Part shown: one piece after another, positions 1 to 64,000 of the stretch
How the letters are laid out: every line of letters starts with the position of its first letter
How positions within the stretch are numbered: the stretch's first letter is position 1
Virus record (IMG/VR): IMGVR_UViG_3300003890_000025
Location: 15,149 to 79,148 of that record
Strand: one strand, 5' to 3'
From: a virus
Length of the DNA stretch: 64,000 bases
Made by a program: the position numbers and the translations under genes
The notes under the pieces: model-generated
Databases searched by the model: none
What the model was told of the DNA's origin: nothing
What the model saw: the letters and a program-made list of their open reading frames with translations, nothing else

Positions 1-1500
1 AATAGTGTTATGACCTGCTGTTAAATCTGTACCTGCGTCTTTACCTATTAAAGTGTTACCATTTGCAGTGGTGGCTGATTTACCTGCTCTATAACCTATT
101 ATAGTATTATTAACTCCGGAACTAATTAATTCTCCTGCTTCATGGCCTATTACTATATTAGAGTTAGATACGTTGGTAGTATTGTTTGTATTTCCTAAAA
201 ATATACCATTACCTATGTTACTTAGCATAGGCGAGCCATCGAAGAAAATAGAACCGCTAAGGTATAAGTCCTTCCACTGTTTAGGAGTACCTCCAGCTAT
301 ACCTAAATCTATTGAGTTATCAGTACCTGGTAATAAACTAGTGTTTATAGCTACACTGGCTAAATTTGATAAAGCTAAGTTAGCTTTACCGTTTAATTGT
401 GTTTGAATAGCACTAGTTACACCGCTTAAATGACCTAATTCAGTACTAGTTACTGAACTAGGTTCTATTACTCCACTAGTACTAGATTGTAAGGCTCTAG
501 AGGCTGTTAAAGCCGCTAGTTTAGCTACTGCTATAGCTGCTCCAGTAGATACGTCAGCGTCTACTATAAGAGAACTAGATAGGTTACCAGATCCATTATT
601 ATGTATAACTCCTGGTACAGTAAATACTGATATTGTAGGGGCTACATTAAAGGTTTTAGCTCCACCTATAGTTTGAGCGCCTGAGGTTAATACCCCAGGA
701 TTAGAACCGTCTGCTGGCTGTAGAGTTAATACTTGAGTGCTTAAACTAGCTCCGCTAGAATTCGGAGAAGAGCCTACTGCAGCTAGGGTTAAAGGGTCAT
801 GAGATGATTGATCTAGTGTTATACCACTAGCACCTGGTACTATAGTAGCCTCTCCTGCTGTATTAGGTGCTTTTAGCTTCCACGAGTTTCTATCACTTGA
901 TACTTTAACGTGTCCTGTAGGAGTAGAAGCCTCTTCAACCTCAATACCAGAACCAGCACCACTACCTGCTCCTCCACCATCATTTAAAGTTATTAATGAA
1001 TCAGTTACGTTTAAATTAGTTACGTTCTGATTATTAACACTACCTATTATATTTACTGTAGCTGTTGGGTGACCTATATTAATAATAGCAGCATTATTAA
1101 CCCCTAGAGATAAAGTAGCAGATGGACTTACGTCTATACCACCTTCTGCTAATATTTCACCCTGAGCTGTTATGTTCTCTACCTCTAAAGTATTAGTAGT
1201 ATCATTAAAGGCTAAGTTTAATACATCCTCAGTTAAGTTACCATTAGAATCAGCAAAAGGTATAGCTTTATGTGTTAGTCCTACTAATCTACCAGCTAAT
1301 ACCCAATTAGTATTAGTGCCACTGTCTTGTTTTATATAAATCTTACCAGTAGTAGTGCTAATGTAAACGTCACCCTTATCTCCAGCTACGCTGGTTACGC
1401 TAGGGTCTAAATTGCCAGCCTGTATAGAAGCACTTTCTAAAAGCTTTAATTTAGCTTTTAGTGACTTTACTATCGCACCCTGAAAAATAACTGCTGGCAT
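1..1500 (-). CDS. Tail fibre protein, runs off the window's left edge (partial)
   Basis: Not in ORF track. ATG at 1500 with AGGAG RBS; MPAVIFQGAIVKSLKAKL...GDKGDVYISTTTGKIYIKQDSGTNTNWV; Gly/Ser/Thr-rich; segment LNVTDSLITLNDGG resembles LDVEDNNITLNKGG in the 3351..6260 fibre. Confidence 0.8.
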   Translation of the reverse strand, partial: MPAVIFQGAIVKSLKAKLKLLESASIQAGNLDPSVTSVAGDKGDVYISTTTGKIYIKQDSGTNTNWVLAGRLVGLTHKAIPFADSNGNLTEDVLNLAFNDTTNTLEVENITAQGEILAEGGIDVSPSATLSLGVNNAAIINIGHPTATVNIIGSVNNQNVTNLNVTDSLITLNDGGGAGSGAGSGIEVEEASTPTGHVKVSSDRNSWKLKAPNTAGEATIVPGASGITLDQSSHDPLTLAAVGSSPNSSGASLSTQVLTLQPADGSNPGVLTSGAQTIGGAKTFNVAPTISVFTVPGVIHNNGSGNLSSSLIVDADVSTGAAIAVAKLAALTASRALQSSTSGVIEPSSVTSTELGHLSGVTSAIQTQLNGKANLALSNLASVAINTSLLPGTDNSIDLGIAGGTPKQWKDLYLSGSIFFDGSPMLSNIGNGIFLGNTNNTTNVSNSNIVIGHEAGELISSGVNNTIIGYRAGKSATTANGNTLIGKDAGTDLTAGHNTI

Positions 1501-1512
1501 CTAATACTCCTA

Positions 1513-1926
1513 TTAGCCTAAGAAGTTTAGTACTAAGCTACCTGAGGTAGGCACTACGTTTTCCATATTTCTAACACTTATTCTAGTACCTTGTGGTATA
1601 TTAACTTCTATAATTTGATCACTACCAGGACCTATAATAAACTTTAATACCTCTAATGCTGGAGGACCTTCATATACTCCTATAAAATACCCAGTAGTAT
1701 CTAAGCACTGTATCTTACGTACTTGTTCTGCTAAACTAGCTACTACTTGTAGAGGTGAAGATGAGCTAGCTGGTACTAAAGTGCCATCTAGTACAGGAGT
1801 GTCCATAAGATCTACAGTGTCTAAGGCTGCTCCTGCACCTGCTACTACGTTTACTTTTAGAGAATCACTAATTCCGTCATAAACTGTTTTAATGACCTGT
1901 TGATGGTCTAAGTCTGTCCAGCTCAT
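1513..1926 (-). CDS. Virion structural protein (adaptor paralogue 1)
   Basis: N-terminus TDLDHQQVIKTVYD shared with 12623..13153 and 15853..16245; AGGAG RBS. Confidence 0.6.
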   Translation of the reverse strand: MSWTDLDHQQVIKTVYDGISDSLKVNVVAGAGAALDTVDLMDTPVLDGTLVPASSSSPLQVVASLAEQVRKIQCLDTTGYFIGVYEGPPALEVLKFIIGPGSDQIIEVNIPQGTRISVRNMENVVPTSGSLVLNFLG

Positions 1927-1935
1927 TTATACTCC

Positions 1936-2118
1936 TTACTTATTTATAAGTAATTTTTTAAGTTTTTTAAATCTATCTTTTTTAGATGGAATGTCATACC
2001 CCTCGTCCCTAGCTTCTGATAAAGCTATAGCTATTTTCTGGACATGACTTCTATTCTCACCTTTCATTTTTCTCATCTTTTTCTCTATAAACTCTCTAGC
2101 TTCTTTACTATATTTCAT
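1936..2118 (-). CDS. Small basic protein, DUF6496-like
   Basis: QKIAIALSEAR motif recognised from memory. Confidence 0.5.
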   Translation of the reverse strand: MKYSKEAREFIEKKMRKMKGENRSHVQKIAIALSEARDEGYDIPSKKDRFKKLKKLLINK

Positions 2119-2139
2119 TATACAAACTACCTATAAACC

Positions 2140-2877
2140 TTAATAACAAAAAGGCTCTTTACTGTACGCAGCCATATTTATATACGGATTATTCGGGTGT
2201 TGAAAATAATCCATTATCATCTCTTTTATCTTCCTACCGGCCATTTGCTTCTTAAGAAATCTTTTACCAGCCCATAGGACTAATCTACGTTTCCACCCTT
2301 TTAAATTCTTGCTTTGTTTTAAAGCATATATCTGAGACCAAGTCATAAAATGCCAACCATTCACTAGTAAAGACGCTGTGTAGTAAAGGGTAGTAAACCA
2401 TCCTACTTGTCCAGCAGCTACTTGCATTAAAAATACTGTTGAAGGCTGTTGTAATGGCTCAAAGTCTCGTTTCTTCCAAAACCTAATTATTGACTCTATA
2501 AAACTAGAGTCAGGATTATGGTCATCAAATATATAACATTTCCGTTTCCCGTATTCTAACCACTCTCTAGGTAAATCTTCTATTCCCAGTAAAATATAAC
2601 CAACTGCAGTACCATTATGATTATCGTGGCTATTAATTAAATGAGAATTTGGGTACCTCTCTTGTAGGCCTCTGCGTAAAGTAACAGCCTCTACTGCCAG
2701 CCTAAAGTGTTCTTTATCTTTATCTAATTCCACTAAACCTGCGGAGTATTTTAAGGCATAAAAAAAGCTTAAAAATAATAAGGCATTATCATTATTCTCA
2801 TTAGGAGATAAACAAGCCCCTCCCCAAGGCATGAGGTAATTATTCTCAAAATCTTTTAAAGCCTCTAATGCAGTCAT
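2140..2877 (-). CDS. Hypothetical protein
   Basis: 245-aa ORF co-oriented within the late operon. Confidence 0.6.
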   Translation of the reverse strand: MTALEALKDFENNYLMPWGGACLSPNENNDNALLFLSFFYALKYSAGLVELDKDKEHFRLAVEAVTLRRGLQERYPNSHLINSHDNHNGTAVGYILLGIEDLPREWLEYGKRKCYIFDDHNPDSSFIESIIRFWKKRDFEPLQQPSTVFLMQVAAGQVGWFTTLYYTASLLVNGWHFMTWSQIYALKQSKNLKGWKRRLVLWAGKRFLKKQMAGRKIKEMIMDYFQHPNNPYINMAAYSKEPFCY

Positions 2878-2881
2878 CTAA

Positions 2882-3349
2882 TTAAGGCTCCTCTGGCCAT
2901 ACAACTTCACTTATATCATTTATATTTTGAAACTGTGCAGGTAAATCTCGTAACGCCTGCCTATAAACAACATAAGCCTGTTTTTGCTCTTGAGAGAGTG
3001 GTGAGTCTGGTAACTGTGTCCAGTCGCATTTAGCCAAAAGATCATTTCTCTTTTCTCGTAATTGCCCCATCACCAATTGATTGCCAAGGTCTTCAATTTC
3101 TATAGTGTATTGAGCGCGCAGCCTCACCCTAGGCGGCTCTATTTGCTCGTCACCATTCATCACTGCGGGAATTTCTTCTAATACATCTTCTGGGGTATAC
3201 GGCTCAGAACCCACCACAACTATACGCTCTGGTAAGCCCCACCAATTGTTTGACGTGCCTTGCATAATCCATTGACCCGCAACTTCTTCGTTTGTAAAAG
3301 TACCACCAGATTCAGCTCCGTTTGTTCTATATATTATTACTCTTTTCAT
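2882..3349 (-). CDS. Tail fibre assembly chaperone
   Basis: LREKRNDLLAKCDWTQLPDSPL...YRQALRDLP...WPEEP motif, directly downstream of a fibre gene. Confidence 0.85.
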   Translation of the reverse strand: MKRVIIYRTNGAESGGTFTNEEVAGQWIMQGTSNNWWGLPERIVVVGSEPYTPEDVLEEIPAVMNGDEQIEPPRVRLRAQYTIEIEDLGNQLVMGQLREKRNDLLAKCDWTQLPDSPLSQEQKQAYVVYRQALRDLPAQFQNINDISEVVWPEEP

Positions 3350-3350
3350 A

Positions 3351-6260
3351 TTAATTTACCTTCATAATAGAAACATAATTTGAGGCCTCAAGAGGTTCCA
3401 TATTTTTAGAAGCCCCACTGGCCTGGTATCCTAAAACGCTAATTACATCACCAACATTTGCATAAAGACCGGAACTTACAAGCACCCCAATAGTTTCTTG
3501 CCCCGCAGCAGTTGTGGCGCACGCCCTAACCCCCCTAGCAAACTCGATTCCATTTACATATATTACTGGAAACACAGAATAAGCAGTTGAAAATCCAACA
3601 CCAACGGTTAATAAAGCTTCTACGCGATAATATCCAGAAACAGGAACAATATATCTCCACGTATTCGTATATATAGCCTGATTTCCACCTCCAGCCCCAA
3701 CTACAGCATTATGTGTGTCATATTGTTTAGTTGGAAAATCTAAAAATCTACCGGAGGCGTTAGGCAAACTATTTCCTGCCGCCGAAGTATACCTAGCCGC
3801 CACCAACTCCCCGCCCATTAACGTCTGAGGGGATTGGATTTTGTGAATAACAATTTGATAATCAGACGAGCTGCCAGACCCAAACGTCCACGTTCCAACA
3901 GACGCAGAGACGGCATCAATATAATCACCTGCATTTAAATAAATTTCACTGTCAACTGAAACTACCACGTTTGACGTCGCCGCCGAAACTGGATACGTTC
4001 CTGTAGAAAACACAGTTCCATTTTTTCGCAAGCGAATAATTAAAGTACCACTACCAGAGCTTGAAGCTGGATAGCGAGCTGAAATTTTATAATAACCAGA
4101 TTCGCGAGCCGTGTATTTCCAGGAGGCTCCAGTCGTAACGGCAGCAACAGTATCATAATCACTTAAATTAAAATCAAGAACCGTGTCGCCAGATGGAACA
4201 CTACCGCTTCCTGATGTTTTATAATACCTAGCCGCAATCACCCGCCCACCAAAATCACTGCTTATTACTGAGTTAGATGACCAACCTTGGATGGGGACAG
4301 CAAACTCGGCTTTAACAAACAAATTGGTATCGGCAAAGTTTATGCCAGACCCACTATTCCACACAGTTCCTGGAGTTTCCATCATTAGTTTTACAGTAGT
4401 AGAGCTTACGGGTGCAATCACAACAACAACTTCGTCAGAAAGTAAGTCACCAATAAAACCAGTACCTAGCTGTGATCCGAAAAAATCTGTGGTTCCGCCC
4501 AATTGCACTTTATCCGTGTTGATTGTATATCCAGATGGCAAATTTATTAAATAACTTCCACTTCCAGCAGTGCCTGCCGTAGTATGTCTATAATTAACTC
4601 GAAAATAAGCATACTCACCTACTTTTCTAACAGAAATTGTATCTACAGACGTTGTACCCTTAGTTGGATTGGTGCCTGTTCCTGTAAAGGTAATTGTTCC
4701 TAAAAATTTTTCATCCTCAACAACACTTCCCCTTGCAATCTCTCTTGGCCCCACTATTACGTTGTCATAATTAATTGTCCAGCTTGTCGTTGTGTTTGTG
4801 GCCACATGGAATATTAGTCGGTACGAAGACGAGTTGGAATTAGATTGAAACTCTCCAATATACGTTCCAAAATCAGACGCCATCAAGTCTCTTTGCGATA
4901 GCTCAATTACTGAAGCATTGGTTACATCGTAAACATAAACCCTGACAAATCCATCTTGATAATTTGTGCTTGTCTTATAATCAAACGATACCCTTATCAC
5001 CTTAGCTCTATCGGCTAAGTCAATAGTGAAATCTGTACTAACACCCTCTCCTCGTAAGTTACTAGTTCCTTTTGAAAATAAAAAGTCAGCAGTTTTACGA
5101 AGCGGAGTAGTTGTGTTACGAGTTAATGTAATGGCCGCAGTTCCGCCTGTTCCGTCTACAGGTACCTCGCTTGCAGCATCTTTATAAGTATTCCAACCAG
5201 TTAAATTGCTGTCAGCGTCGGGATTGCTAATATAATTAATACCACCACTACCAGCCCCCACTTTACTTTCAGAGCCGTCATCATTTAACTGATAAAGGAA
5301 TCCGTCTGATTTAAAATATATTCGACCAAACCCAGAAGAAGGAGTCGTAGGAGTAGATATTTCAGCTAAAGTAACAGCATCAGAAAAGGTTTTATTAGAC
5401 ATGGACTGAGTAGCTGAGCTAGTTATAACTTGAGACTCACTACCATTAGGACCTAATTTAAACCTACTAGCTAGAGCAGAGTCATATAATACTCTAGCTA
5501 GAGTAGATCCTCCAGTACCTTCTACTGATAACCCAGCGTCTGCTGCAGTAGCATTTGTACCACCTTTATTTAAGGTTATATTATTATCTTCTACATCTAG
5601 CGTAGCTACGTTTAAAGTAGTAGTATCTCCTTGGACTGTTAAATTACCAGGTATTACTACAGTAGAGTTAGAAGCTCCTAAAGTTATATTATTAGCTCCT
5701 ACAGTAGCTCCTATAGATAAACTACCAGCTGCTGGTACGTCTATACCACCACTAGAACCAGTAGGTACTACTATCCTAGCGTCTGACACTACTAAACCAG
5801 TACCATTGGGGTCTAAATTTATATTACCGTTAGTATTAGTACTAGCTATAGTATTACCGTCTAATTCTAAGTTATCTACTTGTAATAAAGTCTTATTGGT
5901 TATATTTTGAGCTGTATCAGTACCTACTATAGTAGTATTAGCATTAGGTACTGTTAAAGTCCTAGTAGTACCAGTACTTATTGCAGATGCTTCAAATCTT
6001 AATTGTTTAGTATTATCAGAATTATCTTGTATCGTAAAATTATTATCTAATACGGTTATAGTATTAGTATTATCAAGAGACTTATTAGATACTGCTTGGG
6101 CTTTAGCTACCTGTAATACTATATCAGTTACAGCTGAGTTTCTTATATTTAATACATCGGCTGTACTATTATAGGCTAATTCCCCTTGGTTAGTTAAGGT
6201 AGGACTAGCTTCTGGTAGTATTACCGCTGATTTTTTTATTATAAATGGTTTTATAGTCAC
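3351..6260 (-). CDS. Tail fibre / receptor-binding protein with tandem C-terminal C1q-like domains
   Basis: 969 aa, GTG start with AAGGAG RBS; Thr/Ser/Gly-rich; two C-terminal repeats (GGRVIAARY..WKYTARESGYY; GGELVAARY..WRYIVPVSGYY). Confidence 0.8.
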   Translation of the reverse strand: MTIKPFIIKKSAVILPEASPTLTNQGELAYNSTADVLNIRNSAVTDIVLQVAKAQAVSNKSLDNTNTITVLDNNFTIQDNSDNTKQLRFEASAISTGTTRTLTVPNANTTIVGTDTAQNITNKTLLQVDNLELDGNTIASTNTNGNINLDPNGTGLVVSDARIVVPTGSSGGIDVPAAGSLSIGATVGANNITLGASNSTVVIPGNLTVQGDTTTLNVATLDVEDNNITLNKGGTNATAADAGLSVEGTGGSTLARVLYDSALASRFKLGPNGSESQVITSSATQSMSNKTFSDAVTLAEISTPTTPSSGFGRIYFKSDGFLYQLNDDGSESKVGAGSGGINYISNPDADSNLTGWNTYKDAASEVPVDGTGGTAAITLTRNTTTPLRKTADFLFSKGTSNLRGEGVSTDFTIDLADRAKVIRVSFDYKTSTNYQDGFVRVYVYDVTNASVIELSQRDLMASDFGTYIGEFQSNSNSSSYRLIFHVATNTTTSWTINYDNVIVGPREIARGSVVEDEKFLGTITFTGTGTNPTKGTTSVDTISVRKVGEYAYFRVNYRHTTAGTAGSGSYLINLPSGYTINTDKVQLGGTTDFFGSQLGTGFIGDLLSDEVVVVIAPVSSTTVKLMMETPGTVWNSGSGINFADTNLFVKAEFAVPIQGWSSNSVISSDFGGRVIAARYYKTSGSGSVPSGDTVLDFNLSDYDTVAAVTTGASWKYTARESGYYKISARYPASSSGSGTLIIRLRKNGTVFSTGTYPVSAATSNVVVSVDSEIYLNAGDYIDAVSASVGTWTFGSGSSSDYQIVIHKIQSPQTLMGGELVAARYTSAAGNSLPNASGRFLDFPTKQYDTHNAVVGAGGGNQAIYTNTWRYIVPVSGYYRVEALLTVGVGFSTAYSVFPVIYVNGIEFARGVRACATTAAGQETIGVLVSSGLYANVGDVISVLGYQASGASKNMEPLEASNYVSIMKVN

Positions 6261-6287
6261 TTTATATCTCCTTCATTGTCCAGAGAG

Positions 6288-6767
6288 TTATGTTTTTTGT
6301 AAAACCCTAGCTCTATACTTTATACGACCTACGTGAGTAGCTGCTAAAGGTGTGGCCGTATACCTCACCTGACCTCCAGCAGTAATGGAAAAGTTTACCT
6401 GAGCCTCTCCTATTGAGTTACCTATTTGAGTAATAGTCCACGAATTAGCTATATCTCTATATAGTAAATATAAATGTCCAGCCTCTGCGACCTCTGAAGC
6501 ACCAGAGTTATAAGACCTATAAACGTAATACTCTACTACCGCAGACCTAATATTAGCCGTACTAAAAGCTAATCCATCTACATCGTGAGTTAATCCGTCA
6601 TTATTAACTATTACTAAAGTATTAGGACCTATATCACCGTCTACTATTAACTCATTTAATTCATTAGTAACTGCTACTGCCCAGTCTGTTGCATCAGTGG
6701 CCCAAAGCTCGTCTGTTTGTACGGGGTAGTTATAAGTAACCCCAGCTATAGTCAATGCTACAGTCAT
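6288..6767 (-). CDS. Virion structural protein
   Basis: ATG at 6767 with GGGAGA RBS preferred over TTG at 6791; late-promoter motif upstream. Confidence 0.6.
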   Translation of the reverse strand: MTVALTIAGVTYNYPVQTDELWATDATDWAVAVTNELNELIVDGDIGPNTLVIVNNDGLTHDVDGLAFSTANIRSAVVEYYVYRSYNSGASEVAEAGHLYLLYRDIANSWTITQIGNSIGEAQVNFSITAGGQVRYTATPLAATHVGRIKYRARVLQKT

Positions 6768-6810
6768 CAAAAATCTCCCATAAAGGGTCAAAACGAGGGA
6801 TTCATTACCC

Positions 6811-6827
6811 TCTATTAAGAGTTGTTA
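6811..6827 (-). promoter_or_regulatory. Putative phage late promoter TAACAACTCTTAATAGA
   Basis: Member of recurring WAACAAMT-N5/6-TA motif; followed by GAGGG/CCCTC hairpin. Confidence 0.65.
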
Positions 6828-6974
6828 TCAATTATTAATCCCATTCCTGCTCTTTTATAAGCTTTATATAATCTTTCATAGAGTAAATGTTCCCAAGCAT
6901 AATAACACACCAATTACCATTAAACATTATAGCATAACCTATAGGATATAGGCCAATACCATCAGTATATTCCA

Positions 6975-7358
6975 TTAAGGCATGAACCAACGTTTACCTG
7001 ATTTTGGTGGTATAGCTTGAAAATGAACCCAAGTCTCAGTAGCCTTAAAATCTTCCATCCACAAACCTATTTCTTCTAAAAGCTTCTCATTAGCTAAGCA
7101 CCACTTCTGTAGCTCTTTTTTAGGGTCTGATATATCTGCAGCTAATCCCAATAAATGATTAGACTTTATCGCATTAGATCTGCCAGAAGCTATTAATTTC
7201 TGTTGATCTTCATTAGACCTTAATCCAGAAGTTATTATCATAGGCTTACCCCAAGCCTTTCTAACCTTATTTAGCTTATCTAATAGAATCTTTAGGTTTT
7301 TTTCTTGTTCTATAGTTAATTTATAACCTTTTGGATTTAGTTCTTTTATCACTATCAT
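6975..7358 (-). CDS. Peptidase M15 family, probable endolysin
   Basis: SGLRS...SNHLLGLAADI...WVHFQ Zn-peptidase motifs. Confidence 0.8.
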   Translation of the reverse strand: MIVIKELNPKGYKLTIEQEKNLKILLDKLNKVRKAWGKPMIITSGLRSNEDQQKLIASGRSNAIKSNHLLGLAADISDPKKELQKWCLANEKLLEEIGLWMEDFKATETWVHFQAIPPKSGKRWFMP

Positions 7359-7378
7359 ACTAATATTTGTTTTATAAT

Positions 7379-7411
7379 AAAAACCCCCGCTACTTTTCAG
7401 TAGCGAGGGTT
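7379..7411 (-). terminator. Rho-independent terminator after major capsid gene
   Basis: ACCCTCGCTACT-GAAA-AGTAGCGGGGGT followed by a T-run. Confidence 0.85.
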
Positions 7412-7443
7412 AGGTTGATTACTAATATATAGTTAACTAGTTA

Positions 7444-8697
7444 TTATGAGTTAACGATATTATAGATAAGAACAAGCTTAGAAGGAGCGTTTGTAAACAA
7501 TGCTTGGTCTGTGTAAAGACGTAGCTCAAATCCAGCATTGCTTTCAAGCTCTCTAAAGAACCTGTCATTACCTTCTCCACCAGGAAGATTAAAGGTAAGA
7601 TCTGTTGATCCTACTCTTGAAAGTTCCTTTGGAGGAATGATAAAGGCATGGCTTTCTTTAACCATGTTGCAAGGACGAATCTCAACTACTCCGTTCTGTG
7701 AATAGAACTTAATAGCTTGAGCACCGTTTTTAGCTTCAGCTAATTGATAAGAGCTGTCATACATGCGTAGAGCAGCTTGATCAGTCATGAGTTTAGACCA
7801 TGCTCTTGGGTTAACAAGACACATTACGTCTTCGTCAAGACCTCTTTCAACAGCCCTAGCAATAGCAGCCTGAATCTTTCCAAAGCTAAGATCGGATCCG
7901 CCTGCATCATAGAGATTACCTTTCCACAAGCTATAAGCAGTAACAGAGATACCGAAAAGGTTACCAGAAGCTTGAGAAATAATCTGATGTAGACCAGGAT
8001 GTTCATTGTATGAAGAAGCACCTGTCCTAGCACCTTTGAAGTGAACTTCGTCTGTAGCGACCAATCCAGTAATAGCTGGAGAGATTGTAAGAGTTCTGGT
8101 TTCCATGTTCACGAATGTGATCTTAGAAGAACCTCTGAGAGTACCGCCGCTATCGAATACTTCAATAGAAGCGTTTTCTGCTCCAGCCCAAATTCCAGGA
8201 GCCCAGTTCGCAGCAGAAACTACAATACTGGTGGTTGTAGAACCAGCAGCAGCTACAGCAAGGGGTTTCTGACCATAAAAGTGAATGATCTCAAGACGTT
8301 TTGCAAGAGACCTCATCATGTTAGCTACAACGTGCTTAACCGTACGGTCAAAAGCAGCTCCTGAGCTAGCAGCTCTTGAGGCTACTGCGTAGCTGATTTG
8401 TGAACGTAAAAGATATTCATAACCTTGAATGGTTGCATCTTTTACTTGTGATGGTTGGCTATCTTCTAAAGCAAAAGCTGATCCATCAGAACCACCGTAG
8501 CTTATTCCCTGCTCTTGAGAAAGAACTACTGGGGCGTGAAAGAGATTACCTAAAAGCTTATCTTGACCGATAAAGTCAATCTCTTTCATCAAAATTACAT
8601 TATCTGGAACTAAATCTTTGACAGCGTCACTATACTTTTCTTTAAAAAAGCCATTTAGACTTCCTGCGACGCCACCACTGTGTGCATTAACTGGCAT
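7444..8697 (-). CDS. Major capsid protein
   Basis: 417 aa after scaffold; strong AGGAGG RBS, own late promoter and terminator; N-terminal LNGFFKEKY...LVP pattern. Confidence 0.8.
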   Translation of the reverse strand: MPVNAHSGGVAGSLNGFFKEKYSDAVKDLVPDNVILMKEIDFIGQDKLLGNLFHAPVVLSQEQGISYGGSDGSAFALEDSQPSQVKDATIQGYEYLLRSQISYAVASRAASSGAAFDRTVKHVVANMMRSLAKRLEIIHFYGQKPLAVAAAGSTTTSIVVSAANWAPGIWAGAENASIEVFDSGGTLRGSSKITFVNMETRTLTISPAITGLVATDEVHFKGARTGASSYNEHPGLHQIISQASGNLFGISVTAYSLWKGNLYDAGGSDLSFGKIQAAIARAVERGLDEDVMCLVNPRAWSKLMTDQAALRMYDSSYQLAEAKNGAQAIKFYSQNGVVEIRPCNMVKESHAFIIPPKELSRVGSTDLTFNLPGGEGNDRFFRELESNAGFELRLYTDQALFTNAPSKLVLIYNIVNS

Positions 8698-8848
8698 ATT
8701 TTATTACCTCCTAAAGTAATATTTAATTGTTATTTTTATTAAAACAGTATACCGAAGATTCTATTATTTTACATTTGGTATCCAGAGTTCCTGATTTTGG
8801 AGTATCTGGAGCCATTTAGTAAACTCAAAAACCTCAAGTTTACAGCTT

Positions 8849-8866
8849 TCTATAAATTATTTGTTA
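8849..8866 (-). promoter_or_regulatory. Putative late promoter TAACAAATAATTTATAGA (capsid)
   Basis: Recurring motif, ~150 nt upstream of capsid ATG. Confidence 0.65.
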
Positions 8867-9853
8867 GGACTTTCGTAACCAATCCTTAATACTCATCTTT
8901 TCCTTACCATTCTGTTTCTGTTTATCTACAGAAGATGAGGACTGTACTGGTAGGGATGGCTTAGACGTTTCGCTTTTAATTTTAGCTACTTGTCTCTTTC
9001 TAACCCTCTTTAAATTCTCTTGTCCTATTAGATTTTCTAATATATCCTCTGGACTCACGCTTAATAGGTTTTGAATGTCTTTATGCATCTCTTTCTTAAC
9101 TATGTTCATAGCTTGTTTAGGAGTAATATCCTTATCAGACTTGGCAAAAGACAGCATAACATCAGTAAACCTTTTAAGAACGTATGGAGATCTCGGTAGT
9201 CCAGTAACCTCGAAAGCCTCTTGAATCTCTTCTTCTAGCTTCATTTCTTGCTCTTGAACTAGTCTTTCATACTCAGCCCTATCTCTCTCCTCCTTTTCTC
9301 TTCTACGCTCCTCCCTTTCCCTTTCTAGCTCTCTCTGAAGTCTTTCTTTTTCTCTTACTTCTGGAGATTTTTGCTCTTCTTCTAATTCCCTAGATAATAT
9401 CTTTTTAGCAAACTCTACCACCGCTTTCTCGCTACCTAAAATGTCAGGATCTGCTAATACTCTCTCTGGATCTGTTCTAAGTAATTCAATAAGTTGAAAA
9501 GCTTCTTGTTTAATTCTAGCAGCTTCAGCCATTCTTTTTTGACCAGCTTTACCTAATTGAGCGTACTTTATCATCTCTTCTTGAGATAATTCTAGCTCTT
9601 CTCCGTCTACTTTAATCTTATAGTAACCTGGATTTTCTGTTGAGGCTTTAGCTTGAACTGACTTAGCAGCCTTATCGGCCTTAGCTATTTGATTAGGGTC
9701 TGATGAAACCTCTTTTGACTCATCTATAGAAGTATCTTCAGACTCAACATTACTGTCTGTACTTTCTGACAATTCTTGACTTGATTCTATATTAGCTGAT
9801 TCTACAATGTTTTCAGCAGCTTCTGGAGCTGATGCTCCTATATTCTCTGACAT
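8864..9853 (-). CDS. Capsid scaffolding protein
   Basis: Acidic disordered N-terminus, YKIKVDGEELEL motif, coiled coil; immediately upstream of capsid gene. Confidence 0.8.
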   Translation of the reverse strand: MSENIGASAPEAAENIVESANIESSQELSESTDSNVESEDTSIDESKEVSSDPNQIAKADKAAKSVQAKASTENPGYYKIKVDGEELELSQEEMIKYAQLGKAGQKRMAEAARIKQEAFQLIELLRTDPERVLADPDILGSEKAVVEFAKKILSRELEEEQKSPEVREKERLQRELEREREERRREKEERDRAEYERLVQEQEMKLEEEIQEAFEVTGLPRSPYVLKRFTDVMLSFAKSDKDITPKQAMNIVKKEMHKDIQNLLSVSPEDILENLIGQENLKRVRKRQVAKIKSETSKPSLPVQSSSSVDKQKQNGKEKMSIKDWLRKS

Positions 9854-9920
9854 AAATTATCTCCTTTGTACCATCTTATTTAGGTAGGTACTTAGTTAAC
9901 CGCCACTTAATTGTGGTGGG

Positions 9921-9937
9921 TCTATAACTAGTTGTTT
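9921..9937 (-). promoter_or_regulatory. Putative late promoter AAACAACTAGTTATAGA (scaffold)
   Basis: Recurring motif followed by a hairpin (CCAC...GTGG). Confidence 0.65.
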
Positions 9938-9942
9938 TTTTA

Positions 9943-12180
9943 TTACTTAGTTAGTAGTATTTTTATAAAAGTTAAAATCTTAAATACTAGCTTTCCAAAC
10001 GATCCTGAGGTCTGATGGGACGCTACAGGCTCGTCCCATACTGCTCCAGCTATCTGAGCCGCTGTAGGAAAGTCTAGTGTACCAGTTACGGAGTCATTAG
10101 CGTCGTACTCCACTCCTAGTAATACGTCACTAGGATCTGGCAGCCTTACAGTGCCAGTTAAATAGTCGTTACTATCAAAGTCTATCCCAAGCCTAACATC
10201 ATCTACACTAGGAACTCTTAAATTACCTGTTTTATTTGGAACAGCAGAATCGAATTGATAAGAAATCCCTAGTCTAACATTGTCCTCTCCTGGATCAGTA
10301 AAGTTAGTACTAGAGGTGGTAGTAAACGTACCTTCTGAGACAGCCTCTAATAAGTCAGATATAGGACTATACGCGTAGCACTTAAAGTAGTAGGTAGTGC
10401 TGGGTTTTAGGTTTGATAAGGTAACAGAATGTCCATAATGCTTCCAAGCGTATTGTATTCCATTAAAAGTGTCTTTTATTTCTGTCCAAATAAGTCCCCA
10501 ATCCTTCTTGTCTGGTAATGTAGACTGATGATCGTATACTCCACTAACTGTCCCGAACCGTATAAATGGTAAGGCTTTTATACGAAGCTGTTTTTTAACT
10601 GTATCCGATTGAGCGGCTGTATGGGTATAGACGAGATTTGTTTCTAAGGTTAAACTTGATCCCCCAATAAATGCTACTCGTGCTTCTTCAAACCTTGCTG
10701 TACCAAAACCAATTTCAATGATCTCCCCCACTTCAAAACCATTTGTGTCTGCTACATCTAAAATTGAAGTGCCAGCCCCAGAATCGGCATTAACAGTTGT
10801 AGAACCATGACCGACTACAGCCCCATTTTTACAATCAAATGTTATAGTGGCGGATGATGAGGTAATGGTTCCAATAACAACATTGTCTATCTCAAGTGGT
10901 CGGTTCCTCACGTTTTTAGGGTTTGTTCTTGCGCTTGTAAGATTACGATATTGAGGCGGTGTCGCCGTTGAGGTGGTGTTTGCTGTAGTATCAACATTTG
11001 ATGGAGTGGCGTTGTTAGTTCCAGAAATATAATCATTGTCACTTTTTGCCGAAGAAAAAGTAGTTGCTGATTCATAATCAATAGCTCGAAACGCAGTATA
11101 CATTTTGGGCACAAAATCATTAAATCTAGTTTCTATTGTAGAAGTTCCAGTTCCAGACGGACCATAGGCAAAGCGTCCCATTGTTATAATATTTCTACTT
11201 GCAATAAATGAACCAGAAGAACCAGAGGCCGTTGCTGGACCTAAAACAATACTATCACCACCAACGGTAGAAATATAACAATCTTGAATTCTTCTAGTAA
11301 AACCAGACGCTAAATTTATTTGCATATTTGACGTGCCGTTAAAAACACAATCTCTAACAATTATGTTAGAGTTTGTACCGAAAGTCACGCCACCATTTAA
11401 CGTATCCTCAGACCAAATTTTTTCGGCAGTTGCAATAAAAGTTGATGTATTTCCACTTAATGTTACACGAGACCCGCGTGACGCTGTAAAAAGCAAATTT
11501 GAATAAGTGGCATTTTTATCAAGAGTAAGCCCCAAATTATAATAACAGCTCGTAGAAGTAAAATTAGCCCAAATATATCTGATATTCGATCCGTCAGACT
11601 GCGGCGATCCCGATCTGGTTAATATACCGTTGACCGAGTGGCTAATTTTCCAAAATTGTATGTTAATGTTATTTGAGTTTGCAGCGGCGCTTAGGTCTAT
11701 ATACGACCAAGCCCCATAGGTTCCCTGCGTTGACGGGTTATTAAAAGTAAATTCTATCATAGTATTAATTGTCTTTATTCCGCGAACTACGGAGGTTGCT
11801 GTACTAGCTAGATTTATTACGTATAGTCCGTCTACGTAGAAAGTTCCGTTATCTTCGTACTCAGATATTATATTAGTACCTAGAGTAGTATTTGCTACAA
11901 AGTGATCTCCATCTTTAAATAAGAGTACAATTTCATAAGTATCTCCAGCAATAATAGAGTTTGGAAATGCATAGGATACTGTGATCTGTGTAGACGTATT
12001 ACTTGAAATTACTCTTTCGAGTCCAGCATTAGATCCAGTTAACATTCTTAGAGTAAAATTAGATAAATTATTACCTACAGTAGGCCAAGAAGCTCCTGTA
12101 TTAGTTAGGGTAGTAGTAGATCCTGCGGTAGCAGTTGTACCAGGAGTGGTTATACTATAGGTTCCTGACCAGTTAGCAAT
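9943..12180 (-). CDS. Fibre/spike protein with FN3-like C-terminal region; probable ATT start
   Basis: Frame stays open 45 codons upstream of ATG 12045 to ATT 12180, 8 nt after AGGAGG; HSVTLSNLKPSTTYYFKCYA FN3-like motif; C-terminal P-x-x-x-DVRLG-type repeats. Confidence 0.7.
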   Translation of the reverse strand: MANWSGTYSITTPGTTATAGSTTTLTNTGASWPTVGNNLSNFTLRMLTGSNAGLERVISSNTSTQITVSYAFPNSIIAGDTYEIVLLFKDGDHFVANTTLGTNIISEYEDNGTFYVDGLYVINLASTATSVVRGIKTINTMIEFTFNNPSTQGTYGAWSYIDLSAAANSNNINIQFWKISHSVNGILTRSGSPQSDGSNIRYIWANFTSTSCYYNLGLTLDKNATYSNLLFTASRGSRVTLSGNTSTFIATAEKIWSEDTLNGGVTFGTNSNIIVRDCVFNGTSNMQINLASGFTRRIQDCYISTVGGDSIVLGPATASGSSGSFIASRNIITMGRFAYGPSGTGTSTIETRFNDFVPKMYTAFRAIDYESATTFSSAKSDNDYISGTNNATPSNVDTTANTTSTATPPQYRNLTSARTNPKNVRNRPLEIDNVVIGTITSSSATITFDCKNGAVVGHGSTTVNADSGAGTSILDVADTNGFEVGEIIEIGFGTARFEEARVAFIGGSSLTLETNLVYTHTAAQSDTVKKQLRIKALPFIRFGTVSGVYDHQSTLPDKKDWGLIWTEIKDTFNGIQYAWKHYGHSVTLSNLKPSTTYYFKCYAYSPISDLLEAVSEGTFTTTSSTNFTDPGEDNVRLGISYQFDSAVPNKTGNLRVPSVDDVRLGIDFDSNDYLTGTVRLPDPSDVLLGVEYDANDSVTGTLDFPTAAQIAGAVWDEPVASHQTSGSFGKLVFKILTFIKILLTK

Positions 12181-12359
12181 ATAGCTACCCTCCTTTCCTC
12201 TAACCTAATTCTTATTTTATTAAAGAACATCTCACGCTCTGCCTGAGACATTTTCTCCGTAAGTAGATTAAAATCACACATAAAGTCGGAATCCTTCCCC
12301 TCACCTCGAAGGATTCTTTGATATATGGCTTCTTCTAGAACTATTGGCTTAAGAAACAT
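12150..12359 (-). CDS. Hypothetical protein
   Basis: ORF overlapping neighbours in the operon. Confidence 0.5.
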   Translation of the reverse strand: MFLKPIVLEEAIYQRILRGEGKDSDFMCDFNLLTEKMSQAEREMFFNKIRIRLEERRVAILLTGQEPIV

Positions 12360-12630
12360 AACGATCCAGATTTATTTTCAATTGGTATATCTGTTGTTGG
12401 CTTACTTCGTCGAAATATGGATCAAGGTTTTCCTCATCAATCCACTGATCTAATATTTGCTGTAATTCCTCTTTTGTCTTTTCTATTACGTTTTCATCAT
12501 CAATAGACTCATATGCAATAATCGCTGTCTGACTTCCGTCTGATTTAGCTTTTACGTGAGTAAATAGACTAGATTTCACTGCTGCTGGCTCGTTTTTATT
12601 TATATTATTTACTAAATAAAATTTAACCAT
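12349..12630 (-). CDS. Hypothetical protein
   Basis: ORF overlapping neighbours in the operon. Confidence 0.5.
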   Translation of the reverse strand: MVKFYLVNNINKNEPAAVKSSLFTHVKAKSDGSQTAIIAYESIDDENVIEKTKEELQQILDQWIDEENLDPYFDEVSQQQIYQLKINLDRYVS

Positions 12631-13153
12631 AAGTTAGACTAGTCCTATCGTCCCATATATTATCAAAATCGGAATCTCCATCAGCAAAAGTTATTGCTAG
12701 ATTAGAAGACTCGTCTATCTTGCTAACTTGCCATACGGCTGCTGAAGTTAGGCTACCTGGTATAGCCTTTCCTATGTAAGTTACATTAGGAGTAGAGGTA
12801 TCATCTAATTGTATAGCAAAAGCTTTATTTACCACGTTATCTGTATCAGCTTTTATAGTTTTAGAATCTATAGACGTTATGGTGGCCTCTGTCGCCGCTC
12901 CAGTAGGTAGACTTATGGTTCCAATTATATTATTAATATCCCAAGTACCAGACTGTTTTACTGATATAGTTCCATCAGAGTTTATCTGTAAAAAATCTAC
13001 TCCATCTCCTACCTTTATACTGTCATCACTGTGATCGAGGTCTACTGATATCTCAGCCGAATCTAAGCTGAGAGAGGCGTCCGTCCTAATCCTATTATTT
13101 ACTTCATCGTAGGCTAATCTTAGTACTTGAAAGGCGTCTAGGTTTGTTGACAT
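12623..13153 (-). CDS. Virion structural protein (adaptor paralogue 2)
   Basis: MSTNLDAFQVLRLAYDE N-terminus; C-terminal YIGKA..W.VSKI..FADGDSDFDNIWDDR segment. Confidence 0.65.
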   Translation of the reverse strand: MSTNLDAFQVLRLAYDEVNNRIRTDASLSLDSAEISVDLDHSDDSIKVGDGVDFLQINSDGTISVKQSGTWDINNIIGTISLPTGAATEATITSIDSKTIKADTDNVVNKAFAIQLDDTSTPNVTYIGKAIPGSLTSAAVWQVSKIDESSNLAITFADGDSDFDNIWDDRTSLTYG

Positions 13154-13327
13154 TTTCTAACGTAAAAGCCAAATTAATAAGGCTATTAGTCCTCCGTTAA
13201 TAAGTAAACTAAGTCGTAGTATTATATTATTTTTTTTGTAGTGCCTATACTTAGTGCTTCTCTGCATGCCTCTAGTAATGGGCGTAATTTTTATAGTTCC
13301 CACTAATATACTCCCCTATCACGCAGA

Positions 13328-15853
13328 TTATTGTGCTATATCTTCAATTATCGCGTGAGTACAAGTAATTGTATTATTAGCATTAGCCACACTCCATTGT
13401 GCGGTAATATCAAGAGTTTGTGCTGCTGTTGTGTCAAGGGTCTGGTTTGCCGTGTTAAATAACTCCATCTCAAATGGAGCCGAGAACGAACTCTGATGCA
13501 TCTTAACTGCTCCGCTACATATAACCTTACCAGAAGATCCTGCCTCAAAAACTTGTAATAGAAGCTCCATACTCCACATTCTATTAGTTAGTGCTGCCGT
13601 TTGAGTTATAGCTCCTGTAGAGGCTAGAACAGTAGAACCAGCTTTAAATTTGATAGTAAGGTCTGGAGGTGCTGCATCAGTAGAGTAGAAACCACTCATT
13701 TTGACTCTGAGTATTCGACCTTTACTTAAAGAGTCTGCTGGGATTTGTGCTGCAGTGGTGTTGTTGTTTATATATCCAATACCAAAAGTGTAAGAGGAAG
13801 TACCGCTAGATGTTGCGTTCTGAGACATCGTGATTTGAGTAGCACTATCTATTGACAATATGACAGTTCCAGATGGTATTCCTGTACCTGATATTGATCT
13901 TCCTTCTGACAGTAGGGCTGTGGACGATAACCCAGTTATGATTGGAGATCCGCTGGTTCGAGTACCTGAAATAGATAATTGACCAGGAAGTAATGAAGTC
14001 TCTGCGTTTGTATTACCAACAGCTCTGTAAGTAAACGAGCTAAGCATAGCAGAGCCCATTCTTTCTGTTAGTAGCTTAGTAGTAGTAGGAGCCATCTTAC
14101 AGCCATTGACTAAGAAGTAATAATTACTCGTACTGTCAATTTTCATTCTTGAGTCTGCTGGGCCTTCAAATAAAGCACCAGACCCAGTAATCTCACAGTC
14201 GTAAATTCCGTCGTTCTCTCCGTTTTGGGTAGCGTTTTGCCACAACAATCCATTAGAGATTAAAGAATCGCTGATATGCGACCACCTATTGATGGCGATA
14301 GCTCTTTCAAAACGACATCCTTTAGCATACACTAGTTCTACTGTATTAAATATCGCAAAGCTTGATCTATCAAGAGCTTGTCCGCAAAGGCTTCTTATAC
14401 GGGTATTGTATAATGACAGGTATAGATTCCCAGCACTAATACTGTCAGCCTCTATTCCTTTAGAACTAGCAGTAATAGCAACAGTTCCAGAAGCAGTCGC
14501 GTTTCTGGTCATAGTTATAGATGTTGCCGACACTATTGATCTAATATAAGTATTAGAGGGTATTCCTGTCCCCGTAATATTTTGTCCTACAGACAGCCTG
14601 GCTGTTGATGTAAGTCCAGTTATAACGTTTGATCCGCTAGTAGTGGTTCCATCCTGTCTACTTTTTCCGTTGTCATTACCCCAGACCATTACGTTACATA
14701 TTGAGCTATGTGTCGAGGATGACCCGTTCGTGGCTCCGTTGTCTAAGTACTTTAAAGAGCCGCTTAACATTATATTACGGTATATATCATGAGTATCTTT
14801 GCCCACGATGCTTGAGTTGACAGATACGATATGAAACGCTGATCGTATACCAGCTATGTTAGGCATTACAGGAAGTTGTACTTCAAAATCATGGTAAGGG
14901 TCTATTCCTGCATTAGGTGCCCAACTTGATCCTCCTGGAAAAGTTCCTAAGGACGCTGGGCCCATAAAAATTGTAGTAACGCCTTTACGGGTCAGATCAC
15001 AATAGAACTTATCTGCTATTGTAGGGAACGTAAGTGTTACCGTACCAGATGCTGTAGCGGCTTGGCTTAATACTAAAGACGAGTTTGCACTAGAGTAGGT
15101 CACGCTAACGACAGTAGTACCGTCTGGAATACCTGTACCTTTAACTGCGGCCCCAACCATTCCAGTATAGACATAATTAAGTCCAGTAACTGAAGTAGAT
15201 GTGTTAGTAGTAGTCCCTATTAACTGCATAGGGACTTCTACATTGAGCAGCTCGTTAGTTATAGATTGAGTTAAGCTCGCAGAAAGCGTGGCTCTCATCT
15301 TAGACGACACTACAGCTATAGCAGTAATAGTAGTTCCTTCAGGTATTCCTGCTCCAGATATCGAAGCCCCTACCGCGTTTTGTCCACTATATCCAAAATC
15401 TTCTACGTAATTATTCCCACTAGTACCAGTAGCCCTAACTTTAATTGCAGTAGATGCTGGAACGTATGTCTTACCAGGAGCCAAAACTACCCAGTTATTT
15501 GCGGCTTGTTCTGCTGTACCAGTGGCTCGTGGAATAGATGCGTAGGCGTCATTAAGATCGTTGAACTGCTGAACTCCATAGGAAAATACGTCATTAGTAG
15601 GAAATACTGTGATTTTATCAGCCCTAAGAGATCTGATGGAATTACCAGCTAATTTATTAAATGCTTGAATTACTGAGTCAGCGTCAGTAACTGTACCTGC
15701 TGACTGTGAGAATCCTTGTAGGATGGCATCCCTGACTCTAGCTTCAGTTAAATATAAATTACTAGAACCTTCCACTATGTCATCAGTACTTTGGATATCA
15801 TCAGCATAATCCAAATTACCTACTACTTGATTAAATGTAAACTTCTTAGCCAT
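13328..15853 (-). CDS. Fibre/spike protein with four GxGIP beta-modules
   Basis: Probable start MAKKF at 15853 (TAATG coupling); STDDIVEGSSNLYLTEARVR fibre motif; four ~60-aa repeats. Confidence 0.75.
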   Translation of the reverse strand: MAKKFTFNQVVGNLDYADDIQSTDDIVEGSSNLYLTEARVRDAILQGFSQSAGTVTDADSVIQAFNKLAGNSIRSLRADKITVFPTNDVFSYGVQQFNDLNDAYASIPRATGTAEQAANNWVVLAPGKTYVPASTAIKVRATGTSGNNYVEDFGYSGQNAVGASISGAGIPEGTTITAIAVVSSKMRATLSASLTQSITNELLNVEVPMQLIGTTTNTSTSVTGLNYVYTGMVGAAVKGTGIPDGTTVVSVTYSSANSSLVLSQAATASGTVTLTFPTIADKFYCDLTRKGVTTIFMGPASLGTFPGGSSWAPNAGIDPYHDFEVQLPVMPNIAGIRSAFHIVSVNSSIVGKDTHDIYRNIMLSGSLKYLDNGATNGSSSTHSSICNVMVWGNDNGKSRQDGTTTSGSNVITGLTSTARLSVGQNITGTGIPSNTYIRSIVSATSITMTRNATASGTVAITASSKGIEADSISAGNLYLSLYNTRIRSLCGQALDRSSFAIFNTVELVYAKGCRFERAIAINRWSHISDSLISNGLLWQNATQNGENDGIYDCEITGSGALFEGPADSRMKIDSTSNYYFLVNGCKMAPTTTKLLTERMGSAMLSSFTYRAVGNTNAETSLLPGQLSISGTRTSGSPIITGLSSTALLSEGRSISGTGIPSGTVILSIDSATQITMSQNATSSGTSSYTFGIGYINNNTTAAQIPADSLSKGRILRVKMSGFYSTDAAPPDLTIKFKAGSTVLASTGAITQTAALTNRMWSMELLLQVFEAGSSGKVICSGAVKMHQSSFSAPFEMELFNTANQTLDTTAAQTLDITAQWSVANANNTITCTHAIIEDIAQ

Positions 15854-16245
15854 TAGACTACACTCCAAGTAATACTATCTAATCTATATTTACCGCTAAC
15901 TAAAGTATAAGAGAATTGCTGTACTACCGTAGATGTGGTTATGGAGGCACTAGTAAATTCAATCTTGTCTACTCTCTCATCTGCCGTACCAAAGTCTAAC
16001 CAAGTAAAGGATTGTATTAGGTCGTGAGCAGCTAGTACCTGCTGCCTAAGGTTATTGACAAATACTCTTTGAGTACCAGTAGTTGTGCCGTCCTCAGATC
16101 CTACAGTAAATATGTTATCTGGAGCTGCTATTTCTACTTCGGCAGATCCAGCAGATACTGTCAACTCCGTATCTACTCTGAGGCGGTTCTCTATTTCGTC
16201 GTATACGTTCTTTATTACCTGTTGATAGTCTAAATTAGTACTCAT
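15853..16245 (-). CDS. Virion structural protein (adaptor paralogue 3)
   Basis: MSTNLDYQQVIKNVYDE N-terminus. Confidence 0.65.
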   Translation of the reverse strand: MSTNLDYQQVIKNVYDEIENRLRVDTELTVSAGSAEVEIAAPDNIFTVGSEDGTTTGTQRVFVNNLRQQVLAAHDLIQSFTWLDFGTADERVDKIEFTSASITTSTVVQQFSYTLVSGKYRLDSITWSVV

Positions 16246-16256
16246 TTCGTCTCACC

Positions 16257-18299
16257 TTATCCTATATTTTTATTTAAACCCTCTTCAGCCGTTACTGGTA
16301 GGTCTTGAAAAGGTTCTGGGGGGGATGGCATACGTGGGGAAGCTATATTCTGCGCAGCCTCAGTTCCTACTGGTACTTGGTCCATCAGTTCTGGTGGGAT
16401 AGTCTCATCTTCTTGTATATTAGCGCCCTCAGGACCTATGGGCTGCTCTGCTGGATTAGGCGGTAACGGTTGCTGATTAGTTAAGGCTAGCTCTCCAGGA
16501 TCAGTGACCCTTAATAAATTGACATGTTCTCTAATATGATCTAATACTATTTGCACTAAATTAGGATCAGCCCTTAAGTCTGGATCATTTAATAGAGCCT
16601 TATGTTCCATAACATGTAACTGATGTTTGTCTAAAGATAAAGCTGGTACTGTTTCGCCAGACATCATTTTCTCATTTTCTTTTCTAATTAATAATAACTC
16701 GGACTGCTGACCTTCTACAAGAGTTTCTAATTTACCTGTATTTAAAACAGTAAAATACTCTTCCACGTTATTAATAAGCCCCATTTGTATAAGTTGATTA
16801 GCTATTTCTAATCTACCAGCCGTGGTCCTAGATAAAGGGTTCGCAACTTCTACTGCTACTCGATTAATAGATGCTAAATCATCCCCACTAAACTCTTCTA
16901 AATTAGCTTTCTGTGACTTACCTACTATAGCAGCTACTCTAGGTACTTTAGCGAATAATTGTAATAATCTAATAGTACCAGTTCCTACATTTTCTACTAA
17001 TCTAATATAGGATTGTTGTAGTCCGTTAGCAAACTGTATAGCCTGCGCTTGTACCATAGCCAAAGATGAGGCCGATCTTAAACTAGCTTCTGGCTGACCT
17101 CTAGTAACACTATTGATACCAGAAATTGTCTCCATCGCCTGTTCTAATCTATCTATCATATTAAATATCTCGGCAGGAGTCTGTACTAAATTTAATGGCT
17201 CTGGCTTTGCTCCAGCTTGATTGTACTCTATTATGTTTAAGCCACCAGATAAACTAGCTAAATTTATATCTGAACCCTTTGGTATTAGTATATTCTGCAC
17301 CCCGAAAGCATTTTGATTAGTAAGAATTACACTATATAATGAGTTTAAAGACTCTTGTAATGGCATTAACTCGAACATTATGGTAGAACCAAAAGGAGTG
17401 CCTAAAATGTCTGATGCTGCTATTCTATAAAGAGGTATTTCTGGGTAAGGTAGAGGACCATCATATAAAATAGCTTCTGGACTAACGAATACACAATATC
17501 TACCATCTGGTAAGGAGTCTGATTTTTTATGATAAAACTCCCAAACTTCAATGTCATCCGTTTCAAACTCTTTTAAAGATGACACTTTAAATTTAATTAA
17601 ATCTGATTTAGTAGGTGCTTCTAAAATTTTATCACTTATTTCTGGGTACTTAGCGGCTAGATCAAATCTATTTTTGTAGCTTCTACACATAATCCAATTA
17701 TGTTGAGAGCTATCTTCTTTAGAACTATCCCTAATAACATCTAATGGAGATAAGTTTGTATATTTTATATCCCCTTCGTATATAGGTATCTGAGTTCCTG
17801 TCTCTTCATTTATCTCATAATCATAAATCTCACCGCTAGTAGAATCCCACTCCATTTTTATATAACCCTCAGTTAGTACCACAGCGTAGGTTACAGCTCT
17901 TTTTAGATGATCTTCTAAATTCTTCTCTTTTAAATAATACTCTAACAAGCCATTAGCTAAATATGTTTGAGTTAGTGATTTATAGTCAGTGTTTACAGAC
18001 CTAGCCTGAAAAGACGGCCTACTAGCCATTATCATATTTATTATATGATCTGCTATGTTGCGATAATGATTAACAGGCAGTTGTACCAACTCTCCCTGCT
18101 CTCCTGTGTAAGTTACTGAGTGACTTTCATCATCTTTAAAGAAATAACCATGATAATATTGCCAAGATTTATAGATTTTATCTAAATATTGACTACTTAT
18201 AGCCGATTTTTTAATAGCATCAGCCTTGTCTAGTAATTTCCTTGCTAAGGTATTAGAGTCTTCAGTAGCAAAGTATTTGGTTTTATTATTATTACTCAT
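16257..18299 (-). CDS. Portal protein
   Basis: 680 aa directly after terminase; METISGINSVTRG...SASSL motif typical of P22-like portals; Pro/acidic tail. Confidence 0.85.
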   Translation of the reverse strand: MSNNNKTKYFATEDSNTLARKLLDKADAIKKSAISSQYLDKIYKSWQYYHGYFFKDDESHSVTYTGEQGELVQLPVNHYRNIADHIINMIMASRPSFQARSVNTDYKSLTQTYLANGLLEYYLKEKNLEDHLKRAVTYAVVLTEGYIKMEWDSTSGEIYDYEINEETGTQIPIYEGDIKYTNLSPLDVIRDSSKEDSSQHNWIMCRSYKNRFDLAAKYPEISDKILEAPTKSDLIKFKVSSLKEFETDDIEVWEFYHKKSDSLPDGRYCVFVSPEAILYDGPLPYPEIPLYRIAASDILGTPFGSTIMFELMPLQESLNSLYSVILTNQNAFGVQNILIPKGSDINLASLSGGLNIIEYNQAGAKPEPLNLVQTPAEIFNMIDRLEQAMETISGINSVTRGQPEASLRSASSLAMVQAQAIQFANGLQQSYIRLVENVGTGTIRLLQLFAKVPRVAAIVGKSQKANLEEFSGDDLASINRVAVEVANPLSRTTAGRLEIANQLIQMGLINNVEEYFTVLNTGKLETLVEGQQSELLLIRKENEKMMSGETVPALSLDKHQLHVMEHKALLNDPDLRADPNLVQIVLDHIREHVNLLRVTDPGELALTNQQPLPPNPAEQPIGPEGANIQEDETIPPELMDQVPVGTEAAQNIASPRMPSPPEPFQDLPVTAEEGLNKNIG

Positions 18300-18318
18300 A
18301 CCTACTTCTATTTGTTTA

Positions 18319-19785
18319 TTACTTATTATTCTTTATAAATAAGCTCTTTATTGCATCAGCCGTTGAATTTATAACATCGGCACCCTTGTATAAAACAGAC
18401 CCTGGTATTCTTCCCCAATCGTGTGGATAAGGATTTCTATGATACTGTATGTTTCTAATTAAATATACTAAACAATCTACTAAATCAAAGTGAGACCCCC
18501 TCTCTGTTCTTTCAAAAGTTTTTCTATTTTTAGTCCAAGTAGCCGTATGTAGCTGATATATAAGCTCTTTACATCTAGGATTAATTATTAATTGCTCAGA
18601 GTGTACTTTTAATCTTAACTCATTTATAGCAGTTGCTTTTTCGTCTTTCTTAGTAGGTATAAATAAAACTCCATGTAACCTATTTAAATCATTAAGAGTA
18701 ATTAAATCATCATCTGATATTCTAATATAAACAGGCTGAACCTCTAGTGTTTTTGGATTCACCCACAATTGACTCTCTTTATCTTTTATTTTATTAGCTA
18801 ATATCTCAGTTGTCATTTCAGTACCATTCAATAATAACTCATCCTCAACTACTACTTTATTATTTTTAAAATCGTAGTAAGCGAATAACACACCAGTTTT
18901 ATCTACAAACCCAAGATCCATTGACGTATAAGCGTCGTAACGCGGAGGTCGAGGCCACTCTTTAACAATTACAGACTCTTTTTCTTGTGTAAATTCTGGT
19001 ACAACTGCCCTCTCTTGATTTACAATAAATTTACACATAAACTCACGCTGCCAAGTATCTGATAACTCTCCTCCAACCTCAGCCTTTAATTCTTCTACGG
19101 CCTCTAGTGTTAACCTATTACACATTGGAGGAGGATCGTTTTTTATACTATTTAAAACGTCGTATATATTCTTAAATAAGTATGAATTATTAGACTTAGC
19201 CTCAGCTACTAGGGTAGTATAATAATGCTCTGGTTCAACTGGAGGGGTAGATGATATTATTATCTTACCACGAGTAGTTAATGTTTGTGGTAATAGTATA
19301 TTTTTAATAAGATTTTCTAAATCATCCATAAAACCAGCCTCATCTACTATACATAAATGACTGGTTTGTCCCCTAAGTCTTTCTGCATTACCTTCATCAG
19401 TTCCTTCTATTTGAATAGACGATCCATTCTTAAAGGTATAAGATCTATCATGCCTAATATAACTAGGCCTTAAGTCTGAAGGACAGTCCTTTAATATATC
19501 AAACATGGTAGGTATTATAAACCTCTGCGCCATGAACGCTGTAGGACAGGCGTATCTTACTATAGTACCTGGATCTGATAAGGCTGCTTCTATAGCTATT
19601 ATTAATAAAGAATATGATTTACCCATTCTTCTTGGGGCAGTTATAACTAGTTTACGTTGTTTTGATTTCTTATATAGATTATATACGTCTTTTTGAGCAG
19701 AGTCTAATTTCCAATGTAATACTCCTCGTCTCCAGAGCTTTTCTATTGCTAAATCTTTAGTAGTAACTGCTGTTTTCTTTGTCAT
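18319..19785 (-). CDS. terL: Terminase large subunit
   Basis: Walker A APRRMGKS, Walker B CIVDEAG, ISST, nuclease MDLG and HFDLVDCLVY. Confidence 0.92.
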   Translation of the reverse strand: MTKKTAVTTKDLAIEKLWRRGVLHWKLDSAQKDVYNLYKKSKQRKLVITAPRRMGKSYSLLIIAIEAALSDPGTIVRYACPTAFMAQRFIIPTMFDILKDCPSDLRPSYIRHDRSYTFKNGSSIQIEGTDEGNAERLRGQTSHLCIVDEAGFMDDLENLIKNILLPQTLTTRGKIIISSTPPVEPEHYYTTLVAEAKSNNSYLFKNIYDVLNSIKNDPPPMCNRLTLEAVEELKAEVGGELSDTWQREFMCKFIVNQERAVVPEFTQEKESVIVKEWPRPPRYDAYTSMDLGFVDKTGVLFAYYDFKNNKVVVEDELLLNGTEMTTEILANKIKDKESQLWVNPKTLEVQPVYIRISDDDLITLNDLNRLHGVLFIPTKKDEKATAINELRLKVHSEQLIINPRCKELIYQLHTATWTKNRKTFERTERGSHFDLVDCLVYLIRNIQYHRNPYPHDWGRIPGSVLYKGADVINSTADAIKSLFIKNNK

Positions 19786-19793
19786 AATAACAG

Positions 19794-20102
19794 CTAATTA
19801 TTACCTTCATCTTCATCTACTACGTTTATTAGGTTATTAGTATCTACAGTCTGAGCTATTTTTAATAAATCTTCTGTTTCTATAGATTCTTCTTCTTTAG
19901 AAACTACTGTAGCCGATATAGTAGTAGGGTCTCCTTTAGCTAACATTAGATTTTTTGTTAGTATATCGTATATTCTTACTTCCTCGAAAGTTAAAGTACG
20001 CTCTCTAGCAGCTTGTTTAAGTCTTTCTAGTTGCAACTCTGCTATTTCTTGAGAAGTACTAACTACCTGTACTATCGAGTCTATTTTTTTCTTTCTTGGC
20101 AT
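19794..20102 (-). CDS. Hypothetical, possible terminase small subunit
   Basis: Position directly upstream of terL only. Confidence 0.4.
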   Translation of the reverse strand: MPRKKKIDSIVQVVSTSQEIAELQLERLKQAARERTLTFEEVRIYDILTKNLMLAKGDPTTISATVVSKEEESIETEDLLKIAQTVDTNNLINVVDEDEGNN

Positions 20103-20147
20103 AAAAAAGTAGACCCTCCCTGGTCAAACAAGCTCTTCCTAAGAATA

Positions 20148-20399
20148 TTATTTTCTATATAGGCTCATAGTAGCTAACTTAGCTTCCATATTAGATATTC
20201 TAGTTTCGAGCTCTTCGGAAATACTCTTAGCTTTCCTGTGGTTTAAAAACTTTAATAGACCTTCTAGTACTATTATGGAGATACAGAGTAAAACTCCTCC
20301 AATAGGAAAATCTCCTCTAATAATAAAACTAGATACCATTGATACAAATGAAATTAGAAACCAAGGCAATAAACCTAATTTATTAAACAAGTTATGCAT
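20148..20399 (-). CDS. Two-TM membrane protein
   Basis: Two hydrophobic segments and short coiled coil. Confidence 0.5.
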   Translation of the reverse strand: MHNLFNKLGLLPWFLISFVSMVSSFIIRGDFPIGGVLLCISIIVLEGLLKFLNHRKAKSISEELETRISNMEAKLATMSLYRK

Positions 20400-20745
20400 T
20401 TACTTGACCTGATCCTTCTAAGTCTTTTTGTTCTTGTGCTTTAGCTTCTTCTTGCTTTTTGATTTCTTCATAAGCAGCTCTAGCAGCTTTAACCCACTCA
20501 TGATTCTCATATTGAGATAGTAATTGCTTGTAGGTGGCTGTTAAAAATTCTACTAGTTGTACAACTACTTTGGCGTGAGTCCCAGAAAAATTACCACTAA
20601 TAACAGTACTTCTATAAGCAGTAAAATCTCCTAAAGCTTTTTCTAATTCTTTTACATCTTCTGGTCTTTGATTAAAATCAAACTTATTATATGATGAATT
20701 ATCTTGGCTGTTATTGTTATTTAAATCTTGTGAGTTATCTGACAT
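20392..20745 (-). CDS. Hypothetical protein
   Basis: AAGGAG RBS, 117 aa. Confidence 0.6.
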   Translation of the reverse strand: MSDNSQDLNNNNSQDNSSYNKFDFNQRPEDVKELEKALGDFTAYRSTVISGNFSGTHAKVVVQLVEFLTATYKQLLSQYENHEWVKAARAAYEEIKKQEEAKAQEQKDLEGSGQVNA

Positions 20746-21083
20746 ATTAAATCTCCTTTTATACTGCCCTAAAAGGGTAAGTTATTGGTGAATCGTCCTA
20801 TTTAAGGGTAGATTCTATTTATAGAGTTATTAACTGTCTTACAGCATTTTTTTCTAATATTTTCCCAAACATGGGATTATCTGCGTTAGTCATCAACTCT
20901 AACTATATTTGTTTACCTCTATTCCTGATTATTACTCTCTAAGAATAATATAACCTTTTTAGAGATATCCAACTCTTCTTTTAATGCTCTAATTTTATCT
21001 TGAGCATCCCTTAAATCAGTCATTAGAGACTTCACCCTTTCCTCTAAGACTTTAATCCTATCTAAATATTCTGATTCAATCAT

Positions 21084-21452
21084 TTACGCCTCTGGTATAT
21101 CCTCATCTTTATTAAGTAAAGATTTAACCTCCTCTGAAAAAGTTTTGAAAAACTCTTCTTCTTTTTCAGATATATTCTCAGTTTTTTCGGTATTATATTC
21201 ATCGTCTTTGTTAAGAGAGGTTAAGAATTTATCCAACTCTGCTATAACTAAATCCTTAGTTTTTTTATTTTTAGATTTATATGCTACAAATAACATTCCC
21301 TCTAATCCCTGAATAAGATATGTCCACTGTATTAGTAATAATTTTTTACTAGTCTCTGATTTCAAGTCTCTAATAGAGTTACATAAATCTTTTACAACTT
21401 CAACTATACTTCGTACTTGATCTACTGAAAGAGCTTTAATTTCTTGTTTCAT
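21084..21452 (-). CDS. Hypothetical protein
   Basis: 122-aa ORF coupled to the protease gene. Confidence 0.55.
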   Translation of the reverse strand: MKQEIKALSVDQVRSIVEVVKDLCNSIRDLKSETSKKLLLIQWTYLIQGLEGMLFVAYKSKNKKTKDLVIAELDKFLTSLNKDDEYNTEKTENISEKEEEFFKTFSEEVKSLLNKDEDIPEA

Positions 21453-21453
21453 A

Positions 21454-22206
21454 TTAATATATCCTCAAAAATTCTTTAATATCTTCTAGTGGAACCATAT
21501 AACCATTTCTCATATCATTTGATGCAAACATAATACCCACTAAATTACCCCAGAAATTTACAGTAGCACTACCTGAATTCCCTGGGTATATTAATACATC
21601 TGTTTCATTAGCTTTTAATTTTCTAACACATAAATCAATATCAAAAAATTTATATATAATTCCACTTCTATTAGAACACATCTCTTCAGTCAGTCCTATA
21701 CCAACTAGTAAATTTACTTCTGTTTTTTCTAAAAAAGTACCTAAAGACTCTCTTAAAGGCCTAAGTCTAGGATGACCTATAACTCGAATTTTATCACCAA
21801 TGTTTAAAGAACTAGCTACAGATATACCTTTTTTACCAGCCAGTGGCTCAATTATACATAAATCATGATTTTTATAAATCTCTATAACTTTTCTTTTTAT
21901 AACTCTATTAGAGTTAGGTACTGTTACTAGCACCTCTCTTTCACTAGAACTTAAAGCAGCCTGACATACATGAGCATTTGTAACTATATAAGAATTGCCA
22001 CTATTAGCTTTAACATGAAATCCAGTTCCACCTGCTTGTTCTATTTCTGAATGTAATACCTTTACAGTCACTAAACCAATTTTATTAAATAAATATTTGC
22101 CATGCCAAGTAGACGCATTTAATGCTATAAATACTATGACAGCTAATAAACTAGCTAAGCCTAGTATTTTTTTACTTTTTTTAAAAATAGTTTTAATATA
22201 TCTCAT
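21454..22206 (-). CDS. Membrane-anchored trypsin-like (S1) serine protease
   Basis: N-terminal TM; TNAHV, HDLC, GNSGS catalytic triad motifs. Confidence 0.85.
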   Translation of the reverse strand: MRYIKTIFKKSKKILGLASLLAVIVFIALNASTWHGKYLFNKIGLVTVKVLHSEIEQAGGTGFHVKANSGNSYIVTNAHVCQAALSSSEREVLVTVPNSNRVIKRKVIEIYKNHDLCIIEPLAGKKGISVASSLNIGDKIRVIGHPRLRPLRESLGTFLEKTEVNLLVGIGLTEEMCSNRSGIIYKFFDIDLCVRKLKANETDVLIYPGNSGSATVNFWGNLVGIMFASNDMRNGYMVPLEDIKEFLRIY

Positions 22207-22268
22207 TTATTACCTTCCTATGTTATTGGTTTTAGTCATATATTTATATTACTACGTTAATATAATAC

Positions 22269-22298
22269 TTGTCAATAGGTTTATTAACGTGCTATAAT
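22269..22298 (+). promoter_or_regulatory. Sigma-70-type promoter TTGTCA-N18-TATAAT (extended TG)
   Basis: Consensus match; ATG 22305 lies 6 nt after the -10. Confidence 0.6.
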
Positions 22299-22304
22299 AA
22301 AAAT

Positions 22305-22454
22305 ATGATCAGATTACTAGTACCATACTTATTCCTAACACTAGGGTGGGCTAGTTATTTTAACTCAAAATCTAAATTAGATTATATAGTTACAATGATT
22401 ATATTTATAATCGCATTTATACTATTTCTAATCGTATTGTTTAGGAGAAAATAA
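22305..22454 (+). CDS. Small two-TM protein
   Basis: In-frame ATG at the predicted TSS; hydrophobic. Confidence 0.5.
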   Translation: MIRLLVPYLFLTLGWASYFNSKSKLDYIVTMIIFIIAFILFLIVLFRRK

Positions 22455-22708
22455 TGAAAAAAAGATATAAAAACAGAAAAAGAATAGAAAAAATGGCAGA
22501 TAGGCTAGAAATGGCTGATATAACCAATAATGTATTAGTCCCAAACCCCATAACTGGAGAAAAGGTTTATAAACTAGTCAATAATAGACGTAGACTAGTA
22601 AAAGGTATTCTAGCCTTACCTTTAGAAGAACAAGAGCGTAGACTAAATGAAATGGAGCTAAGACTTAATAACTTGGAGAATAATAAAAATGATCCTAACA
22701 GCATCTGA
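22454..22708 (+). CDS. Hypothetical protein
   Basis: TAATG coupling. Confidence 0.55.
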   Translation: MKKRYKNRKRIEKMADRLEMADITNNVLVPNPITGEKVYKLVNNRRRLVKGILALPLEEQERRLNEMELRLNNLENNKNDPNSI

Positions 22709-23225
22709 AATACTAAAGCGTCTTGATAAGGATATAATTATAACTCCGTTTAACGTAAAACACTTAGCAGTAAATTCAGTAGACCTAACCTTAGATAAGA
22801 CTTTAAAGGTCTATACAACGCCTGTATTAGACTTTAAGAAGGCTAATACTACCATGGATATGGTTATACCAGAAGACGGTCTAGTTTTACAACCTGGTAG
22901 GGTTTATTTAGGTCAGACCGTTGAATATACAGAAACCAATAATCTAGTACCTGTGCTATATGGTAAATCTAGTACGGGTAGGCTAGGTTTATTCGTTCAC
23001 GTAACAGCGGGTTTTGGTGATATAGGCTATAAAGGTACTTGGACTCTGGAATTAGTAGCTACACAGCCAGTTAAAGTATACCCTAATATGAAAGTATGTC
23101 AAATTATCTACCACACTATTGAAGGTTCATCACTTAAGAAATATAAAGGTAAATATCAAGGAGCTAGAGAAGTTATAGCTAGTAAGTCATTTGAAGATTT
23201 TAATTCTGATACTGATAAAAAGTGA
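22689..23225 (+). CDS. dcd: dCTP deaminase
   Basis: NSVDLTL, GKSSTGRLGLFVHVTAGFGDIGYKGTWTLE, KYKGKYQ. Confidence 0.92.
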   Translation: MILTASEILKRLDKDIIITPFNVKHLAVNSVDLTLDKTLKVYTTPVLDFKKANTTMDMVIPEDGLVLQPGRVYLGQTVEYTETNNLVPVLYGKSSTGRLGLFVHVTAGFGDIGYKGTWTLELVATQPVKVYPNMKVCQIIYHTIEGSSLKKYKGKYQGAREVIASKSFEDFNSDTDKK

Positions 23226-23264
23226 ATAAGTAAAAAGGTATATAATTTATATATTACTATTACT

Positions 23265-24224
23265 CTACTCTGGGAGAGTACCTTCTCCTTTGAGTCTACC
23301 CTTGAGTCTTTCTAATAGTAAACGTCTCCTATTTCTAGCAGATTCTTCTTCCATCTCTTTAATAGTTTTAGCTATATTTTCTTGTTCTCTCCTAAACTTA
23401 TCACCTACTATAAATCCTTCATCACCGTGTTCTCTTAGGATCCTATTAGCCTCTTCTAGGTTACCTTCTTTTAGACTATCCTTATACCTCTGCAATAAGT
23501 CTTTTCTAGCCTCTTTAGCGTCTAGTATATCCACTGCCCTAGCTGCTTCTGGTTCTTTTACAGCTAATTCCATAGCCTTATGTCTAAGTCCAGTATCATC
23601 GCTAGTCATTAACCTATTTATCTCATTATCCTCTAGCTCATTTAATAAATCGTCAGTCCTACGATCCCTTAGTCTAGCACTAGCTAATCTTCTCCTAAAC
23701 TCTTCAGGACTCTTAGAAGCTAGTCTTATAGTCTCTTCTTCAGCTAGCGGTAATTCTCCACCTAACCAATCGTATTCAGGCAAATCAGACTCTGCCTTGC
23801 TAAGTTTAGTAGTCTTAGGTTTACTAGTAGATACTTCTTTAGCTAAGTCTCTCTCTACTTCTGATTTTAAAGCCTTTAACTCTCTGCCAGCGTATTTTGG
23901 TGCTATAGCTCCCTGTTCTGCTACTTCACCGAAACCACCTTTAGGTAAAGGTCTAGCTCTCCTCATAGACCTTAAAACTTCTGCTAGCTTACCACCCTTT
24001 TCTAATATTTTACTAGTTATAACTGGAGCAGCTCCTAAACTAGCTCCACCTACTAATAAGCCACTTAAGTCATCAGGAGATGCGCCTATTACCTCACCTT
24101 CTTTATAAGGACTATAGCTTAGTAAGTTTACTAAGCCTTTTAGTATACCTGCTTCACTAGGTTCTATAGCTTGTTCTTTAGCTAGACGTTTATGTAATTC
24201 TTGTATACTTTCTTTGCGTGACAT
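23265..24224 (-). CDS. Hypothetical charged helical protein, possible internal virion protein
   Basis: Downstream of late-promoter motif at 24673; C-terminal RRRLLLERL. Confidence 0.55.
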   Translation of the reverse strand: MSRKESIQELHKRLAKEQAIEPSEAGILKGLVNLLSYSPYKEGEVIGASPDDLSGLLVGGASLGAAPVITSKILEKGGKLAEVLRSMRRARPLPKGGFGEVAEQGAIAPKYAGRELKALKSEVERDLAKEVSTSKPKTTKLSKAESDLPEYDWLGGELPLAEEETIRLASKSPEEFRRRLASARLRDRRTDDLLNELEDNEINRLMTSDDTGLRHKAMELAVKEPEAARAVDILDAKEARKDLLQRYKDSLKEGNLEEANRILREHGDEGFIVGDKFRREQENIAKTIKEMEEESARNRRRLLLERLKGRLKGEGTLPE

Positions 24225-24227
24225 TTA

Positions 24228-24428
24228 TTAGTTCTTCTTGAAGAAGTCTCTTAGCTTTTTAAAAGCTGGTTCATTAAAAGGCTTAGACATTTCTTCTAGT
24301 GTCTGTCTACCTCTACCCCAACCAGCTTTAGCTAACTTTTCTCTATATTCTCTCTTACGTCTTTCTTTTTCTTCTTCGTCCAACTCTAAGTCTTTATCTT
24401 CTAAGTCTTTGTAATCACCTCTTGGCAT
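24228..24428 (-). CDS. Small charged protein
   Basis: Probable start MPRGDYKD at 24428 with GAGG RBS. Confidence 0.55.
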   Translation of the reverse strand: MPRGDYKDLEDKDLELDEEEKERRKREYREKLAKAGWGRGRQTLEEMSKPFNEPAFKKLRDFFKKN

Positions 24429-24432
24429 ATTA

Positions 24433-24663
24433 TTAACCCTCTGTGTTAACGGACAGCCCGTTAGAGGCTGTCCGATCTTCACTATATTTACCTTGTTTTA
24501 TATCTTCTAAAGCTTTAAGGTAAGTTTCATTAGCTTCTTCTTCAGTTCTATGGTAACCGAAATGTTTAGGCTTACCATTAACTTTAATAACTACTTTCCA
24601 TTTCTTAATTCTACGAGTTTTATCGTACGATACGCCTTTGTATTTAGATGATTTAGGTAACAT
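24433..24663 (-). CDS. Stand-alone AP2-domain DNA-binding protein
   Basis: SKYKGVSYDK...KWKVVIKVNGKPKHFGYHRTEEEA pattern. Confidence 0.8.
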   Translation of the reverse strand: MLPKSSKYKGVSYDKTRRIKKWKVVIKVNGKPKHFGYHRTEEEANETYLKALEDIKQGKYSEDRTASNGLSVNTEG

Positions 24664-24672
24664 TATTAACCC

Positions 24673-24690
24673 TCTATTGAGTATTTGTTT
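24673..24690 (-). promoter_or_regulatory. Putative late promoter AAACAAATACTCAATAGA
   Basis: Recurring motif. Confidence 0.6.
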
Positions 24691-24694
24691 AACG

Positions 24695-25170
24695 TACTCA
24701 ACCCAAACTAAGGAAGTCTATATAGGCTCATTCTATATAGTGTTGATACTGACTATGTGGTAAATTTTGGGTAGGCTTCGCCTATATAGACCTATTATGT
24801 TTATAATAGAAAGGCCTTGTTAGGTTGACCGCCTAGTAACATTCTGCACCGTACTCGGTTACCCCCTGACACTGACGCTAGTGGGTTAGGCTATGTCAGT
24901 AGAGAGGTGCTTTCGGGGCTAGGCTGTTACTGCCCATAGAAAGCCTCTTTCTCGCAGAGCTGTATGTTGTCTTTAGCTGGGTTATAAGGGTCTTAGCCTC
25001 TTTAGTCCAGCTCCATTTCAGCTTATTAAGCATCCCTGTAGACCTCACTCCGCTTGTCTCAGACTATACCCCCAGAGTCATACCTTATTTCAGGTGTTCC
25101 ACTACCATAATTAGTAGTGTTCTGGGTTAAGACACGTTTTGTACTCTATACGTCACCGTATAGGTCGCAT
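24695..25170 (-). ncRNA. Candidate structured non-coding RNA (~470 nt)
   Basis: No ORF >=60 aa; GC-richer; TGCTATAAT promoter at 25175-25183; multiple stems incl. CTATACG-GTGA-CGTATAG. Confidence 0.45.
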
Positions 25171-25174
25171 ATTT

Positions 25175-25207
25175 ATTATAGCATATTAAATCCAAATATG
25201 CTATAAT
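25175..25207. promoter_or_regulatory. Back-to-back extended -10 promoters forming a perfect 13-bp inverted repeat
   Basis: ATTATAGCATATT-N7-AATATGCTATAAT. Confidence 0.7.
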
Positions 25208-25216
25208 TATTTTATT

Positions 25217-25495
25217 ATGTCTAAAGGTATGAAAACATTATTCTTTTTAAACATTTTCTATGAATTTATAAATAAATATGATTCTAAATTACCTTTATAC
25301 GCCACTTATACAGAACTTGAATGTTTAAGTAATTCAGAAGAACTTAAGTGGGATAACGGTAAGCCTGCAATAAAATTTCTAAGTAAATATAAACCAATTG
25401 ATCGTAGAGCAGTTATAATAGCAGGACACTATTTCAAAAGTAATGAAAAATTACAAACAATTAAAAACAGACTAGCAAGAAAGTCAATTATATGA
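25217..25495 (+). CDS. Hypothetical protein
   Basis: First ORF after the rightward promoter. Confidence 0.5.
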   Translation: MSKGMKTLFFLNIFYEFINKYDSKLPLYATYTELECLSNSEELKWDNGKPAIKFLSKYKPIDRRAVIIAGHYFKSNEKLQTIKNRLARKSII

Positions 25496-26064
25496 AACTC
25501 ATAGCTATAGACCTAGAGCTTAATAACCCTAAAACTAATCAATCTATAATCCAAATAGGTGCAGTGGTAGGAGATTTAAATTTAAAAACTATTATTGAGG
25601 AATATAAAGCCAATATTCGACTACCTGAAGGTGAACTACTACAGGACTATATTAGTAATTTAACTAATATCAAGCCCCAAGAAGTAGAAGGTAACGGATT
25701 AAGTCTAAAAGAGGCTGTAAAAGACCTCCATAACCTAGTCACTAAATACGACTGTTTAAAATCGCCTATAACGTGGGGTGGAGGTGACTTGCCACTCTTA
25801 CGTCAAAAGTACCTAGAATCTCTCAATGGTGAGCCTTTAAACACGTTTAATTGGCCTTTTGGTTGGAGGGAGCTGGACGTAAAAACAGTCTACCAGACTA
25901 GGTGTTTAGCTTTAGGCCTAAAACCACAGGGGTCTTTAGCTAAAAGTATGACTAAACTAGGCCTGAGGTTTCAGGGGACTAAGCATAACGCATTAGATGA
26001 CGCTAAGAATACTTTATTATTATATTATAAGTTATTGGAGGATTATAAAATTAGATTATGTTAA
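25492..26064 (+). CDS. DEDDh 3'-5' exonuclease
   Basis: AIDLEL, IIQIGAV, GGDL, HNALDDA. Confidence 0.88.
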   Translation: MKLIAIDLELNNPKTNQSIIQIGAVVGDLNLKTIIEEYKANIRLPEGELLQDYISNLTNIKPQEVEGNGLSLKEAVKDLHNLVTKYDCLKSPITWGGGDLPLLRQKYLESLNGEPLNTFNWPFGWRELDVKTVYQTRCLALGLKPQGSLAKSMTKLGLRFQGTKHNALDDAKNTLLLYYKLLEDYKIRLC

Positions 26065-26459
26065 ACTTTAAAATTCAATCTTTTATAAATATAGTTTTAA
26101 TTTTTATTCTTATTAATCTTAATCAACACTGTAATAACACTGATAAAACACCGATAAAGCCACCAACGACAGAACCCAGTCCTACTCCAGAGCCTAAGCC
26201 TGAAGAAAATTTAGTAGCTAAAGGTAAAGCTATTTACCGTAGAAACTGTATTAGTTGTCATAATATTAACCCTAAGTTAGTTGGTTCTGTAGGGCCTGAT
26301 TTATACGGGTCTAGCTTAGATTTATTAAGGTCTAAAGTTATATATGGAACTTACCCAAAAGGCTATAAACCTAAACGTAATACTAAAATAATGCCTAAGT
26401 TCCCTAGTCTTGAACCTAATATAGAGGCTATAAAAGAGTTTCTAAATTCTGATTTATAG
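26058..26459 (+). CDS. Exported monoheme c-type cytochrome
   Basis: Hydrophobic N-terminus, Pro-rich linker, KGKAIYRRNCISCH heme motif, GPDL, distal MPKF. Confidence 0.85.
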   Translation: MLNFKIQSFINIVLIFILINLNQHCNNTDKTPIKPPTTEPSPTPEPKPEENLVAKGKAIYRRNCISCHNINPKLVGSVGPDLYGSSLDLLRSKVIYGTYPKGYKPKRNTKIMPKFPSLEPNIEAIKEFLNSDL

Positions 26460-26477
26460 AAACAAATATTTTTTAGA
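26460..26477 (+). promoter_or_regulatory. Putative late promoter AAACAAATATTTTTTAGA
   Basis: Recurring motif, here on the + strand. Confidence 0.6.
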
Positions 26478-26491
26478 GGTATAAAAATAAT

Positions 26492-27019
26492 ATGGCAGGC
26501 GAATTAGCAAAACTATTAAAAAATTTAATTAAAGTCGATGAGCAGGGTAGGTTAATGCATGATGCTAGAAAAGATTTACCTGAAGGTATCCCTGCTGATA
26601 AGCTGAGGCATATTTTACCTAGAGGAGTAGATTCTGGTGGTGCAGTAAATGAGTCTGAGAAGACTATGGCTCCTTTAGTAGAGTCCAATAAAATCGATGA
26701 AGAGTCTGTTCTTAGAGATATGAAAGAAAGAGGTGTTATATCAGAACAAGACTTTGAAAGAATTAAATCTGCTTTAGGTAAAGATAATCAAGAGCTAGAA
26801 GCTATTAAATCAAAACCTACAGAAAATGTAGAATTAGCTCAAGAATCAGCTTTAACTGAAGAAGAAAACTTAGACGCTAGAGATAGTATTATAAATAACT
26901 TACGTAATATAGAGATAGATGATGAGTTATTAGAAGAAGACCCAGTAGCTAAAAGAAGGAGGCTATTGCGAGATAGGTTACTCAATAATACCTTTAAACC
27001 ACCTATAGGTGAAGAGTAA
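26492..27019 (+). CDS. Hypothetical acidic protein, possible internal virion protein
   Basis: Late-promoter motif upstream; C-terminal RRRLLRDRL. Confidence 0.55.
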   Translation: MAGELAKLLKNLIKVDEQGRLMHDARKDLPEGIPADKLRHILPRGVDSGGAVNESEKTMAPLVESNKIDEESVLRDMKERGVISEQDFERIKSALGKDNQELEAIKSKPTENVELAQESALTEEENLDARDSIINNLRNIEIDDELLEEDPVAKRRRLLRDRLLNNTFKPPIGEE

Positions 27020-27110
27020 TGAGTCTTTTACTAATTCAATTATATAATATAAACTAAAGACTATAGTAGTTAAGGTTAATATAATCAATAATAACGCTAA
27101 TAAAGGCGCT

Positions 27111-28010
27111 CTAATCATCATTAGTACTATCAAATGTTGAGTAATAGTCTTCATTTTCTTCTTCATCTTCCTTTGTATAATTTTTTAATCTTTCTATAGC
27201 TTCTTCTAACACTAAATCAAAACATTTAACACTTATAATTAAATCCTTTATTTTATCTATAGTAAAATTATGTGTCTTAGTTACCCATTTGCTTAACTCT
27301 GTTTCGCTAATATCAGGCATTTTATGCTTTAAATAAGCTTCTCTAGCTTTTTCTGTTAAAGGACCTATTTCTATAACAGTAGCGAACCTACTAGGTCTAC
27401 TAACTAAATTCTTAGGTATACGGTCTATATAGTTAGTAGTAGCTATATATACTACGTTATCTAGTTGTAATTCACCGTCTAATAGAGCTAAAAACCTACT
27501 ATTATTAACGTAATAATGGAAATCCTCCCAAATAACTACTATAGTTAGACTAGGTTGAACTATTCTGAGTTTAGTTATTAAGTTATAAAAATTATCAGGG
27601 TCAGGACTTAAAATACAAATACCTCCATTGTCAATAACAGTATTAGCTACTTTTAGTAGACATGAAGTCTTACCAGACCCCGCTGGGCCGTACATTAATA
27701 TACCCCTTTTATATAGCATGCCGTATTGTTTATACTTTTCTTTTGTTTCAGGTCTAAAAAATTTATTTATCTCATTTATAACTTTATGAGATTGTGAATC
27801 AGGTAAGTCTAATAATTCTTCAGTCTGTATAGTTTTAGGACCCAAATGTAACCCTATATGAGGTTTCTCCAATACCTCGTATACCCCTGGAGGTATTACC
27901 TCAGTAAATAAAGGCTTATTAGTAGGTGTTATATTACCACTAGGACTAATTGAAAACTCTGTATAAGTCTCTTTAATTAGTTTTACTTTATTTTTATTAA
28001 AAATACTCAT
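27111..28010 (-). CDS. AAA+ ATPase (classical clade)
   Basis: KRGILMYGPAGSGKTS, WEDF, LLDG, ATTN, SRPSRF; no GAFTGA. Confidence 0.85.
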   Translation of the reverse strand: MSIFNKNKVKLIKETYTEFSISPSGNITPTNKPLFTEVIPPGVYEVLEKPHIGLHLGPKTIQTEELLDLPDSQSHKVINEINKFFRPETKEKYKQYGMLYKRGILMYGPAGSGKTSCLLKVANTVIDNGGICILSPDPDNFYNLITKLRIVQPSLTIVVIWEDFHYYVNNSRFLALLDGELQLDNVVYIATTNYIDRIPKNLVSRPSRFATVIEIGPLTEKAREAYLKHKMPDISETELSKWVTKTHNFTIDKIKDLIISVKCFDLVLEEAIERLKNYTKEDEEENEDYYSTFDSTNDD

Positions 28011-28063
28011 AGACTATATAATACCCCTATAATAGGAATTATAACTCTTTTAGTTTATCTAGT

Positions 28064-28342
28064 CTACTGTATTTTAATATATTTAGGACACCACTCACTG
28101 TGGTAGTTACTCCGTATACTAGCAGCACCACATTCACATTTTACTTCACCCTTATTAAAATATAAACTGTAATTAGCTTTAAGGTCACTAAAACTAACTA
28201 ATTTAGTACTTTTAAAGTAAGTCCTATTACCAGTTATAGTAACGTAATCAGTAGAGTAGTCTATTTTATCAACTACCCAAGCATCACCTACTGAGTCATA
28301 TATAATACTACCTACTCTAATTTCATAAAGGTTAATTGCCAT
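28064..28342 (-). CDS. Hypothetical with C-terminal Zn finger
   Basis: CECGA...HSEWCP; late-promoter-like AAACAAATA just upstream. Confidence 0.55.
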   Translation of the reverse strand: MAINLYEIRVGSIIYDSVGDAWVVDKIDYSTDYVTITGNRTYFKSTKLVSFSDLKANYSLYFNKGEVKCECGAASIRSNYHSEWCPKYIKIQ

Positions 28343-28694
28343 TACGTAAATATTTGTTTTACGTTTACTAGCACTTTAAACCTAGTTACTCAATTATAAA
28401 CTAACCTACTCTACTTACTTATATAACTTACAAAATAACCTAATCCATAACTAGTTATTTATTAGCTAGTACTAAGTCTATTAGTTACTCAATATAATTT
28501 AAAACCTTACCACCTAGTACTAGTCTTAGACCTAATACTAAACTTAGCTTTAAACGCTTTTAAAAGCTCTATAAGCTTTTTAAATAGGTGTACGTGTAGG
28601 GTAGTAGCCTAACACTAGTCTAAACTCTTATAAAGGCTTTAAAACAGTTATAGCTAGTATAGTCTATTTATAGTTACTCGTTGGTTAGGTTAGC

Positions 28695-28786
28695 TGCTGG
28701 GAGGTTACTCGGGTGGAGGAGGGGAGAGTGAGTGTGTGGGAAGCCCCCGACCGAGCCCCCTCGACGTCCCCTGGGGGGAGGGGGGT
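28695..28786. other. G/C island at the transcription divergence point (candidate terminus/packaging or origin signal)
   Basis: G-runs and C-runs (CCCCCTCGACGTCCCCTGGGGGGAGGGGGG) within very AT-rich non-coding DNA. Confidence 0.4.
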
Positions 28787-28919
28787 TGCAATAATCATGC
28801 CAAAATGTTAGGCATGACTTTTGCTACTGCAATAATCGTGCCAGTTAATTGGCATAGTTCTTGCTATAGCAATTATAATGCCTAAGAATAGCTGTTGGTC
28901 CATTGGCCCATTTCTTGCT
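28787..28919. promoter_or_regulatory. Array of six alternating-orientation sigma-54 (-24/-12) sites
   Basis: (-)TGGCATGATTATTGCA 28787-28802; (+)AGGCATGACTTTTGCT 28810-28825; (-)TGGCACGATTATTGCA 28828-28843; (+)TGGCATAGTTCTTGCT 28850-28865; (-)AGGCATTATAATTGCT 28868-28883; (+)TGGCCCATTTCTTGCT 28904-28919. Confidence 0.85.
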
Positions 28920-28972
28920 AATGACCCATATATATATTTATATAAGTTTAAATTATTAATTTATTTATAAAG

Positions 28973-29115
28973 TGTTTAAACTTTAGACAGAGTGTCTAAA
29001 AGTTAATAGCTTAATAATAATCCATAGTTAGCTTAAACTGTCTAAAAGTTAGTCTAGTTTTTAAAATAGCTAGGTCTGTTTTATCAAGGACTTAGCTAGT
29101 GGCACAGGCTATGCA
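28973..29115 (+). promoter_or_regulatory. Enhancer-type sigma-54 promoter: UAS-like sites + IHF site + -24/-12
   Basis: TGTTTAAACTTTAGACA (28973), TGTCTAAAAGTTA (28993, 29039), IHF TATCAAGGACTTA (29082-29094), TGGCACAGGCTATGCA (29100-29115). Confidence 0.75.
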
Positions 29116-29160
29116 TTAGTTAAAGTGTAGACTGAACGGTTACTAAAGAGAGGTGTTAAT

Positions 29161-29382
29161 ATGCTTTCTATGTTTATTGAAGAATATCAAGACCTATCGA
29201 CAGGGGATTGGTATAGAGCTTACGTAGACGTATGGTCTAATAGACTAGGCTATAAAGAGCTAGACGTTAGTAGCGTGGAGAAGTATATACACGGTATGTG
29301 GGTTAGGGTGTTAGAAGTACCTGACCACGTTAAAGACGGGCTCTTAGAGACTGCCGTATTTAAATATGAAAATAGAGTTTAG
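29161..29382 (+). CDS. Small early-type hypothetical protein
   Basis: GAGGTG RBS; first gene after the sigma-54 promoter. Confidence 0.65.
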   Translation: MLSMFIEEYQDLSTGDWYRAYVDVWSNRLGYKELDVSSVEKYIHGMWVRVLEVPDHVKDGLLETAVFKYENRV

Positions 29383-29425
29383 TCATTAAAGGTTTTATTT
29401 TGGTCATTTAAAAGGAGGTATATAT

Positions 29426-29557
29426 ATGGATAGAGTTTTAAACGTAATCTTAATAATAGCAGCCACTGTGGCTATATATAGCACTGTAATGGCTTTTAAA
29501 GAGTTTGACCCTCATCAAGTAGCACTAGATTTATTAAGTATACGAGAGGGGAGGTAA
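29426..29557 (+). CDS. Small single-TM protein (43 aa)
   Basis: AAGGAGGT RBS; MDRVLNVILIIAATVAIYSTVMAF. Confidence 0.65.
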   Translation: MDRVLNVILIIAATVAIYSTVMAFKEFDPHQVALDLLSIREGR

Positions 29558-29564
29558 TATATAT

Positions 29565-29768
29565 ATGAATAAATTAGAGGATATTAGTTCTAGGTCTACT
29601 AAAGAACTAAGTTTAATAGTGTTTAATACGGAAGAGCTGTATAAAAATAGGTTTAACTTGCCCGTTCTGTTTAAACTACTAGACAGTAGGTATATATATA
29701 CCACTAGTCAATTAAGTATACTACTAAAAGACTTGTATATAGATTTCTTTGAAATAGACCCTAAGTAG
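29565..29768 (+). CDS. Small hypothetical protein
   Basis: GGAGGT RBS. Confidence 0.65.
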   Translation: MNKLEDISSRSTKELSLIVFNTEELYKNRFNLPVLFKLLDSRYIYTTSQLSILLKDLYIDFFEIDPK

Positions 29769-29862
29769 AGTAACTCCTAAAAAAGGGGTATAATGAGCTA
29801 AAAAGAGCTAAAAATAGGAGAATACTATATAGCTCTCTAACATGTATAGAAAGGGGTGTTTT

Positions 29863-29952
29863 ATGAGACTGGCTTTGATAGTGGCGGCTTGGTGGTGGAT
29901 GCCTTGGTTTCTAGCCCTCCCCATCACCTTCTTCCTACTTTCCGAAGAATGA
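29863..29952 (+). CDS. 29-aa hydrophobic peptide
   Basis: AAAGGGGTG RBS; MRLALIVAAWWWMPWFLALPITFFLLSEE. Confidence 0.55.
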   Translation: MRLALIVAAWWWMPWFLALPITFFLLSEE

Positions 29953-30161
29953 TCAATTATATTAAATACTTAACACTAAGTAAGACTTTTTACAGCACCT
30001 TAACTTAGTGACATAACACTAAAGCGGTACGTATAATAAATTACACTATAATGTACCATATATGTTAATATATATTAACCTATATTACTATATATATTAA
30101 TAATATATTTATATTATAAAGACTTATAGACTTATTATAATAAATTTAATATAAATATGTA

Positions 30162-30190
30162 TTGACTATACTTAAATATATAGGTATAAT
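30162..30190 (+). promoter_or_regulatory. Sigma-70-type promoter TTGACT-N17-TATAAT
   Basis: Near-consensus match. Confidence 0.75.
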
Positions 30191-30234
30191 CAATTTTTAA
30201 ATGTAGTCGCTTTTTAAGAAAGGAGCTTAAGAAA

Positions 30235-30576
30235 ATGTTAACCTACTCTAAATGTAAGGATTTATTAGGCGTTAAAGATAAAATAAAATTAGAACGTAAT
30301 ACTTACCTCATTAAAAACTTAGAAGGAAATACTATAGTTTTTAAAGTGAAGTTTTATAGTACAAATATTTTAACCATTTATGATAACGGTTTTTTTAAAT
30401 ATAACACAAACAGGTGGTTTACTGTTTCGACTAAGGCCAGATTGAATAGGTACGGTCCGGTTAAGGTTTACCAAAAAAATAAAATATGGTACATAAACGG
30501 AATACCGTTTAAAGATAATTTGATATATGATTCTATAAATAATAATTTAGAATTAACTAACTATAAGGGAGTTTAA
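30235..30576 (+). CDS. Hypothetical protein
   Basis: AAGGAG RBS. Confidence 0.65.
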   Translation: MLTYSKCKDLLGVKDKIKLERNTYLIKNLEGNTIVFKVKFYSTNILTIYDNGFFKYNTNRWFTVSTKARLNRYGPVKVYQKNKIWYINGIPFKDNLIYDSINNNLELTNYKGV

Positions 30577-30931
30577 ATTATGAGAATTTTTCATATATTT
30601 TCAAAAACAAGGCATAGACATTTGAGGGTTTACTTAGGTGAAATCCGAGCAGATACTCTATTTGAAGCAATGAAAAAAGCTCAATTAGTATTTCAAAAGT
30701 CTATACACGACCTAGATTTAATAGAGCTTTAATAATTATGGAACTTTTAGAAAAATTATTATTAATAGGGTTTAATATAATATTAATATTAGGAGGGATT
30801 TTATGTCGGATTGGTCAATGAGGTTACTTTTAAATAAAATAGACTTAGATAATACTATAGCTATAATTATACCTAACTTTTGTTGTGTTTTTATAAACAA
30901 AAACAGTAACTTAGAAGTATAGAGGTGTTTT

Positions 30932-32224
30932 ATGAATAATAATAATAATAATGATTTAGATAGAATAGTGGTTGGTGATCGAGTATATTTAGAAAACAAA
31001 ATCGGTCTAGAAGAACGACTCATAGAACATTTAACGCGAAGTGATTATTTAATTGTAACTGATATCAGAAATAACCTTTGCGATATAGTTACCCCGAACG
31101 GGACAAAAATAAACATTTTATTTTTACACAGATTTAAAAAAATACCTTCACTTAAAATTAATGAAGATACAAAAATTGTGTTAGAAAACAATAGGTTAAA
31201 ATTAATTACTAATAAAGAACACCTTTCAAGAAAAATTAACAAAAAACAGCAACTATTAATTAATGATTCGTTAAAGTATGGAAATAATTATGCTTTATCA
31301 TTTTTTGGTCATAAATTAATAAATCAAACATGGAAGATACTTATAGATAAATACAAAGATAAATCCGTTCTAAATAATATACCTCTAGCTACAGATGTAG
31401 AGGTACCTCCTATCTGCTACAGACCAACTAACGTCTTTTTATCTTTACAAAAGACGCTATACAATCCGCTCAGTGAAAAAAGACCGATTGGAAAGGATTT
31501 TGGACGTTACTTTGGAGTAGAAATCGAATGTTTCATACCTAATAAAAACTTCGACCAAATAGCTGAATTGTTAAGATCAAATAAAATAAAGAACGTCTCT
31601 CTTGCCAGAGATGGTTCTTTAAGCATTGACAAAGATTATTGGACTCCTGTCGAATTCAGAGTTTTAACAAAAATAAATGATTTTAATAATTTAGAAAAGT
31701 TATTGGATTTATTAAACTCTTGGGGTGCAGAGGTCAATAGTACTTGCGGGCTACACGTGCACCTAGATATGAGGCACCTAAAAAGTAAAGTCTCGGTTAA
31801 GAAGAGAGCTGAAAAATTGTTAAAATTTTTACCAATGCTCAAGGCGATGGTACCTAAAAGTCGTATTGAAAACGAATTCTGTAAACTTGATATAAGCAGT
31901 TTTGGAAATAGGTACGCAGCTATAAACCTGGAATCTTTTAAAAAACATAAAACCATTGAAGTACGACTTCACAGTGGGACTATTGATAAAACCAAAATCA
32001 TTAACTGGTGCAAGTTATTGTATATTATAATTAATTCAAAAATTGATAAATTTTATGATTTTGATTATAACATCACGAAAGCTTGTAAAATGTTAAAATT
32101 AAGTCAAGAATTGGAATTTTATGTTCGTTCTAGAATCCGAAAATTCAAGCCAATTCTTTTAGAAGTAGACCAGTTAAAAAATCAACCAAATCAGCCAATA
32201 GTACAACCTCACAATTCATTATAA
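30932..32224 (+). CDS. Putative amidoligase (COOH-NH2 ligase type 2)
   Basis: FGVEIEC, RDGSL, NSTCGLHVHLD, RYAAIN, TIEVRLHSGT. Confidence 0.85.
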   Translation: MNNNNNNDLDRIVVGDRVYLENKIGLEERLIEHLTRSDYLIVTDIRNNLCDIVTPNGTKINILFLHRFKKIPSLKINEDTKIVLENNRLKLITNKEHLSRKINKKQQLLINDSLKYGNNYALSFFGHKLINQTWKILIDKYKDKSVLNNIPLATDVEVPPICYRPTNVFLSLQKTLYNPLSEKRPIGKDFGRYFGVEIECFIPNKNFDQIAELLRSNKIKNVSLARDGSLSIDKDYWTPVEFRVLTKINDFNNLEKLLDLLNSWGAEVNSTCGLHVHLDMRHLKSKVSVKKRAEKLLKFLPMLKAMVPKSRIENEFCKLDISSFGNRYAAINLESFKKHKTIEVRLHSGTIDKTKIINWCKLLYIIINSKIDKFYDFDYNITKACKMLKLSQELEFYVRSRIRKFKPILLEVDQLKNQPNQPIVQPHNSL

Positions 32225-32251
32225 GCCGTTAGAAAGAAAGGACATAAAAAC

Positions 32252-33157
32252 ATGTGTAAAATTTTTGCAATGTCAAATACTAGTAAGTTAACCAGAAAAA
32301 ATTTCATAAATTTACTAAGAATAGTTCATCCAATTATAACACATTCTGAAGTAGATGGTTTTGGGTGGGCAGTTCTAGGTGAATCAGGTATTTACGGAGA
32401 AAAATATATCAATCCGACGGAATTTGACTTCAGAATTTTTAATAATGTTAAGGAAAATAAAATACTAAAAGAATTAATAAAAGAAGAGGCATCTTCATTT
32501 GGCCAGGCATCTAAACCGATAGGGCCGCTTTTAATCCACGGCAGAACTAGTACAAATGACAAAACATTAACAAACACGCATCCATTTATTAAAAATAATT
32601 GGACATTGATTCACAATGGAGTAGTAGATAATCTTGGAGAAACGTATATTATGGATTCTACTTGCGATTCGGAGCACCTTATACATTATCTTTCGTCAGG
32701 TGGAATAGAATCTATTGAAAAATACGTCAGTGGTTATTACGCCGTGGCAGCTATTGACCCTAACGGAAACTTGCATGTATTTAAAGACGACATAGCATCA
32801 CTCTATGTAGCTTATATAAAAACTATTGATAGCTTTATTTTCTCTACCACAAAGGACATGATTTCAATAACTTGTAAGAAAATGAAATGGGAATACACAG
32901 AAATAAATCCCATGAAAGGTAATTTTTATATGGTTATAAATAAAGAAAATGAATTATTATATAGTAGGAAAATAAAACCTTTGAAAGTTTATTACGACTC
33001 TACTAGACAAAAAGCGTCAATAGCCTTTAAGGGCAGTGTAGACACAATACTATCAGAGTCTATAAATGAAACTCATCACTTAAGTAGATTGTCTTTAAGA
33101 GATTTTGAAGACACAGCCTACTACACAACAGACAACTTTAATAAAAATAAAACATAG
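32252..33157 (+). CDS. Class II (Ntn) glutamine amidotransferase
   Basis: N-terminal MC, DGFG, HGRTST, NTHPF, HNGVV, CDSE. Confidence 0.88.
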   Translation: MCKIFAMSNTSKLTRKNFINLLRIVHPIITHSEVDGFGWAVLGESGIYGEKYINPTEFDFRIFNNVKENKILKELIKEEASSFGQASKPIGPLLIHGRTSTNDKTLTNTHPFIKNNWTLIHNGVVDNLGETYIMDSTCDSEHLIHYLSSGGIESIEKYVSGYYAVAAIDPNGNLHVFKDDIASLYVAYIKTIDSFIFSTTKDMISITCKKMKWEYTEINPMKGNFYMVINKENELLYSRKIKPLKVYYDSTRQKASIAFKGSVDTILSESINETHHLSRLSLRDFEDTAYYTTDNFNKNKT

Positions 33158-33912
33158 GTTAAATTATGTTCAAAAGAATTAAAACTAATATAGATAATAA
33201 CTTATTAAAAACACTGGCTGCGAAGTTAAATAGGTGTTTAAATAATTTAAATAAAAACCAAGTTGATCATAATAAAGATTTAATAGAAATAGCTGACTTA
33301 GTACAAAAAGTTATCTATGAATTTGAAAAAATAGAGAAGGAGTTAGACAATGTATATTATAAGCACAAAATCAAAGAATAAACTACTAAAAGAATTCATA
33401 TCATATTTTAATAGAAAATTCATGAGGGATTCAGAAGAAGAAGATAAGAATTGGGTAGAATATTATTATTTGACCAAACTTATTGAATATATAGAAACTT
33501 TAGAAGAAAATGGAGGTAAAACTAATGAAAATTTTAAGTAGATTTGTAGCTTATTTATATTTTATCATGGTTATAATCGTGATTATATTAAGCATGCCTG
33601 TAATACTATTTAAAAGTCATAACAAGAGAAAAGGTAAGGTATGACACAAAAAGAAATAAAGTCTTGTATAGTCGATGATAAATATCTTGTAAAAAAGATT
33701 AAAAATGGCTCTTATAGAGTATTTAATATCGACCGTGGGGATATAGTAGCTGATTTCCCTGTCTTCCCTATACTAGACCCATCTTCTAAAATTGAAGTCA
33801 TAGAATTTGAAGATTATGAAGAAGTCAATAAAATTAAGTGTTTGTGTGATATTATCGTTTTACTAAACAATGGCTGTAAATGTGGAGCCATAGAAAAAGA
33901 AAGGACATTTAA

Positions 33913-34248
33913 ATGAATTATAATTTTCCAAATAACATTGATTTAAAAAAGAAATTAGGTAAAATACAGCCTGAAGTATGGAATAAATACGTATTTAAAT
34001 TTAAAGGAAATTTTCTTATACACGATGAGGTTATAACGGAGGACGCAGTTATAGCAAAAACACAAGAAGCGGCTGAACGTATTTTATTTAAGAGCCACGT
34101 AAACCTAACTAAAAAGTGCTTCTATTTGGACAGAGTAGAAGAGATAACATTATTCGAGACACATAAGAGTACTGTTACTCCTAAAGAAGATATACTACTA
34201 CATAATTTAGAAGATCAGTACAGTTCTAATGATGATGAGAATTATTAG
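33913..34248 (+). CDS. Hypothetical protein
   Basis: One of a run of short coupled ORFs at 33166-34248. Confidence 0.55.
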   Translation: MNYNFPNNIDLKKKLGKIQPEVWNKYVFKFKGNFLIHDEVITEDAVIAKTQEAAERILFKSHVNLTKKCFYLDRVEEITLFETHKSTVTPKEDILLHNLEDQYSSNDDENY

Positions 34249-34538
34249 TAAAGTATATAGTTATATTAGTTTTTTTACAATAGGCTATAGAATAATTGAT
34301 AGGAGTTTTAGTTATGTATAACAAAGGAATTCTACCAACACTTTCTGACAACGAGCAAAGCCATTCTAACCGTTTTAGGGGGATGGGTTCACCAGATTCA
34401 CTTAGAACATCAATTAACTCAAAGGAATCCGAATCAGTACCAATACTAAATAATTCCTTTATAAAATCTGATTCTAAATCATCGTTTACCATTTATAAAT
34501 ATAGTTGTTTTGTGTATGGAAAGGAAAGGAGTTAAGTT

Positions 34539-35042
34539 ATGACAAAATATAATACCAGACACATTTCAAAAGTTTTAGTCACTATAATAGCAGTATTAAT
34601 ACATTTATTTTGGTACGTCAGTTTTAGTAAAGCAGCCAATGAAGTAAAACTAGATGAGTGTGCTCGTAAATTAGGCTTTAAACGCTCTATAAGCCTCTAT
34701 AAGACGTTAATAGAGGTAGCTAATACCACTGACCTAGACCCTATTGATCTGTTAACTATAGCGATTTTAGAAAGTTCTATAAACCCTGAGGTCATAAGCT
34801 TTAACAAAAACCGTACCTATGACATAGGTTTACTAGGAGTCAATAGTAAATCTGCTGAACACTATTGCAAAGATTTAAATGTTTTCAATGAATACGACTC
34901 AATACTATGTGGAGCTAAAATATTGAAACGTAGACAAAAGACACAAGGTTTCATGTGGCAAGGCTCTTACCACAGCTTTACTATGTCTAATAAAATAAAT
35001 TATTATAATAAATTCATGAGGTTAAGAAATGCGTGTAGGTAA
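34539..35042 (+). CDS. SLT-family lytic transglycosylase, exported
   Basis: N-terminal TM; AILESS...DIGLLGVN...GSYHS. Confidence 0.8.
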   Translation: MTKYNTRHISKVLVTIIAVLIHLFWYVSFSKAANEVKLDECARKLGFKRSISLYKTLIEVANTTDLDPIDLLTIAILESSINPEVISFNKNRTYDIGLLGVNSKSAEHYCKDLNVFNEYDSILCGAKILKRRQKTQGFMWQGSYHSFTMSNKINYYNKFMRLRNACR

Positions 35043-35544
35043 ACTGAATGTATCACTATCAAAATCTGGTAACAATGAGCCAGTAATACATTTAAAACTT
35101 AAAAACGAGGTTATAGATGGTATTACGCACAGATACTATACCATAACAGACGACGGATTAGAATTAAGATTAAGACTGTCCACATTAAAGGGTATAGTAA
35201 AGTACGTTAAAGGTATCCTCACAAAGATGGGCAAGAACGAATGAAAGAGTTTCAGAATAGACAAATAGTCATCGTATTAGACGTACCTACAGGGAGCGGT
35301 AAGGTGGACATGTGGGCAGTCTATATAGGCCCTGCCTCAGGCACTAATAAAGGTAAGTTAAAAGTATGGTTATTAGGAGAAACAGAGTTCTACGCAGAAC
35401 CCGATAAGGTACTAAGTAAAGAAGAACATAGGAAACTAGGAGGTAGGAGTGTTAAATAAAATGTAAATACCTGTAAAAATTAAAATAACTAAACAGTAAG
35501 ACGATACGATTGTAAAGGAGTTATAAGTGTGTTATAATAAAAAC

Positions 35545-35858
35545 GTAGGTTTAATAGCCAAACTGTTAGCCTTAAAAACAGTGGCGCAGAACGAAACACT
35601 GCACGATGCGGCTAGGCTTAGTAAAAAGCGTAACGTGAAGGAGCCTCGTACCCCACCACGTAGGGATATGAACAGCCAATTAGACGCTCGTAAACATAGA
35701 GATGACGTTCTAGTCTGTGGTCGAATAGAGTTGCTTAGCTCCTTGCTTGGCTCAAAGCGCGTATTCGAATTTAAGGTAGGTCACTTGTTAGAATTAGTCT
35801 CGCTTAATAAGTCCAAGGTTCAATATGGTGCTAGTACGCGCCAAGGGTGGGGTGTATC
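35545..35858 (+). ncRNA. Candidate structured RNA / 5' leader
   Basis: TTGTAA-N17-TATAAT promoter at 35510-35538; long-range pairings TACCCCACC/GGTGGGGTG and GCGCGTA/TACGCGC. Confidence 0.45.
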
Positions 35859-36290
35859 ATGAGTTTTGATAAATGTGGTAAATCAATGTATAGGGTTAAG
35901 CTACGATCTGGTGAAGTATATTTAGTCGGTAGAGTTAAGGGTAGTAAAACGGTTGATGTCAGGGGGTTAGATCACATGTATTATGACTGGGATCTATATG
36001 ATATAAAGACAAGTTTAGGTATTGATGAGCATAGTGATTTTAAGAAACCTAATCCACCTTTAGCTAACAGTAATAGTGAACTTAATAAAGAAGACAACAT
36101 AGAGAATAGGTTAAGTGAGATAAAGTCAAGTATTGAGAGATTTGAGAGGTGGCAGAAAAACCCTGAACTAGATATAAGAAGTGAAAAAGAATTATCAAGT
36201 TTTAATGAAGATAAAACCTACATTGTACTTTTTATATTTTTTGTATTATTATTTATTGCTTGGCTTAGTTTAGTCATGTTATACTTATAA
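35859..36290 (+). CDS. Hypothetical protein with C-terminal TM
   Basis: ATG 35859; hydrophobic C-terminus. Confidence 0.55.
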   Translation: MSFDKCGKSMYRVKLRSGEVYLVGRVKGSKTVDVRGLDHMYYDWDLYDIKTSLGIDEHSDFKKPNPPLANSNSELNKEDNIENRLSEIKSSIERFERWQKNPELDIRSEKELSSFNEDKTYIVLFIFFVLLFIAWLSLVMLYL

Positions 36291-36479
36291 TAAGAGGAAT
36301 TATGAAACATAGGAAAGTAATAAAAAGGTATAGTGATAAGTGGTTAGACCATAAGTCGTTTGTTGAAGAAGATGGTAAGTACGTATTACGTAGTGCTAGA
36401 CAATTAATGACTAAGATCAGTAATGACAAAGAGAAAAATAATAAAACCTTAACTATTGAAGAAAGGGAGAATTTAGAAA

Positions 36480-37079
36480 ATGAAAACATCAGAAAAGATT
36501 GATATTTTACTTCCAGCTCTATTTAAAGCCAAAGGAGAATTAAGGGATTTGGTTAAGAGTTCTGATAATCCTTATTTCTCTAGTACCTATGCTGATCTAA
36601 ACACTCATTTAGAAGGTACAGAACCTATTCTAAGGAATAATGGCTTTATAATCCTACAACCAGTGGTTAGGGATGAAAGAGGCAGTTTTGTAGAGACTAT
36701 ACTTATGCACGCTAGTGGACAATATATATCCTCTCAAATGGATTTAGTATCCGCTAAAGGTAGCATGCAAGATTTAGGTAGTGCTGTTACATACGCTAGA
36801 AGGTATACTTTAGGCTCTATTCTAGCTCTAAGGGCAGTAGACGACGACGGTAACGCAGCTACTGGACTAGACTTAAATAAAAAAGCAGTAAACAAAGATT
36901 TTAAAAAAGAAGTAAAAGAGACTAAGTCTAGTGAGCCCGTAAAAACACAAACAGTTGTAACTAACGAAACAGCTACAAGCTCGACCAACACAATAAAAAG
37001 TAAACCGACTCCTTTTAGGAGACCTAACAGTAAGGCAGTACCTACTACTACTACAAACGGTAGTGGGTGGGGATCTTAG
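36480..37079 (+). CDS. ERF-family ssDNA annealing protein
   Basis: NPYFSSTYADL...HASGQYISS...QDLGSAVTYARRYTL...DDDGN. Confidence 0.9.
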   Translation: MKTSEKIDILLPALFKAKGELRDLVKSSDNPYFSSTYADLNTHLEGTEPILRNNGFIILQPVVRDERGSFVETILMHASGQYISSQMDLVSAKGSMQDLGSAVTYARRYTLGSILALRAVDDDGNAATGLDLNKKAVNKDFKKEVKETKSSEPVKTQTVVTNETATSSTNTIKSKPTPFRRPNSKAVPTTTTNGSGWGS

Positions 37080-37131
37080 TATTATAAACATTTAATAAAA
37101 CTATAATCTAAATAATAGGAAGGTATTACAT

Positions 37132-37374
37132 ATGGCATATAAAAAAATTGGATCAGTATTAAAAGGTAAAGAAGGTGGTTCTTATATTAAGATTGATGAG
37201 GATGTTAATCTTAAGAAGGGTACATTTATAAATGTATCAGACCCTAGAACAAAACCTGATACTCTACTAGAACTAGGTAAAATTTCAGAAGAAGTCTATC
37301 ATAAAATGAAAGAAAAGGCAGATAAAATTCCAGAGTTTGTTTTATTTGAACTTTCTATAAAATCTGACGAATAG
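37132..37374 (+). CDS. Hypothetical protein
   Basis: AGGAAGG RBS, follows ERF. Confidence 0.6.
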   Translation: MAYKKIGSVLKGKEGGSYIKIDEDVNLKKGTFINVSDPRTKPDTLLELGKISEEVYHKMKEKADKIPEFVLFELSIKSDE

Positions 37375-37405
37375 TATTGTAAGGCATTAATTATATTTAA
37401 TATAT

Positions 37406-38413
37406 ATGCTTATACAGTCTATTTTCCTAGACACTTTAACTAGAGAAAGTAAAGAAGGTTATTTAGATTTAAGGTTTGGTAATCCTGGGTTCTTATTTAA
37501 ATTTTGGGATATTTACAACGAATCTGTTAACCTTGTATCTAAGGGTAGTAATATGTCATATTTACCTACTCATTTAGAAGCAGAGTTAGAATCTAAAATA
37601 CTAGAATTGCATAAAAAAACAGGTAATCTACCCACCCATAAGCCGTATGTAGTATTTGGTAACGGAGCTACACAGCTTATTCATGCTATATTCCTAGTAA
37701 TGAGAGAATTAGGTATAACTAGAGTTAACTTCGAGCCGCCATACTATCCAAGATTTATGTCATTAGCGGAACTTAGTGATCTCAAATACTCTAAAACAGC
37801 AACAAAGAATACCTGTGAACTAATTACTAGTCCTAATAACCCTGATTGTCATTTAAGCTTACCCAAAGAAAATAAGCCTGATCATCATGTTATATATGAC
37901 CTAACTTATAATTGGCCACATTATACTGAAACAGTACATAACTATGATAACTATATATCAATATACTCATTAGGTAAGTTATCAGGGCACGCTAGTACTA
38001 GGATAGGGTGGGCACTGGTACCAGACCCTAAAATAGCTAGTAGAATAGCTTATTACGTTGAAATACTGACTAATGGTACTAGTGCAGATGCTATAAAACA
38101 TGCTATTAGTATAATAGATCATATAAACATTCATCATTCAGAATTTTTCCAATTAGGTAAGTCTGAGCTGAATAAAAGATGGATAATAATTAATCAATTA
38201 CTTAGTAAAAACAATTCTATTAAAATAGAATCCAATTCTGGTATGTTTTTATATGGTAAGTATTTAAATAGTCGTGATTATTGGGATGATAATAAGATAC
38301 AGGTAGTTAATGGTGACATGCTTGGAGTGTCAAAAGATTACTTTAGAGTAAATATAGGTGGTACTATAGAACAGTTTAATGAATTTATAAAAAGAGTGAA
38401 AGGATCTTTTTAG
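37406..38413 (+). CDS. Fold-type I PLP enzyme, TAA1/alliinase-like
   Basis: VVFGNGATQL, PPYY, ELITSPNNPD, YDLTYNWPHYT, SLGKLSGHASTRIGWALV. Confidence 0.8.
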   Translation: MLIQSIFLDTLTRESKEGYLDLRFGNPGFLFKFWDIYNESVNLVSKGSNMSYLPTHLEAELESKILELHKKTGNLPTHKPYVVFGNGATQLIHAIFLVMRELGITRVNFEPPYYPRFMSLAELSDLKYSKTATKNTCELITSPNNPDCHLSLPKENKPDHHVIYDLTYNWPHYTETVHNYDNYISIYSLGKLSGHASTRIGWALVPDPKIASRIAYYVEILTNGTSADAIKHAISIIDHINIHHSEFFQLGKSELNKRWIIINQLLSKNNSIKIESNSGMFLYGKYLNSRDYWDDNKIQVVNGDMLGVSKDYFRVNIGGTIEQFNEFIKRVKGSF

Positions 38414-38520
38414 TATTTACAACTATAATTCAATAAGGTAGTATATTATTAGTTTAGTGATTTAAATTAATTATAAGTAAAATATAATAGTTTTAGATAA
38501 ATAAAAATAAAAGAAAGGAA

Positions 38521-38841
38521 ATGAATATGGAAAAAACAAATAGTTTAATAGGAAAACCAGTAATAGTAAGAGCAAATGTGGCGGGGGTGCACGCAGGAAT
38601 TTTAGATTCCCTAGATGGAACTGCTGCCACCTTAAAAAACGCATACCGTCTTTGGAGAGTATATACTCGCGACAAGTCTGGCTCTATTTCGGACGTAGCT
38701 GCTAACGGATTAAGGCCAGATGCACAACACTCTGTTGGTACCATGCTCGAAACTGTAGTGATTGTTAATCCACCAGGATTAGAAATTGCACAAATGACAC
38801 AAGATGCGTATGACGGTCTTAAGGATTGGGCTGGAAAATGA
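38521..38841 (+). CDS. DUF6948-like protein
   Basis: VIVRANVAGVHAG...LKNAYRLW; followed by a Gly-rich ORF as is usual for this family (from memory). Confidence 0.6.
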   Translation: MNMEKTNSLIGKPVIVRANVAGVHAGILDSLDGTAATLKNAYRLWRVYTRDKSGSISDVAANGLRPDAQHSVGTMLETVVIVNPPGLEIAQMTQDAYDGLKDWAGK

Positions 38842-39485
38842 CAATAATTGACGGCTACGGCTCTGGCGATGGCTCTGGTTCTGGCTCTGGTTCTGGGTAT
38901 GGTTATGGCTATGGCTCTGGCGATGGCGATGGCTCTGGTTCTGGCTCTGGTTCTGGCCACGGATCTGGCTATGGCGATGGCAATGGCAATGGCTTTGGCT
39001 ATGGCTATGGATCTGGCGATGACTATGGCGATGGCTTCGGAAAAAAGAAAGATTCGGTTGTAATCTATTTTAGGGACGGCTTAGAGTTAAAAATAGATGC
39101 CTTACCTCAAATATCAAAAACTAGAGACGGGCATATCGTAGAGCGATACACCATTAACGGTATAGAGGGGTTTTTCGTAACAATTGCAGGAACACCATAT
39201 TGCGCTCATGGCTCTACATTATCGCAAGCAATATCAGACGCTATCTGGAAAGATGAGTCAAAAAGGCCGTCACTTGAATCGTTAAAACAAGAAATAATTT
39301 CATCTGGTAAAGATAGACTTATAACGCTAAAAGAGTTTCAATTATTAACTGGAGCGTGTACTGAAGGTTGTCGAATCGCCTTGAATAAAAAGGGTCTCAG
39401 TGGAAATCCGATGACAGCCAATGATATATATAAACACTTCCCCGAATGGGGGGAAAAACTTTTAAATATTCTTGGATGGAGATAA
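38838..39485 (+). CDS. Protein with G-x Gly-rich repeats
   Basis: GYGSGDGSGSG repeats from hexamer repeats at ~38851-39040; ATGA coupling at 38838. Confidence 0.7.
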   Translation: MTIIDGYGSGDGSGSGSGSGYGYGYGSGDGDGSGSGSGSGHGSGYGDGNGNGFGYGYGSGDDYGDGFGKKKDSVVIYFRDGLELKIDALPQISKTRDGHIVERYTINGIEGFFVTIAGTPYCAHGSTLSQAISDAIWKDESKRPSLESLKQEIISSGKDRLITLKEFQLLTGACTEGCRIALNKKGLSGNPMTANDIYKHFPEWGEKLLNILGWR

Positions 39486-39490
39486 TAAAA

Positions 39491-39670
39491 ATGGCTTGTA
39501 ATGAACACTCTTGCGATGACTGTGGTTTCCGTGATTGGGATAATTTGATCTGGAAAGAATGTCCACAATGTGGAAGTAAAAATGTCGGTAACTTTTTTGA
39601 CGAAGATGGATGGTGGCACCCATACGACGACGATGATGATGACGACGATGGTTGGAGGCGTGTTTGTTGA
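39491..39670 (+). CDS. Small Zn-ribbon protein with acidic tail
   Basis: CDDC...CPQC, poly-Asp. Confidence 0.55.
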   Translation: MACNEHSCDDCGFRDWDNLIWKECPQCGSKNVGNFFDEDGWWHPYDDDDDDDDGWRRVC

Positions 39671-39681
39671 TTAAGGAGAGG

Positions 39682-40410
39682 ATGAATGGCCTGGATTTAT
39701 TTAGCGGAATCGGCGGACTTTCAATTGCCTTGTCTAAATGGGTTAAAACAGTTGCTTATTGTGAGCGAGACCGATATGCACAAGCGGTTCTTTTGTCCCG
39801 TATGCAAGACGGAGCACTTGATAGAGCGCCGATTTGGGATGACGTTCGAGCCTTGCGAGGCGAAACTTTGCCCACAATCGACATTATCTTCGGAGGGTTC
39901 CCATGCCAAGACATCAGCACTGCTGGTCGCGGAGCTGGCTTGGCAGGAGAGCAGAGCGGTCTTTTCTTTGAGCTGCTTCGTTTGGTCAAAGAGGTCAAGC
40001 CCAGTTTCGTCTTCTTGGAAAACGTCCCAGCCATTAGAACTAGAGGTCTTCTTACGATCGTCGATGAATTTACAAAAGTGGGGTATGACTGCCGGTGGAC
40101 GTGTCTCACTGCCAAGAGCGTTGGAGCCCCCCACAGGAGAGAGAGGTGGTTCTTGTTGGCCTACTCCGTGTGCAAGGGATTGGAAGGATTCAGGGAGTTA
40201 CGAGAAGTTATTGAAACGGAAGGAGAGGCACAGCGACTCACTACCGATGGCAGTAAGCAGAGCCGAAAAACGTGGTGGGAGAGTGAACCCAGTGTTTGTC
40301 GAGTGGTTAATGGGGTTCCTAACTGGGTGGACAGAATTAAATGCCTTGGTAACGCAGTGGTACCACAGCAAGCAGAAGAAGCGTTTATAAAATTACTTAA
40401 ATTACAATAA
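39682..40410 (+). CDS. C5-cytosine DNA methyltransferase, alpha polypeptide
   Basis: DLFSGIGG, GGFPCQ, LENV, HRRERWF, LGNAV; very short variable region; no motif IX. Confidence 0.9.
   Translation: MNGLDLFSGIGGLSIALSKWVKTVAYCERDRYAQAVLLSRMQDGALDRAPIWDDVRALRGETLPTIDIIFGGFPCQDISTAGRGAGLAGEQSGLFFELLRLVKEVKPSFVFLENVPAIRTRGLLTIVDEFTKVGYDCRWTCLTAKSVGAPHRRERWFLLAYSVCKGLEGFRELREVIETEGEAQRLTTDGSKQSRKTWWESEPSVCRVVNGVPNWVDRIKCLGNAVVPQQAEEAFIKLLKLQ
39686..40390 (+). CDS. C5-methyltransferase beta polypeptide in +1 overlapping frame
   Basis: 234-codon open frame inside alpha; WPTPCARDWKD and NPVFVEWLMGF..GWT (TRD/motif IX-like), as in M.EcoHK31I beta. Confidence 0.75.
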   Translation: MAWIYLAESADFQLPCLNGLKQLLIVSETDMHKRFFCPVCKTEHLIERRFGMTFEPCEAKLCPQSTLSSEGSHAKTSALLVAELAWQESRAVFSLSCFVWSKRSSPVSSSWKTSQPLELEVFLRSSMNLQKWGMTAGGRVSLPRALEPPTGERGGSCWPTPCARDWKDSGSYEKLLKRKERHSDSLPMAVSRAEKRGGRVNPVFVEWLMGFLTGWTELNALVTQWYHSKQKKRL

Positions 40411-40489
40411 TTATATTTATATAAATAATTAGGCATGGTATTATATAAATATAACCGTTCAACTACAGCTATAAAAGAAAGGCTTCTAA

Positions 40490-41809
40490 ATGTCTTATAA
40501 AAGTAAGAAGATTATATTAGCGTTTATATTTATTATTGTTCTAGTTCTTTCTGTAGTAGTAGGCAGCCTTCCAACTAATCAATATGTATCAATAGCTTTA
40601 CCTATACTTTTAGCATATCTTACGGTTTTTGCTATAAGACGTATGTTTTTTATGATTGAGGCTTATGTAAATAAGAAAAAAGATAATAACATAATACCAG
40701 TTAAAGAAAGACCTAAAGTAGAAATAATAGTCCCATGCTATAACGAATCTAAAGTTATCATATCTACCTTAGAAAATCTATCTAACCTAAATTATAATAA
40801 CTATTCCATTACCGTTGTAGATGATGGTAGTTCAGATGATACAGTTAATGTAGTAATTAGATTCTTAGAGCATTACAACAAACAACATTCTAAGTTGCCT
40901 AATATAACATTATTGACCAAGGAAAATGGTGGTAAAGCATCAGCCCTTAATTATGGTATCGAAAACTCTAATAGTGAGTATGTATTGTGTGTTGATGCTG
41001 ATTCTTGTTTACATAAGAATAGTATACAAGAGGGTTTAAAATACTTCAAATACTCTAAGGTAGGAGCAGTGGCTGGCTTTGTGACAGTAGCTAATCAGAA
41101 TAACCTATTAACCAAGTTACAAGAATATGAATACTTAGTAGGTCTAAACCTAGTCCGTAGAGCTATGTCTAATTACGGTATAGTGTCAGTCATACCTGGC
41201 CCAGTAGGACTGTTTAGAAGAGAAGTATTAAACTCTGTAGGTGGATTTAGGGCAGATAAGAATCTAATGGCAGAAGACGCTGAGTTATCCGTTCGTATTG
41301 TTGCCGCTGGTTGGAAAATAGCCAGTAGTGAGGGTATGATTTCTTATACTGAAGCCCCGTCAGACCCTAAATCCTTGATTAGACAAAGGTATAGGTGGAA
41401 TAGAGGTATGATACAATCTGTTAACCTAAACTTAACAGACTCTCTAAAGAGTAAGTACCTTAGGTCTAAAATATTAATGTTAAACTTAGTATTCGAGGTA
41501 TATATTGTATTACTAGTCAATATAGCTATGGTTTTAATGTTTATTACTCATTTTATTTTTCACAAGAATATACAATTTATAGACCTTTGGGTATTAGGTA
41601 TATTGACTTCTGAGGCAATTACTGCTATATTTGTCTCAGTACAGTATAAACAACCTCTTAAATGGATATCCCTTGCAATGTTTAGCCAATTCATTTATAA
41701 TGGTATTATGATGTTCTGGCGCATGTTTAGTACAGCTGATGAGATCAGAAGCACTAATGTATCTTGGGATAAACTAGAAAGGAAGGGTATTGTTAGTGGA
41801 AAAATTTAG
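40490..41809 (+). CDS. Processive GT2 glycosyltransferase, PgaC/IcaA-like
   Basis: N-terminal TMs, PCYNE, DDGS, NGGKASALN, VDAD, AED, QRYRW, C-terminal TMs. Confidence 0.9.
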   Translation: MSYKSKKIILAFIFIIVLVLSVVVGSLPTNQYVSIALPILLAYLTVFAIRRMFFMIEAYVNKKKDNNIIPVKERPKVEIIVPCYNESKVIISTLENLSNLNYNNYSITVVDDGSSDDTVNVVIRFLEHYNKQHSKLPNITLLTKENGGKASALNYGIENSNSEYVLCVDADSCLHKNSIQEGLKYFKYSKVGAVAGFVTVANQNNLLTKLQEYEYLVGLNLVRRAMSNYGIVSVIPGPVGLFRREVLNSVGGFRADKNLMAEDAELSVRIVAAGWKIASSEGMISYTEAPSDPKSLIRQRYRWNRGMIQSVNLNLTDSLKSKYLRSKILMLNLVFEVYIVLLVNIAMVLMFITHFIFHKNIQFIDLWVLGILTSEAITAIFVSVQYKQPLKWISLAMFSQFIYNGIMMFWRMFSTADEIRSTNVSWDKLERKGIVSGKI

Positions 41810-41906
41810 TCAGGTCGTGTCGGTACTGTTTTTATTAACTATAGTGATTAATTTTGGAGTAACAGTTGGTTTCTATATGATACATAAATCTAAGGGTAAA
41901 AAATGA
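41796..41906 (+). CDS. 36-aa single-TM protein
   Basis: GTG start after AGGAAGG, overlaps GT2 end, ATGA-coupled to next gene. Confidence 0.5.
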   Translation: MEKFSQVVSVLFLLTIVINFGVTVGFYMIHKSKGKK

Positions 41907-42295
41907 ATAACTTTAATATTAAAAATATACTATTTAATACAGTTTTATGTAGTTTTAGTAGTAAAAACATAATACTTATACTAATAACCTTTTTATTCTG
42001 GACACATAAGTCTAACGCTACTGCTAATCTGTCCCTTAATTATAAATTAATAAATAGTAATCTAAATATACCCAATAGACCTGTATTAGGGCTTTATGTG
42101 TTTGAGCCTATTAAAGATAAGTTATACTATCAATCCTGGTCTGGATATAATTTTTATAATTGGGGTGGTAGTGATCATAGCGTAATGTATTCTATAAATA
42201 AAAGACTAAGACTTGGTACTGGCCCGTCCTATGAGTATAATAACTCTAATCATAATATATCTTTAAAGGTATATGGTGAGTTCACTTTATGGTAA
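41903..42295 (+). CDS. Possible small outer-membrane beta-barrel
   Basis: Signal-like segment ending SNA/TA; alternating aromatic strands; C-terminal YGEFTLW. Confidence 0.45.
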   Translation: MNNFNIKNILFNTVLCSFSSKNIILILITFLFWTHKSNATANLSLNYKLINSNLNIPNRPVLGLYVFEPIKDKLYYQSWSGYNFYNWGGSDHSVMYSINKRLRLGTGPSYEYNNSNHNISLKVYGEFTLW

Positions 42296-42318
42296 ATATG
42301 AAACTGTAGTAGGTATGT

Positions 42319-42543
42319 ATGAAGTTGGAAGATATCAAAGAACAAGTTAAAGACAATAGACAGGCTACGTTTGAATATTACTCTGATGGAGCTTTGTGGT
42401 ATAAGTTAGAGAATGGGTTTGTATTCCCAGTACCTATATCTGATACTGGGACTGGAATGTTTCTAAACAAAGACAAGGCTATATTATTTATGAGGTGGAT
42501 TAGAAAGCATATACTAGCACTAGAGCATGGAAGAAAATCGTGA
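42319..42543 (+). CDS. Hypothetical protein
   Basis: 74-aa ORF coupled to the sigma gene. Confidence 0.6.
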   Translation: MKLEDIKEQVKDNRQATFEYYSDGALWYKLENGFVFPVPISDTGTGMFLNKDKAILFMRWIRKHILALEHGRKS

Positions 42544-43016
42544 AATACCAAGACTATAAAACTATAGCCCTGACAGTTATTAAAAGAAATGGGTTATATA
42601 ACTTTACAGATACCGATATACATGATATGGCTACTTGTATGTGGGAATCCCACGAAAGATACCTAGATAGTATTAATGGGCATGATAGAGAGCTTTCTGA
42701 CGAAGAGTCTTTGAAACTAAAAAGAATTCTATATATAAGGGCTAAAGGTGCTGCTATTGATATACTTAGATTTAAAACCTTTAGAACTAAAAATAATAAT
42801 TTAGGTATAAGGATAAACGATGAGATTTTAGGTAATGAGGAATATGTTAGCTATAACCCAGCTAATATAATTCATAATTACATCGATCTGAAATATCATC
42901 CTAAATTCTATTTAGTCAATAAGTATATTCAAGGTAGAAATTACCGCGAGCTAGGCGAAGAATTAAATATTACAGAGTCTGGTATATCTAGGGCTTTCGA
43001 TAGGATTAAAGTATGA
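42540..43016 (+). CDS. Sigma-70-family sigma factor (FliA-like regions 2 and 4)
   Basis: YIRAKGAAIDILR (cf. RIRGAIIDELR) and YRELGEELNITESGISR HTH. Confidence 0.7.
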   Translation: MKYQDYKTIALTVIKRNGLYNFTDTDIHDMATCMWESHERYLDSINGHDRELSDEESLKLKRILYIRAKGAAIDILRFKTFRTKNNNLGIRINDEILGNEEYVSYNPANIIHNYIDLKYHPKFYLVNKYIQGRNYRELGEELNITESGISRAFDRIKV

Positions 43017-43118
43017 ACCATAAGATAGATACATAACCACTAGGAAGCCTAATGAGTATCAACTATAACTATCATAGCGTTAGTTTATATTTTAATAAAG
43101 GAGCTTTAAAGTAAGCTT

Positions 43119-44693
43119 ATGTCATTAGTAACAATAAAGGAAGCATCAAAATGGGCTTCGGCTTTTCTTAAAAGAGAGGTGTCTCCAGCAAATATTTCTT
43201 ATCTTATTCAATATGGTAAGATTAAAAAACTTGGAGAAAATGGATCAACTCTTGTTGATTTGAATGATTTGAAAAAGTATTACGAATCATGGAAAGGTAA
43301 AAGAGAGATTGATTGGAAGCAGCAACTTGGTGATGATTTAAACTGGGCATTGTCTTTTGATAATCTTAGAGAAAAAGATACAACAAAGCATGTTCATCGA
43401 TTACATCCATATAAAGGGAAATATATTCCACAGCTTGTTGAATATTTTATTGATTCTCATACGGATGATTTTAAAAAAGAAGTTTATTTTAAAAATGGTG
43501 ATATAGTTCTCGACCCCTTTCTTGGTTCTGGGACAACAATTATCCAATCATTGGAAATGGGTATTCATTCCGTTGGTATTGATGTGTCCGAATTTAATTG
43601 CATGATTGCAAGTTGTAAAGCAGCAAATTACGATCACGAATATTTACAGAAGGCGATAAAGAAAATGCTTTCGGCCATTGATACTTTTGAACATGATAAT
43701 AAAATCCAGGAGTTTGAAATTGAATTGTCGGCAGAATTGGCAAAGTTTAATAACAAGCATTTTCCTGGTTCAGATTTTAAATACAAAATAAACCAAGGAA
43801 ATTTTGATGAAAAAAAGTTTTCATTAGAGAAAGAAAAAGAGTTTTTGCCTACCTATCAAAAATTACTTAAAAAATATTCAATAAAATTGAAACAGGATAA
43901 AGCAGAGTCATTTTTGGATACTTGGTTTATGGATAATGTGAGAAAAGAAATTGATCATGTTTTCAATACCGTAAAACAAGAGAAAGACTTAAAAACAAAA
44001 AATATTCTGGCTTTAATTTTAAGTCGAACAATTAGATCATGCAGAGCTACAACACATAGTGATCTTGCTACCCTAAAAGAACCACAACTAACTACGTATT
44101 ATTGTTACAAACATAAAAAGATTTGCAAGCCGTTGTTTTCGATCAAAACAATGCTTAATCGCTATGCCTGTGACACTGTTTCAAGAATAAAAGAATTTGA
44201 AAGATTGCGAAAACCAGTTCATTACTTAGTTATTGCTGGTGATTCAAGAACTGTGGATATTTTTGAAAAAGCTGAAAAACAGAATTCGGAATTTGCAAAG
44301 ATTCTTAAAAAACAAAAAATCTCAGGTATATTTTGCTCACCTCCTTATGTTGGACAAATAGATTATCACGAGCAACACGCTTATGCTTACGATTTGCTCG
44401 GATTTAAACGAAAGGACGATCTCGAAATTGGTCCGCTTTTTAAAGGGCAAGGGCAGGAGGCTCGCAAAGCATATGTTCAGGGAATAGCTGATGTTCTAAA
44501 TAATTGCAAGAAATATTTAAAGGAAAATTATGATATTTTCCTTGTTGCAAACGATAAATATAATCTTTATCCAGAAATTGCTGAAAAATCTGGAATGAAG
44601 ATCGTAAATCAATTTAAAAGACCTGTTTTAAATAGAACAGAACGGGATAGGAATCCATATTCTGAAATAATTTTTCATTTTAAATCAAAATAA
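43119..44693 (+). CDS. Amino-DNA methyltransferase, probably N4-cytosine, alpha order
   Basis: HPYKGKY, DPFLGSGTT, CSPPY; composition differs from flanks. Confidence 0.88.
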   Translation: MSLVTIKEASKWASAFLKREVSPANISYLIQYGKIKKLGENGSTLVDLNDLKKYYESWKGKREIDWKQQLGDDLNWALSFDNLREKDTTKHVHRLHPYKGKYIPQLVEYFIDSHTDDFKKEVYFKNGDIVLDPFLGSGTTIIQSLEMGIHSVGIDVSEFNCMIASCKAANYDHEYLQKAIKKMLSAIDTFEHDNKIQEFEIELSAELAKFNNKHFPGSDFKYKINQGNFDEKKFSLEKEKEFLPTYQKLLKKYSIKLKQDKAESFLDTWFMDNVRKEIDHVFNTVKQEKDLKTKNILALILSRTIRSCRATTHSDLATLKEPQLTTYYCYKHKKICKPLFSIKTMLNRYACDTVSRIKEFERLRKPVHYLVIAGDSRTVDIFEKAEKQNSEFAKILKKQKISGIFCSPPYVGQIDYHEQHAYAYDLLGFKRKDDLEIGPLFKGQGQEARKAYVQGIADVLNNCKKYLKENYDIFLVANDKYNLYPEIAEKSGMKIVNQFKRPVLNRTERDRNPYSEIIFHFKSK

Positions 44694-45632
44694 TTTTATG
44701 GCACCATCAGAAGAACAAATTAAATCTACCAAAAATAAAGCTATATATGGTAAAATAGATAAAGTATTTGATATATTTTTTCTGTTTTTTATAATCTATA
44801 TTTTGTATGGGTTATTTTTTAGGAAACCTGAAGATATTTTGAAAATACATATAGAGCAAGAAAAGAAAAAAAGGAAGCTAATACATGATACACCTAAATA
44901 ACTATGCGTATACATTTAATGACGATATAGACACATTAGAACATAGAATAGAAAAAATAAATATAATAATTGATAGACTAAAGCATCAAATAGAAACATA
45001 TAAAACTCAAATAGAGTATTTAGATCAAACTCTATTAGACGTAATCTTGATCAAGGATGAATTAGTTAGAAAGTTAAATAAAGTAAAAGAAGATAACCCA
45101 TTATGAATTTAATATTTCGTATATTATTTATATACTTACCTCTTAATATAAGTGTCTCTCTTTTTACAGTAGCTTATATAGGTAATAAACAATTAGATAT
45201 TATATATTCATCTATAACTAGAGCTTATGAATTAGGTTGTTATTTAGGCGTAGCTCTATCAAATAATCACGATCTAAACTTATCACATCAATATAATATA
45301 AAATGCTATCTTTACACACAAGAATTCGATAAAATGATAAATTCAGAAAAATAATACTTTAAATAGCCACTTTCTTATGGTAATATAATTTTAGGAAGTC
45401 AAATGAAGGCTTATAAAATTAAGGTTACAGTAGAAGAATTAATTGAGACCAGAAGATTGGTACACGAGAAGGCTTACAATATTATAAGCTTTGATAATGA
45501 AGAAGCGTCTGTATTAGCTATTAATGAATTCTTTGAAGATGAAGACTTTTGTTTAGTATGCCACGATCATATTATTGATATTAAAACTACTATTTTAAAT
45601 ATAACTAATATAAGCGGTGCTATATAAATCCT

Positions 45633-46127
45633 ATGAGTAAAGTTTATACTAAAACTGGAGATGACGGTCAAAGTAGTATAAAAGGCTGTAGATTAAATAA
45701 AAAATCTCCTGTATTTGACGCTATTGGTGATATTGATGAATTAGCTGGATGGATAGGGTTATTAAATACGGATAACTATTTAACAGACATACAAGAGGCT
45801 CTATTTGAAATAGGAGCCTTTTTAGCTGGTTACGGAGAATTCTCAAGGGACTCTAATCAGCTAGAATATCTAATAGATGAGGCTTATAATAAACTACCTA
45901 CTTTGAGAGCATTTATAATACCCACTGGACAATTACAGTCACAGTGGTTTATAGCTAGAGCTGTTTGCAGAAGAGCTGAACGTAGCGTAGAGGGACTAGA
46001 GTCTTGTAAGGGAGTAAAAGGTTATTCAAAAGTACTATCATATTTAAATAGGTTATCAGATCTACTTTTTATAAAAGGGTATGAGTCTAATCCAAACGCT
46101 AAGTTATGGATTTCTAATAAAGATTAA
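45633..46127 (+). CDS. PduO-type cob(I)alamin adenosyltransferase
   Basis: VYTKTGDDG, GDIDEL, ARAVCRRAER, YLNRLSDLLF. Confidence 0.92.
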   Translation: MSKVYTKTGDDGQSSIKGCRLNKKSPVFDAIGDIDELAGWIGLLNTDNYLTDIQEALFEIGAFLAGYGEFSRDSNQLEYLIDEAYNKLPTLRAFIIPTGQLQSQWFIARAVCRRAERSVEGLESCKGVKGYSKVLSYLNRLSDLLFIKGYESNPNAKLWISNKD

Positions 46128-46167
46128 AAAGGTTTACTTTAAATCCCCAAAACGCTATAATTTATGT

Positions 46168-47307
46168 ATGACTAAATTACGTTTAAGCCATAGCTCAGTA
46201 TCTTCTTACCAACTTTGTGGTAAAAAATACTATTACCATTATATTGAGAAATGGAGAGATAAAGAGACTAGCGCAGCTTTATTGTTTGGTACTGCTTTAG
46301 ATAAAACAATAGAATCAATACTAAAGGATATAAAACAAAAATCATACGACGATACTTTACAGACATACTTCAATATCTTTACTAACCAATGGCGTAATGG
46401 TTATATTAATAAATCATATGAGTCTTTATGGGAGAATGAAAGGCTAGTATACGCTGCTTCTGATTTTGATTCAGATCTTTTACAGTCCAAGGATCTATTA
46501 TTTCTATTCAGTAGACTTGATTCAGAGTATAAAGAATTAGGAATTTATACTGATCCTAATCAAGTTTTAGATATTTTCTATTCACTTAGAAAGAAGAAAG
46601 AAACTAGTGGTTGGGATAATATGACTATACCTGAGAAGAGGTTTTATAACCTAGTCAACTGGTCTTGTTTATATAAAAAAGGTTTATTAATGATTGAAGC
46701 CTTCCGTAGAGATATAAAACCAAAAATCAAAGAAGTAATTGACATTCAAAGGGAGATATCACTAGAAAACGAAGAAGGGGATTCGGTTATAGGATTTATA
46801 GATGCTATATTAAAATTAGACGATGATTCGATAGTCATTATTGATTTTAAGACCTCTGCTAGAGATTATGCCTATGACTCGGTTATAAAAAGTCCTCAAC
46901 TATCATTATATTTACACGCTGTGGAAAATGAATATAATACCAGAAAGGCTGGTTTTATAGTATTTAAAAAAGGTATAAATAAGCAAAGAAGTAAAATATG
47001 CTCTAAGTGTTCTTTTAACGGCACTGGAAGCAAGGCTAAGACTTGTACTAATGAGATAGGCGGGAAAAGGTGCGGAGGTGAGTGGGATGAGAAAATAAAT
47101 CCTATAGCAGAAACACAAGTTATAGTTAGCGATATACCTAAATATTTTGAAAATATAGTTATAGAAAATTTTATGGAAGTAAATGCGGCAATAAAGGCAG
47201 AAGTCTTTCCAAGAAATTTCTCAGCCTGTGAAAGTCCATTTCCGTGTCCATATATAAAACTATGTCATAAAGGTATAGTTGATGGTTTAGAAAAGGAGGA
47301 AAAATGA
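46168..47307 (+). CDS. Cas4-like PD-(D/E)xK exonuclease
   Basis: LSHSS..YQLC, GFIDA..IDFKT, QLSLY, C-terminal CESPFPCPY..C; ATG 46168 is 6 nt after TATAAT. Confidence 0.85.
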   Translation: MTKLRLSHSSVSSYQLCGKKYYYHYIEKWRDKETSAALLFGTALDKTIESILKDIKQKSYDDTLQTYFNIFTNQWRNGYINKSYESLWENERLVYAASDFDSDLLQSKDLLFLFSRLDSEYKELGIYTDPNQVLDIFYSLRKKKETSGWDNMTIPEKRFYNLVNWSCLYKKGLLMIEAFRRDIKPKIKEVIDIQREISLENEEGDSVIGFIDAILKLDDDSIVIIDFKTSARDYAYDSVIKSPQLSLYLHAVENEYNTRKAGFIVFKKGINKQRSKICSKCSFNGTGSKAKTCTNEIGGKRCGGEWDEKINPIAETQVIVSDIPKYFENIVIENFMEVNAAIKAEVFPRNFSACESPFPCPYIKLCHKGIVDGLEKEEK

Positions 47308-47525
47308 AAGAAGTTAAAGAGGTAAAGGTAAACGAAACATTTAGTGGGTTGGGTATGAAGAAATTAGGGAAAGATGAATATATAGTATATAGAATTAATG
47401 TAGACTCAGAAGGAAGTGGTGACATAGAAGTTATCAAAAAACTAGACTCCAAAGCTGAGTGTATTGCTCTATATCAACTTGAAAATGTAAAATCTGTATT
47501 AGAGTTTAATGACTTAAAATAAAAC

Positions 47526-47969
47526 ATGATTAGACACTTACTATTATACTTAATAGTAATAGTTACTATATCATCATGTGCTTCTAGGTACTCTCATCTT
47601 AATGAGTTAAGAGGTTATTTTAATAGATTCGAGAAAGAAAGTCATGAGCACGGATGCTTTATAGATACTTCTAAAGTTATTTTAGCTTTTTATAAATTAA
47701 AACAGGGCACAGTAGCCTTTGTTTTGATGGTAAGTAAATACCCACTAATAATCATAGTTGATCATGAATGGTGGTCTAATGCAAGCGAGTTTGATAGGTT
47801 TAATGTAGTGAGACACGAAGGAGGTCATGCTTTCCTATTGCTAGATCATGATGACTCTAAACCTGATATTATGAATACATTTTTAATAGAAAAAGAATAC
47901 TTCTATAGAGGTATTATAAAGGACTTTTATGATAAATGTCCGCCTTACCTTAAAAATAAACGAAAATAA
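47526..47969 (+). CDS. Zn-metalloprotease lipoprotein
   Basis: ISSC lipobox; HEGGHAFLLLDH...IM. Confidence 0.7.
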   Translation: MIRHLLLYLIVIVTISSCASRYSHLNELRGYFNRFEKESHEHGCFIDTSKVILAFYKLKQGTVAFVLMVSKYPLIIIVDHEWWSNASEFDRFNVVRHEGGHAFLLLDHDDSKPDIMNTFLIEKEYFYRGIIKDFYDKCPPYLKNKRK

Positions 47970-47977
47970 TATAATAC

Positions 47978-50134
47978 CTATTTAGCGTCACTCCACCTAT
48001 TAACTATAACTGGAATAGCTTTCATAGGTACACTAACCTCTTTAGTAACAGAGTTATTTTCCATACACTTCTGTAGTATTTTAGATACTTCTTCAGATTG
48101 CTCTGTTTTACATAAAACTGTTATTTGATCGTGTACTTGACAACATATATAAGCATCTAATCCTCTATTTTTAATTTCATTATAAAAGTCTATACATGCT
48201 TTATTCATTATCGAAGCAGCTAAGGACTGAATAGGGAAGTTATATCCATTTCTCTGTTCATTATTAATTATAGCTTTAGCTTCTTTAATTGAATGTATAT
48301 TAAACTCAGCTTCTAATAACCTTAAACTCTTAATCAAATCTTTATGATTAAATGGATTAAATCCTTTTTTATACAAGAAAGGTATTACTGCTGCTCTTCT
48401 TCTTCTGCCTAATAAATTATTAACAAATCCATATTTTTTTAATTGAAAGGTACAGGAACTATGGTATTTTAATAGATTAGGATAAGCCTTAAAATACCTA
48501 TTTTTTAGAATAACAGCCTCTTCTAAAGGTATTTTTAGTTCTTCTGATAGTTTATATTCTGTCATACCATAAGCTAACCCCAAAGCCCAAGTCTTTACTT
48601 TATCTCTAAGCTTAGGAGCAACTAGCTTTAAAAAATTAGGATCTTTTGGATTAGATGAATATTTATTATCTTTCATAACAGTTAGATAAACTTGTGAGTA
48701 AAAATCCAATCCTTCTGTATATACTTTTTTAATAGAGTCTTCAGAGCTAATGTGACTAAAACACTTTGGTTCTAGTGATTCTTGATCACTATCTATTAAT
48801 ACGTATCCCTCATCAGGTATAATACCTTTTTTAATACGATTATCTCTTGATGGTATGTTTTGAAAGTTAGGTGAATTGGAGCTGTATCTTCCACTAGTAG
48901 TTCCTACTTGATTAAAACTTGGATAAATTCTACCGTCAATATTTTGTTCTAAAAAAGGTATTACATAAGTACTTAGTAATTTCTTCTCTTTAGCCCTATC
49001 TGATAATAGTTTAAGTACTACGCTTTTATCTTCATATTTTTCTGATAACTCTTTAATTATAGCAGCAGTGACAGCTCTTTTACCTTTGGCTGTTTCTGTC
49101 TTACACGGTAGTCCTAAAACATCGAATAATAGAAAGGCTTTATCATCATTAGAATCCAGATTAAATACTCGTTTAACTTTATTTTTAGCTTTATAGAAAT
49201 CCCATAACTTAGTAAGTGGGTAATTAGGAGGGTCTAAAGTATAACCTTCAGACAATACCCACCTACCAAAACCTGATTTTTTAGTAATAGTTATACTTTC
49301 TTTTAACCTAGTTAATTCATAACCCTTAACTGATTCTTCTATCAATGAATATATCTCATCCTCTATACCCTCTATACGCTGCTCCATTTCTACTTTTAGT
49401 TTTTCAAAATAAGGTATATCTATTCTTAATCCAGTTGTGTTTAACTGATAAGTAACTGGTAATAAAGCCATAACCTCTTCAAACCATAGCTTCTGTAAGC
49501 CCTGTTTTTCTATTTCTGGGTAAAATCTATTATATAACCCGAAAGTCATTAATACGTCCATAGCACAATAAGTACCTATAAGTTCCCAATTACCCTTATA
49601 CAGTTCCTTATCATCCTTAAGCCATCTACCGCCACTATCAATTACAGACTGCCTTAAATCCTCTTGAGGATTGCTACAACTATAGTCTAAGTATTTAATG
49701 GCTAAGTCCTTAAGTCCGTGAGGAGGACTCTCATTTATAACTGTGTGATGCAATAAACAAGTATCAGCCCAGAAGTTTTCTATAATCTCGATCCCAAAAG
49801 TATTACTAATAGATTTAGCGTCAAAGCTAGAGTTATGTCCTAAAAGCCTTTTAGACTTCGTTAATTGCCCTATAATGAACGATTTTACTATATTATACGC
49901 CTCAGTACTCCAAGGATTAATTAGTCCTTCCTCTGGACTATAAATCTGTATAGGTATGTAATAGGCCTCATCCTCTGAGACGGCAATGCCTATACCTATT
50001 ACATCACAGAACCTGCCTAGTCCGTTAGTCTCAGTATCTATAGCTATTAGCTCTGCTTTATCTATAATAGACTGAGCTTGGGCTAACTTCTCTAAATTAT
50101 TGATCAGTATAATCTTTTTATCTTTATTCCACAC
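47978..50134 (-). CDS. polA: Family A DNA polymerase with 3'-5' exonuclease domain
   Basis: IDTET, HNSSFD, TTSGRYSSNSPNFQNIP, KTWALGLAYG, NFPIQS, VHDQ. Confidence 0.93.
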   Translation of the reverse strand: MWNKDKKIILINNLEKLAQAQSIIDKAELIAIDTETNGLGRFCDVIGIGIAVSEDEAYYIPIQIYSPEEGLINPWSTEAYNIVKSFIIGQLTKSKRLLGHNSSFDAKSISNTFGIEIIENFWADTCLLHHTVINESPPHGLKDLAIKYLDYSCSNPQEDLRQSVIDSGGRWLKDDKELYKGNWELIGTYCAMDVLMTFGLYNRFYPEIEKQGLQKLWFEEVMALLPVTYQLNTTGLRIDIPYFEKLKVEMEQRIEGIEDEIYSLIEESVKGYELTRLKESITITKKSGFGRWVLSEGYTLDPPNYPLTKLWDFYKAKNKVKRVFNLDSNDDKAFLLFDVLGLPCKTETAKGKRAVTAAIIKELSEKYEDKSVVLKLLSDRAKEKKLLSTYVIPFLEQNIDGRIYPSFNQVGTTSGRYSSNSPNFQNIPSRDNRIKKGIIPDEGYVLIDSDQESLEPKCFSHISSEDSIKKVYTEGLDFYSQVYLTVMKDNKYSSNPKDPNFLKLVAPKLRDKVKTWALGLAYGMTEYKLSEELKIPLEEAVILKNRYFKAYPNLLKYHSSCTFQLKKYGFVNNLLGRRRRAAVIPFLYKKGFNPFNHKDLIKSLRLLEAEFNIHSIKEAKAIINNEQRNGYNFPIQSLAASIMNKACIDFYNEIKNRGLDAYICCQVHDQITVLCKTEQSEEVSKILQKCMENNSVTKEVSVPMKAIPVIVNRWSDAK

Positions 50135-50424
50135 TAGTTTAAAGTTCCCTTTGTGGGTTCGTTATCACTTAGTTCTTCGTCGATAGTCTCTATAGCCACA
50201 ACATAATCAACCTTTATTGCCATTACTGGCCTTAGTTTATAAGTAGATTCTGCATAGACTCCTAAATATACAAACCTAGAATCAGAGTCTACAAAAACTC
50301 CCTCGTAAGCTCTAAACCCTACTACGTAATCGCCACTTCCTTGATCTGCGGTATCAGAGATATTAGTCATAACCCTAACTACTTTGTTTAAAAAAGTATT
50401 GTTTAGTTTACTCATTATCCCCAC
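50134..50424 (-). CDS. Hypothetical protein
   Basis: Between helicase and polymerase genes. Confidence 0.55.
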   Translation of the reverse strand: MGIMSKLNNTFLNKVVRVMTNISDTADQGSGDYVVGFRAYEGVFVDSDSRFVYLGVYAESTYKLRPVMAIKVDYVVAIETIDEELSDNEPTKGTLN

Positions 50425-52364
50425 CCACTATCGTCTTTTTCATCTCTTTTACTTGCTAATCTATCTCTAAGCTCTTCTAGCTGTATTCTCTCGTCTGAGG
50501 TTAATTCTTTAATAATCCCTCGACTGCCGTCCCAAGAAAAATCTAAACTAAATACTCCACCTAAAGTATTCTTTAAACAGTTAATAGTAATAAACTTATC
50601 GTCTTCTGGGGTATTAGGACTAAACCCTTCTCTATAAACTGATAAGACTGTTCTAAAATTCTGTTCTAGGGCTGATGCCCCTTTTATCTTTCTCATAGAG
50701 AGTAGTGGAGAAGAAGCGTCTCCAGCACTCTTTTGGGGCTGTACTAGGGTTATAACACAAGTTTCTAAATCTGTAGATAAGTCCTTTATCTGTGCAGAAA
50801 TATATGCACTATTGGCAGTAGAATCGCTATAAGGACCAGAAATAAGCTCTAAGTAGTCTAATACCACTAACTTTATTTTTTCTCCCCTTTTGTCCTGTTG
50901 TTCTATTATTAGTTCCCTAATATCTTGTACAGTTTGTCCTGATTTAAAGCTAATTGGAAAATTACCGTATTTTTCTTTTACAGCTACACAAATCCTGTCT
51001 CTCTCTTTATGATTATTCCTAAAAATATTTATTAATTCTCTATCGCTATATCCACTTACGTTCATAGCCATTTTAGCAAACACAATAGGCTTACCCATAT
51101 CAAGACTACAAAACAATCCAGTAGATCCAGTCTCTCTTGCATTAGATAGTAGCTGTAAAGCCATGCTAGTCTTACCGCTTCCAGGACTACCTAAAAGACC
51201 TACACTAGTAGAAGTTAATAACATTAATTTTTCGTCTAATGATTTTAGTCCAGTCTTAATTAAGTTTTTATCTAGGTTTACAGAAAAGTCTACAAAAGAC
51301 TTAGCCATGTCTACTACATTAGTAACAGAGTCTTTTTTGGGTTTACAGGAACCCCTACCTTTACACAACTCCATTAAAAACTCATGTTCTTTGCAAGAAT
51401 AAGTACCTCCTTTCCAATTAGGAGAATAAACTGACGATATTATATTATTCCATAAATGATTTTTATTAAATTCTTTAATAGCGGATTCAGCCTTATTTGG
51501 ATTAACTAATCTAGTACGGTCTGTGTAAAGCTCTAAAGCTCCTTTAAGTATTCTATAAGTAACTTCTTTTGGAGTTCCTGTTGCTTTATAATGTGCCGCT
51601 AAAGCAATTAGACTCTGTTGCCTAGACCCGTCATTCATTATGCCGTTTAGTATCATATATTTACATACAGGCATCCCTTTTGGGGCTTTAGAAATATCAA
51701 CCTCTTCTAATAAAGAATCTGATTTTGTGGGATTAATATCCTGCTTTGATAACTCTAATATAGACTCTGGTAGATTTACTTTATTATATTCCCAATCAGC
51801 AGCATTATCTAAATTTGAGGCTAATTTAATTATTTCCTTAGCCCCTAACTCAGCTAATTGATAAAATGTTATAGGTAGTTTATATAGACCCGTCTCATTA
51901 TGTTTAGTACAAGGTATTCTAAATATACGACTAGCATTATATATTGCCGAGTCAAAAGTAGGTAGTCCAGAGGCTAGTGCTTGTGCGATACGCTTAGCTT
52001 CAGTTGGTGTAAAATTAGAGGTTGTTTCTAATTCTACAGAAAATCCTTTATTACCAGAAAAAGATATAACTAAATCATCAGTCTTTATTCCCTTAGATAT
52101 TAGCCTAGATACCAGTTCTATAGTATTATCTCTAGCTTCTTCTAAATTATCTTTAGAATCGAAATCCCATACCAATCTAGTACCTATTACATCAGTTATC
52201 CCAGATACACTTTTTTTATCTAACCATTCTTTATAATGATTTTCATTATAAAGGTAAATACTTCTGTAATAGTCTTTATCTGACGTTGTTATGTAATTAA
52301 ATAAATCTTCTTCAGGTACAAGTTTTCCAGAATCTGCTAACCCCTCTGTTAGTCTAACATACAT
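50415..52364 (-). CDS. Primase-helicase (AEP-like N-terminus, SF4 helicase C-terminus)
   Basis: WDFD, FSGNKGF, RIFRIP; GSPGSGKTS, LDYLELI, KGASALEQ. Confidence 0.85.
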   Translation of the reverse strand: MYVRLTEGLADSGKLVPEEDLFNYITTSDKDYYRSIYLYNENHYKEWLDKKSVSGITDVIGTRLVWDFDSKDNLEEARDNTIELVSRLISKGIKTDDLVISFSGNKGFSVELETTSNFTPTEAKRIAQALASGLPTFDSAIYNASRIFRIPCTKHNETGLYKLPITFYQLAELGAKEIIKLASNLDNAADWEYNKVNLPESILELSKQDINPTKSDSLLEEVDISKAPKGMPVCKYMILNGIMNDGSRQQSLIALAAHYKATGTPKEVTYRILKGALELYTDRTRLVNPNKAESAIKEFNKNHLWNNIISSVYSPNWKGGTYSCKEHEFLMELCKGRGSCKPKKDSVTNVVDMAKSFVDFSVNLDKNLIKTGLKSLDEKLMLLTSTSVGLLGSPGSGKTSMALQLLSNARETGSTGLFCSLDMGKPIVFAKMAMNVSGYSDRELINIFRNNHKERDRICVAVKEKYGNFPISFKSGQTVQDIRELIIEQQDKRGEKIKLVVLDYLELISGPYSDSTANSAYISAQIKDLSTDLETCVITLVQPQKSAGDASSPLLSMRKIKGASALEQNFRTVLSVYREGFSPNTPEDDKFITINCLKNTLGGVFSLDFSWDGSRGIIKELTSDERIQLEELRDRLASKRDEKDDSGWG

Positions 52365-52417
52365 AAAAACACCTCATAGTATAATTATACCATAATTGAT
52401 ATTAATGGATAATACTA

Positions 52418-53113
52418 TTATATATTCCAATTATTTCTTTTTAAAGCTTCTATTGCTATTGGACACTTATCGCTCTGTTCAACCTCTTCCAGCATTAATT
52501 GGGCAAGGATTCTAATTTCAGGCTGTGCGTGTTCAGAATTTCTAAGTTTTTGATAATTTGCAAAACTTCTCAAATTCATAACTGTAACTCTCTCGGTCAT
52601 ATTAGACTGAGGTAGAACTCCTCTTATTAACTCTCTAGCTCTTTTATACTCTGTGTTTGTTATAATTCCATTTTTTTCTGATTTCTTTAATTTATCTAAC
52701 ATCGTTAAGTAAAATTGATTAGATAAAGTACAGATCTTATTATAATCATCTATAGTATCAGGATCTATACCAGCCTTAGTCTGAATAGCTATTACATCAT
52801 TTGGCAATAAGAAGAAGTCGCTCGGCATAGTTCTGTACCTAGCACTCTGGCCACTATGAGACGCAATTCTATGAGTCATATGCTGTCTATCTGTAAAAAT
52901 AGGTATACGCATCCAGAATCTAAACACTACGCCTTCAAAAGGAGTTGAGTGACCTAGATCGGCTAACATATTTACCACTCTATCTACGTCTTTATAAGTT
53001 TTGGTTTTTTTGCTCTGATAGGTAGAAGAACTAGTCCAGGCCATTTCAGCTATAGCTCGATCGCTACCAAACACGTCTTGTAATTCAACTTCAATTTGAC
53101 CTTGTTTTTTCAT
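52418..53113 (-). CDS. thyX: Flavin-dependent thymidylate synthase
   Basis: HSTPFE, RQHMTHR..S...SARY, LRNSEHAQPEIR. Confidence 0.92.
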   Translation of the reverse strand: MKKQGQIEVELQDVFGSDRAIAEMAWTSSSTYQSKKTKTYKDVDRVVNMLADLGHSTPFEGVVFRFWMRIPIFTDRQHMTHRIASHSGQSARYRTMPSDFFLLPNDVIAIQTKAGIDPDTIDDYNKICTLSNQFYLTMLDKLKKSEKNGIITNTEYKRARELIRGVLPQSNMTERVTVMNLRSFANYQKLRNSEHAQPEIRILAQLMLEEVEQSDKCPIAIEALKRNNWNI

Positions 53114-53279
53114 TATAACTTTCTCCTTACATTAACAATAAAACTTAGTATTAGTAGAAACTATTATTAATGTTATTGTTTATCCTGGTCACCATTGTTA
53201 TCAATCACTTTATTAATATATGTAATTCTAAAATCTTTATTACATTTAGGACAGTGAGATGGGCAAGACATATAACACT

Positions 53280-53537
53280 CTATTCTATTGAATCGTTAAA
53301 ATTATCATCTTTCAGCTCTAACTCTTGATCCTTTAAAGCCAATTCAAAATATTTATGATTCTTAGATATACCGTCTGGTTTAATGACTATATCAAACATA
53401 CTGGGATAATGCTTTAATACTCTTCTAACAGACTCTCTTATCTCTTTTTTAGTAGGCATTTTTCCTGGTCTACAAAGACTTAAGAGATATTCTCTAGCCA
53501 TCTTTATAGCTCTTAATTTCTCTGATCTAACACTCAT
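53280..53537 (-). CDS. Hypothetical protein
   Basis: AGGAG RBS. Confidence 0.55.
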   Translation of the reverse strand: MSVRSEKLRAIKMAREYLLSLCRPGKMPTKKEIRESVRRVLKHYPSMFDIVIKPDGISKNHKYFELALKDQELELKDDNFNDSIE

Positions 53538-53596
53538 ACTATTATCTCCTTAACATAATATAACATGATTATACTTAATATAGCAATCATTAAGAT

Positions 53597-56404
53597 CTAT
53601 TCTAATATACAAGCTCCACCAACACAAGCTAATAGCTCTGTTCTATTGGTATTATCTTGATCTTCCTTAACCTCTTTTAAGTCTATTTCCTTAACTAATT
53701 TAGACATTTGTTCATAAGTTTCCTTAGAACACTCTTCAAACGGAGCCTGTTTATAAGTACCTCCGTCGTATGGTAATAAACTAATGCCTGAATATAAATC
53801 TCTATATTCCCACATAGAATCTCTTAAAGAATCCCATTCATCCTCTTTAACAGATATAGTTACTGACACATTGTGTCTGTTGTCTCCTGACCTATGGCCA
53901 TGAGCCACCCAGTTACGATTATACATAAGTGCCCTGTTTAATAGACTTAAAGCCGTCTCCTTCTCTCTAACTATAGCCCCTTCTGGACTTTCTTGAGGTA
54001 TGCTGACAACTACCCCACTAGCACTCATTATATCCTCTTCTACTAATTCAGGAATTACGTTTTTAAGGTAAATGGCTAGAGCATCATCTTTATTCATTCT
54101 AATTCTTCTTATATAATAAGGTGCGTGTCTAGCATGAATACCACTAGATGATTGAAGAACACAACTGGCTGATCCTTCTGGTTTAATAGTAGTTGATCTA
54201 GCAGAAAGATTAATGCCTAATTTCTTTGCGTATTTTTCATTAACCTCTAGTACTAGATCAGCTCCTTTTCTTAGCATTTCAGCATTTATTATACCTCTAC
54301 CATCTGCAATACCTGTGAAACTAACTCCCAATAGAGCCTCTCTTTCTGTGGTCTGTTTCCATATAGGCCTTAAGTAATGAAAATCTGTGTAACTCGCTTG
54401 TAAAGTACCAATTAATGCCGCTGCATAAATCCTATTATAGAAGTCTTTTTCTGACTCTATACCAGTCTGATTAATTGTAGTTAAGTTGCAGAATTGATTT
54501 GGATTTAGGGAAATTTCGTGGCATTGTCCAGTTATTACTCCGTTAAATATTCCCAAGTGTCTTTTAGGCTCATTAAAACAGTATACAGTCTCAGCTACTC
54601 CTGACTCAACAATATTAGAGACAACTACGAACTGTGAGGCATCTCTATTTGGATGTTTGTCAAATGTCATCCTTTCACAATGTAATCCCAATGATTTTAA
54701 GTGCTGTATTTGTTCAGCTCCGATACAAATTCTTCTGGCGTCTTGGCAATGATAGAGTTTACTTTCTTCCTTATGGTCAGGTAAATATCTCATACCATCC
54801 TTCTGAACAAGCATTATCTTAGACTGTACTCCTAGCGTAGATAACATAGCTTGTAGATTATTAAGGAATTGAAAATTTACAGAAGTTAATTGAAGTCCTC
54901 CGTCCTTTAGCTCTGTACCATCTCCATCGAATAGTCCAGATAACCAATCAATTCTTGACTTAATACTATAATTAATAGGTACGAAGCTTTTTGACATAGG
55001 AACGTTATTTAATACAACTCTATATCTCTTATTGTCCTCTTCCCACTTAACTGACTTCTTGTCCTGTATACGTTCAAGACATGCGGCTTTTGAAGCATAT
55101 ACATATAAGGTCTTACTCATCTCAATACCTTCAGCAGAAATAAATCCTTGGGTATAAGCATTATTTAACTCTTTAGTAAACTCCAGGACAGGGAAATCGT
55201 GCTTAATGAGCTTCATCCCTATTTCTAAGTCTTTAGCTTCAACTACCTTAGTTCCACCATAACAGTTTGTAGAAATATGAAACTTATGATATTTGGTGCA
55301 AGTTATTGAACGACCGTCACTAAAAGATATTGTAAGTACTTCTTGGTTATATCCTGTAACTTTAGGAGTTACTTTACTCCACTCAAATCCATTCCATATT
55401 TCTACCTCAGTATCTACTAAAGCATCAATACGTTCGTATCCACTCCTAGTTAAGATTTTTGTATCTCCCGTTACACAGGGATTAAATCCCCAATCTGTAT
55501 TATTAGTCCAACTAAACCCAGGTTCTCCTGAACCTGAATCTTTACACATTTTAAAGATATAATCAAATTCCTCCTTAGTTACTTCTGATCTAGGTAGTAT
55601 TGCGCTATTATTAGCTCTAGCTCTATAAGGATGCTTTTCCCACCATGCACCATGTTTGCATTTTAGCATTTCTTCATCATCTCTATCAAATAAAGAAATT
55701 AACGCAGCTCTTCTAATACCTCCTGCCAATACCGCGTCAGAAGTTATACAAACTATATCGTGTACTTCTATAGGTTTTAACTTCCTGCCTATAGCCTCTT
55801 TTAACTTTTCTTCTACCATCTTTAACATCGTTTTTAAAGGCTCTGGACCAGGTGCCCTAGCTCCAGTAGTAACTAAATAAGATCCTTTAGGCCTTACTGA
55901 TCTAAAGTCAAATTCAGGTCTAATCTTTCCAAAGAAGTAGGCTTCGATTAAAGTGTTTAGGGCTTCTGCCCAACCTTGTATGGAATCATGTACTATATAT
56001 ATTCCAGACTCTCTTGGTTTTTGTATTGTAGGTAGTTGCTGTACATGCTTCTTTTGTACCGAGAAGCCAAACCCTACTCCAGAGAGTAGTAGGAATAATG
56101 CTTCACTAAAAGCTTTAGAATTATCTATAGGAGCATAACTACAATTATATAACCTAGCATTATTAGTTAATATAGCGTCTCCAGAAAACTGTAGACTTCT
56201 CATAGAAGGCATTACTTTTAGCTCATGGACTCTTTGATAGGCTTTAATTATATCTCTGGATATTTTTGGAAATCTTTCTAAATGCATGGACATATTACGA
56301 TTTATGGTTTCCTCTAAACTTTCCCTACGTCCTAAATGTGGAATATATTTAGAATATGTTCTAAAAGCTACAATATCAGATAGTAATTTGTTGGAATTAT
56401 TCAA
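53597..56404 (-). CDS. nrdJ: Class II (AdoCbl-dependent) ribonucleotide reductase containing an intein
   Basis: PSMRSL, YNC, GGIRRAALISL, NP|C-HEI, TIKPEGS, C-terminal CVGGAC; TTG start with AAGGAGG. Confidence 0.9.
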   Translation of the reverse strand: MNNSNKLLSDIVAFRTYSKYIPHLGRRESLEETINRNMSMHLERFPKISRDIIKAYQRVHELKVMPSMRSLQFSGDAILTNNARLYNCSYAPIDNSKAFSEALFLLLSGVGFGFSVQKKHVQQLPTIQKPRESGIYIVHDSIQGWAEALNTLIEAYFFGKIRPEFDFRSVRPKGSYLVTTGARAPGPEPLKTMLKMVEEKLKEAIGRKLKPIEVHDIVCITSDAVLAGGIRRAALISLFDRDDEEMLKCKHGAWWEKHPYRARANNSAILPRSEVTKEEFDYIFKMCKDSGSGEPGFSWTNNTDWGFNPCVTGDTKILTRSGYERIDALVDTEVEIWNGFEWSKVTPKVTGYNQEVLTISFSDGRSITCTKYHKFHISTNCYGGTKVVEAKDLEIGMKLIKHDFPVLEFTKELNNAYTQGFISAEGIEMSKTLYVYASKAACLERIQDKKSVKWEEDNKRYRVVLNNVPMSKSFVPINYSIKSRIDWLSGLFDGDGTELKDGGLQLTSVNFQFLNNLQAMLSTLGVQSKIMLVQKDGMRYLPDHKEESKLYHCQDARRICIGAEQIQHLKSLGLHCERMTFDKHPNRDASQFVVVSNIVESGVAETVYCFNEPKRHLGIFNGVITGQCHEISLNPNQFCNLTTINQTGIESEKDFYNRIYAAALIGTLQASYTDFHYLRPIWKQTTEREALLGVSFTGIADGRGIINAEMLRKGADLVLEVNEKYAKKLGINLSARSTTIKPEGSASCVLQSSSGIHARHAPYYIRRIRMNKDDALAIYLKNVIPELVEEDIMSASGVVVSIPQESPEGAIVREKETALSLLNRALMYNRNWVAHGHRSGDNRHNVSVTISVKEDEWDSLRDSMWEYRDLYSGISLLPYDGGTYKQAPFEECSKETYEQMSKLVKEIDLKEVKEDQDNTNRTELLACVGGACILE
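54524..55477 (-). mobile_element. Intein (318 aa) with LAGLIDADG endonuclease, Gln C-terminus
   Basis: CVTGDTKIL start, CTKYHKF block B, WLSGLFDGDG, ends NGVITGQ/C at the catalytic Cys. Confidence 0.9.
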
Positions 56405-56524
56405 TTTCAGCCCTCCTTTAAGATCACAATGATATATAATTATTGTAACATATCAAGCAACTATGCTATAATAGATTTATGATAATTTTTTATTAATAAA
56501 TATTTTTAAGGAGATAGTTTTAAA

Positions 56525-57457
56525 ATGACTAAAAAGTTTGATCTCAGTAAATACAAAGAAAGTATAAAAGTAGCTGACACGCCATTAAAAAAGGATAAGT
56601 TTATAGTACTTAATGACGCTTTACAAGAAGTCTTAGGATTACCTGGGGTTCCACTTTCTCATGTAGTACAGATATTTGGTAAGAGCGATAGTGGTAAAAC
56701 TAGTCTTATGTTCCACATAGCCGCTCAAGCACAAAAACAAAACGTTTTACCTATTTTTATTATTACTGAAGGTAAAGTTTCTTGGGATCGTGCTAAATCA
56801 ATGGGAGTAGATATTGATAACTCTATAATAGAATATGTAGATTTTTTAGAGGACATATTTACTAAAATAGATAGATATATAGCAGATGTTAATACTGGTA
56901 AATTACCTATGGACATAGTTATTTTAGTAGACTCTATAGGTAACACTGTTAGTGTTGATTCAGTTAAAACAAACAAAGACGGAACTACTGAGATGGGTGG
57001 GGCTATGATGAAGGCTAGTAAGGTAATTAGAGAAAAAATGAGAATATTTAGCCATAAAATAAACGACTCAAGAAAAATCTCTAGTCCTTATGATATTGGA
57101 CTAGTTTTCATAAATCATGCTTATACTCAGCCTCCACAGTTTCCAGGAGGTCCATCAAGCTTAGTTCCGTATGGAGGTGACGGTATTTGGTTAGCCTCCA
57201 GCTTAGTGCTTAGGACTAAAAAGTCCAGAAATCTAACCGCTATAAAAGATAGTAAAAAAATAGGATATGGAATAATTTCTAAGATTACTGTTGATAAAAA
57301 TCACATTAGCAATATATCAAATTCTGGTGAATTTGTAATTACTGCAGATTCGATTATACCTGATGAAAAAGGAGCTATAGAAGAATATAAAGCCTCTCAT
57401 AAAGATTCTTGGGTGGATATTTTAGATTATGATAATGGAGAAAACTATGAAAAATAA
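56525..57457 (+). CDS. RecA/UvsX-like recombinase
   Basis: FGKSDSGKTS, ILVDSIG, FINH, GG, VDKN. Confidence 0.85.
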   Translation: MTKKFDLSKYKESIKVADTPLKKDKFIVLNDALQEVLGLPGVPLSHVVQIFGKSDSGKTSLMFHIAAQAQKQNVLPIFIITEGKVSWDRAKSMGVDIDNSIIEYVDFLEDIFTKIDRYIADVNTGKLPMDIVILVDSIGNTVSVDSVKTNKDGTTEMGGAMMKASKVIREKMRIFSHKINDSRKISSPYDIGLVFINHAYTQPPQFPGGPSSLVPYGGDGIWLASSLVLRTKKSRNLTAIKDSKKIGYGIISKITVDKNHISNISNSGEFVITADSIIPDEKGAIEEYKASHKDSWVDILDYDNGENYEK

Positions 57458-58224
57458 AAACGAAATTGTATTTAATAATACACTGAAAAAAATTATAAAA
57501 ATTAATAAACAGCTTATGAAAAAGAAACTACGTAAATCTCAGTTAAAGAGTCTTGATTATAATTTAAATATAGTCTTAAGGGATATTAAAATCCATTTTA
57601 AAAAATACAAATATCCTTTAGACTTGTCCTTTTACATAGACATTATTATAAATAATACATTTGCAAAGGCACAAGAATACTTATTTTTAACCTTTTTAGC
57701 AAAAGGATATAAATATAGAACTGATAAAACAGGTAAATACCTTCTGTACAAAGAATAATATGTATAAATTAATTTATAATCTACTAATAATACTATTATT
57801 ACAGACTACTAACTTAAACGCCGAAGAGCTAAAGCTTATAGAATTACCACATAACCCAGATTCTAATATACATAAATTTAAAAGACAATTATTATTACAT
57901 AATATAAATAATTATATAAAAAGAAATAAAATAACTAGAGGAATGGATAAAATAGTAACTGCAATCAAGCAGCCTTCTATAGAACCTGTAAAGAGTTCTA
58001 ATATAATTATAAGAACTGGAATCAATATCCCTAAAGGATTAGCTTATTATGAACTAAAGATAATAAATAATTGGTTAATAGCTGGTTATTTAGATGGAAT
58101 TAAAGAATCCTCTTCTTTTTTACTAAGATATAAAAATATAGGTTTCCAATACTCTTGGAATATTATAAGTGGACATTCTTATATTGGATTTGACTTTAAG
58201 AATTCCTTATAATACACTATTATT

Positions 58225-58965
58225 ATGGATGAATATTATAAGATAATAAAGCCATATATATCAACATTACTTATATTTCTACTAGTTAATATAAGTATAA
58301 AGGTATTTGCTAGAGACTCTTTAGACGAAAGAATAAAGATTGCAGTATTAGATACCGGCATTAGACCTGACTTTTATTATAAAAATTCCTTATGTAAAAC
58401 AGGACATAAAGACTTCACTGGATTCGGTATTAATGACTATCATGGACACGGAACAAATATAGCTCATTTAATAGCCCAAAAAATAAACTATAAAACTCAT
58501 TGCTTAATAATAGTTAAATGGTTTCATTTAAAATTTGATAGTATAGCTTATTTAAATTCTTTGAAATATATATCTATTATTAAACCAGCATATTTAAATG
58601 CTAGTATTGAAGGTCCTAGTTATAGTCCATTAGAATACGATCTTTATAAAAAAATATTAATTAATGATACTATGGTAATAGCAGCAGCTGGAAATAGTGG
58701 TGTTAGTTTAGACTTAGAATGTAATTCTTTTCCAGCTTGCTACAGGTTTAAGACTAATAAATTTAAAGTAATTACTTCCTGTAATAAACAAGGCATAATT
58801 AATTTACCAAAAGCGAATGTAGGAAAAGTTATTAGTGGATGTGCTAATGGAGTATCACAATGTGACAATAGAAATTGCATGAACGGTACAAGTCAAGCTA
58901 CTGCTAATTATACTGGATTCTTGATATCTAATAAAACAAATATAGGTATCTATAATGCCAATTAA
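58225..58965 (+). CDS. Exported subtilisin-like (S8) protease
   Basis: Signal-like N-terminus; VLDTG, HGHGT, AAAGN, GTSQA. Confidence 0.85.
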   Translation: MDEYYKIIKPYISTLLIFLLVNISIKVFARDSLDERIKIAVLDTGIRPDFYYKNSLCKTGHKDFTGFGINDYHGHGTNIAHLIAQKINYKTHCLIIVKWFHLKFDSIAYLNSLKYISIIKPAYLNASIEGPSYSPLEYDLYKKILINDTMVIAAAGNSGVSLDLECNSFPACYRFKTNKFKVITSCNKQGIINLPKANVGKVISGCANGVSQCDNRNCMNGTSQATANYTGFLISNKTNIGIYNAN

Positions 58966-59401
58966 AAAGTGTAGATATTGCAACTCTATGATACTAGCAA
59001 AAGGACTATGTAAAAAACATTATTTTAGAAAGTATTGGAAGACTAATAGAAATAGGCTCAAACTTAAAAAAAGTCTATACTTAAAAACTCAGTTTGGATT
59101 CTTAACTAAACTCTATAAAAATATGAAGGATAGGGTATCTGGAACCTTAAAGAATAGTGCTCACTTATATAAAGGTAAGCCAATACTACCAAAATCTACA
59201 TTTTATAAATGGGCTATAAGTAATCCTAAATATATAGAATTATATAACGTCTATGTAGCATCTGGGTATGATAGAAAACTGGCTCCGTCTATTGATAGGA
59301 TAAATCCAGATAAAGGATACACTATGTCTAATATTGAATGGGTTACTAACTCTGAAAATTGTAGAAGAGCCTCAATAACTAAACTTAGGCTTAGAGGATA
59401 A
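58955..59401 (+). CDS. HNH-type homing endonuclease-like protein
   Basis: AKGLCKKHY Zn motif; PSIDRINPDKGYTMSNIEWV..SEN. Confidence 0.7.
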   Translation: MPIKKCRYCNSMILAKGLCKKHYFRKYWKTNRNRLKLKKSLYLKTQFGFLTKLYKNMKDRVSGTLKNSAHLYKGKPILPKSTFYKWAISNPKYIELYNVYVASGYDRKLAPSIDRINPDKGYTMSNIEWVTNSENCRRASITKLRLRG

Positions 59402-59406
59402 GTTAT

Positions 59407-60723
59407 ATGAAACGCTATGTAATATCATCTTTAATACCTGGGGCTGAATTAAACTATAAATTCCTAGACTCCATAGCTACTTATTGTAAGCATAATAAAG
59501 CTGAATTATTATTGATACCAACTCAAGCCTTATACTCTGACGATTTAATAGACCCAAACATAAACGCTTATGGCACTATTATTGAATCTTATCAAAAAAA
59601 TCTAAATAAAAACATATATATTAGTTTATTGCCAATAAATCCAGAACAAGTAGACCCAGTAACGGGACTAGATAGATTATCGAAAAATCACGCCAGTGTT
59701 ATATATGGATCAGCTAAACAAAGACTTAAATCAGTAGCCTCGCCTAACGAGGACTTACCACGTATAATAATGACTCCAGGGGCTATAACTCTACCATACA
59801 TTAGAAACACTAAAAGAGCTAAAATAGCAGCCCTAGACCACGTTCATGGAGCTATTATAGTAGAAATAAAAAGTAATAAATATTATCACTTTCGACAAAT
59901 ACAAGCGGATAAAGACGGTAGCTTTATAGATTTAGCTATTAAATACTCTGGTACCAAAATAACAAAAGTAATGGCTGAAGGTATAACTTTTGGAGACTGG
60001 CACGCTGGTTATACTGATCCTGATGTTAGAAGATGCTCCTTTGAAATGATAGATTACTTCAAGCCTAAATACGTGTTCCTACATGATCTATTTGACGGTA
60101 TCTCCGTTAATCATCATATAGAACACAAATACTTAATGAAAGCTATGTTAGGGGCACAGAATAACCTTAGTGCAGAACTACAATTATGTGCTATAGAATT
60201 AAAGTCTATAGAAAACAGAATGAAAAGAAAAGATAGTAAAGTAGTGGTCGTAAAAAGTAATCATGACGAGTTTTTGGATAAGTGGCTAGATGAAGGTAAA
60301 TATAAAGAAGATAAAATGAATCATATTATAGGTTTAGAATTAGCTTATCATAAAACTAAAGGCTTTGATTCTATAGAATATGGATTGAAAAAATTTCAAG
60401 ACTTTAATAAAGTTATATTTCTAAAATCTGATGATAGTTTTAAAATAAGTGACAAAGAAATAGAGTGTGGAGTTCATGGACACTTAGGACCAAATGGTAC
60501 TAGAGGGTCTATAGTTTCAATGGAAAAGTCCTATACTAATTCTAATACTGGACACTTACATTCTCCAGAAATATATAGGGGGGCTTGGGGAGCTGGTACT
60601 AGTTCTTATTTAAGACTTAGCTATAATAGAGGCCCTAGTTCTTGGATGCAGTCACATATAGTGACTTATTCTAATGGTTCTAGGCAGCTAATAAATATTA
60701 TAAACAAGGAATGGAAGGGATAA
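59407..60723 (+). CDS. Calcineurin-like metallophosphoesterase
   Basis: GDWH, HDLFDG, SNHD, HGH, GHLH. Confidence 0.8.
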   Translation: MKRYVISSLIPGAELNYKFLDSIATYCKHNKAELLLIPTQALYSDDLIDPNINAYGTIIESYQKNLNKNIYISLLPINPEQVDPVTGLDRLSKNHASVIYGSAKQRLKSVASPNEDLPRIIMTPGAITLPYIRNTKRAKIAALDHVHGAIIVEIKSNKYYHFRQIQADKDGSFIDLAIKYSGTKITKVMAEGITFGDWHAGYTDPDVRRCSFEMIDYFKPKYVFLHDLFDGISVNHHIEHKYLMKAMLGAQNNLSAELQLCAIELKSIENRMKRKDSKVVVVKSNHDEFLDKWLDEGKYKEDKMNHIIGLELAYHKTKGFDSIEYGLKKFQDFNKVIFLKSDDSFKISDKEIECGVHGHLGPNGTRGSIVSMEKSYTNSNTGHLHSPEIYRGAWGAGTSSYLRLSYNRGPSSWMQSHIVTYSNGSRQLINIINKEWKG

Positions 60724-61170
60724 ATGAAGATCAAACACACTAAAAATATAGCTCCTCTATTACCTTTTATAAAAAAAGCTTTAAAGGTGGCTGAAATAGA
60801 TTCTAAGCGTATAAAAAGAGTTATAGGCTATACCATTCCTTTACACAAAGACGTATTACAAGACGCCTGCTTAATTCATCATGGATCTGGGTATTATACA
60901 ATCTCTATTAGGTTGACAGAGCCTAGCTATAAAAGTTTAGGTAAAAAACTATTTAAAAAAACTAATAGTCATAAATTAGGTTTAGGGTTTCTATTGGATT
61001 CTATAGCACACGAGGTTAGTCATATTAAATATTGGGAACATGATATTAATCATTTTGAATTACAAATGAAGATACTTAATTCTTTTATACCAATATTAAA
61101 AAAACTAAAAATAAAAGACACTTCCTTACCATATGATAAAGCTATATCTTTGACAACGAGTACTAAATAA
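60724..61170 (+). CDS. HExxH metalloprotease-like protein
   Basis: IAHEVSHIKYWEH. Confidence 0.6.
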   Translation: MKIKHTKNIAPLLPFIKKALKVAEIDSKRIKRVIGYTIPLHKDVLQDACLIHHGSGYYTISIRLTEPSYKSLGKKLFKKTNSHKLGLGFLLDSIAHEVSHIKYWEHDINHFELQMKILNSFIPILKKLKIKDTSLPYDKAISLTTSTK

Positions 61171-61199
61171 GTTATCCTATCATAGGAGGGTTGTTGTTT

Positions 61200-61844
61200 A
61201 TGGTAATAGGTCTAAGTGGAGAAAAGCACGTAGGAAAAAGTACTGCAGCTTTGTTCTTAGAATCTAAAGGATTTAAGAAATTAGCCTTTGCAGAACCTTT
61301 AAAGAATATATGCTCATCAGTTTTTAATGCTAATTCTATAGATTTTAGAGATTATAATAGAAAAGACTCAGTTATAAAACCTATTAAATTAACTATAAAA
61401 AATTTTATAAATTTATTAGAATATGCAAATTTAAGATATTATCCAATAGATGAAGAAACCTTTAAGTTAGCAATATCCAGTTTTATAAATTCTACAAATT
61501 ATAATAGACTATTAAATACTCCGAGAGAAGTGCTACAAGTTGTAGGCACTGATATATTTAGAGATTTAATTGACTCAGAGTATTGGGTTAAGGTAGCTCG
61601 TTCCTCTATTCCAAAAGACAGTAAAGTCGTATTTGATGATGTTCGGTTTAATAATGAAGCTAATATGATTAAGAATTTAGGAGGTTCTATTATTAGAATT
61701 AAACGTCTTGGGTTAAATAATAATGATACACATATATCAGAACAACTATCTATAGAATCAGATTATATGATAGTTAACGTAGACCTAGAATCATTTAAAA
61801 AAGATATTATCGCTATATCTGATCTTATATTAAGTAATGGGTAG
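61200..61844 (+). CDS. Deoxynucleoside monophosphate kinase
   Basis: IGLSGEKHVGKST, FAEPLK, TPREVLQVVGTD, DDVRFNNE, HISE. Confidence 0.88.
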   Translation: MVIGLSGEKHVGKSTAALFLESKGFKKLAFAEPLKNICSSVFNANSIDFRDYNRKDSVIKPIKLTIKNFINLLEYANLRYYPIDEETFKLAISSFINSTNYNRLLNTPREVLQVVGTDIFRDLIDSEYWVKVARSSIPKDSKVVFDDVRFNNEANMIKNLGGSIIRIKRLGLNNNDTHISEQLSIESDYMIVNVDLESFKKDIIAISDLILSNG

Positions 61845-62148
61845 GAAAAGAAACGATAGAGACGAGCTAGATTACTTAAGGGACTTAGTAAGGCAACTTA
61901 AGGCTGAAAACAGAAACTTAAGAAAAAGCCTAGGCTCAGTTTCTAAGAAGCATAGAAAATTAGAGTACTTAACTGATTCCGTTGTTGACGCTGTACCAGA
62001 AATAAAAAATAATAACAAAGTAGAGAAAAGAAAATACCCATGCCCTAATTGTAAAAGTAATCTAACCGTGATAGAATTTCCTAAAAGGACAGTATTAATA
62101 TGTTCTACTTGTAAATATAGAAGGACCACTAATAAAAATGTCTCCTAG
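61837..62148 (+). CDS. Coiled-coil + Zn-ribbon protein
   Basis: CPNC...CSTC. Confidence 0.6.
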   Translation: MGRKRNDRDELDYLRDLVRQLKAENRNLRKSLGSVSKKHRKLEYLTDSVVDAVPEIKNNNKVEKRKYPCPNCKSNLTVIEFPKRTVLICSTCKYRRTTNKNVS

Positions 62149-62812
62149 TATACCTCTGATAGATATAAATAAAACTAAGACTATTTTAGTAATAGATCCA
62201 TCTGCATCTCATTTGGCTTATTGTCTAGCCGACTTAAATAAAGAAAAGAATGAGTTACAAATATTCTACGTAGGTATGCTATGGACTAAAAGTAAATGGA
62301 AGAGGGGGCTTAGATTCTATTACGTCCAGAAGTGTGTATATCATCTACTAAATTCTCTAAAAGATGCTTTACCTTCTGCTGTATACGTAGAGGGTTTCTT
62401 TGCCAATCCAAAACAAATGTTTGGGAGTGCTGTAATACCTACTATAAATGGACTTATAGAATGTCTAACAGTGCCTTATAAAGTAGCTTATTTTGAAATT
62501 CCTCCGCCTACTTGGAGGTCTAACTTAGGCATAAAGCCTATAAAAAATAGCATAGGTAAAAGGGACTACAAAGTCCCGACTAAAGCTTACGTAGAGTCTA
62601 TACTAGGTAAGTTACCAGACGAGATACCATCTAATAGTAATGATAAAATGAGAACTACTCCTAGTGATATAGCAGACGTTTTAGCTATAACCATAGCTAT
62701 AGGTAAACATCATGGATTAGATAAGGCAAGGTTATGGGGTTCGACTTTTTACCCAAAATCAGCTTTAGAATTATTTAAAAAAGAATTTATAGAGGTAAGT
62801 GAATATGAGTAA
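62138..62812 (+). CDS. RuvC-like Holliday junction resolvase
   Basis: ILVIDP, YVEG, PPTWR, DIADVLAI. Confidence 0.75.
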   Translation: MSPSIPLIDINKTKTILVIDPSASHLAYCLADLNKEKNELQIFYVGMLWTKSKWKRGLRFYYVQKCVYHLLNSLKDALPSAVYVEGFFANPKQMFGSAVIPTINGLIECLTVPYKVAYFEIPPPTWRSNLGIKPIKNSIGKRDYKVPTKAYVESILGKLPDEIPSNSNDKMRTTPSDIADVLAITIAIGKHHGLDKARLWGSTFYPKSALELFKKEFIEVSEYE

Positions 62813-63107
62813 GTTATTGAATTTATTAAAACAGTATTGGAAAGGTTTATTAGTAGCTCTGGGTACTATGTTAGGTCTGGCTTATTTAAGACAATATTTT
62901 CAAAAAGACCTTAAGTCTATTATTAAAAACCTATTAGCCAGCAATAAAAGCTCTATATTAGACGAAAAGTTATCTAGTAATAGGAGTGCTCAGGCAGACA
63001 TTAATAACTCCATAAAAGACAACCTAGAGCGTTTAAACGAGGCTAAGAGTGAGGCGTCTAAGGCTTCTATAAAAGAAATTGAAGATTTTTATAATAAAAA
63101 AAAGTAA
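62804..63107 (+). CDS. TM + coiled-coil protein (spanin-like?)
   Basis: N-terminal TM and coiled coil; GAGGT RBS. Confidence 0.45.
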
Positions 63108-63137
63108 AATATACTCTAAATATGCTATACTACAACC

Positions 63138-63632
63138 ATGGGCATTAGAATTGCGTATAGCTATATTTTAAGCTTTATACGAAGAATTAAAAACGCTATA
63201 AGAGCGTTTAAGTTTTATTGGTCTATAAACGAGTCAAATAACGATTACGTTGAAATACTTCTTATAATAAAATTTAAGCTAGATAATATAAGAAAAAATT
63301 TAGAATCGCATAAGTCTTATGAATATATTGATAAGGATAAATATATTAAATCACTTAGAATATGTAGCAAACTTATGACGAGAATTATTAACCAAAATTA
63401 TATAACCAATGATCTTAGTAAATTAGATAAAATTTATGGTCCGTGTATACTTAAGACTTTAGAAAATGGATATACCTCTATTGAGGGGTCTAATATAAGA
63501 ACTAGGGAAGAAAGGGAAGCTTACGCAGTTCATTTAATAGAAATACTAAACCTAGAAGATAGGATGATGATAAGAGACCAGGATAGACTATTTAAGGTAA
63601 TGAATAAATATATAAGGACTTGGTGGGTATGA
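63138..63632 (+). CDS. Hypothetical protein
   Basis: ATG 6 nt after TGCTATACT. Confidence 0.6.
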   Translation: MGIRIAYSYILSFIRRIKNAIRAFKFYWSINESNNDYVEILLIIKFKLDNIRKNLESHKSYEYIDKDKYIKSLRICSKLMTRIINQNYITNDLSKLDKIYGPCILKTLENGYTSIEGSNIRTREEREAYAVHLIEILNLEDRMMIRDQDRLFKVMNKYIRTWWV

Positions 63633-64000
63633 AACTTTTTTTACTAATATCAATGTTTACTATTAATGTAGCTATGGCAGAAGTTAAATTTATTGAAAAG
63701 GATAAGCCAGCTCCTTATTCAGGCTTTCTATTCTCACCTACAGCCGAATTAGAAAATAGACTTAAATTAATGGATTTAGAATATTTTAAAAACCTTACTA
63801 ATAATCAAAATAAGTTAATTGACCTAAAGAATAAAGAAACAGAACTATTGGCAGAGCAGGTTAAGTTATGGAAAGATCAAAGCGAGAGTCTATCAAAAGA
63901 ATTGACACGTAAAGAAAATTATAGCTTTTGGAAGAACTTATTGTATTTTGGGTTAGGGGCGGCTATAACTACTACTATCGTATTTGGAGTAAATAAAGCC
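63629..64000 (+). CDS. Exported coiled-coil protein with C-terminal TM (partial)
   Basis: ATGA coupling; MKLFLLISMFTINVAMAEVKFIEKDKPAPYSGFLF...; open to the window end. Confidence 0.6.
   Translation, partial: MKLFLLISMFTINVAMAEVKFIEKDKPAPYSGFLFSPTAELENRLKLMDLEYFKNLTNNQNKLIDLKNKETELLAEQVKLWKDQSESLSKELTRKENYSFWKNLLYFGLGAAITTTIVFGVNKA

Follow-up and report, generated by a model that had tools for sequence, protein, structure and literature searches.

We analysed a 64-kb stretch of viral DNA, hereafter the window, which corresponds to bases 15149–79148 of a 79,148-bp virus record that is 95% complete. The record derives from a hot-spring metagenome; the phage is uncultured, and we found it in four hot-spring runs, none of them listed as RNA, solely as low-depth Logan contigs. 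Its main gene-free divergent region spans 820 bp (28343–29160) and contains an array of six sigma-54-type boxes. On the left of this region a minus-strand ORF of 92 amino acids is followed by an AAA ATPase gene, with the terminase, portal and capsid genes also on the minus strand to the left of the array; on the right begins a 19-kb plus-strand block (29161–47969). Coordinates of the features are collected in Table 1.

Table 1. Features of the divergent region and the genes bordering it (window coordinates).
Feature	Position	Strand	Remarks
Classic AAA ATPase (P0001), not an enhancer-binding protein	27111–28010	−	PF00004 match; syntenic in G005 and G006
First leftward gene, 92 aa	28064–28342	−	no family hit
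G-rich/GC-rich tract ending GGGGGGAGGGGGG	28680–28786		abuts box 1; read from sequence
Sigma-54-type box 1, TGGCATGATTATTGCA	28787–28802	−	12/12
Sigma-54-type box 2, AGGCATGACTTTTGCT	28810–28825	+	11/12; nose-to-nose with box 3
Sigma-54-type box 3, TGGCACGATTATTGCA	28828–28843	−	12/12, full consensus
Sigma-54-type box 4, TGGCATAGTTCTTGCT	28850–28865	+	12/12; nose-to-nose with box 5
Sigma-54-type box 5, AGGCATTATAATTGCT	28868–28883	−	10/12
Sigma-54-type box 6, TGGCCCATTTCTTGCT	28904–28919	+	11/12; off the 40-bp period
Very AT-rich spacer	28920–28972		about 50 bp of nearly pure A+T; read from sequence
Candidate enhancer/operator, palindrome ACTTTAGACA-GAG-TGTCTAAAAGT	28973–29051		third TGTCTAAAAGT at 29039
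IHF-like site TATCAAGGACTTA	29081–29093	+	WATCAA-N4-TTR; may be chance in AT-rich DNA
Lone sigma-54-type promoter-like box TGGCACAGGCTATGCA	29100–29115	+	predicted +1 near 29126
First gene of rightward block, 73 aa	29161–29382	+	no family hit

The phage encodes a family-A DNA polymerase, a primase-helicase and a ribonucleotide reductase, and we found no RNA polymerase gene in its genome. PF00158 activators and the Sigma54 DNA-binding and core-binding domains (PF04552, PF04963) are all absent from the genome as well. We considered the AAA ATPase beside the array as a possible sigma-54 activator and ruled it out, as it is a classic AAA protein without the GAFTGA loop, with YjoB and p97/VCP-type ATPases as its best solved relatives; word-pattern searches of IMG/VR returned no relatives of it. 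There are weak hints that the host belongs to the Bdellovibrionota: the portal shares 29% identity with its counterpart in a Silvanigrella phage and the phage cytochrome c resembles Bdellovibrionota clusters. A tRNA search of the phage for host clues found none, and among isolated phages there was no nucleotide match to the array region.

Three further features of the genome were recorded in passing. The cytochrome c gene (PF00034; 26058–26459, plus strand), an unusual auxiliary gene for a phage, sits beside genes for an RNase T-type exonuclease and a SHOCT-domain protein. Downstream of the lone box, the plus-strand stretch 30932–44693 encodes an amidoligase, a glutamine amidotransferase-like protein, a GT2 glycosyltransferase and DNA methyltransferases, and could serve as a module for modifying DNA or a surface. 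The motif WAACAAMT-N5/6-TA occurs 11 times in 6813–26475 against 6.4 expected, mostly in gene sense and just before structural-gene starts (6791, 7358, 9853, 18299), and could belong to late promoters or leaders; its strict pattern has no match at 28340–28359.

Six boxes in 133 bp

We scored each box over the 12 positions of the 16-bp consensus TGGCAYR-N4-TTGCW. As an earlier note on this DNA had claimed, six 16-bp matches to the RpoN consensus lie within 133 bp, GG-N10-GC is exact in all six, their strands alternate −,+,−,+,−,+, and they occupy non-coding DNA. This intergenic DNA lies between 28342 and 29161, and the only ORF overlapping the array is a 49-aa GTG frame. The one site that the note had called perfect is box 3. 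The note's same-strand spacing of 41, 40 and 40 bp was reproduced for boxes 1–5 (41 and 40 bp on the minus strand, 40 bp on the plus strand), as was the 2-bp distance between the 16-mers of nose-to-nose boxes, equivalent to TTGC-N4-GCAA. The 6–7-bp distance between back-to-back boxes describes two gaps, of 7 and 6 bp, but not that between boxes 5 and 6, which is 20 bp; box 6 thus breaks the period, lying 54 bp from box 4.

GGCA-N6-TTGC words occur seven times in the whole 79-kb genome, five of them in the array. Allowing at most one mismatch to TGGCAYR-N4-TTGCW, the window holds seven matches, six of them inside 350 bp; 300 sequences simulated under a first-order Markov model averaged 0.9 matches, with two as the largest cluster. 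The two full repeat units agree at 18/24 consensus positions versus 5/10 free positions; since the consensus was kept while free positions drifted, the array is not a fresh tandem duplication. This difference, together with relatives that keep the boxes in differing flanks, supports the proposal that these are selected sites rather than a simple repeat. A sigma-70 reading of the region was rejected: there are nine sites versus 5.5 expected, the cross-phage consensus has no −10 hexamer, and two sigma-70 matches fall inside the array only because TTGGCA resembles TTGACA.

Between the array boxes and the nearest genes lie 240–530 bp, and the boxes are split evenly between the two orientations. 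One explanation for sites so placed is a decoy, in which dead-end closed complexes would titrate scarce sigma-54 as the phage genome replicates, turning off host sigma-54 regulons for motility, stress, nitrogen and RNA repair, and perhaps also an early sigma-54 promoter of the phage itself. The near-consensus scores of the boxes (12, 11, 12, 12, 10 and 11 of 12), their distance from genes and the absence of a phage activator all fit such a role, as does the arrangement of paired boxes, which face each other so that at most one complex would load per pair. G/C runs beside the outer boxes could also hinder opening. We nevertheless consider a decoy unlikely, partly because the element conserved in this clade is something else, a complete promoter with enhancer-like repeats some 180 bp away.

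A lone promoter-like box beside the array

The seventh box, at 29100, shares with the six array boxes a GG and a GC exactly 10 bp apart and a score of 10–12 of 12, and it differs from them in lying co-oriented before a gene at leader length. The predicted leader is 35 nt, and AAAGAGAGGTG, a good ribosome site, precedes the ATG at 29161. Between the array and this box lie the AT-rich spacer, the IHF-like site and a set of repeats: two copies of TGTCTAAAAGT and one inverted copy are found at −135 to −75, and the 11-mer occurs nowhere else in the genome. TGTCTA words are also present upstream of the lone box in two relatives (two in G005, one in G006; background 0.7 per kb). No known activator motif was recognised in the TGTCTAAAAGT repeats, which are a candidate activator or repressor site.

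We tentatively favour a reading in which the array and the box at 29100 would be sites for the host RpoN holoenzyme that together form a control hub, each face-to-face pair being a compact two-way promoter. The promoter geometry of the lone box, which is kept in relatives, argues for it. The distance of the array boxes from genes and the lack of a phage PF00158 activator, however, count against this reading.

Relatives keep the lone box and vary the array

TerL searches yielded 22 related loci. The relatives, at 36–58% TerL identity, keep the lone box, whereas the array at the matching locus ranges from zero to nine boxes. In G006 (55% TerL identity), where gene order is kept including the AAA ATPase, a three-box array lies about 160 bp from a lone box that precedes the small-gene block. 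In G005 (56%), the closest of the complete relatives, the array is absent and a perfect lone box is followed by a predicted leader of 38 nt. More distant relatives (L150/L151, L153, which is G008, L037/L017/L043, and L059; 36–43%) carry three to nine boxes 4–5 kb upstream of terL, in arrays that differ in spacing and orientation; L037, L017 and L043 are near-identical, with no substitutions between them. The leader geometry of the lone box recurs with predicted leaders of 84 nt in L017 and 55 nt in G008. Within the plus-strand gene block of G008, boxes mostly follow the direction of the genes, a point for the control hub: six are on the plus strand versus one on the minus strand (five versus one at a score of at least 11). 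G-rich tracts like that of the window flank the arrays in G006, L150, L153, L037 and L059, and persist in the array-less G005.

Examining the equivalent locus, as the earlier note had proposed, therefore showed boxes that are kept while their spacing, number and flanks change, and the four-turn phasing seen here is not conserved in its exact form. G005 lost the array yet kept the lone promoter, which argues that the array is accessory rather than core and is not needed for that promoter. The conserved element of the clade, as read from these genomes, is a productive-looking sigma-54 promoter, and the array is a variable accessory. Arrays at the syntenic locus in G006, L150/L151, L153, L037 and L059 favour the control-hub reading; their absence from G005 counts against that reading and against a decoy alike, and the range from zero to nine boxes weakens the case for a decoy.

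The face-to-face pair across viral contigs

To define the pair we used a 32-bp pattern, GGCA-N6-TTGC-N4-GCAA-N6-TGCC, and scanned it over IMG/VR. It occurs in at least 120 contigs with a GC content of 0.30–0.68, many of which carry arrays, and several viral genomes hold two or three separate pairs. The consensus was examined in 117 distinct pairs (234 half-sites) among the matches listed, with GGCA and TTGC alone fixed by the pattern. Among these, the positions left open recover the RpoN consensus: a T precedes the GG in 205/234 half-sites, a Y lies one base further upstream in 189/234, the GGCA is followed by C/T, then G/A, then R, and A/T follows the TTGC in 180/234; the −24/−12 spacing does not vary. 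Complementarity between the inner spacers is 31%, so the pairs are not hairpins. A hairpin, terminator or RNA reading was rejected on this ground and on two others: a search of Rfam gave a chance miRNA match alone (E 0.23), and the G-rich tract at 28680–28786 folds no better than shuffles, with no stable RNA fold.

When the gap between facing boxes was left free (0–24 bp), it was 3–7 bp in 69/85 loci, with a mode of 4, none at 0–2 and few above 8. With the predicted +1 set 12 nt past the −12 C, gaps of 3–7 bp give predicted start separations of 16–20 bp, and TTGC-N4-GCAA gives 19 bp. The earlier note had held that convergent pairs so close make poor promoters; this is questionable, since the two starts predicted for a pair, separated by 19 bp, face outward, as in a symmetric bidirectional promoter and not as in colliding ones. 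In geometry only, the pair agrees with a symmetric bidirectional promoter (opposite strands, divergent starts 7–25 bp apart). The constraint on the gap speaks for the control hub and against a decoy, as titration would not need it. Many genomes, moreover, have a single pair, too few for titration until copy number is high.

Orientation relative to genes gives a mixed picture. An isolated box points the same way as the next confident gene in 216 cases against 124, a bias consistent with promoters, although at 64% it is far below what pure promoters would be expected to show. Among the matches listed, pairs are flanked by tandem genes in 46 cases, divergent genes in 34 and convergent genes in ten (gap background 61/24/16%); a tandem context more often than a divergent one counts against two-way promoters. 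The pairs listed lie in large gaps, with a median of 540–700 bp.

A different reader of the boxes, a DNA-binding protein encoded by the phages themselves, would make the likeness to sigma-54 sites coincidental. Repeated sites in phage control regions are usually operators or iterons, which speaks for this idea, but we judge it improbable. The match extends to six consensus positions left unconstrained by the pattern, half-site spacing is rigid while the gap between sites varies from 3 to 7 bp, and the motif is the same across very different GC contents and host phyla. Furthermore, the pair-bearing loci among the matches listed have no gene in common except terminase, and this phage genome encodes neither a Sigma54 DNA-binding nor a core-binding domain. 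A 113-aa protein (30235–30576, plus strand) recurs 1–4 kb from pairs on five contigs that have no other relationship (L003, L023, L095, L111, L115), pointing away from the pair in four of the five and likewise in the window. Its family, of more than 7,000 clusters, is a distant relative of Pfam Kyano_Gp96, and no solved structure matches the protein's predicted model (pLDDT 79.5). The family is carried by cyanophages too, so it is probably not sigma-54-specific.

Position relative to the packaging genes

Among the 120 listed loci, terL lies 0.2–4 kb away in 55, with the pair always on its upstream side and never downstream, and a TerS-like gene starts 213–578 bp downstream of the pair in 27. 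A run of at least six G or C lies within 80 bp of the array edge in 38/114 listed arrays versus 3% of control windows, an 11-fold enrichment, and where terL is in view among these matches the run is on the terL-proximal side in 14 cases against two. Loci with such a run include L025, L056, L076, L037, L059, L150 and L153, and the G-rich tract of the window fits the pattern. Runs of at least five G directly downstream of single boxes are not clearly enriched (2.4% versus 1.25%).

These regularities suit an architectural role, in which closed complexes and the G/C run would act as a boundary, roadblock, origin-activating site or packaging landmark bordering the packaging/late module. The unusually large gaps that house arrays also fit, and in this phage the cumulative GC-skew minimum (record 43717, window 28569) lies 218 bp from the array, which is followed by the 50-bp AT-rich stretch. 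We think this role unlikely, however, as the array here is 9 kb from terL, and pairs occur at two or three separate places in several genomes, unlike a unique cos or pac site or an origin. A single site by terS and near the genome ends, as expected for cos or pac, was not what we found in this phage or in the other genomes with several pairs. An origin placed by GC skew was rejected, since the minimum that coincides with the array here is 4–8 kb from the boxes in G008 and G005. We also tried linking pairs to contig ends: many lie near the ends of loci, yet record coordinates place them mid-contig. The earlier note's placement of the array at the leading end of the phage finds no support: the array is mid-contig, and one Logan contig bridges it. 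In relatives labelled 'DTR', terminal overlaps of 71–123 bp look like assembly circularisation.

The pair is nearly absent from prokaryotic genomes

Searching 596 Gb of prokaryotic genomes with a stricter form of the pair pattern gave just 12 sites, each of them on a MAG contig. Three of these, in Lachnospiraceae MAGs that lack rpoN (L122, L123, L131), were discarded as coding sequence for the glycine-rich loop of a short-chain dehydrogenase (GGGSGMGLAAAK), leaving nine real pairs. This glycine-loop coding sequence is a false-positive class for any census of the pair. By comparison, 73 viral loci hold at least 80 strict pairs. The MAGs with a pair are labelled Proteobacteria, Planctomycetota, Bacteroidota and Zixibacteria, and eight of the nine with a real pair have the PF04552 Sigma54 DNA-binding domain, the ninth being a 0.9-Mb fragment.

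Sameness of the motif across GC contents of 0.30–0.68 and several phyla fits a universally conserved host reader. Taken with the rigid half-site, the extended consensus, the lack of a shared phage gene and the rpoN-positive bins, it leads us to conclude that the boxes are almost certainly of sigma-54 type and that host sigma-54 probably reads them. The scarcity of the pair in cellular compared with viral genomes would be expected were carrying an array harmful to a cell, a further point for the decoy. Near-consensus boxes and near-absence from bacterial chromosomes fit titration or blocking at least as well as they fit a control hub.

Discussion

What the DNA shows directly is the sequence of the sites and how they are conserved, the promoter-like geometry of the lone box, and a spread of the pair that is virus-specific; that sigma-54 binds, which activator serves it and that the array fires are inferred. 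In the control-hub reading that we tentatively prefer, each face-to-face pair could accommodate a single closed complex, facing either way, and its two predicted starts, 19 bp apart, would point outward. With the repeats and the IHF-like site placed between the array on one side and the lone promoter on the other, a single activator bound at 28973–29051 could reach all seven closed complexes by looping; the phage encodes no enhancer-binding ATPase, so this activator would be the host's. Transcription would then be fired rightward into the 29161–47969 block and leftward toward the AAA ATPase genes, and the array would keep scarce holoenzyme loaded beside the productive promoter.

Several known systems resemble parts of this arrangement. 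Enhancer-dependent sigma-54 (RpoN) promoters of bacteria, such as glnAp2, pspA and nifH, share with the phage sites the fixed spacing of −24 GG and −12 GC and the full extended consensus, and the box at 29100 resembles them further in its upstream repeats, IHF-like site and 35-nt leader. They differ from the six alternating sites in 133 bp, which mostly do not precede a gene and which form a virus-carried element with no activator gene nearby. The datA locus of E. coli, a non-coding cluster of high-affinity sites with an IHF site, titrates DnaA, holding the factor while expressing no gene. The array is likewise a non-coding cluster of probable sites for a host factor, but datA is chromosomal and binds a different factor, and titration by the phage is hypothetical.

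Symmetric sigma-70 bidirectional promoters have a modal start separation of 18 bp, and polymerase in one orientation excludes the other (bioRxiv 10.1101/2020.01.31.928960; PMC12825309). The phage pair is similar in its overlapping cores on opposite strands and in start separation (about 18 bp versus a predicted 19 bp). The sigma-70 promoters, however, use overlapping −10 hexamers and arise from hexamer symmetry, whereas the pair consists of two full 16-bp sigma-54 sites nose to nose, which would fire only with the help of an ATPase activator. Non-productive and intragenic sigma-54 sites thought to hold inactive closed complexes are reported for E. coli and Salmonella (PMC4591121, PMC3844500). 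Such sites are holoenzyme-type and serve no obvious gene, like the phage boxes, but are single, scattered and often intragenic, whereas those of the phage are clustered, paired with a fixed gap, intergenic and virus-specific.

A literature search found no paper on phage arrays of sigma-54 sites, in agreement with the earlier note, which knew of no phage element of such design. New as far as we can tell are the gap distribution of the pair, the 19-bp geometry of its divergent starts, the loss of the array with the promoter kept in the closest complete relative, the polarity upstream of terminase and the G/C run that bookends arrays. To our knowledge, sigma-54 alone among bacterial sigma factors leaves RNA polymerase parked on DNA to await release by an ATPase, and its use by phages is almost unstudied.

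A site layout that is virus-specific across phyla and nearly absent from cells implies a common, undescribed interaction between phages and sigma-54. A broader reading, which we find doubtful but worth stating, is that face-to-face arrays, often bounded by G/C runs, are a widespread means by which lytic phages capture sigma-54 holoenzyme without RNA synthesis. If so, their purpose would be either to deplete host regulons of sigma-54 or to set up a protein barrier or landmark on phage DNA near the packaging module. The element is short, which makes the question directly testable. The interaction that the layout implies may mean a stress-gated start of phage transcription, the silencing of host sigma-54 programmes or a parked polymerase that serves a structural role.

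Follow-up and report, generated by a model that had tools for sequence, protein, structure and literature searches.

The rightward operon of an uncultured tailed phage is probably driven by a genuine sigma-54 promoter, enhancer-dependent and taken over from a regulon of Bdellovibrionota, a reading to which we assign a probability of about 75% on evidence that is in silico throughout. The source is a 79,148-bp IMG/VR virus record with a CheckV completeness estimate of 95%, and the window that we analysed, a stretch of 64,000 nt, corresponds to bases 15149-79148 of that record. The terminase, portal and head genes lie to the left of the region on the minus strand, and the plus-strand right arm, which extends from the ORF at 29161 to ~47969, begins with small ORFs that are followed by amidoligase, amidotransferase, Erf, methyltransferase and other genes. 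Between the two arms lies the promoter region, an 818-bp divergent gap bounded by an ORF at 28064-28342 (minus) and an ORF at 29161-29382 (plus). The GC content of the phage is 34%. No match was obtained when 6 kb of it was compared with named phages by megablast, and tblastn with its DNA polymerase gave identities of 29% at most. In addition, no tRNA genes were found in the phage, and an Rfam search of 28300-29500 returned nothing meaningful.

All of the motifs listed in the original prediction were present where it had placed them (Table 1). The sigma-54 box has GG and GC at the canonical spacing and differs from TGGCAC-N5-TTGCW at a single position, an A for T at -15. With the C of GC set at -12, transcription is predicted to start at ~29126. 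The box is intergenic and correctly oriented, and it lies 45 nt from an ORF that has a Shine-Dalgarno sequence; this first ORF had no Pfam or PHROG match. A consensus scan of 28900-29160 detected no rightward sigma-70-like promoter. The upstream dyads are spaced as TGT-N11-ACA (TGTC-N9-GACA), and the first dyad together with the second site makes up three good half-sites in alternating orientation, an arrangement that was also seen at host promoters. The right half of the proximal site is poor, deviating at 3 of 8 positions; an exact 13-nt repeat links this site to the second one (28993-29005 = 29039-29051).

Table 1. Elements of the predicted promoter region (window coordinates) and orthologous boxes in related phages (locus coordinates)
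Element	Position	Strand	Relative to predicted +1	Description
Sigma-54-type box array	28787-28919			six boxes in three back-to-back pairs
Distal activator dyad	28973-28989		centre ~-145	TGTTTAAA-c-TTTAGACA; 17-bp near-palindrome with one arm mismatch
Second site	28993-29009		centre ~-125	20 bp after the first; left half perfect TGTCTAAA, right half degenerate
Proximal site	29039-29055		centre ~-79	left half perfect TGTCTAAA; 44 nt before the box
IHF-like element	29082-29094	+	~-44 to -32	exact WATCAANNNNTTR
Sigma-54 -24/-12 box	29100-29115	+		TGGCAC-N5-ATGCA
Shine-Dalgarno and first rightward ORF	29146-29382	+		73 aa; ATG at 29161
Orthologous box in G007	L204 1901-1916			
Orthologous box in G008	L200 1642-1657	minus		leftward

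We then asked how often such motifs occur in the phage. When boxes were counted over the whole 79,148-bp genome as GG/GC together with a match at 6 or more of the 7 remaining consensus positions, 11 were found, and 7 of the 11 were located at 28787-29115; the background in unrelated phage loci (792 kb) was 0.047 per kb. Of the seven clustered boxes, only that at 29100 has a ribosome-binding site and an ORF at the usual distance, and outside the array it is the sole intergenic, correctly oriented sigma-54-type box. Taken alone, the IHF consensus occurs at chance frequency (8 matches in 64 kb versus 8.1 expected), and TGTCTAAA is also near chance (7 found versus 5 expected), with 3 of its 7 copies in the promoter region. 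Furthermore, a matrix built from 20 Bdellovibrionota enhancer dyads was scanned over the whole phage genome. It gave its top score, 18.4 bits, at 28973, 110 nt upstream of the box, and the next score was 10.9 bits; the site at 29039 ranked fourth. In a control with 50 shuffles, the maximum was 18.3 bits versus 18.4 at 28973.

To see whether the elements are kept in other phages, we examined relatives identified by a terminase search (74-86 kb), with identities of 55-56% for G006/G007 and G008 and 40-41% for G009 and G010. Sigma-54-type boxes are carried by all of G006-G010; G006/G007 have a single perfect box, G007 without an array, and G010 has eight perfect boxes versus none in the control. 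In G007 and G008, TGT-N11-ACA dyads are located 42-43 nt before the orthologous box, compared with 44 nt here, and an IHF-like TATC...TTAG element with at most one mismatch precedes the box by 16 nt in G007 and 18 nt in G008; the background of IHF matches at this stringency is ~1.1 per kb. The best dyads of the 17-21 kb loci of G006/G007 and G008 were found in the control region with the orthologous box. The length of the 5' UTR, 35-39 nt, is likewise kept between the phage and G007. The flanking DNA is barely alignable between the phage and G007/G008, and the first ORF here is unrelated to the one that the G007 promoter precedes; thus, the motifs have been kept by selection. The promoter module is missing from G009 and G010, and the first gene of G009 uses a sigma-70-type promoter. 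A strict scan of viral contigs for the dyad plus box gave 0 matches at gaps of 30-60 and 90-120 nt, and a scan of viral contigs for the half-site junction gave 66 matches, approximately the chance number and mostly in coding sequence. With a box one mismatch from consensus and a module retained in two diverged relatives, the proposed enhancer-dependent sigma-54 promoter is supported as a prediction.

The upstream sites point to a specific group of bacteria. We searched for TGTC-N9-GACA at 30-60 nt upstream of TGGCAY-N5-TTGC, a pattern in which only the four outer bases of each dyad arm are fixed, and found it in 81 of 301 sampled Bdellovibrionota genomes, versus 0 of 301 with the reversed-pattern control. 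Most of the bacterial dyads nevertheless had the sequence TGTCTAAA-n-TTTAGACA, the dyad that the phage carries. Outside this phylum, none of 88 SAR324 genomes and 3 of 101 Planctomycetota genomes had the pattern, and the A/T-rich core was absent from all three. Most host dyads lie 37-59 nt before the box, whereas the best phage dyad is at -145; when the gap was set to 90-120 nt, the position of that phage dyad, 16 of 101 Bdellovibrionota genomes had the pattern (control 0). Among 20 host examples the gaps were 37-43, 48-49 and 57-58 nt, and the proximal phage gap of 44 nt falls just past the main class of 37-43 nt. In genome G200, 37 dyads were found versus 3 in the control. A box is faced by 11 of its 20 best dyads and 9 have no box nearby; 10 of the 11 box-facing dyads lie at gaps of 37-40, 46-48 or 56-59 nt, where ~1.25 would be expected by chance. 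Such gaps indicate helical phasing, as an activator site shows. The predicted activator sites at -145, -125 and -79 therefore match a dyad that is phased with Bdellovibrionota sigma-54 boxes, although the role of the phage copies is read from this likeness.

Most genes downstream of the host promoters code for signal-peptide proteins without a Pfam family, and others encode a PLD-like phospholipase and an outer-membrane beta-barrel protein. A near-consensus IHF site (at most one mismatch) was present in only 5 of 20 host promoters, and an IHF site is thus not a constant part of them. No activator gene was found within 1.5 kb of 22 host loci (the 20 dyad-plus-box promoters and two loci of MAG G001). 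Thus, the suggestion that a motif search of host genomes would identify the activator held as far as the motif is concerned, with the dyad and box in 81 of 301 genomes, but the neighbourhood of the sites did not yield the activator. The dyad TGTCTAAA-n-TTTAGACA is present in multiple copies in G200 and in other Bdellovibrionota (L205-L224, L232-L251), about half of them phased with sigma-54 boxes before genes for secreted proteins, and the set looks like an undescribed regulon; a literature search gave no description of the dyad or of a sigma-54 regulon in Bdellovibrio. Downstream of a conserved dyad and box in two Bdellovibrio-like genomes (3.8 Mb) there is a unit of ~70 nt whose end is formed by a GC-rich hairpin and nine consecutive T (L225 ~3475-3652 and L226 ~3580-3760, minus strand). 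This unit is a candidate sigma-54-dependent small RNA, and it matched no Rfam family. Two Oligoflexales-like MAGs, G001 and G002, carry near-identical tandem half-sites (a dyad, 3 nt and the next half-site) upstream of cysS, at ~1001-1037 of 2-kb loci (L102/L108 in G001, L106 in G002). No sigma-54 box was found within ~1 kb of these cysS sites, so the dyad-binding protein may also act at other types of promoter.

We also searched the phage for regulators of its own. Neither PF00158 (the activator domain) nor PF04552 (the sigma-54 DNA-binding domain) was matched anywhere in the phage genome, even at E = 10, and the earlier statement that no activator is encoded in the window could thus be extended to the whole genome. 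The AAA ATPase at 27111-28010 was considered as a hidden activator and rejected, as it is a classical AAA protein (PF00004) without the sigma-54 interaction domain; homologues of it occur across many unrelated phages, and a box cluster was present in 0 of 80 of those loci. The phage also carries a cytochrome c gene (window 26058-26459), likely a host-derived auxiliary gene, whose product has its nearest relatives in MAGs of Oligoflexales, Bacteriovoracales and Halobacteriovoraceae (44-54% identity). Two cytochrome c matches labelled 'uncultured' were also traced to Bdellovibrionota genomes. The Bdellovibrionota MAGs that gave cytochrome c matches encode sigma-54, and candidate hosts with 30-36% GC have himA-like IHF-alpha-like proteins and 12-18 PF00158 matches each. 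When 151 Bdellovibrionota genomes were searched for the portal protein, a single distant match (23% identity) was obtained, and thus no prophage-type link to a host. G001 and G002, at ~50% GC, are unlikely hosts because their base composition does not match that of the phage. Since the dyad of the phage is also an enhancer of Bdellovibrionota sigma-54 promoters, a low-GC member of this phylum is the most likely host. The original guess of a predatory host is supported in silico by the same dyad and box match, and the cytochrome c relatives give a separate clue to the host.

In the mechanism that we propose, host sigma-54 RNA polymerase would form a closed complex on the box, and a host NtrC-family activator would occupy the TGTCTAAA-type dyads near -145, -125 and -79. 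A bend at -44 to -32, probably made by IHF, would join the activator to the polymerase, and ATP hydrolysis would then open the promoter for transcription from ~29126 into the rightward operon. The bend at the IHF-like element is the weakest link of this scheme. The element that had been proposed as an IHF site is an exact consensus match and its position is kept in two relatives, but a single match is at chance level and host promoters lack a fixed site; a role of IHF in the promoter is only plausible. The phage sites copy the Bdellovibrionota enhancer, and activity of one specific host regulator is therefore probably required for the operon. The gating by a host activator that had been suggested earlier is thereby supported in silico, as 28973 is the best genome-wide match to the host enhancer motif, and the rightward operon would fire only when that regulator is active. 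The operon may also be expressed early and may be tied to a phase of the host life cycle.

A connection that the original prediction did not make is to the box array directly upstream of the promoter. The leftward boxes of the array have the dyad enhancer on their upstream side at 89-170 nt, which is within working distance, and the enhancer may therefore serve both directions. Arrays of a similar kind are present in the relatives G008, G009 and G010. At 28700-28790 of the window, runs of 6-9 G (or C) lie directly beside the sigma-54 boxes, and the relatives G007-G010 have such runs next to their boxes too (L200 1845-1875, L201 1590-1680, L204 1585-1600).

This arrangement raises the alternative that the dyads mainly serve the array, especially its leftward boxes, or that read-through from the array drives the operon, with the box at 29100 minor or redundant. 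The distance to the leftward boxes is within the host range, transcription from a rightward box at 28904 would pass through the region, and arrays are retained even in relatives that lack the single promoter. However, G007 has kept the box, the IHF-like element and the proximal dyad together as one unit although it lacks an array, and the length of the 5' UTR is conserved with them; we therefore regard this alternative as unlikely. The packing of many sigma-54 boxes into 330 bp in a phage without an activator gene could also suggest a decoy that titrates sigma-54 polymerase and activator away from the host regulon without productive transcription, and bacteria do have non-productive sigma-54 binding sites (PMC4591121). 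Against a decoy, the elements are spaced as they are in productive host promoters, the ORF and its ribosome-binding site come at a normal distance downstream, and each genome copy offers only a handful of sites, which makes such a function quite improbable.

The dyads could instead be operators of a helix-turn-helix repressor of the phage or host in a lambda-like switch, with the sigma-54-like box nearby only incidentally. In their favour, 17-bp pseudo-palindromes with a 20-bp spacing in a divergent region resemble lambdoid operators, and dyads without a nearby box exist at cysS in G001/G002 (within ~1 kb) and among the best dyads of G200 (9 of 20). We consider this highly improbable, as the dyad strongly co-occurs, in phase, with host sigma-54 boxes, no sigma-70-type promoter overlaps the dyads, and there are no further dyads elsewhere in the phage genome, where a phage repressor would be expected to have several. 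Finally, short A/T-rich motifs might have come together by chance and without function, as the chance frequencies of the IHF consensus and of the 8-mer would allow, but this is hardly credible for a module that is conserved in two diverged phages and in which the best host-matrix match in 79 kb lies less than 130 nt from the box.

Next, we compared the promoter with described systems. The closest described architecture is that of the glmY/glmZ promoters of Enterobacteriaceae, which depend on the NtrC-family response regulator GlrR/QseF, IHF and sigma-54, and which have three upstream GlrR dyads (consensus TGTC-N10-GACA) with IHF sites between enhancer and promoter (PMC3045617). The phage region has the same order of three TGTC...GACA-type dyads, an IHF-like site between and a -24/-12 box, and the related dyad and box of Bdellovibrio-like genomes precede a short terminator-ended unit, as would be the case for a small RNA. 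In contrast to glmY/glmZ, the dyads here are TGTC-N9-GACA with an A/T-rich core, the phylum and the targets are different, and the module is found in a phage. Because the spacing is N9 here and in the hosts and N10 for GlrR, the phage promoter is not a member of the GlrR/QseF regulon. At nifH-type promoters, NifA acts from a TGT-N10-ACA upstream activator sequence together with IHF and sigma-54. The phage promoter shares the upstream TGT...ACA dyad, the IHF-like bend site and the -24/-12 promoter with them, but it has N11 spacing, conserved bases that extend to TGTCTAAA and no nif context. The NtrC/NifA-class layout proposed earlier is thus retained for the combination of dyads with a sigma-54 box, but not for the NifA spacing, as the sites here are TGT-N11-ACA rather than TGT-N10-ACA.

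Other activators offer leads only. PilR sites consist of TGTC repeats. The FleQ box of Pseudomonas, quoted as GTCaNTAAAtTGAC (PMC6120874), is one base shorter than the phage dyad. Like the phage sites, FleQ and PilR sites are GTC/GAC-ended A/T-rich dyads, and they are bound by sigma-54 activators; the host genes found here encode secreted proteins, unlike the flagellar and pilin genes of FleQ and PilR. To our knowledge, few phages use host sigma-54. The virulent Pseudomonas aeruginosa phage YuA (Ceyssens et al. 2008) is described as having a sigma-54-like promoter and transcription that depends partly on host sigma-54 (PMC5053324, PMC10914365). The texts consulted describe for YuA no enhancer/IHF architecture and no match to a host regulon, unlike the phage here, and its host and phage lineage are unrelated to those studied here. 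The Bdellovibrio phage phi1422 carries a gene for a sigma-54-type regulator (PMC3391216); it shares the host phylum and the link to sigma-54, whereas the phage here has the DNA sites and no regulator gene. The use of sigma-54 by a phage therefore has precedent, and the new part is the match to a host enhancer that can be traced to a specific phylum.

With this promoter, gating of a phage operon by a host signal-transduction regulator becomes concrete and testable, and the host of an uncultured phage family would be predicted from the mimicry of regulatory sites. The host sites also provide an initial outline of a Bdellovibrionota sigma-54 enhancer regulon, for which the literature search found no description. 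A broader and rather doubtful possibility is that the first operon of a virus that infects predatory bacteria is timed through a phylum-wide, previously undescribed Bdellovibrionota sigma-54 regulon, defined by the dyad TGTCTAAA-n-TTTAGACA, that controls secreted proteins and the candidate small RNA. If this were true, infection would be restricted to a single stage of the predator life cycle, and the phage enhancer would provide a handle on the regulator of that stage. If the regulon tracks the stage of predation, the phage would sense the life cycle of a bacterial predator.

Several further observations were made in other viral genomes. In G010 (L202, G010:C1:13000-30000), five of the eight perfect TGGCAY-N5-TTGCW boxes are single, lie on the plus strand in the orientation of the genes and fall within coding sequences or at their ends, and none has a host-type dyad nearby. 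G010 also has two near-duplicate early control regions (L202 2280-2500 and 3560-3750), in which AAATGYGAG repeats surround sigma-70-type TTGACA / TGcTATAAT promoters, a control logic unlike that of the phage described here. In addition, two unrelated viral contigs have 3-4 TGTCTAAA half-sites in a row (L143 ~10300-10350 and L151 ~1810-1860), which are possible operator arrays of other phages.

Follow-up and report, generated by a model that had tools for sequence, protein, structure and literature searches.

Does a tailed phage encode an enzyme of the plant tryptophan aminotransferase/alliinase family? In plants, TAA is the first enzyme of the main auxin pathway, and alliinase, a secreted or vacuolar C-S lyase acting on cysteine sulfoxides, makes allicin in garlic. 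By one account (PMC11214133), Alliinase_C proteins are essentially limited to plants and some protists. The question is raised by an open reading frame in the window, a 64,000-nucleotide stretch (positions 15,149 to 79,148) of IMG/VR record IMGVR_UViG_3300003890_000025, which an earlier note had read as a phage-encoded, plant-type homologue of these enzymes.

The source is an uncultured tailed-phage genome of about 79 kb, 95% complete by CheckV. It carries the phage hallmark genes TerL, portal, major capsid protein, PolA, primase-helicase, RNR, and Erf. The record is hence a genuine tailed-phage genome by its structural and replication genes and its completeness, and the gene is phage-encoded, as had been claimed. 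Among cultured phages the nearest is Silvanigrella phage MWH-Nonnen-W8red, with a TerL only 27% identical to the one encoded here. Structural and replication modules flank the gene on either side, with Erf upstream and DUF6948 and methyltransferase genes downstream; the DNA-metabolism genes around it comprise Erf, two methyltransferases, and an exonuclease. The phage also encodes a cobalamin adenosyltransferase, ThyX, dCTP deaminase, and dNMP kinase. No clear Shine-Dalgarno sequence precedes the gene and no tRNAs were found in the phage. Like other phage auxiliary (moron-type) genes, it lies in a viral genome, has viral genes on both sides, and recurs in other viruses.

A 335-aa ORF, running from ATG to stop, spans exactly 37406-38413 (+), and the opposite strand over this interval has no overlapping ORF of at least 60 aa. 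The five motifs quoted in the earlier note were all present in the translation: FGNPGFLFKFW (residues 24-34), VVFGNGATQL (82-91), ELITSPNNPD (138-147), YDLTYNWPHYT (164-174), and GKLSGHASTRIGWALVPD (190-207). HMMER alignments to 3bwn and 2hor showed that the TAA1/alliinase signatures set beside them in the note were essentially correct; the TAA1 counterparts in the alignment are VVGTGSTQL, ELVTSPNNPDG, HDFAYYWPHYT, and FSKITGHAGSRIGWALVKD. The features of the gene are as follows.

37406..38413, + strand: complete gene for a PLP-dependent fold-type I enzyme of the Alliinase_C family, short, without EGF domain, 335 aa (ORF, Pfam PF04864, PDB match, AF2/Foldseek).
37478..37507, + strand: N-terminal family motif G25-N-P-G-F-L-F-K-F-W34 (alignment to alliinase residues from 59 onward).
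37559..37561, + strand: Tyr52, aligned with the Tyr of the alliinase MSYF motif (invariant in alignment A2).
37736..37756, + strand: P111-P-Y-Y-P-R-F117, with Y114 aligned with the Tyr of alliinase APFYPVF.
37826..37846, + strand: T141-S-P-N-N-P-D147 motif, with the invariant Asn145 corresponding to TAA1 N168 by alignment.
37898..37924, + strand: D165-L-T-Y168-N-W170-P-H-Y173, with Asp165 corresponding to TAA1 D191 and Tyr168 to TAA1 Y194; the match to our DNA search pattern begins at this stretch.
37967..38011, + strand: S188-L-G-K191-L-S-G-H-A-S-T-R199-I-G-W202 (alignment to TAA1).
38345..38347, + strand: Arg314 in the F-R-V-N-I-G-G motif, invariant in 95 of 95 ingroup sequences.

The N-terminal stretch carries the family-specific motif G-[ND]-P-x-F-x3-[YF]-W, in which G25, P27, and W34 were nearly invariant among the 95 ingroup sequences; its counterparts are G-D-P..F..Y-W in TAA1 and S-G-D-G-L-F-L-E-E-Y-W in alliinase. 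Residue roles follow the published alliinase and TAA1 structures. We take the Tyr of alliinase MSYF to be Tyr92, a partner-subunit residue at the PLP phosphate, and the Tyr of APFYPVF is presumably the PLP-stacking Tyr165. Position 52 is Tyr in 66 of the 67 sequences of the short clade (described below) and in all plant sequences, and the position of Y114 is aromatic throughout the family alignment. Asp165 and Tyr168 occupy invariant PLP-binding positions in the sequence alignment, where W170 is invariant too. Lys191 stands at the position of the Schiff-base lysine (TAA1 Lys217, by residue count from the alignment), Arg199 (TAA1 R225) falls within the phosphate-binding motif, and K191, R199, and G201 were invariant in the family alignment. 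In TAA1, Lys217 is the PLP lysine (PMC9231625). Arg314, the presumed α-carboxylate-binding arginine, shares its column with an Arg that does not vary in the plant alliinase clade; its counterpart in alliinase would be Arg401, the role of which is cited in PMC4460571. Twelve columns (Y52, G87, P143, N145, P146, D165, Y168, W170, K191, R199, G201, R314) were invariant across 119 family members, plants included. Since the aligned PLP- and carboxylate-binding positions are kept, the enzyme is probably active.

When the protein was compared with profile HMMs, Pfam Alliinase_C (PF04864) scored 176.9 bits (E = 7.5e-52, cut-off 22), ahead by 113 bits of Aminotran_1_2 (PF00155; 63.7 bits), while NCBIfam hisC (TIGR01141) scored 30.8 bits, below its equivalog cut-off of 276.55. 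The comparison of Alliinase_C with Aminotran_1_2 that had been suggested as a check was thus decided for Alliinase_C. This profile matched 18 of the 18 clade members tested, with a best E of 3.6e-59 against 2.8e-18 for Aminotran_1_2. No match to the EGF-like domain PF04863 was found in the phage protein even at E up to 10. A sequence search of the PDB returned only TAA1 (E = 3.1e-31, 112 bits) and alliinase (E = 6e-27, 98 bits). The AF2 model of the phage protein had a pLDDT of 89.3. Its top Foldseek matches were 3bwn/3bwo and 1lk9 (E about 1e-23, TM 0.82-0.84), with generic class I aminotransferases at 1e-16 or worse, seven orders of magnitude behind; MalY- and PatB-type C-S lyases were among the matches. 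It is clear that the family resemblance is far beyond chance, and family membership together with viral carriage of the enzyme is extremely likely.

The phage protein belongs to a diverse clade of short proteins (290-360 aa) that lack the EGF domain and fall into at least 140 clusters at 50% identity. Such conservation over a diverse clade implies purifying selection. The gene was found on 37 viral contigs with a degenerate DNA pattern (20 in the first pass), 11 of which have TerL and portal within 10 kb. This pattern catches 153 of 190 family members; a narrower automatic pattern found nothing. The nearest ESM Atlas clusters were 83-99% Viruses/Uroviricota. Among prokaryotes (185,579 species, one genome each) three pattern matches gave two true copies. 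Where the source is known, the short clade is almost entirely of tailed-phage origin. The longer metagenomic forms were either of the eukaryotic EGF + Alliinase_C type or tandem duplications only. Some metagenomic homologues sit on contigs of great length, P0126 on one of 318 kb and P0217 on one of 571 kb. The suggestion that such a gene is rarely reported held good: neither the 50,697 deposited phage genomes nor PHROGs yielded a match, and no paper on a phage-borne member was found in the searchable literature. No conserved enzymatic partner gene was found among the neighbours of clade members; the neighbours seen (SprT-like metallopeptidase, M15 peptidase, RNR, exonuclease, M78 peptidase) vary between syntenic groups.

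In the phylogenetic tree, the phage protein grouped with the eukaryotic TAA/alliinase family, and a branch with 96% SH-aLRT support separated this group from HisC, YbdL, MalY, and four other outgroups, E. coli HisC falling in the outgroup. The tree thus bears out the placement that had been anticipated, with TAA/alliinase and not with HisC, and HMM, fold search, and tree all agree on it. The description of the protein as plant-type needs to be narrowed. The protein is of the TAA/alliinase family, but it falls outside the plant TAA clade and also outside the eukaryotic clade as a whole, each of which has 98-99% support, and it lies in the separate, mostly viral short clade. This clade is the nearest known non-eukaryotic relative of the TAA/alliinase family, either as its sister or as a paraphyletic stem. 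A site-heterogeneous tree placed the eukaryotes within the short clade, with a Bdellovibrionales protein as nearest neighbour, but the AU test (p about 0.56-0.60) did not decide between nesting and a split into two sister clades, each monophyletic, and the latter was not rejected. An AU rejection of short-clade monophyly (p = 0.026) vanished with better searches and with the removal of three divergent viral sequences and two long outgroups, and we therefore do not claim that the eukaryotes are nested in the viral clade. With FastTree the root was unstable, MalY jumping to the eukaryotes. The relevance to the origin of the TAA family, which had also been put forward, is real because the short clade is the nearest non-eukaryotic relative, but by the AU test descent may have run in either direction. 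That the short, phage-dominated clade with its rare bacterial members was the source, or is the surviving reservoir, of the eukaryotic TAA/alliinase gene is a tentative proposal. If true, the viral sequences would be the long-missing close outgroup for rooting the TAA-versus-alliinase split.

The short clade has its own signature of conserved residues, as its alignment indicates. Arg116 is present in 61 of 67 short-clade sequences, the eukaryotic family members having S/T, V/M/L, or G/Q/A at this position. Compared with TAA-clade plants, the short clade has R116 for S/T, F117 for Y, N169 for Y, GMF279-281 for PAF, and N316 for S. Position 148 of the phage protein itself is Cys, whereas Gly (TAA1 G171) stands there in most of the family; among the 67 short-clade sequences it was Gly in 36, Asn in 21, Cys in three, and Ser in three.

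Judging from the sequence, we regard the product as a cytoplasmic PLP-dependent enzyme of the Alliinase_C/TAA family that acts on its own and is catalytically intact; its gene would be an auxiliary (moron-type) one, placed among the early or middle genes of the phage. It would act as a homodimer on a free L-α-amino acid, forming an external aldimine from which Lys191 would take the C-α proton. Most likely it would, like TAA1, pass the amino group to a 2-oxo acid, and the phage could thereby redirect the amino-acid and 2-oxo-acid pools of the host during infection. Arg116 lies two residues past the equivalent of the PLP-stacking Tyr and may bind a second acidic group; this would suggest glutamate/2-oxoglutarate as co-substrate, and not the alanine/pyruvate of TAA1. 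We favour an aminotransferase as the main reaction, at somewhat short of an even chance. This choice is consistent with the position of the family within the class I aminotransferases, with TAA1 as top match and likewise free of an EGF domain, with the conservation of Arg116 in the short clade, and with the fact that the known lyase substrates are specialised Allium metabolites. Against it, the lead of TAA1 over alliinase is small (112 versus 98 bits, with equal Foldseek E-values), class I-fold enzymes switch readily between transamination and β-elimination, no partner gene or operon constrains the substrate, and Cys148 replaces the usual Gly.

A C-S (β-) lyase like alliinase, converting S-substituted cysteines to pyruvate, ammonia, and a thiol, persulfide, or sulfenate, is a possible though doubtful alternative. 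Its substrates would be cystine, cystathionine, S-alkyl-cysteines, or their sulfoxides, and the phage would gain pyruvate and nitrogen, or reactive sulfur. Garlic alliinase matched nearly as well as TAA1 (E = 6e-27, TM 0.82), every residue common to the two was kept, bacterial C-S lyases have the same fold, and action without co-substrate or partner fits the absence of conserved neighbours. However, the protein lacks the EGF domain that typifies the alliinase clade, alk(en)yl-cysteine sulfoxides are plant metabolites, no sulfur-metabolism genes were found near the gene, and no sequence feature separates lyase from transaminase. It is unlikely that the enzyme is a true tryptophan aminotransferase, supplying indole-3-pyruvate for auxin by which the phage would manipulate an alga- or plant-associated bacterial host. 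TAA1 is indeed the best match of solved structure, and the JGI automatic annotation calls some clade members L-tryptophan--pyruvate aminotransferase, but none of five phage genomes that encode the enzyme, four of which reach a completeness of 95% or more, has a gene for a second auxin step (YUCCA-like FMO, Pyr_redox_3, or TPP-dependent, IPDC-type). The protein moreover lies outside the plant TAA clade, its differences from TAA1 (R116, F117, N169, GMF279-281, N316) adjoin active-site motifs, and TAA1 itself is broad in specificity (PMC9231625). Quite improbable, in our estimate, is a role in nucleic-acid or cofactor modification, either as a PLP step on a base-appended amino acid or as a CobD-like decarboxylase, which would link to the B12-related genes of the phage. 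The setting among DNA-metabolism genes (Erf, two methyltransferases, exonuclease) and the cobalamin adenosyltransferase and RNR of the phage are in keeping with such a role. PLP enzymes do occur in thymidine hypermodification clusters, which also speaks for it, but no hallmark DNA-hypermodification genes were found in the phage, its ThyX, dCTP deaminase, and dNMP kinase are ordinary, and the genes next to it vary from one syntenic group to another; R314, the invariant carboxylate arginine, points to a free α-amino acid as substrate. We give hardly any credence to an ordinary host-acquired aminotransferase of the HisC/AspC type or a decaying, non-functional copy. Weak matches to hisC (31 bits) and Aminotran_1_2 (64 bits) could be read that way, yet the former is far from its cut-off of 277, Alliinase_C is ahead by 113 bits, and HisC, YbdL, and MalY were split off by the 96%-supported branch; the HisC/AspC-type origin was effectively ruled out on HMM scores, Foldseek ranking, and tree. 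Against decay, the frame is intact, every catalytic position is kept, and the spread of the clade over at least 140 clusters implies purifying selection.

What is new here is a large branch, previously undescribed and nearly all viral, whose match to TAA1 reaches E = 3e-31. For plant evolution it provides a much closer outgroup for the TAA/alliinase tree, and a viral or bacterial origin becomes a candidate. The auxiliary-gene repertoire of phages is extended by a PLP enzyme that had not been described, is widespread, and apparently needs no partner. Enzymology gains a compact form of the fold, 300-340 aa long and with its own signature, as an attractive target for separating transaminase from C-S lyase chemistry.

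Among known systems, HisC, YbdL, and MalY/PatB share with the phage protein fold type I and the K, D, N, Y, R scaffold. These bacterial class I enzymes were much weaker Foldseek matches (1e-16 or worse, 13-17% identity) and lack the family motifs G-[ND]-P..F...W, W-P, and K..GH; the family pattern matched none of HisC, MalY, and YbdL. A prokaryotic form is that of a Bdellovibrionales MAG (HEX4925842.1, locus L027), one of only two prokaryotic copies in the 185,579 species genomes. It has the short form (321-346 aa; Alliinase_C 205 bits), but adjoins the eukaryotic clade and not the phage protein (85% SH-aLRT); its contig has 58% GC, and the adjacent genes, which encode a DUF4423/HTH regulator and a beta-helix protein, resemble cellular genes more than viral ones. 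The 'alliin lyase' of Thecamonas, the TAR-like protein of Acrasis, and EukProt transcripts are of the same family as the phage protein, and such non-plant eukaryotic proteins form with plants a clade that either is the sister of the short viral clade or lies inside it. They are 400-450 aa long, often have the EGF domain, carry NPTG in place of NPDG, and, unlike the short clade, lack R116 and the GMF motif. Garlic alliinase (EC 4.4.1.4; PDB 1LK9/2HOR) shares with the phage protein its catalytic domain and the positions of the conserved motifs (E = 6e-27; Foldseek E = 3e-23, TM 0.82). The alliinase clade has the N-terminal EGF-like domain PF04863, which the phage protein lacks, and the phage protein has no signal-like N-terminus, unlike the secreted or vacuolar alliinase. 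Arabidopsis TAA1 (EC 2.6.1.99; PDB 3BWN/3BWO) is the best match in both sequence and fold. The phage enzyme differs from it in being phage-encoded without a YUCCA partner in the phage genomes examined, in having only about 25-33% identity, and in being some 55 residues shorter (335 versus 391 aa). The two are nevertheless of the same length class, both lack the EGF domain, and they have in common the PLP-lysine (K217 in TAA1, K191 in the phage protein), NNPD, D..Y.WP.Y, and SK..GH...RIGWALV.

The gene under study is an uninterrupted reading frame of 335 codons, from ATG to stop:

37406-38413, plus strand: PLP-dependent enzyme of the Alliinase_C (PF04864) family

No sizeable ORF was found on the opposite strand of this interval. 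An AT-rich spacer of 31 nt separates the gene from the upstream ORF; no clear Shine-Dalgarno sequence was found in this gap, and no sigma-70-like or terminator-like signals rose above shuffles at the gene. The five motifs picked out in an earlier note were all located in the translation (residues 24-34, 82-91, 138-147, 164-174 and 190-207), and the TAA1 and alliinase signatures given there agreed closely with the real sequences in HMMER alignments to PDB 3bwn and 2hor.

When the protein was searched against Pfam, Alliinase_C was the best match (E = 7.5e-52, 176.9 bits, versus 63.7 bits for Aminotran_1_2), and no EGF-like alliinase domain was found. The best NCBIfam match, hisC, scored 30.8 bits, below the cut-off of 276.55, and a search of PHROGs gave no matching family. 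By sequence, the only solved structures matched were Arabidopsis TAA1 (E = 3.1e-31) and garlic alliinase (E = 6e-27). An AlphaFold2 model made with 18 homologues was confident (pLDDT 89.3, pTM 0.88). With this predicted model as the query, Foldseek ranked TAA1 (3bwn/3bwo) and alliinase (1lk9) at the top (E ~1e-23, TM 0.82-0.84), followed after a gap by generic class I aminotransferases and C-S lyases (E = 1e-16 or worse, 13-17% identity). By the best HMM match and by a tree placement outside HisC/AspC, the preference of the earlier note for TAA1/alliinase over HisC/AspC holds. All the sequence and structure criteria tested assign the protein to Pfam Alliinase_C; it lies outside both the plant TAA clade and the EGF-bearing alliinase clade.

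In an alignment of 119 sequences from plants, protists and the viral clade, twelve columns were invariant (Y52, G87, P143, N145, P146, D165, Y168, W170, K191, R199, G201, R314). These map to the motifs with which alliinase and TAA1 hold PLP and the alpha-carboxylate of the substrate, which makes the enzyme look catalytically competent and, judged from its sequence, built for a free L-alpha-amino acid. The residue roles in these motifs are those of the published alliinase and TAA1 structures. By counting along the HMMER alignment, K191 corresponds to TAA1 Lys217, the PLP Schiff-base lysine (PMC9231625); the role of alliinase Arg401 is cited in PMC4460571. Cys148 stands where Gly is usual (G171 in TAA1), in a column that is variable within the short clade, the mostly viral, EGF-less branch of 290-360 aa that includes this protein.

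Residues of the short clade and of plants (numbering of the phage protein)
Position 116: Arg in the short clade (61/67); Ser/Thr or Val/Met/Leu in plants
Position 117: Phe in the short clade; Tyr in plants
Position 169: Asn in the short clade; Tyr in plants
Positions 279-281: G-M-F in the short clade; P-A-F or P-A-Y in plants
Position 316: Asn in the short clade; Ser in plants

A word-seeded search returned ~35 unnamed metagenomic proteins (300-350 aa, 30-38% identity) and then plant TAR/alliinase proteins at 25-33%. An exhaustive profile search of 1.84 billion representatives gave 553 clusters with E no worse than 1e-30; the top ~140 were 290-360 aa long, and the first named below them were plant TARs and an Acrasis TAR-like protein. 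The closest ESM Atlas Alliinase_C clusters were 83-99% Viruses, mostly Uroviricota. An automatic pattern found 20 IMG/VR contigs. A degenerate DNA pattern, D..Y.W..K..G....R.GWA, recognizes 153 of 190 family members but not E. coli HisC, MalY or YbdL; it matched 37 viral contigs of 5-240 kb (~35 HMM-confirmed). Across 185,579 prokaryote species, each represented by one genome, it matched three stretches, two of them real. The first is on a Flavobacteriaceae MAG contig whose ORFs are small and unannotatable; the protein it encodes groups as sister to a viral copy. The second, on the Bdellovibrionales MAG contig DASUEL010000683.1 (6660-7700, minus strand; contig GC 58%), is a short form beside a DUF4423/HTH regulator and a beta-helix protein, neighbors of chromosomal, cellular appearance. 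No homologue was found in 50,697 deposited phage genomes. The description of the gene as rarely reported agrees with the full-text literature, where searches on alliinase and phage, K16903, and tryptophan aminotransferase with auxiliary metabolic genes gave nothing relevant.

The window covers bases 15149-79148 of an IMG/VR virus record that is 79,148 bp long, with a CheckV completeness of 95%. The window encodes a large terminase, portal, major head protein, family A DNA polymerase, primase-helicase, RNR, Erf and a UvsX/RecA-like protein, and because of this terminase, portal, head and replication gene set its source is a tailed bacteriophage. Also present are two DNA methyltransferases, a GT2 glycosyltransferase, an amidoligase-GATase pair, ThyX, dCTP deaminase, dNMP kinase, cobalamin adenosyltransferase, and M15 and SLT wall hydrolases. 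The closest cultured phage by TerL infects Silvanigrella, at a TerL identity of merely 27%. Several other features were noted:

26058-26459, plus strand: 133-aa ORF with cytochrome c domains (PF00034, E = 2.6e-7; PF13442, E = 5e-7), an unusual phage auxiliary gene
30932-33157, plus strand: amidoligase (PF12224) and class II glutamine amidotransferase pair (clusters 45 and 44), recurring in the related viral loci L016 and L018
38826-39485, plus strand: 219-aa ORF, its first ~70 residues a Gly/Ser/Asp/Tyr dipeptide-like repeat (GYGSGDGSGSG...)
38493-38960, minus strand: long ORF, a shadow of the repeat-bearing ORF
39652-40410, plus strand: C5 DNA methyltransferase region with two long overlapping frames (252 aa and 234 aa), the first matching phrog_363 over residues 9-248
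45633-46127, plus strand: PduO-type cob(I)alamin adenosyltransferase (Pfam Cob_adeno_trans, E = 1e-34)
53597-56404, minus strand: large RNR

The RNR of related phages (locus L002) carries a B12-dependent class II insertion domain. This, together with the co-occurrence of the adenosyltransferase and RNR, suggests that the activated cofactor of the phage RNR is provided by the phage itself.

The Alliinase_C gene lies in a plus-strand early or middle block, with Erf upstream and a DUF6948 gene, then the C5 methyltransferase, downstream. When the ORFs of 20 viral loci were clustered, several syntenic groups emerged. In most, the gene ends the early genes, directly before an M15 peptidase, small terminase-region genes, TerL and portal; in others it follows RNR, or precedes an M78 peptidase and exonuclease. 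No consistently co-occurring enzyme gene was found among these loci. Long metagenomic forms were either eukaryote-type EGF plus Alliinase_C proteins or tandem duplicates, and fusions are therefore uninformative on function. Two marine metagenome contigs carry ORFs of 880-910 aa with two tandem Alliinase_C domains and an EGF-like domain between them (L084:48-2780 and L085:1209-3851); these are probably protist genes.

The analyses show an intact, stand-alone, phage-borne PLP enzyme of the Alliinase_C family, conserved over a wide radiation. It would act as a homodimer on a free L-amino acid. We tentatively favor an aminotransferase as the main reaction, since transamination is the ancestral chemistry of the superfamily, the architecture is TAA1-like without an EGF domain, the known lyase substrates are Allium-specific, and the clade-specific Arg116 might bind a dicarboxylic co-substrate. 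A C-S/beta-lyase, for which alliinase is a nearly equal match and which requires no partner gene, is somewhat less likely.

TAA1 as the top match would fit a dedicated auxin-making role, but the second step of that pathway is not encoded: FMO-like, Pyr_redox_3 and TPP-enzyme genes were absent from five gene-carrying phage genomes (four at least 95% complete). We regard that role as improbable. Modification of DNA or a cofactor, to which only the genomic neighborhood points, had no hallmark genes that could be found, and is slightly more improbable still. An ordinary HisC/AspC enzyme or a dead gene is effectively excluded.

In a FastTree phylogeny of 212 sequences, with an unstable root, those from viral contigs were spread over several deep short-clade lineages and eukaryotes formed a single group. 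An IQ-TREE LG+C20 (PMSF) tree was made from 102 sequences with seven outgroups (E. coli HisC, YbdL and MalY, two MAG aminotransferases and two weak family relatives). The outgroups split off at 96% SH-aLRT, and eukaryotes, recovered at 99%, fell inside the short clade beside the Bdellovibrionales protein and a metagenomic homologue, P0126 (85%). When the short clade was constrained to be monophyletic, a fast LG+F+G4 analysis rejected the tree (AU p = 0.026). A repeat with better searches, which left out the two longest outgroups and three viral sequences of very high divergence, scored the free and the constrained tree as equal (delta lnL 0.13; AU p = 0.60 and 0.56). Two very large viral contigs, IMGVR_UViG_3300041416_000287 (240 kb) and IMGVR_UViG_3300050821_018050 (160 kb), carry very divergent copies (141 and 244 bits, respectively, against the clade profile) that attach close to the family-tree root and strongly influence rooting tests.

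The robust result, with the direction of descent either way, is that no known group is closer to the eukaryotic TAA/alliinase family than the viral short clade. Since the literature confines Alliinase_C essentially to plants and protists (PMC11214133), a viral branch of this size, with signature residues of its own, is a new form within this known family. The prokaryotic sequences in the debate on TAA origin show 25% identity at E about 1e-8 (PMC4754409); the viral short clade is far closer to the eukaryotic family than these.
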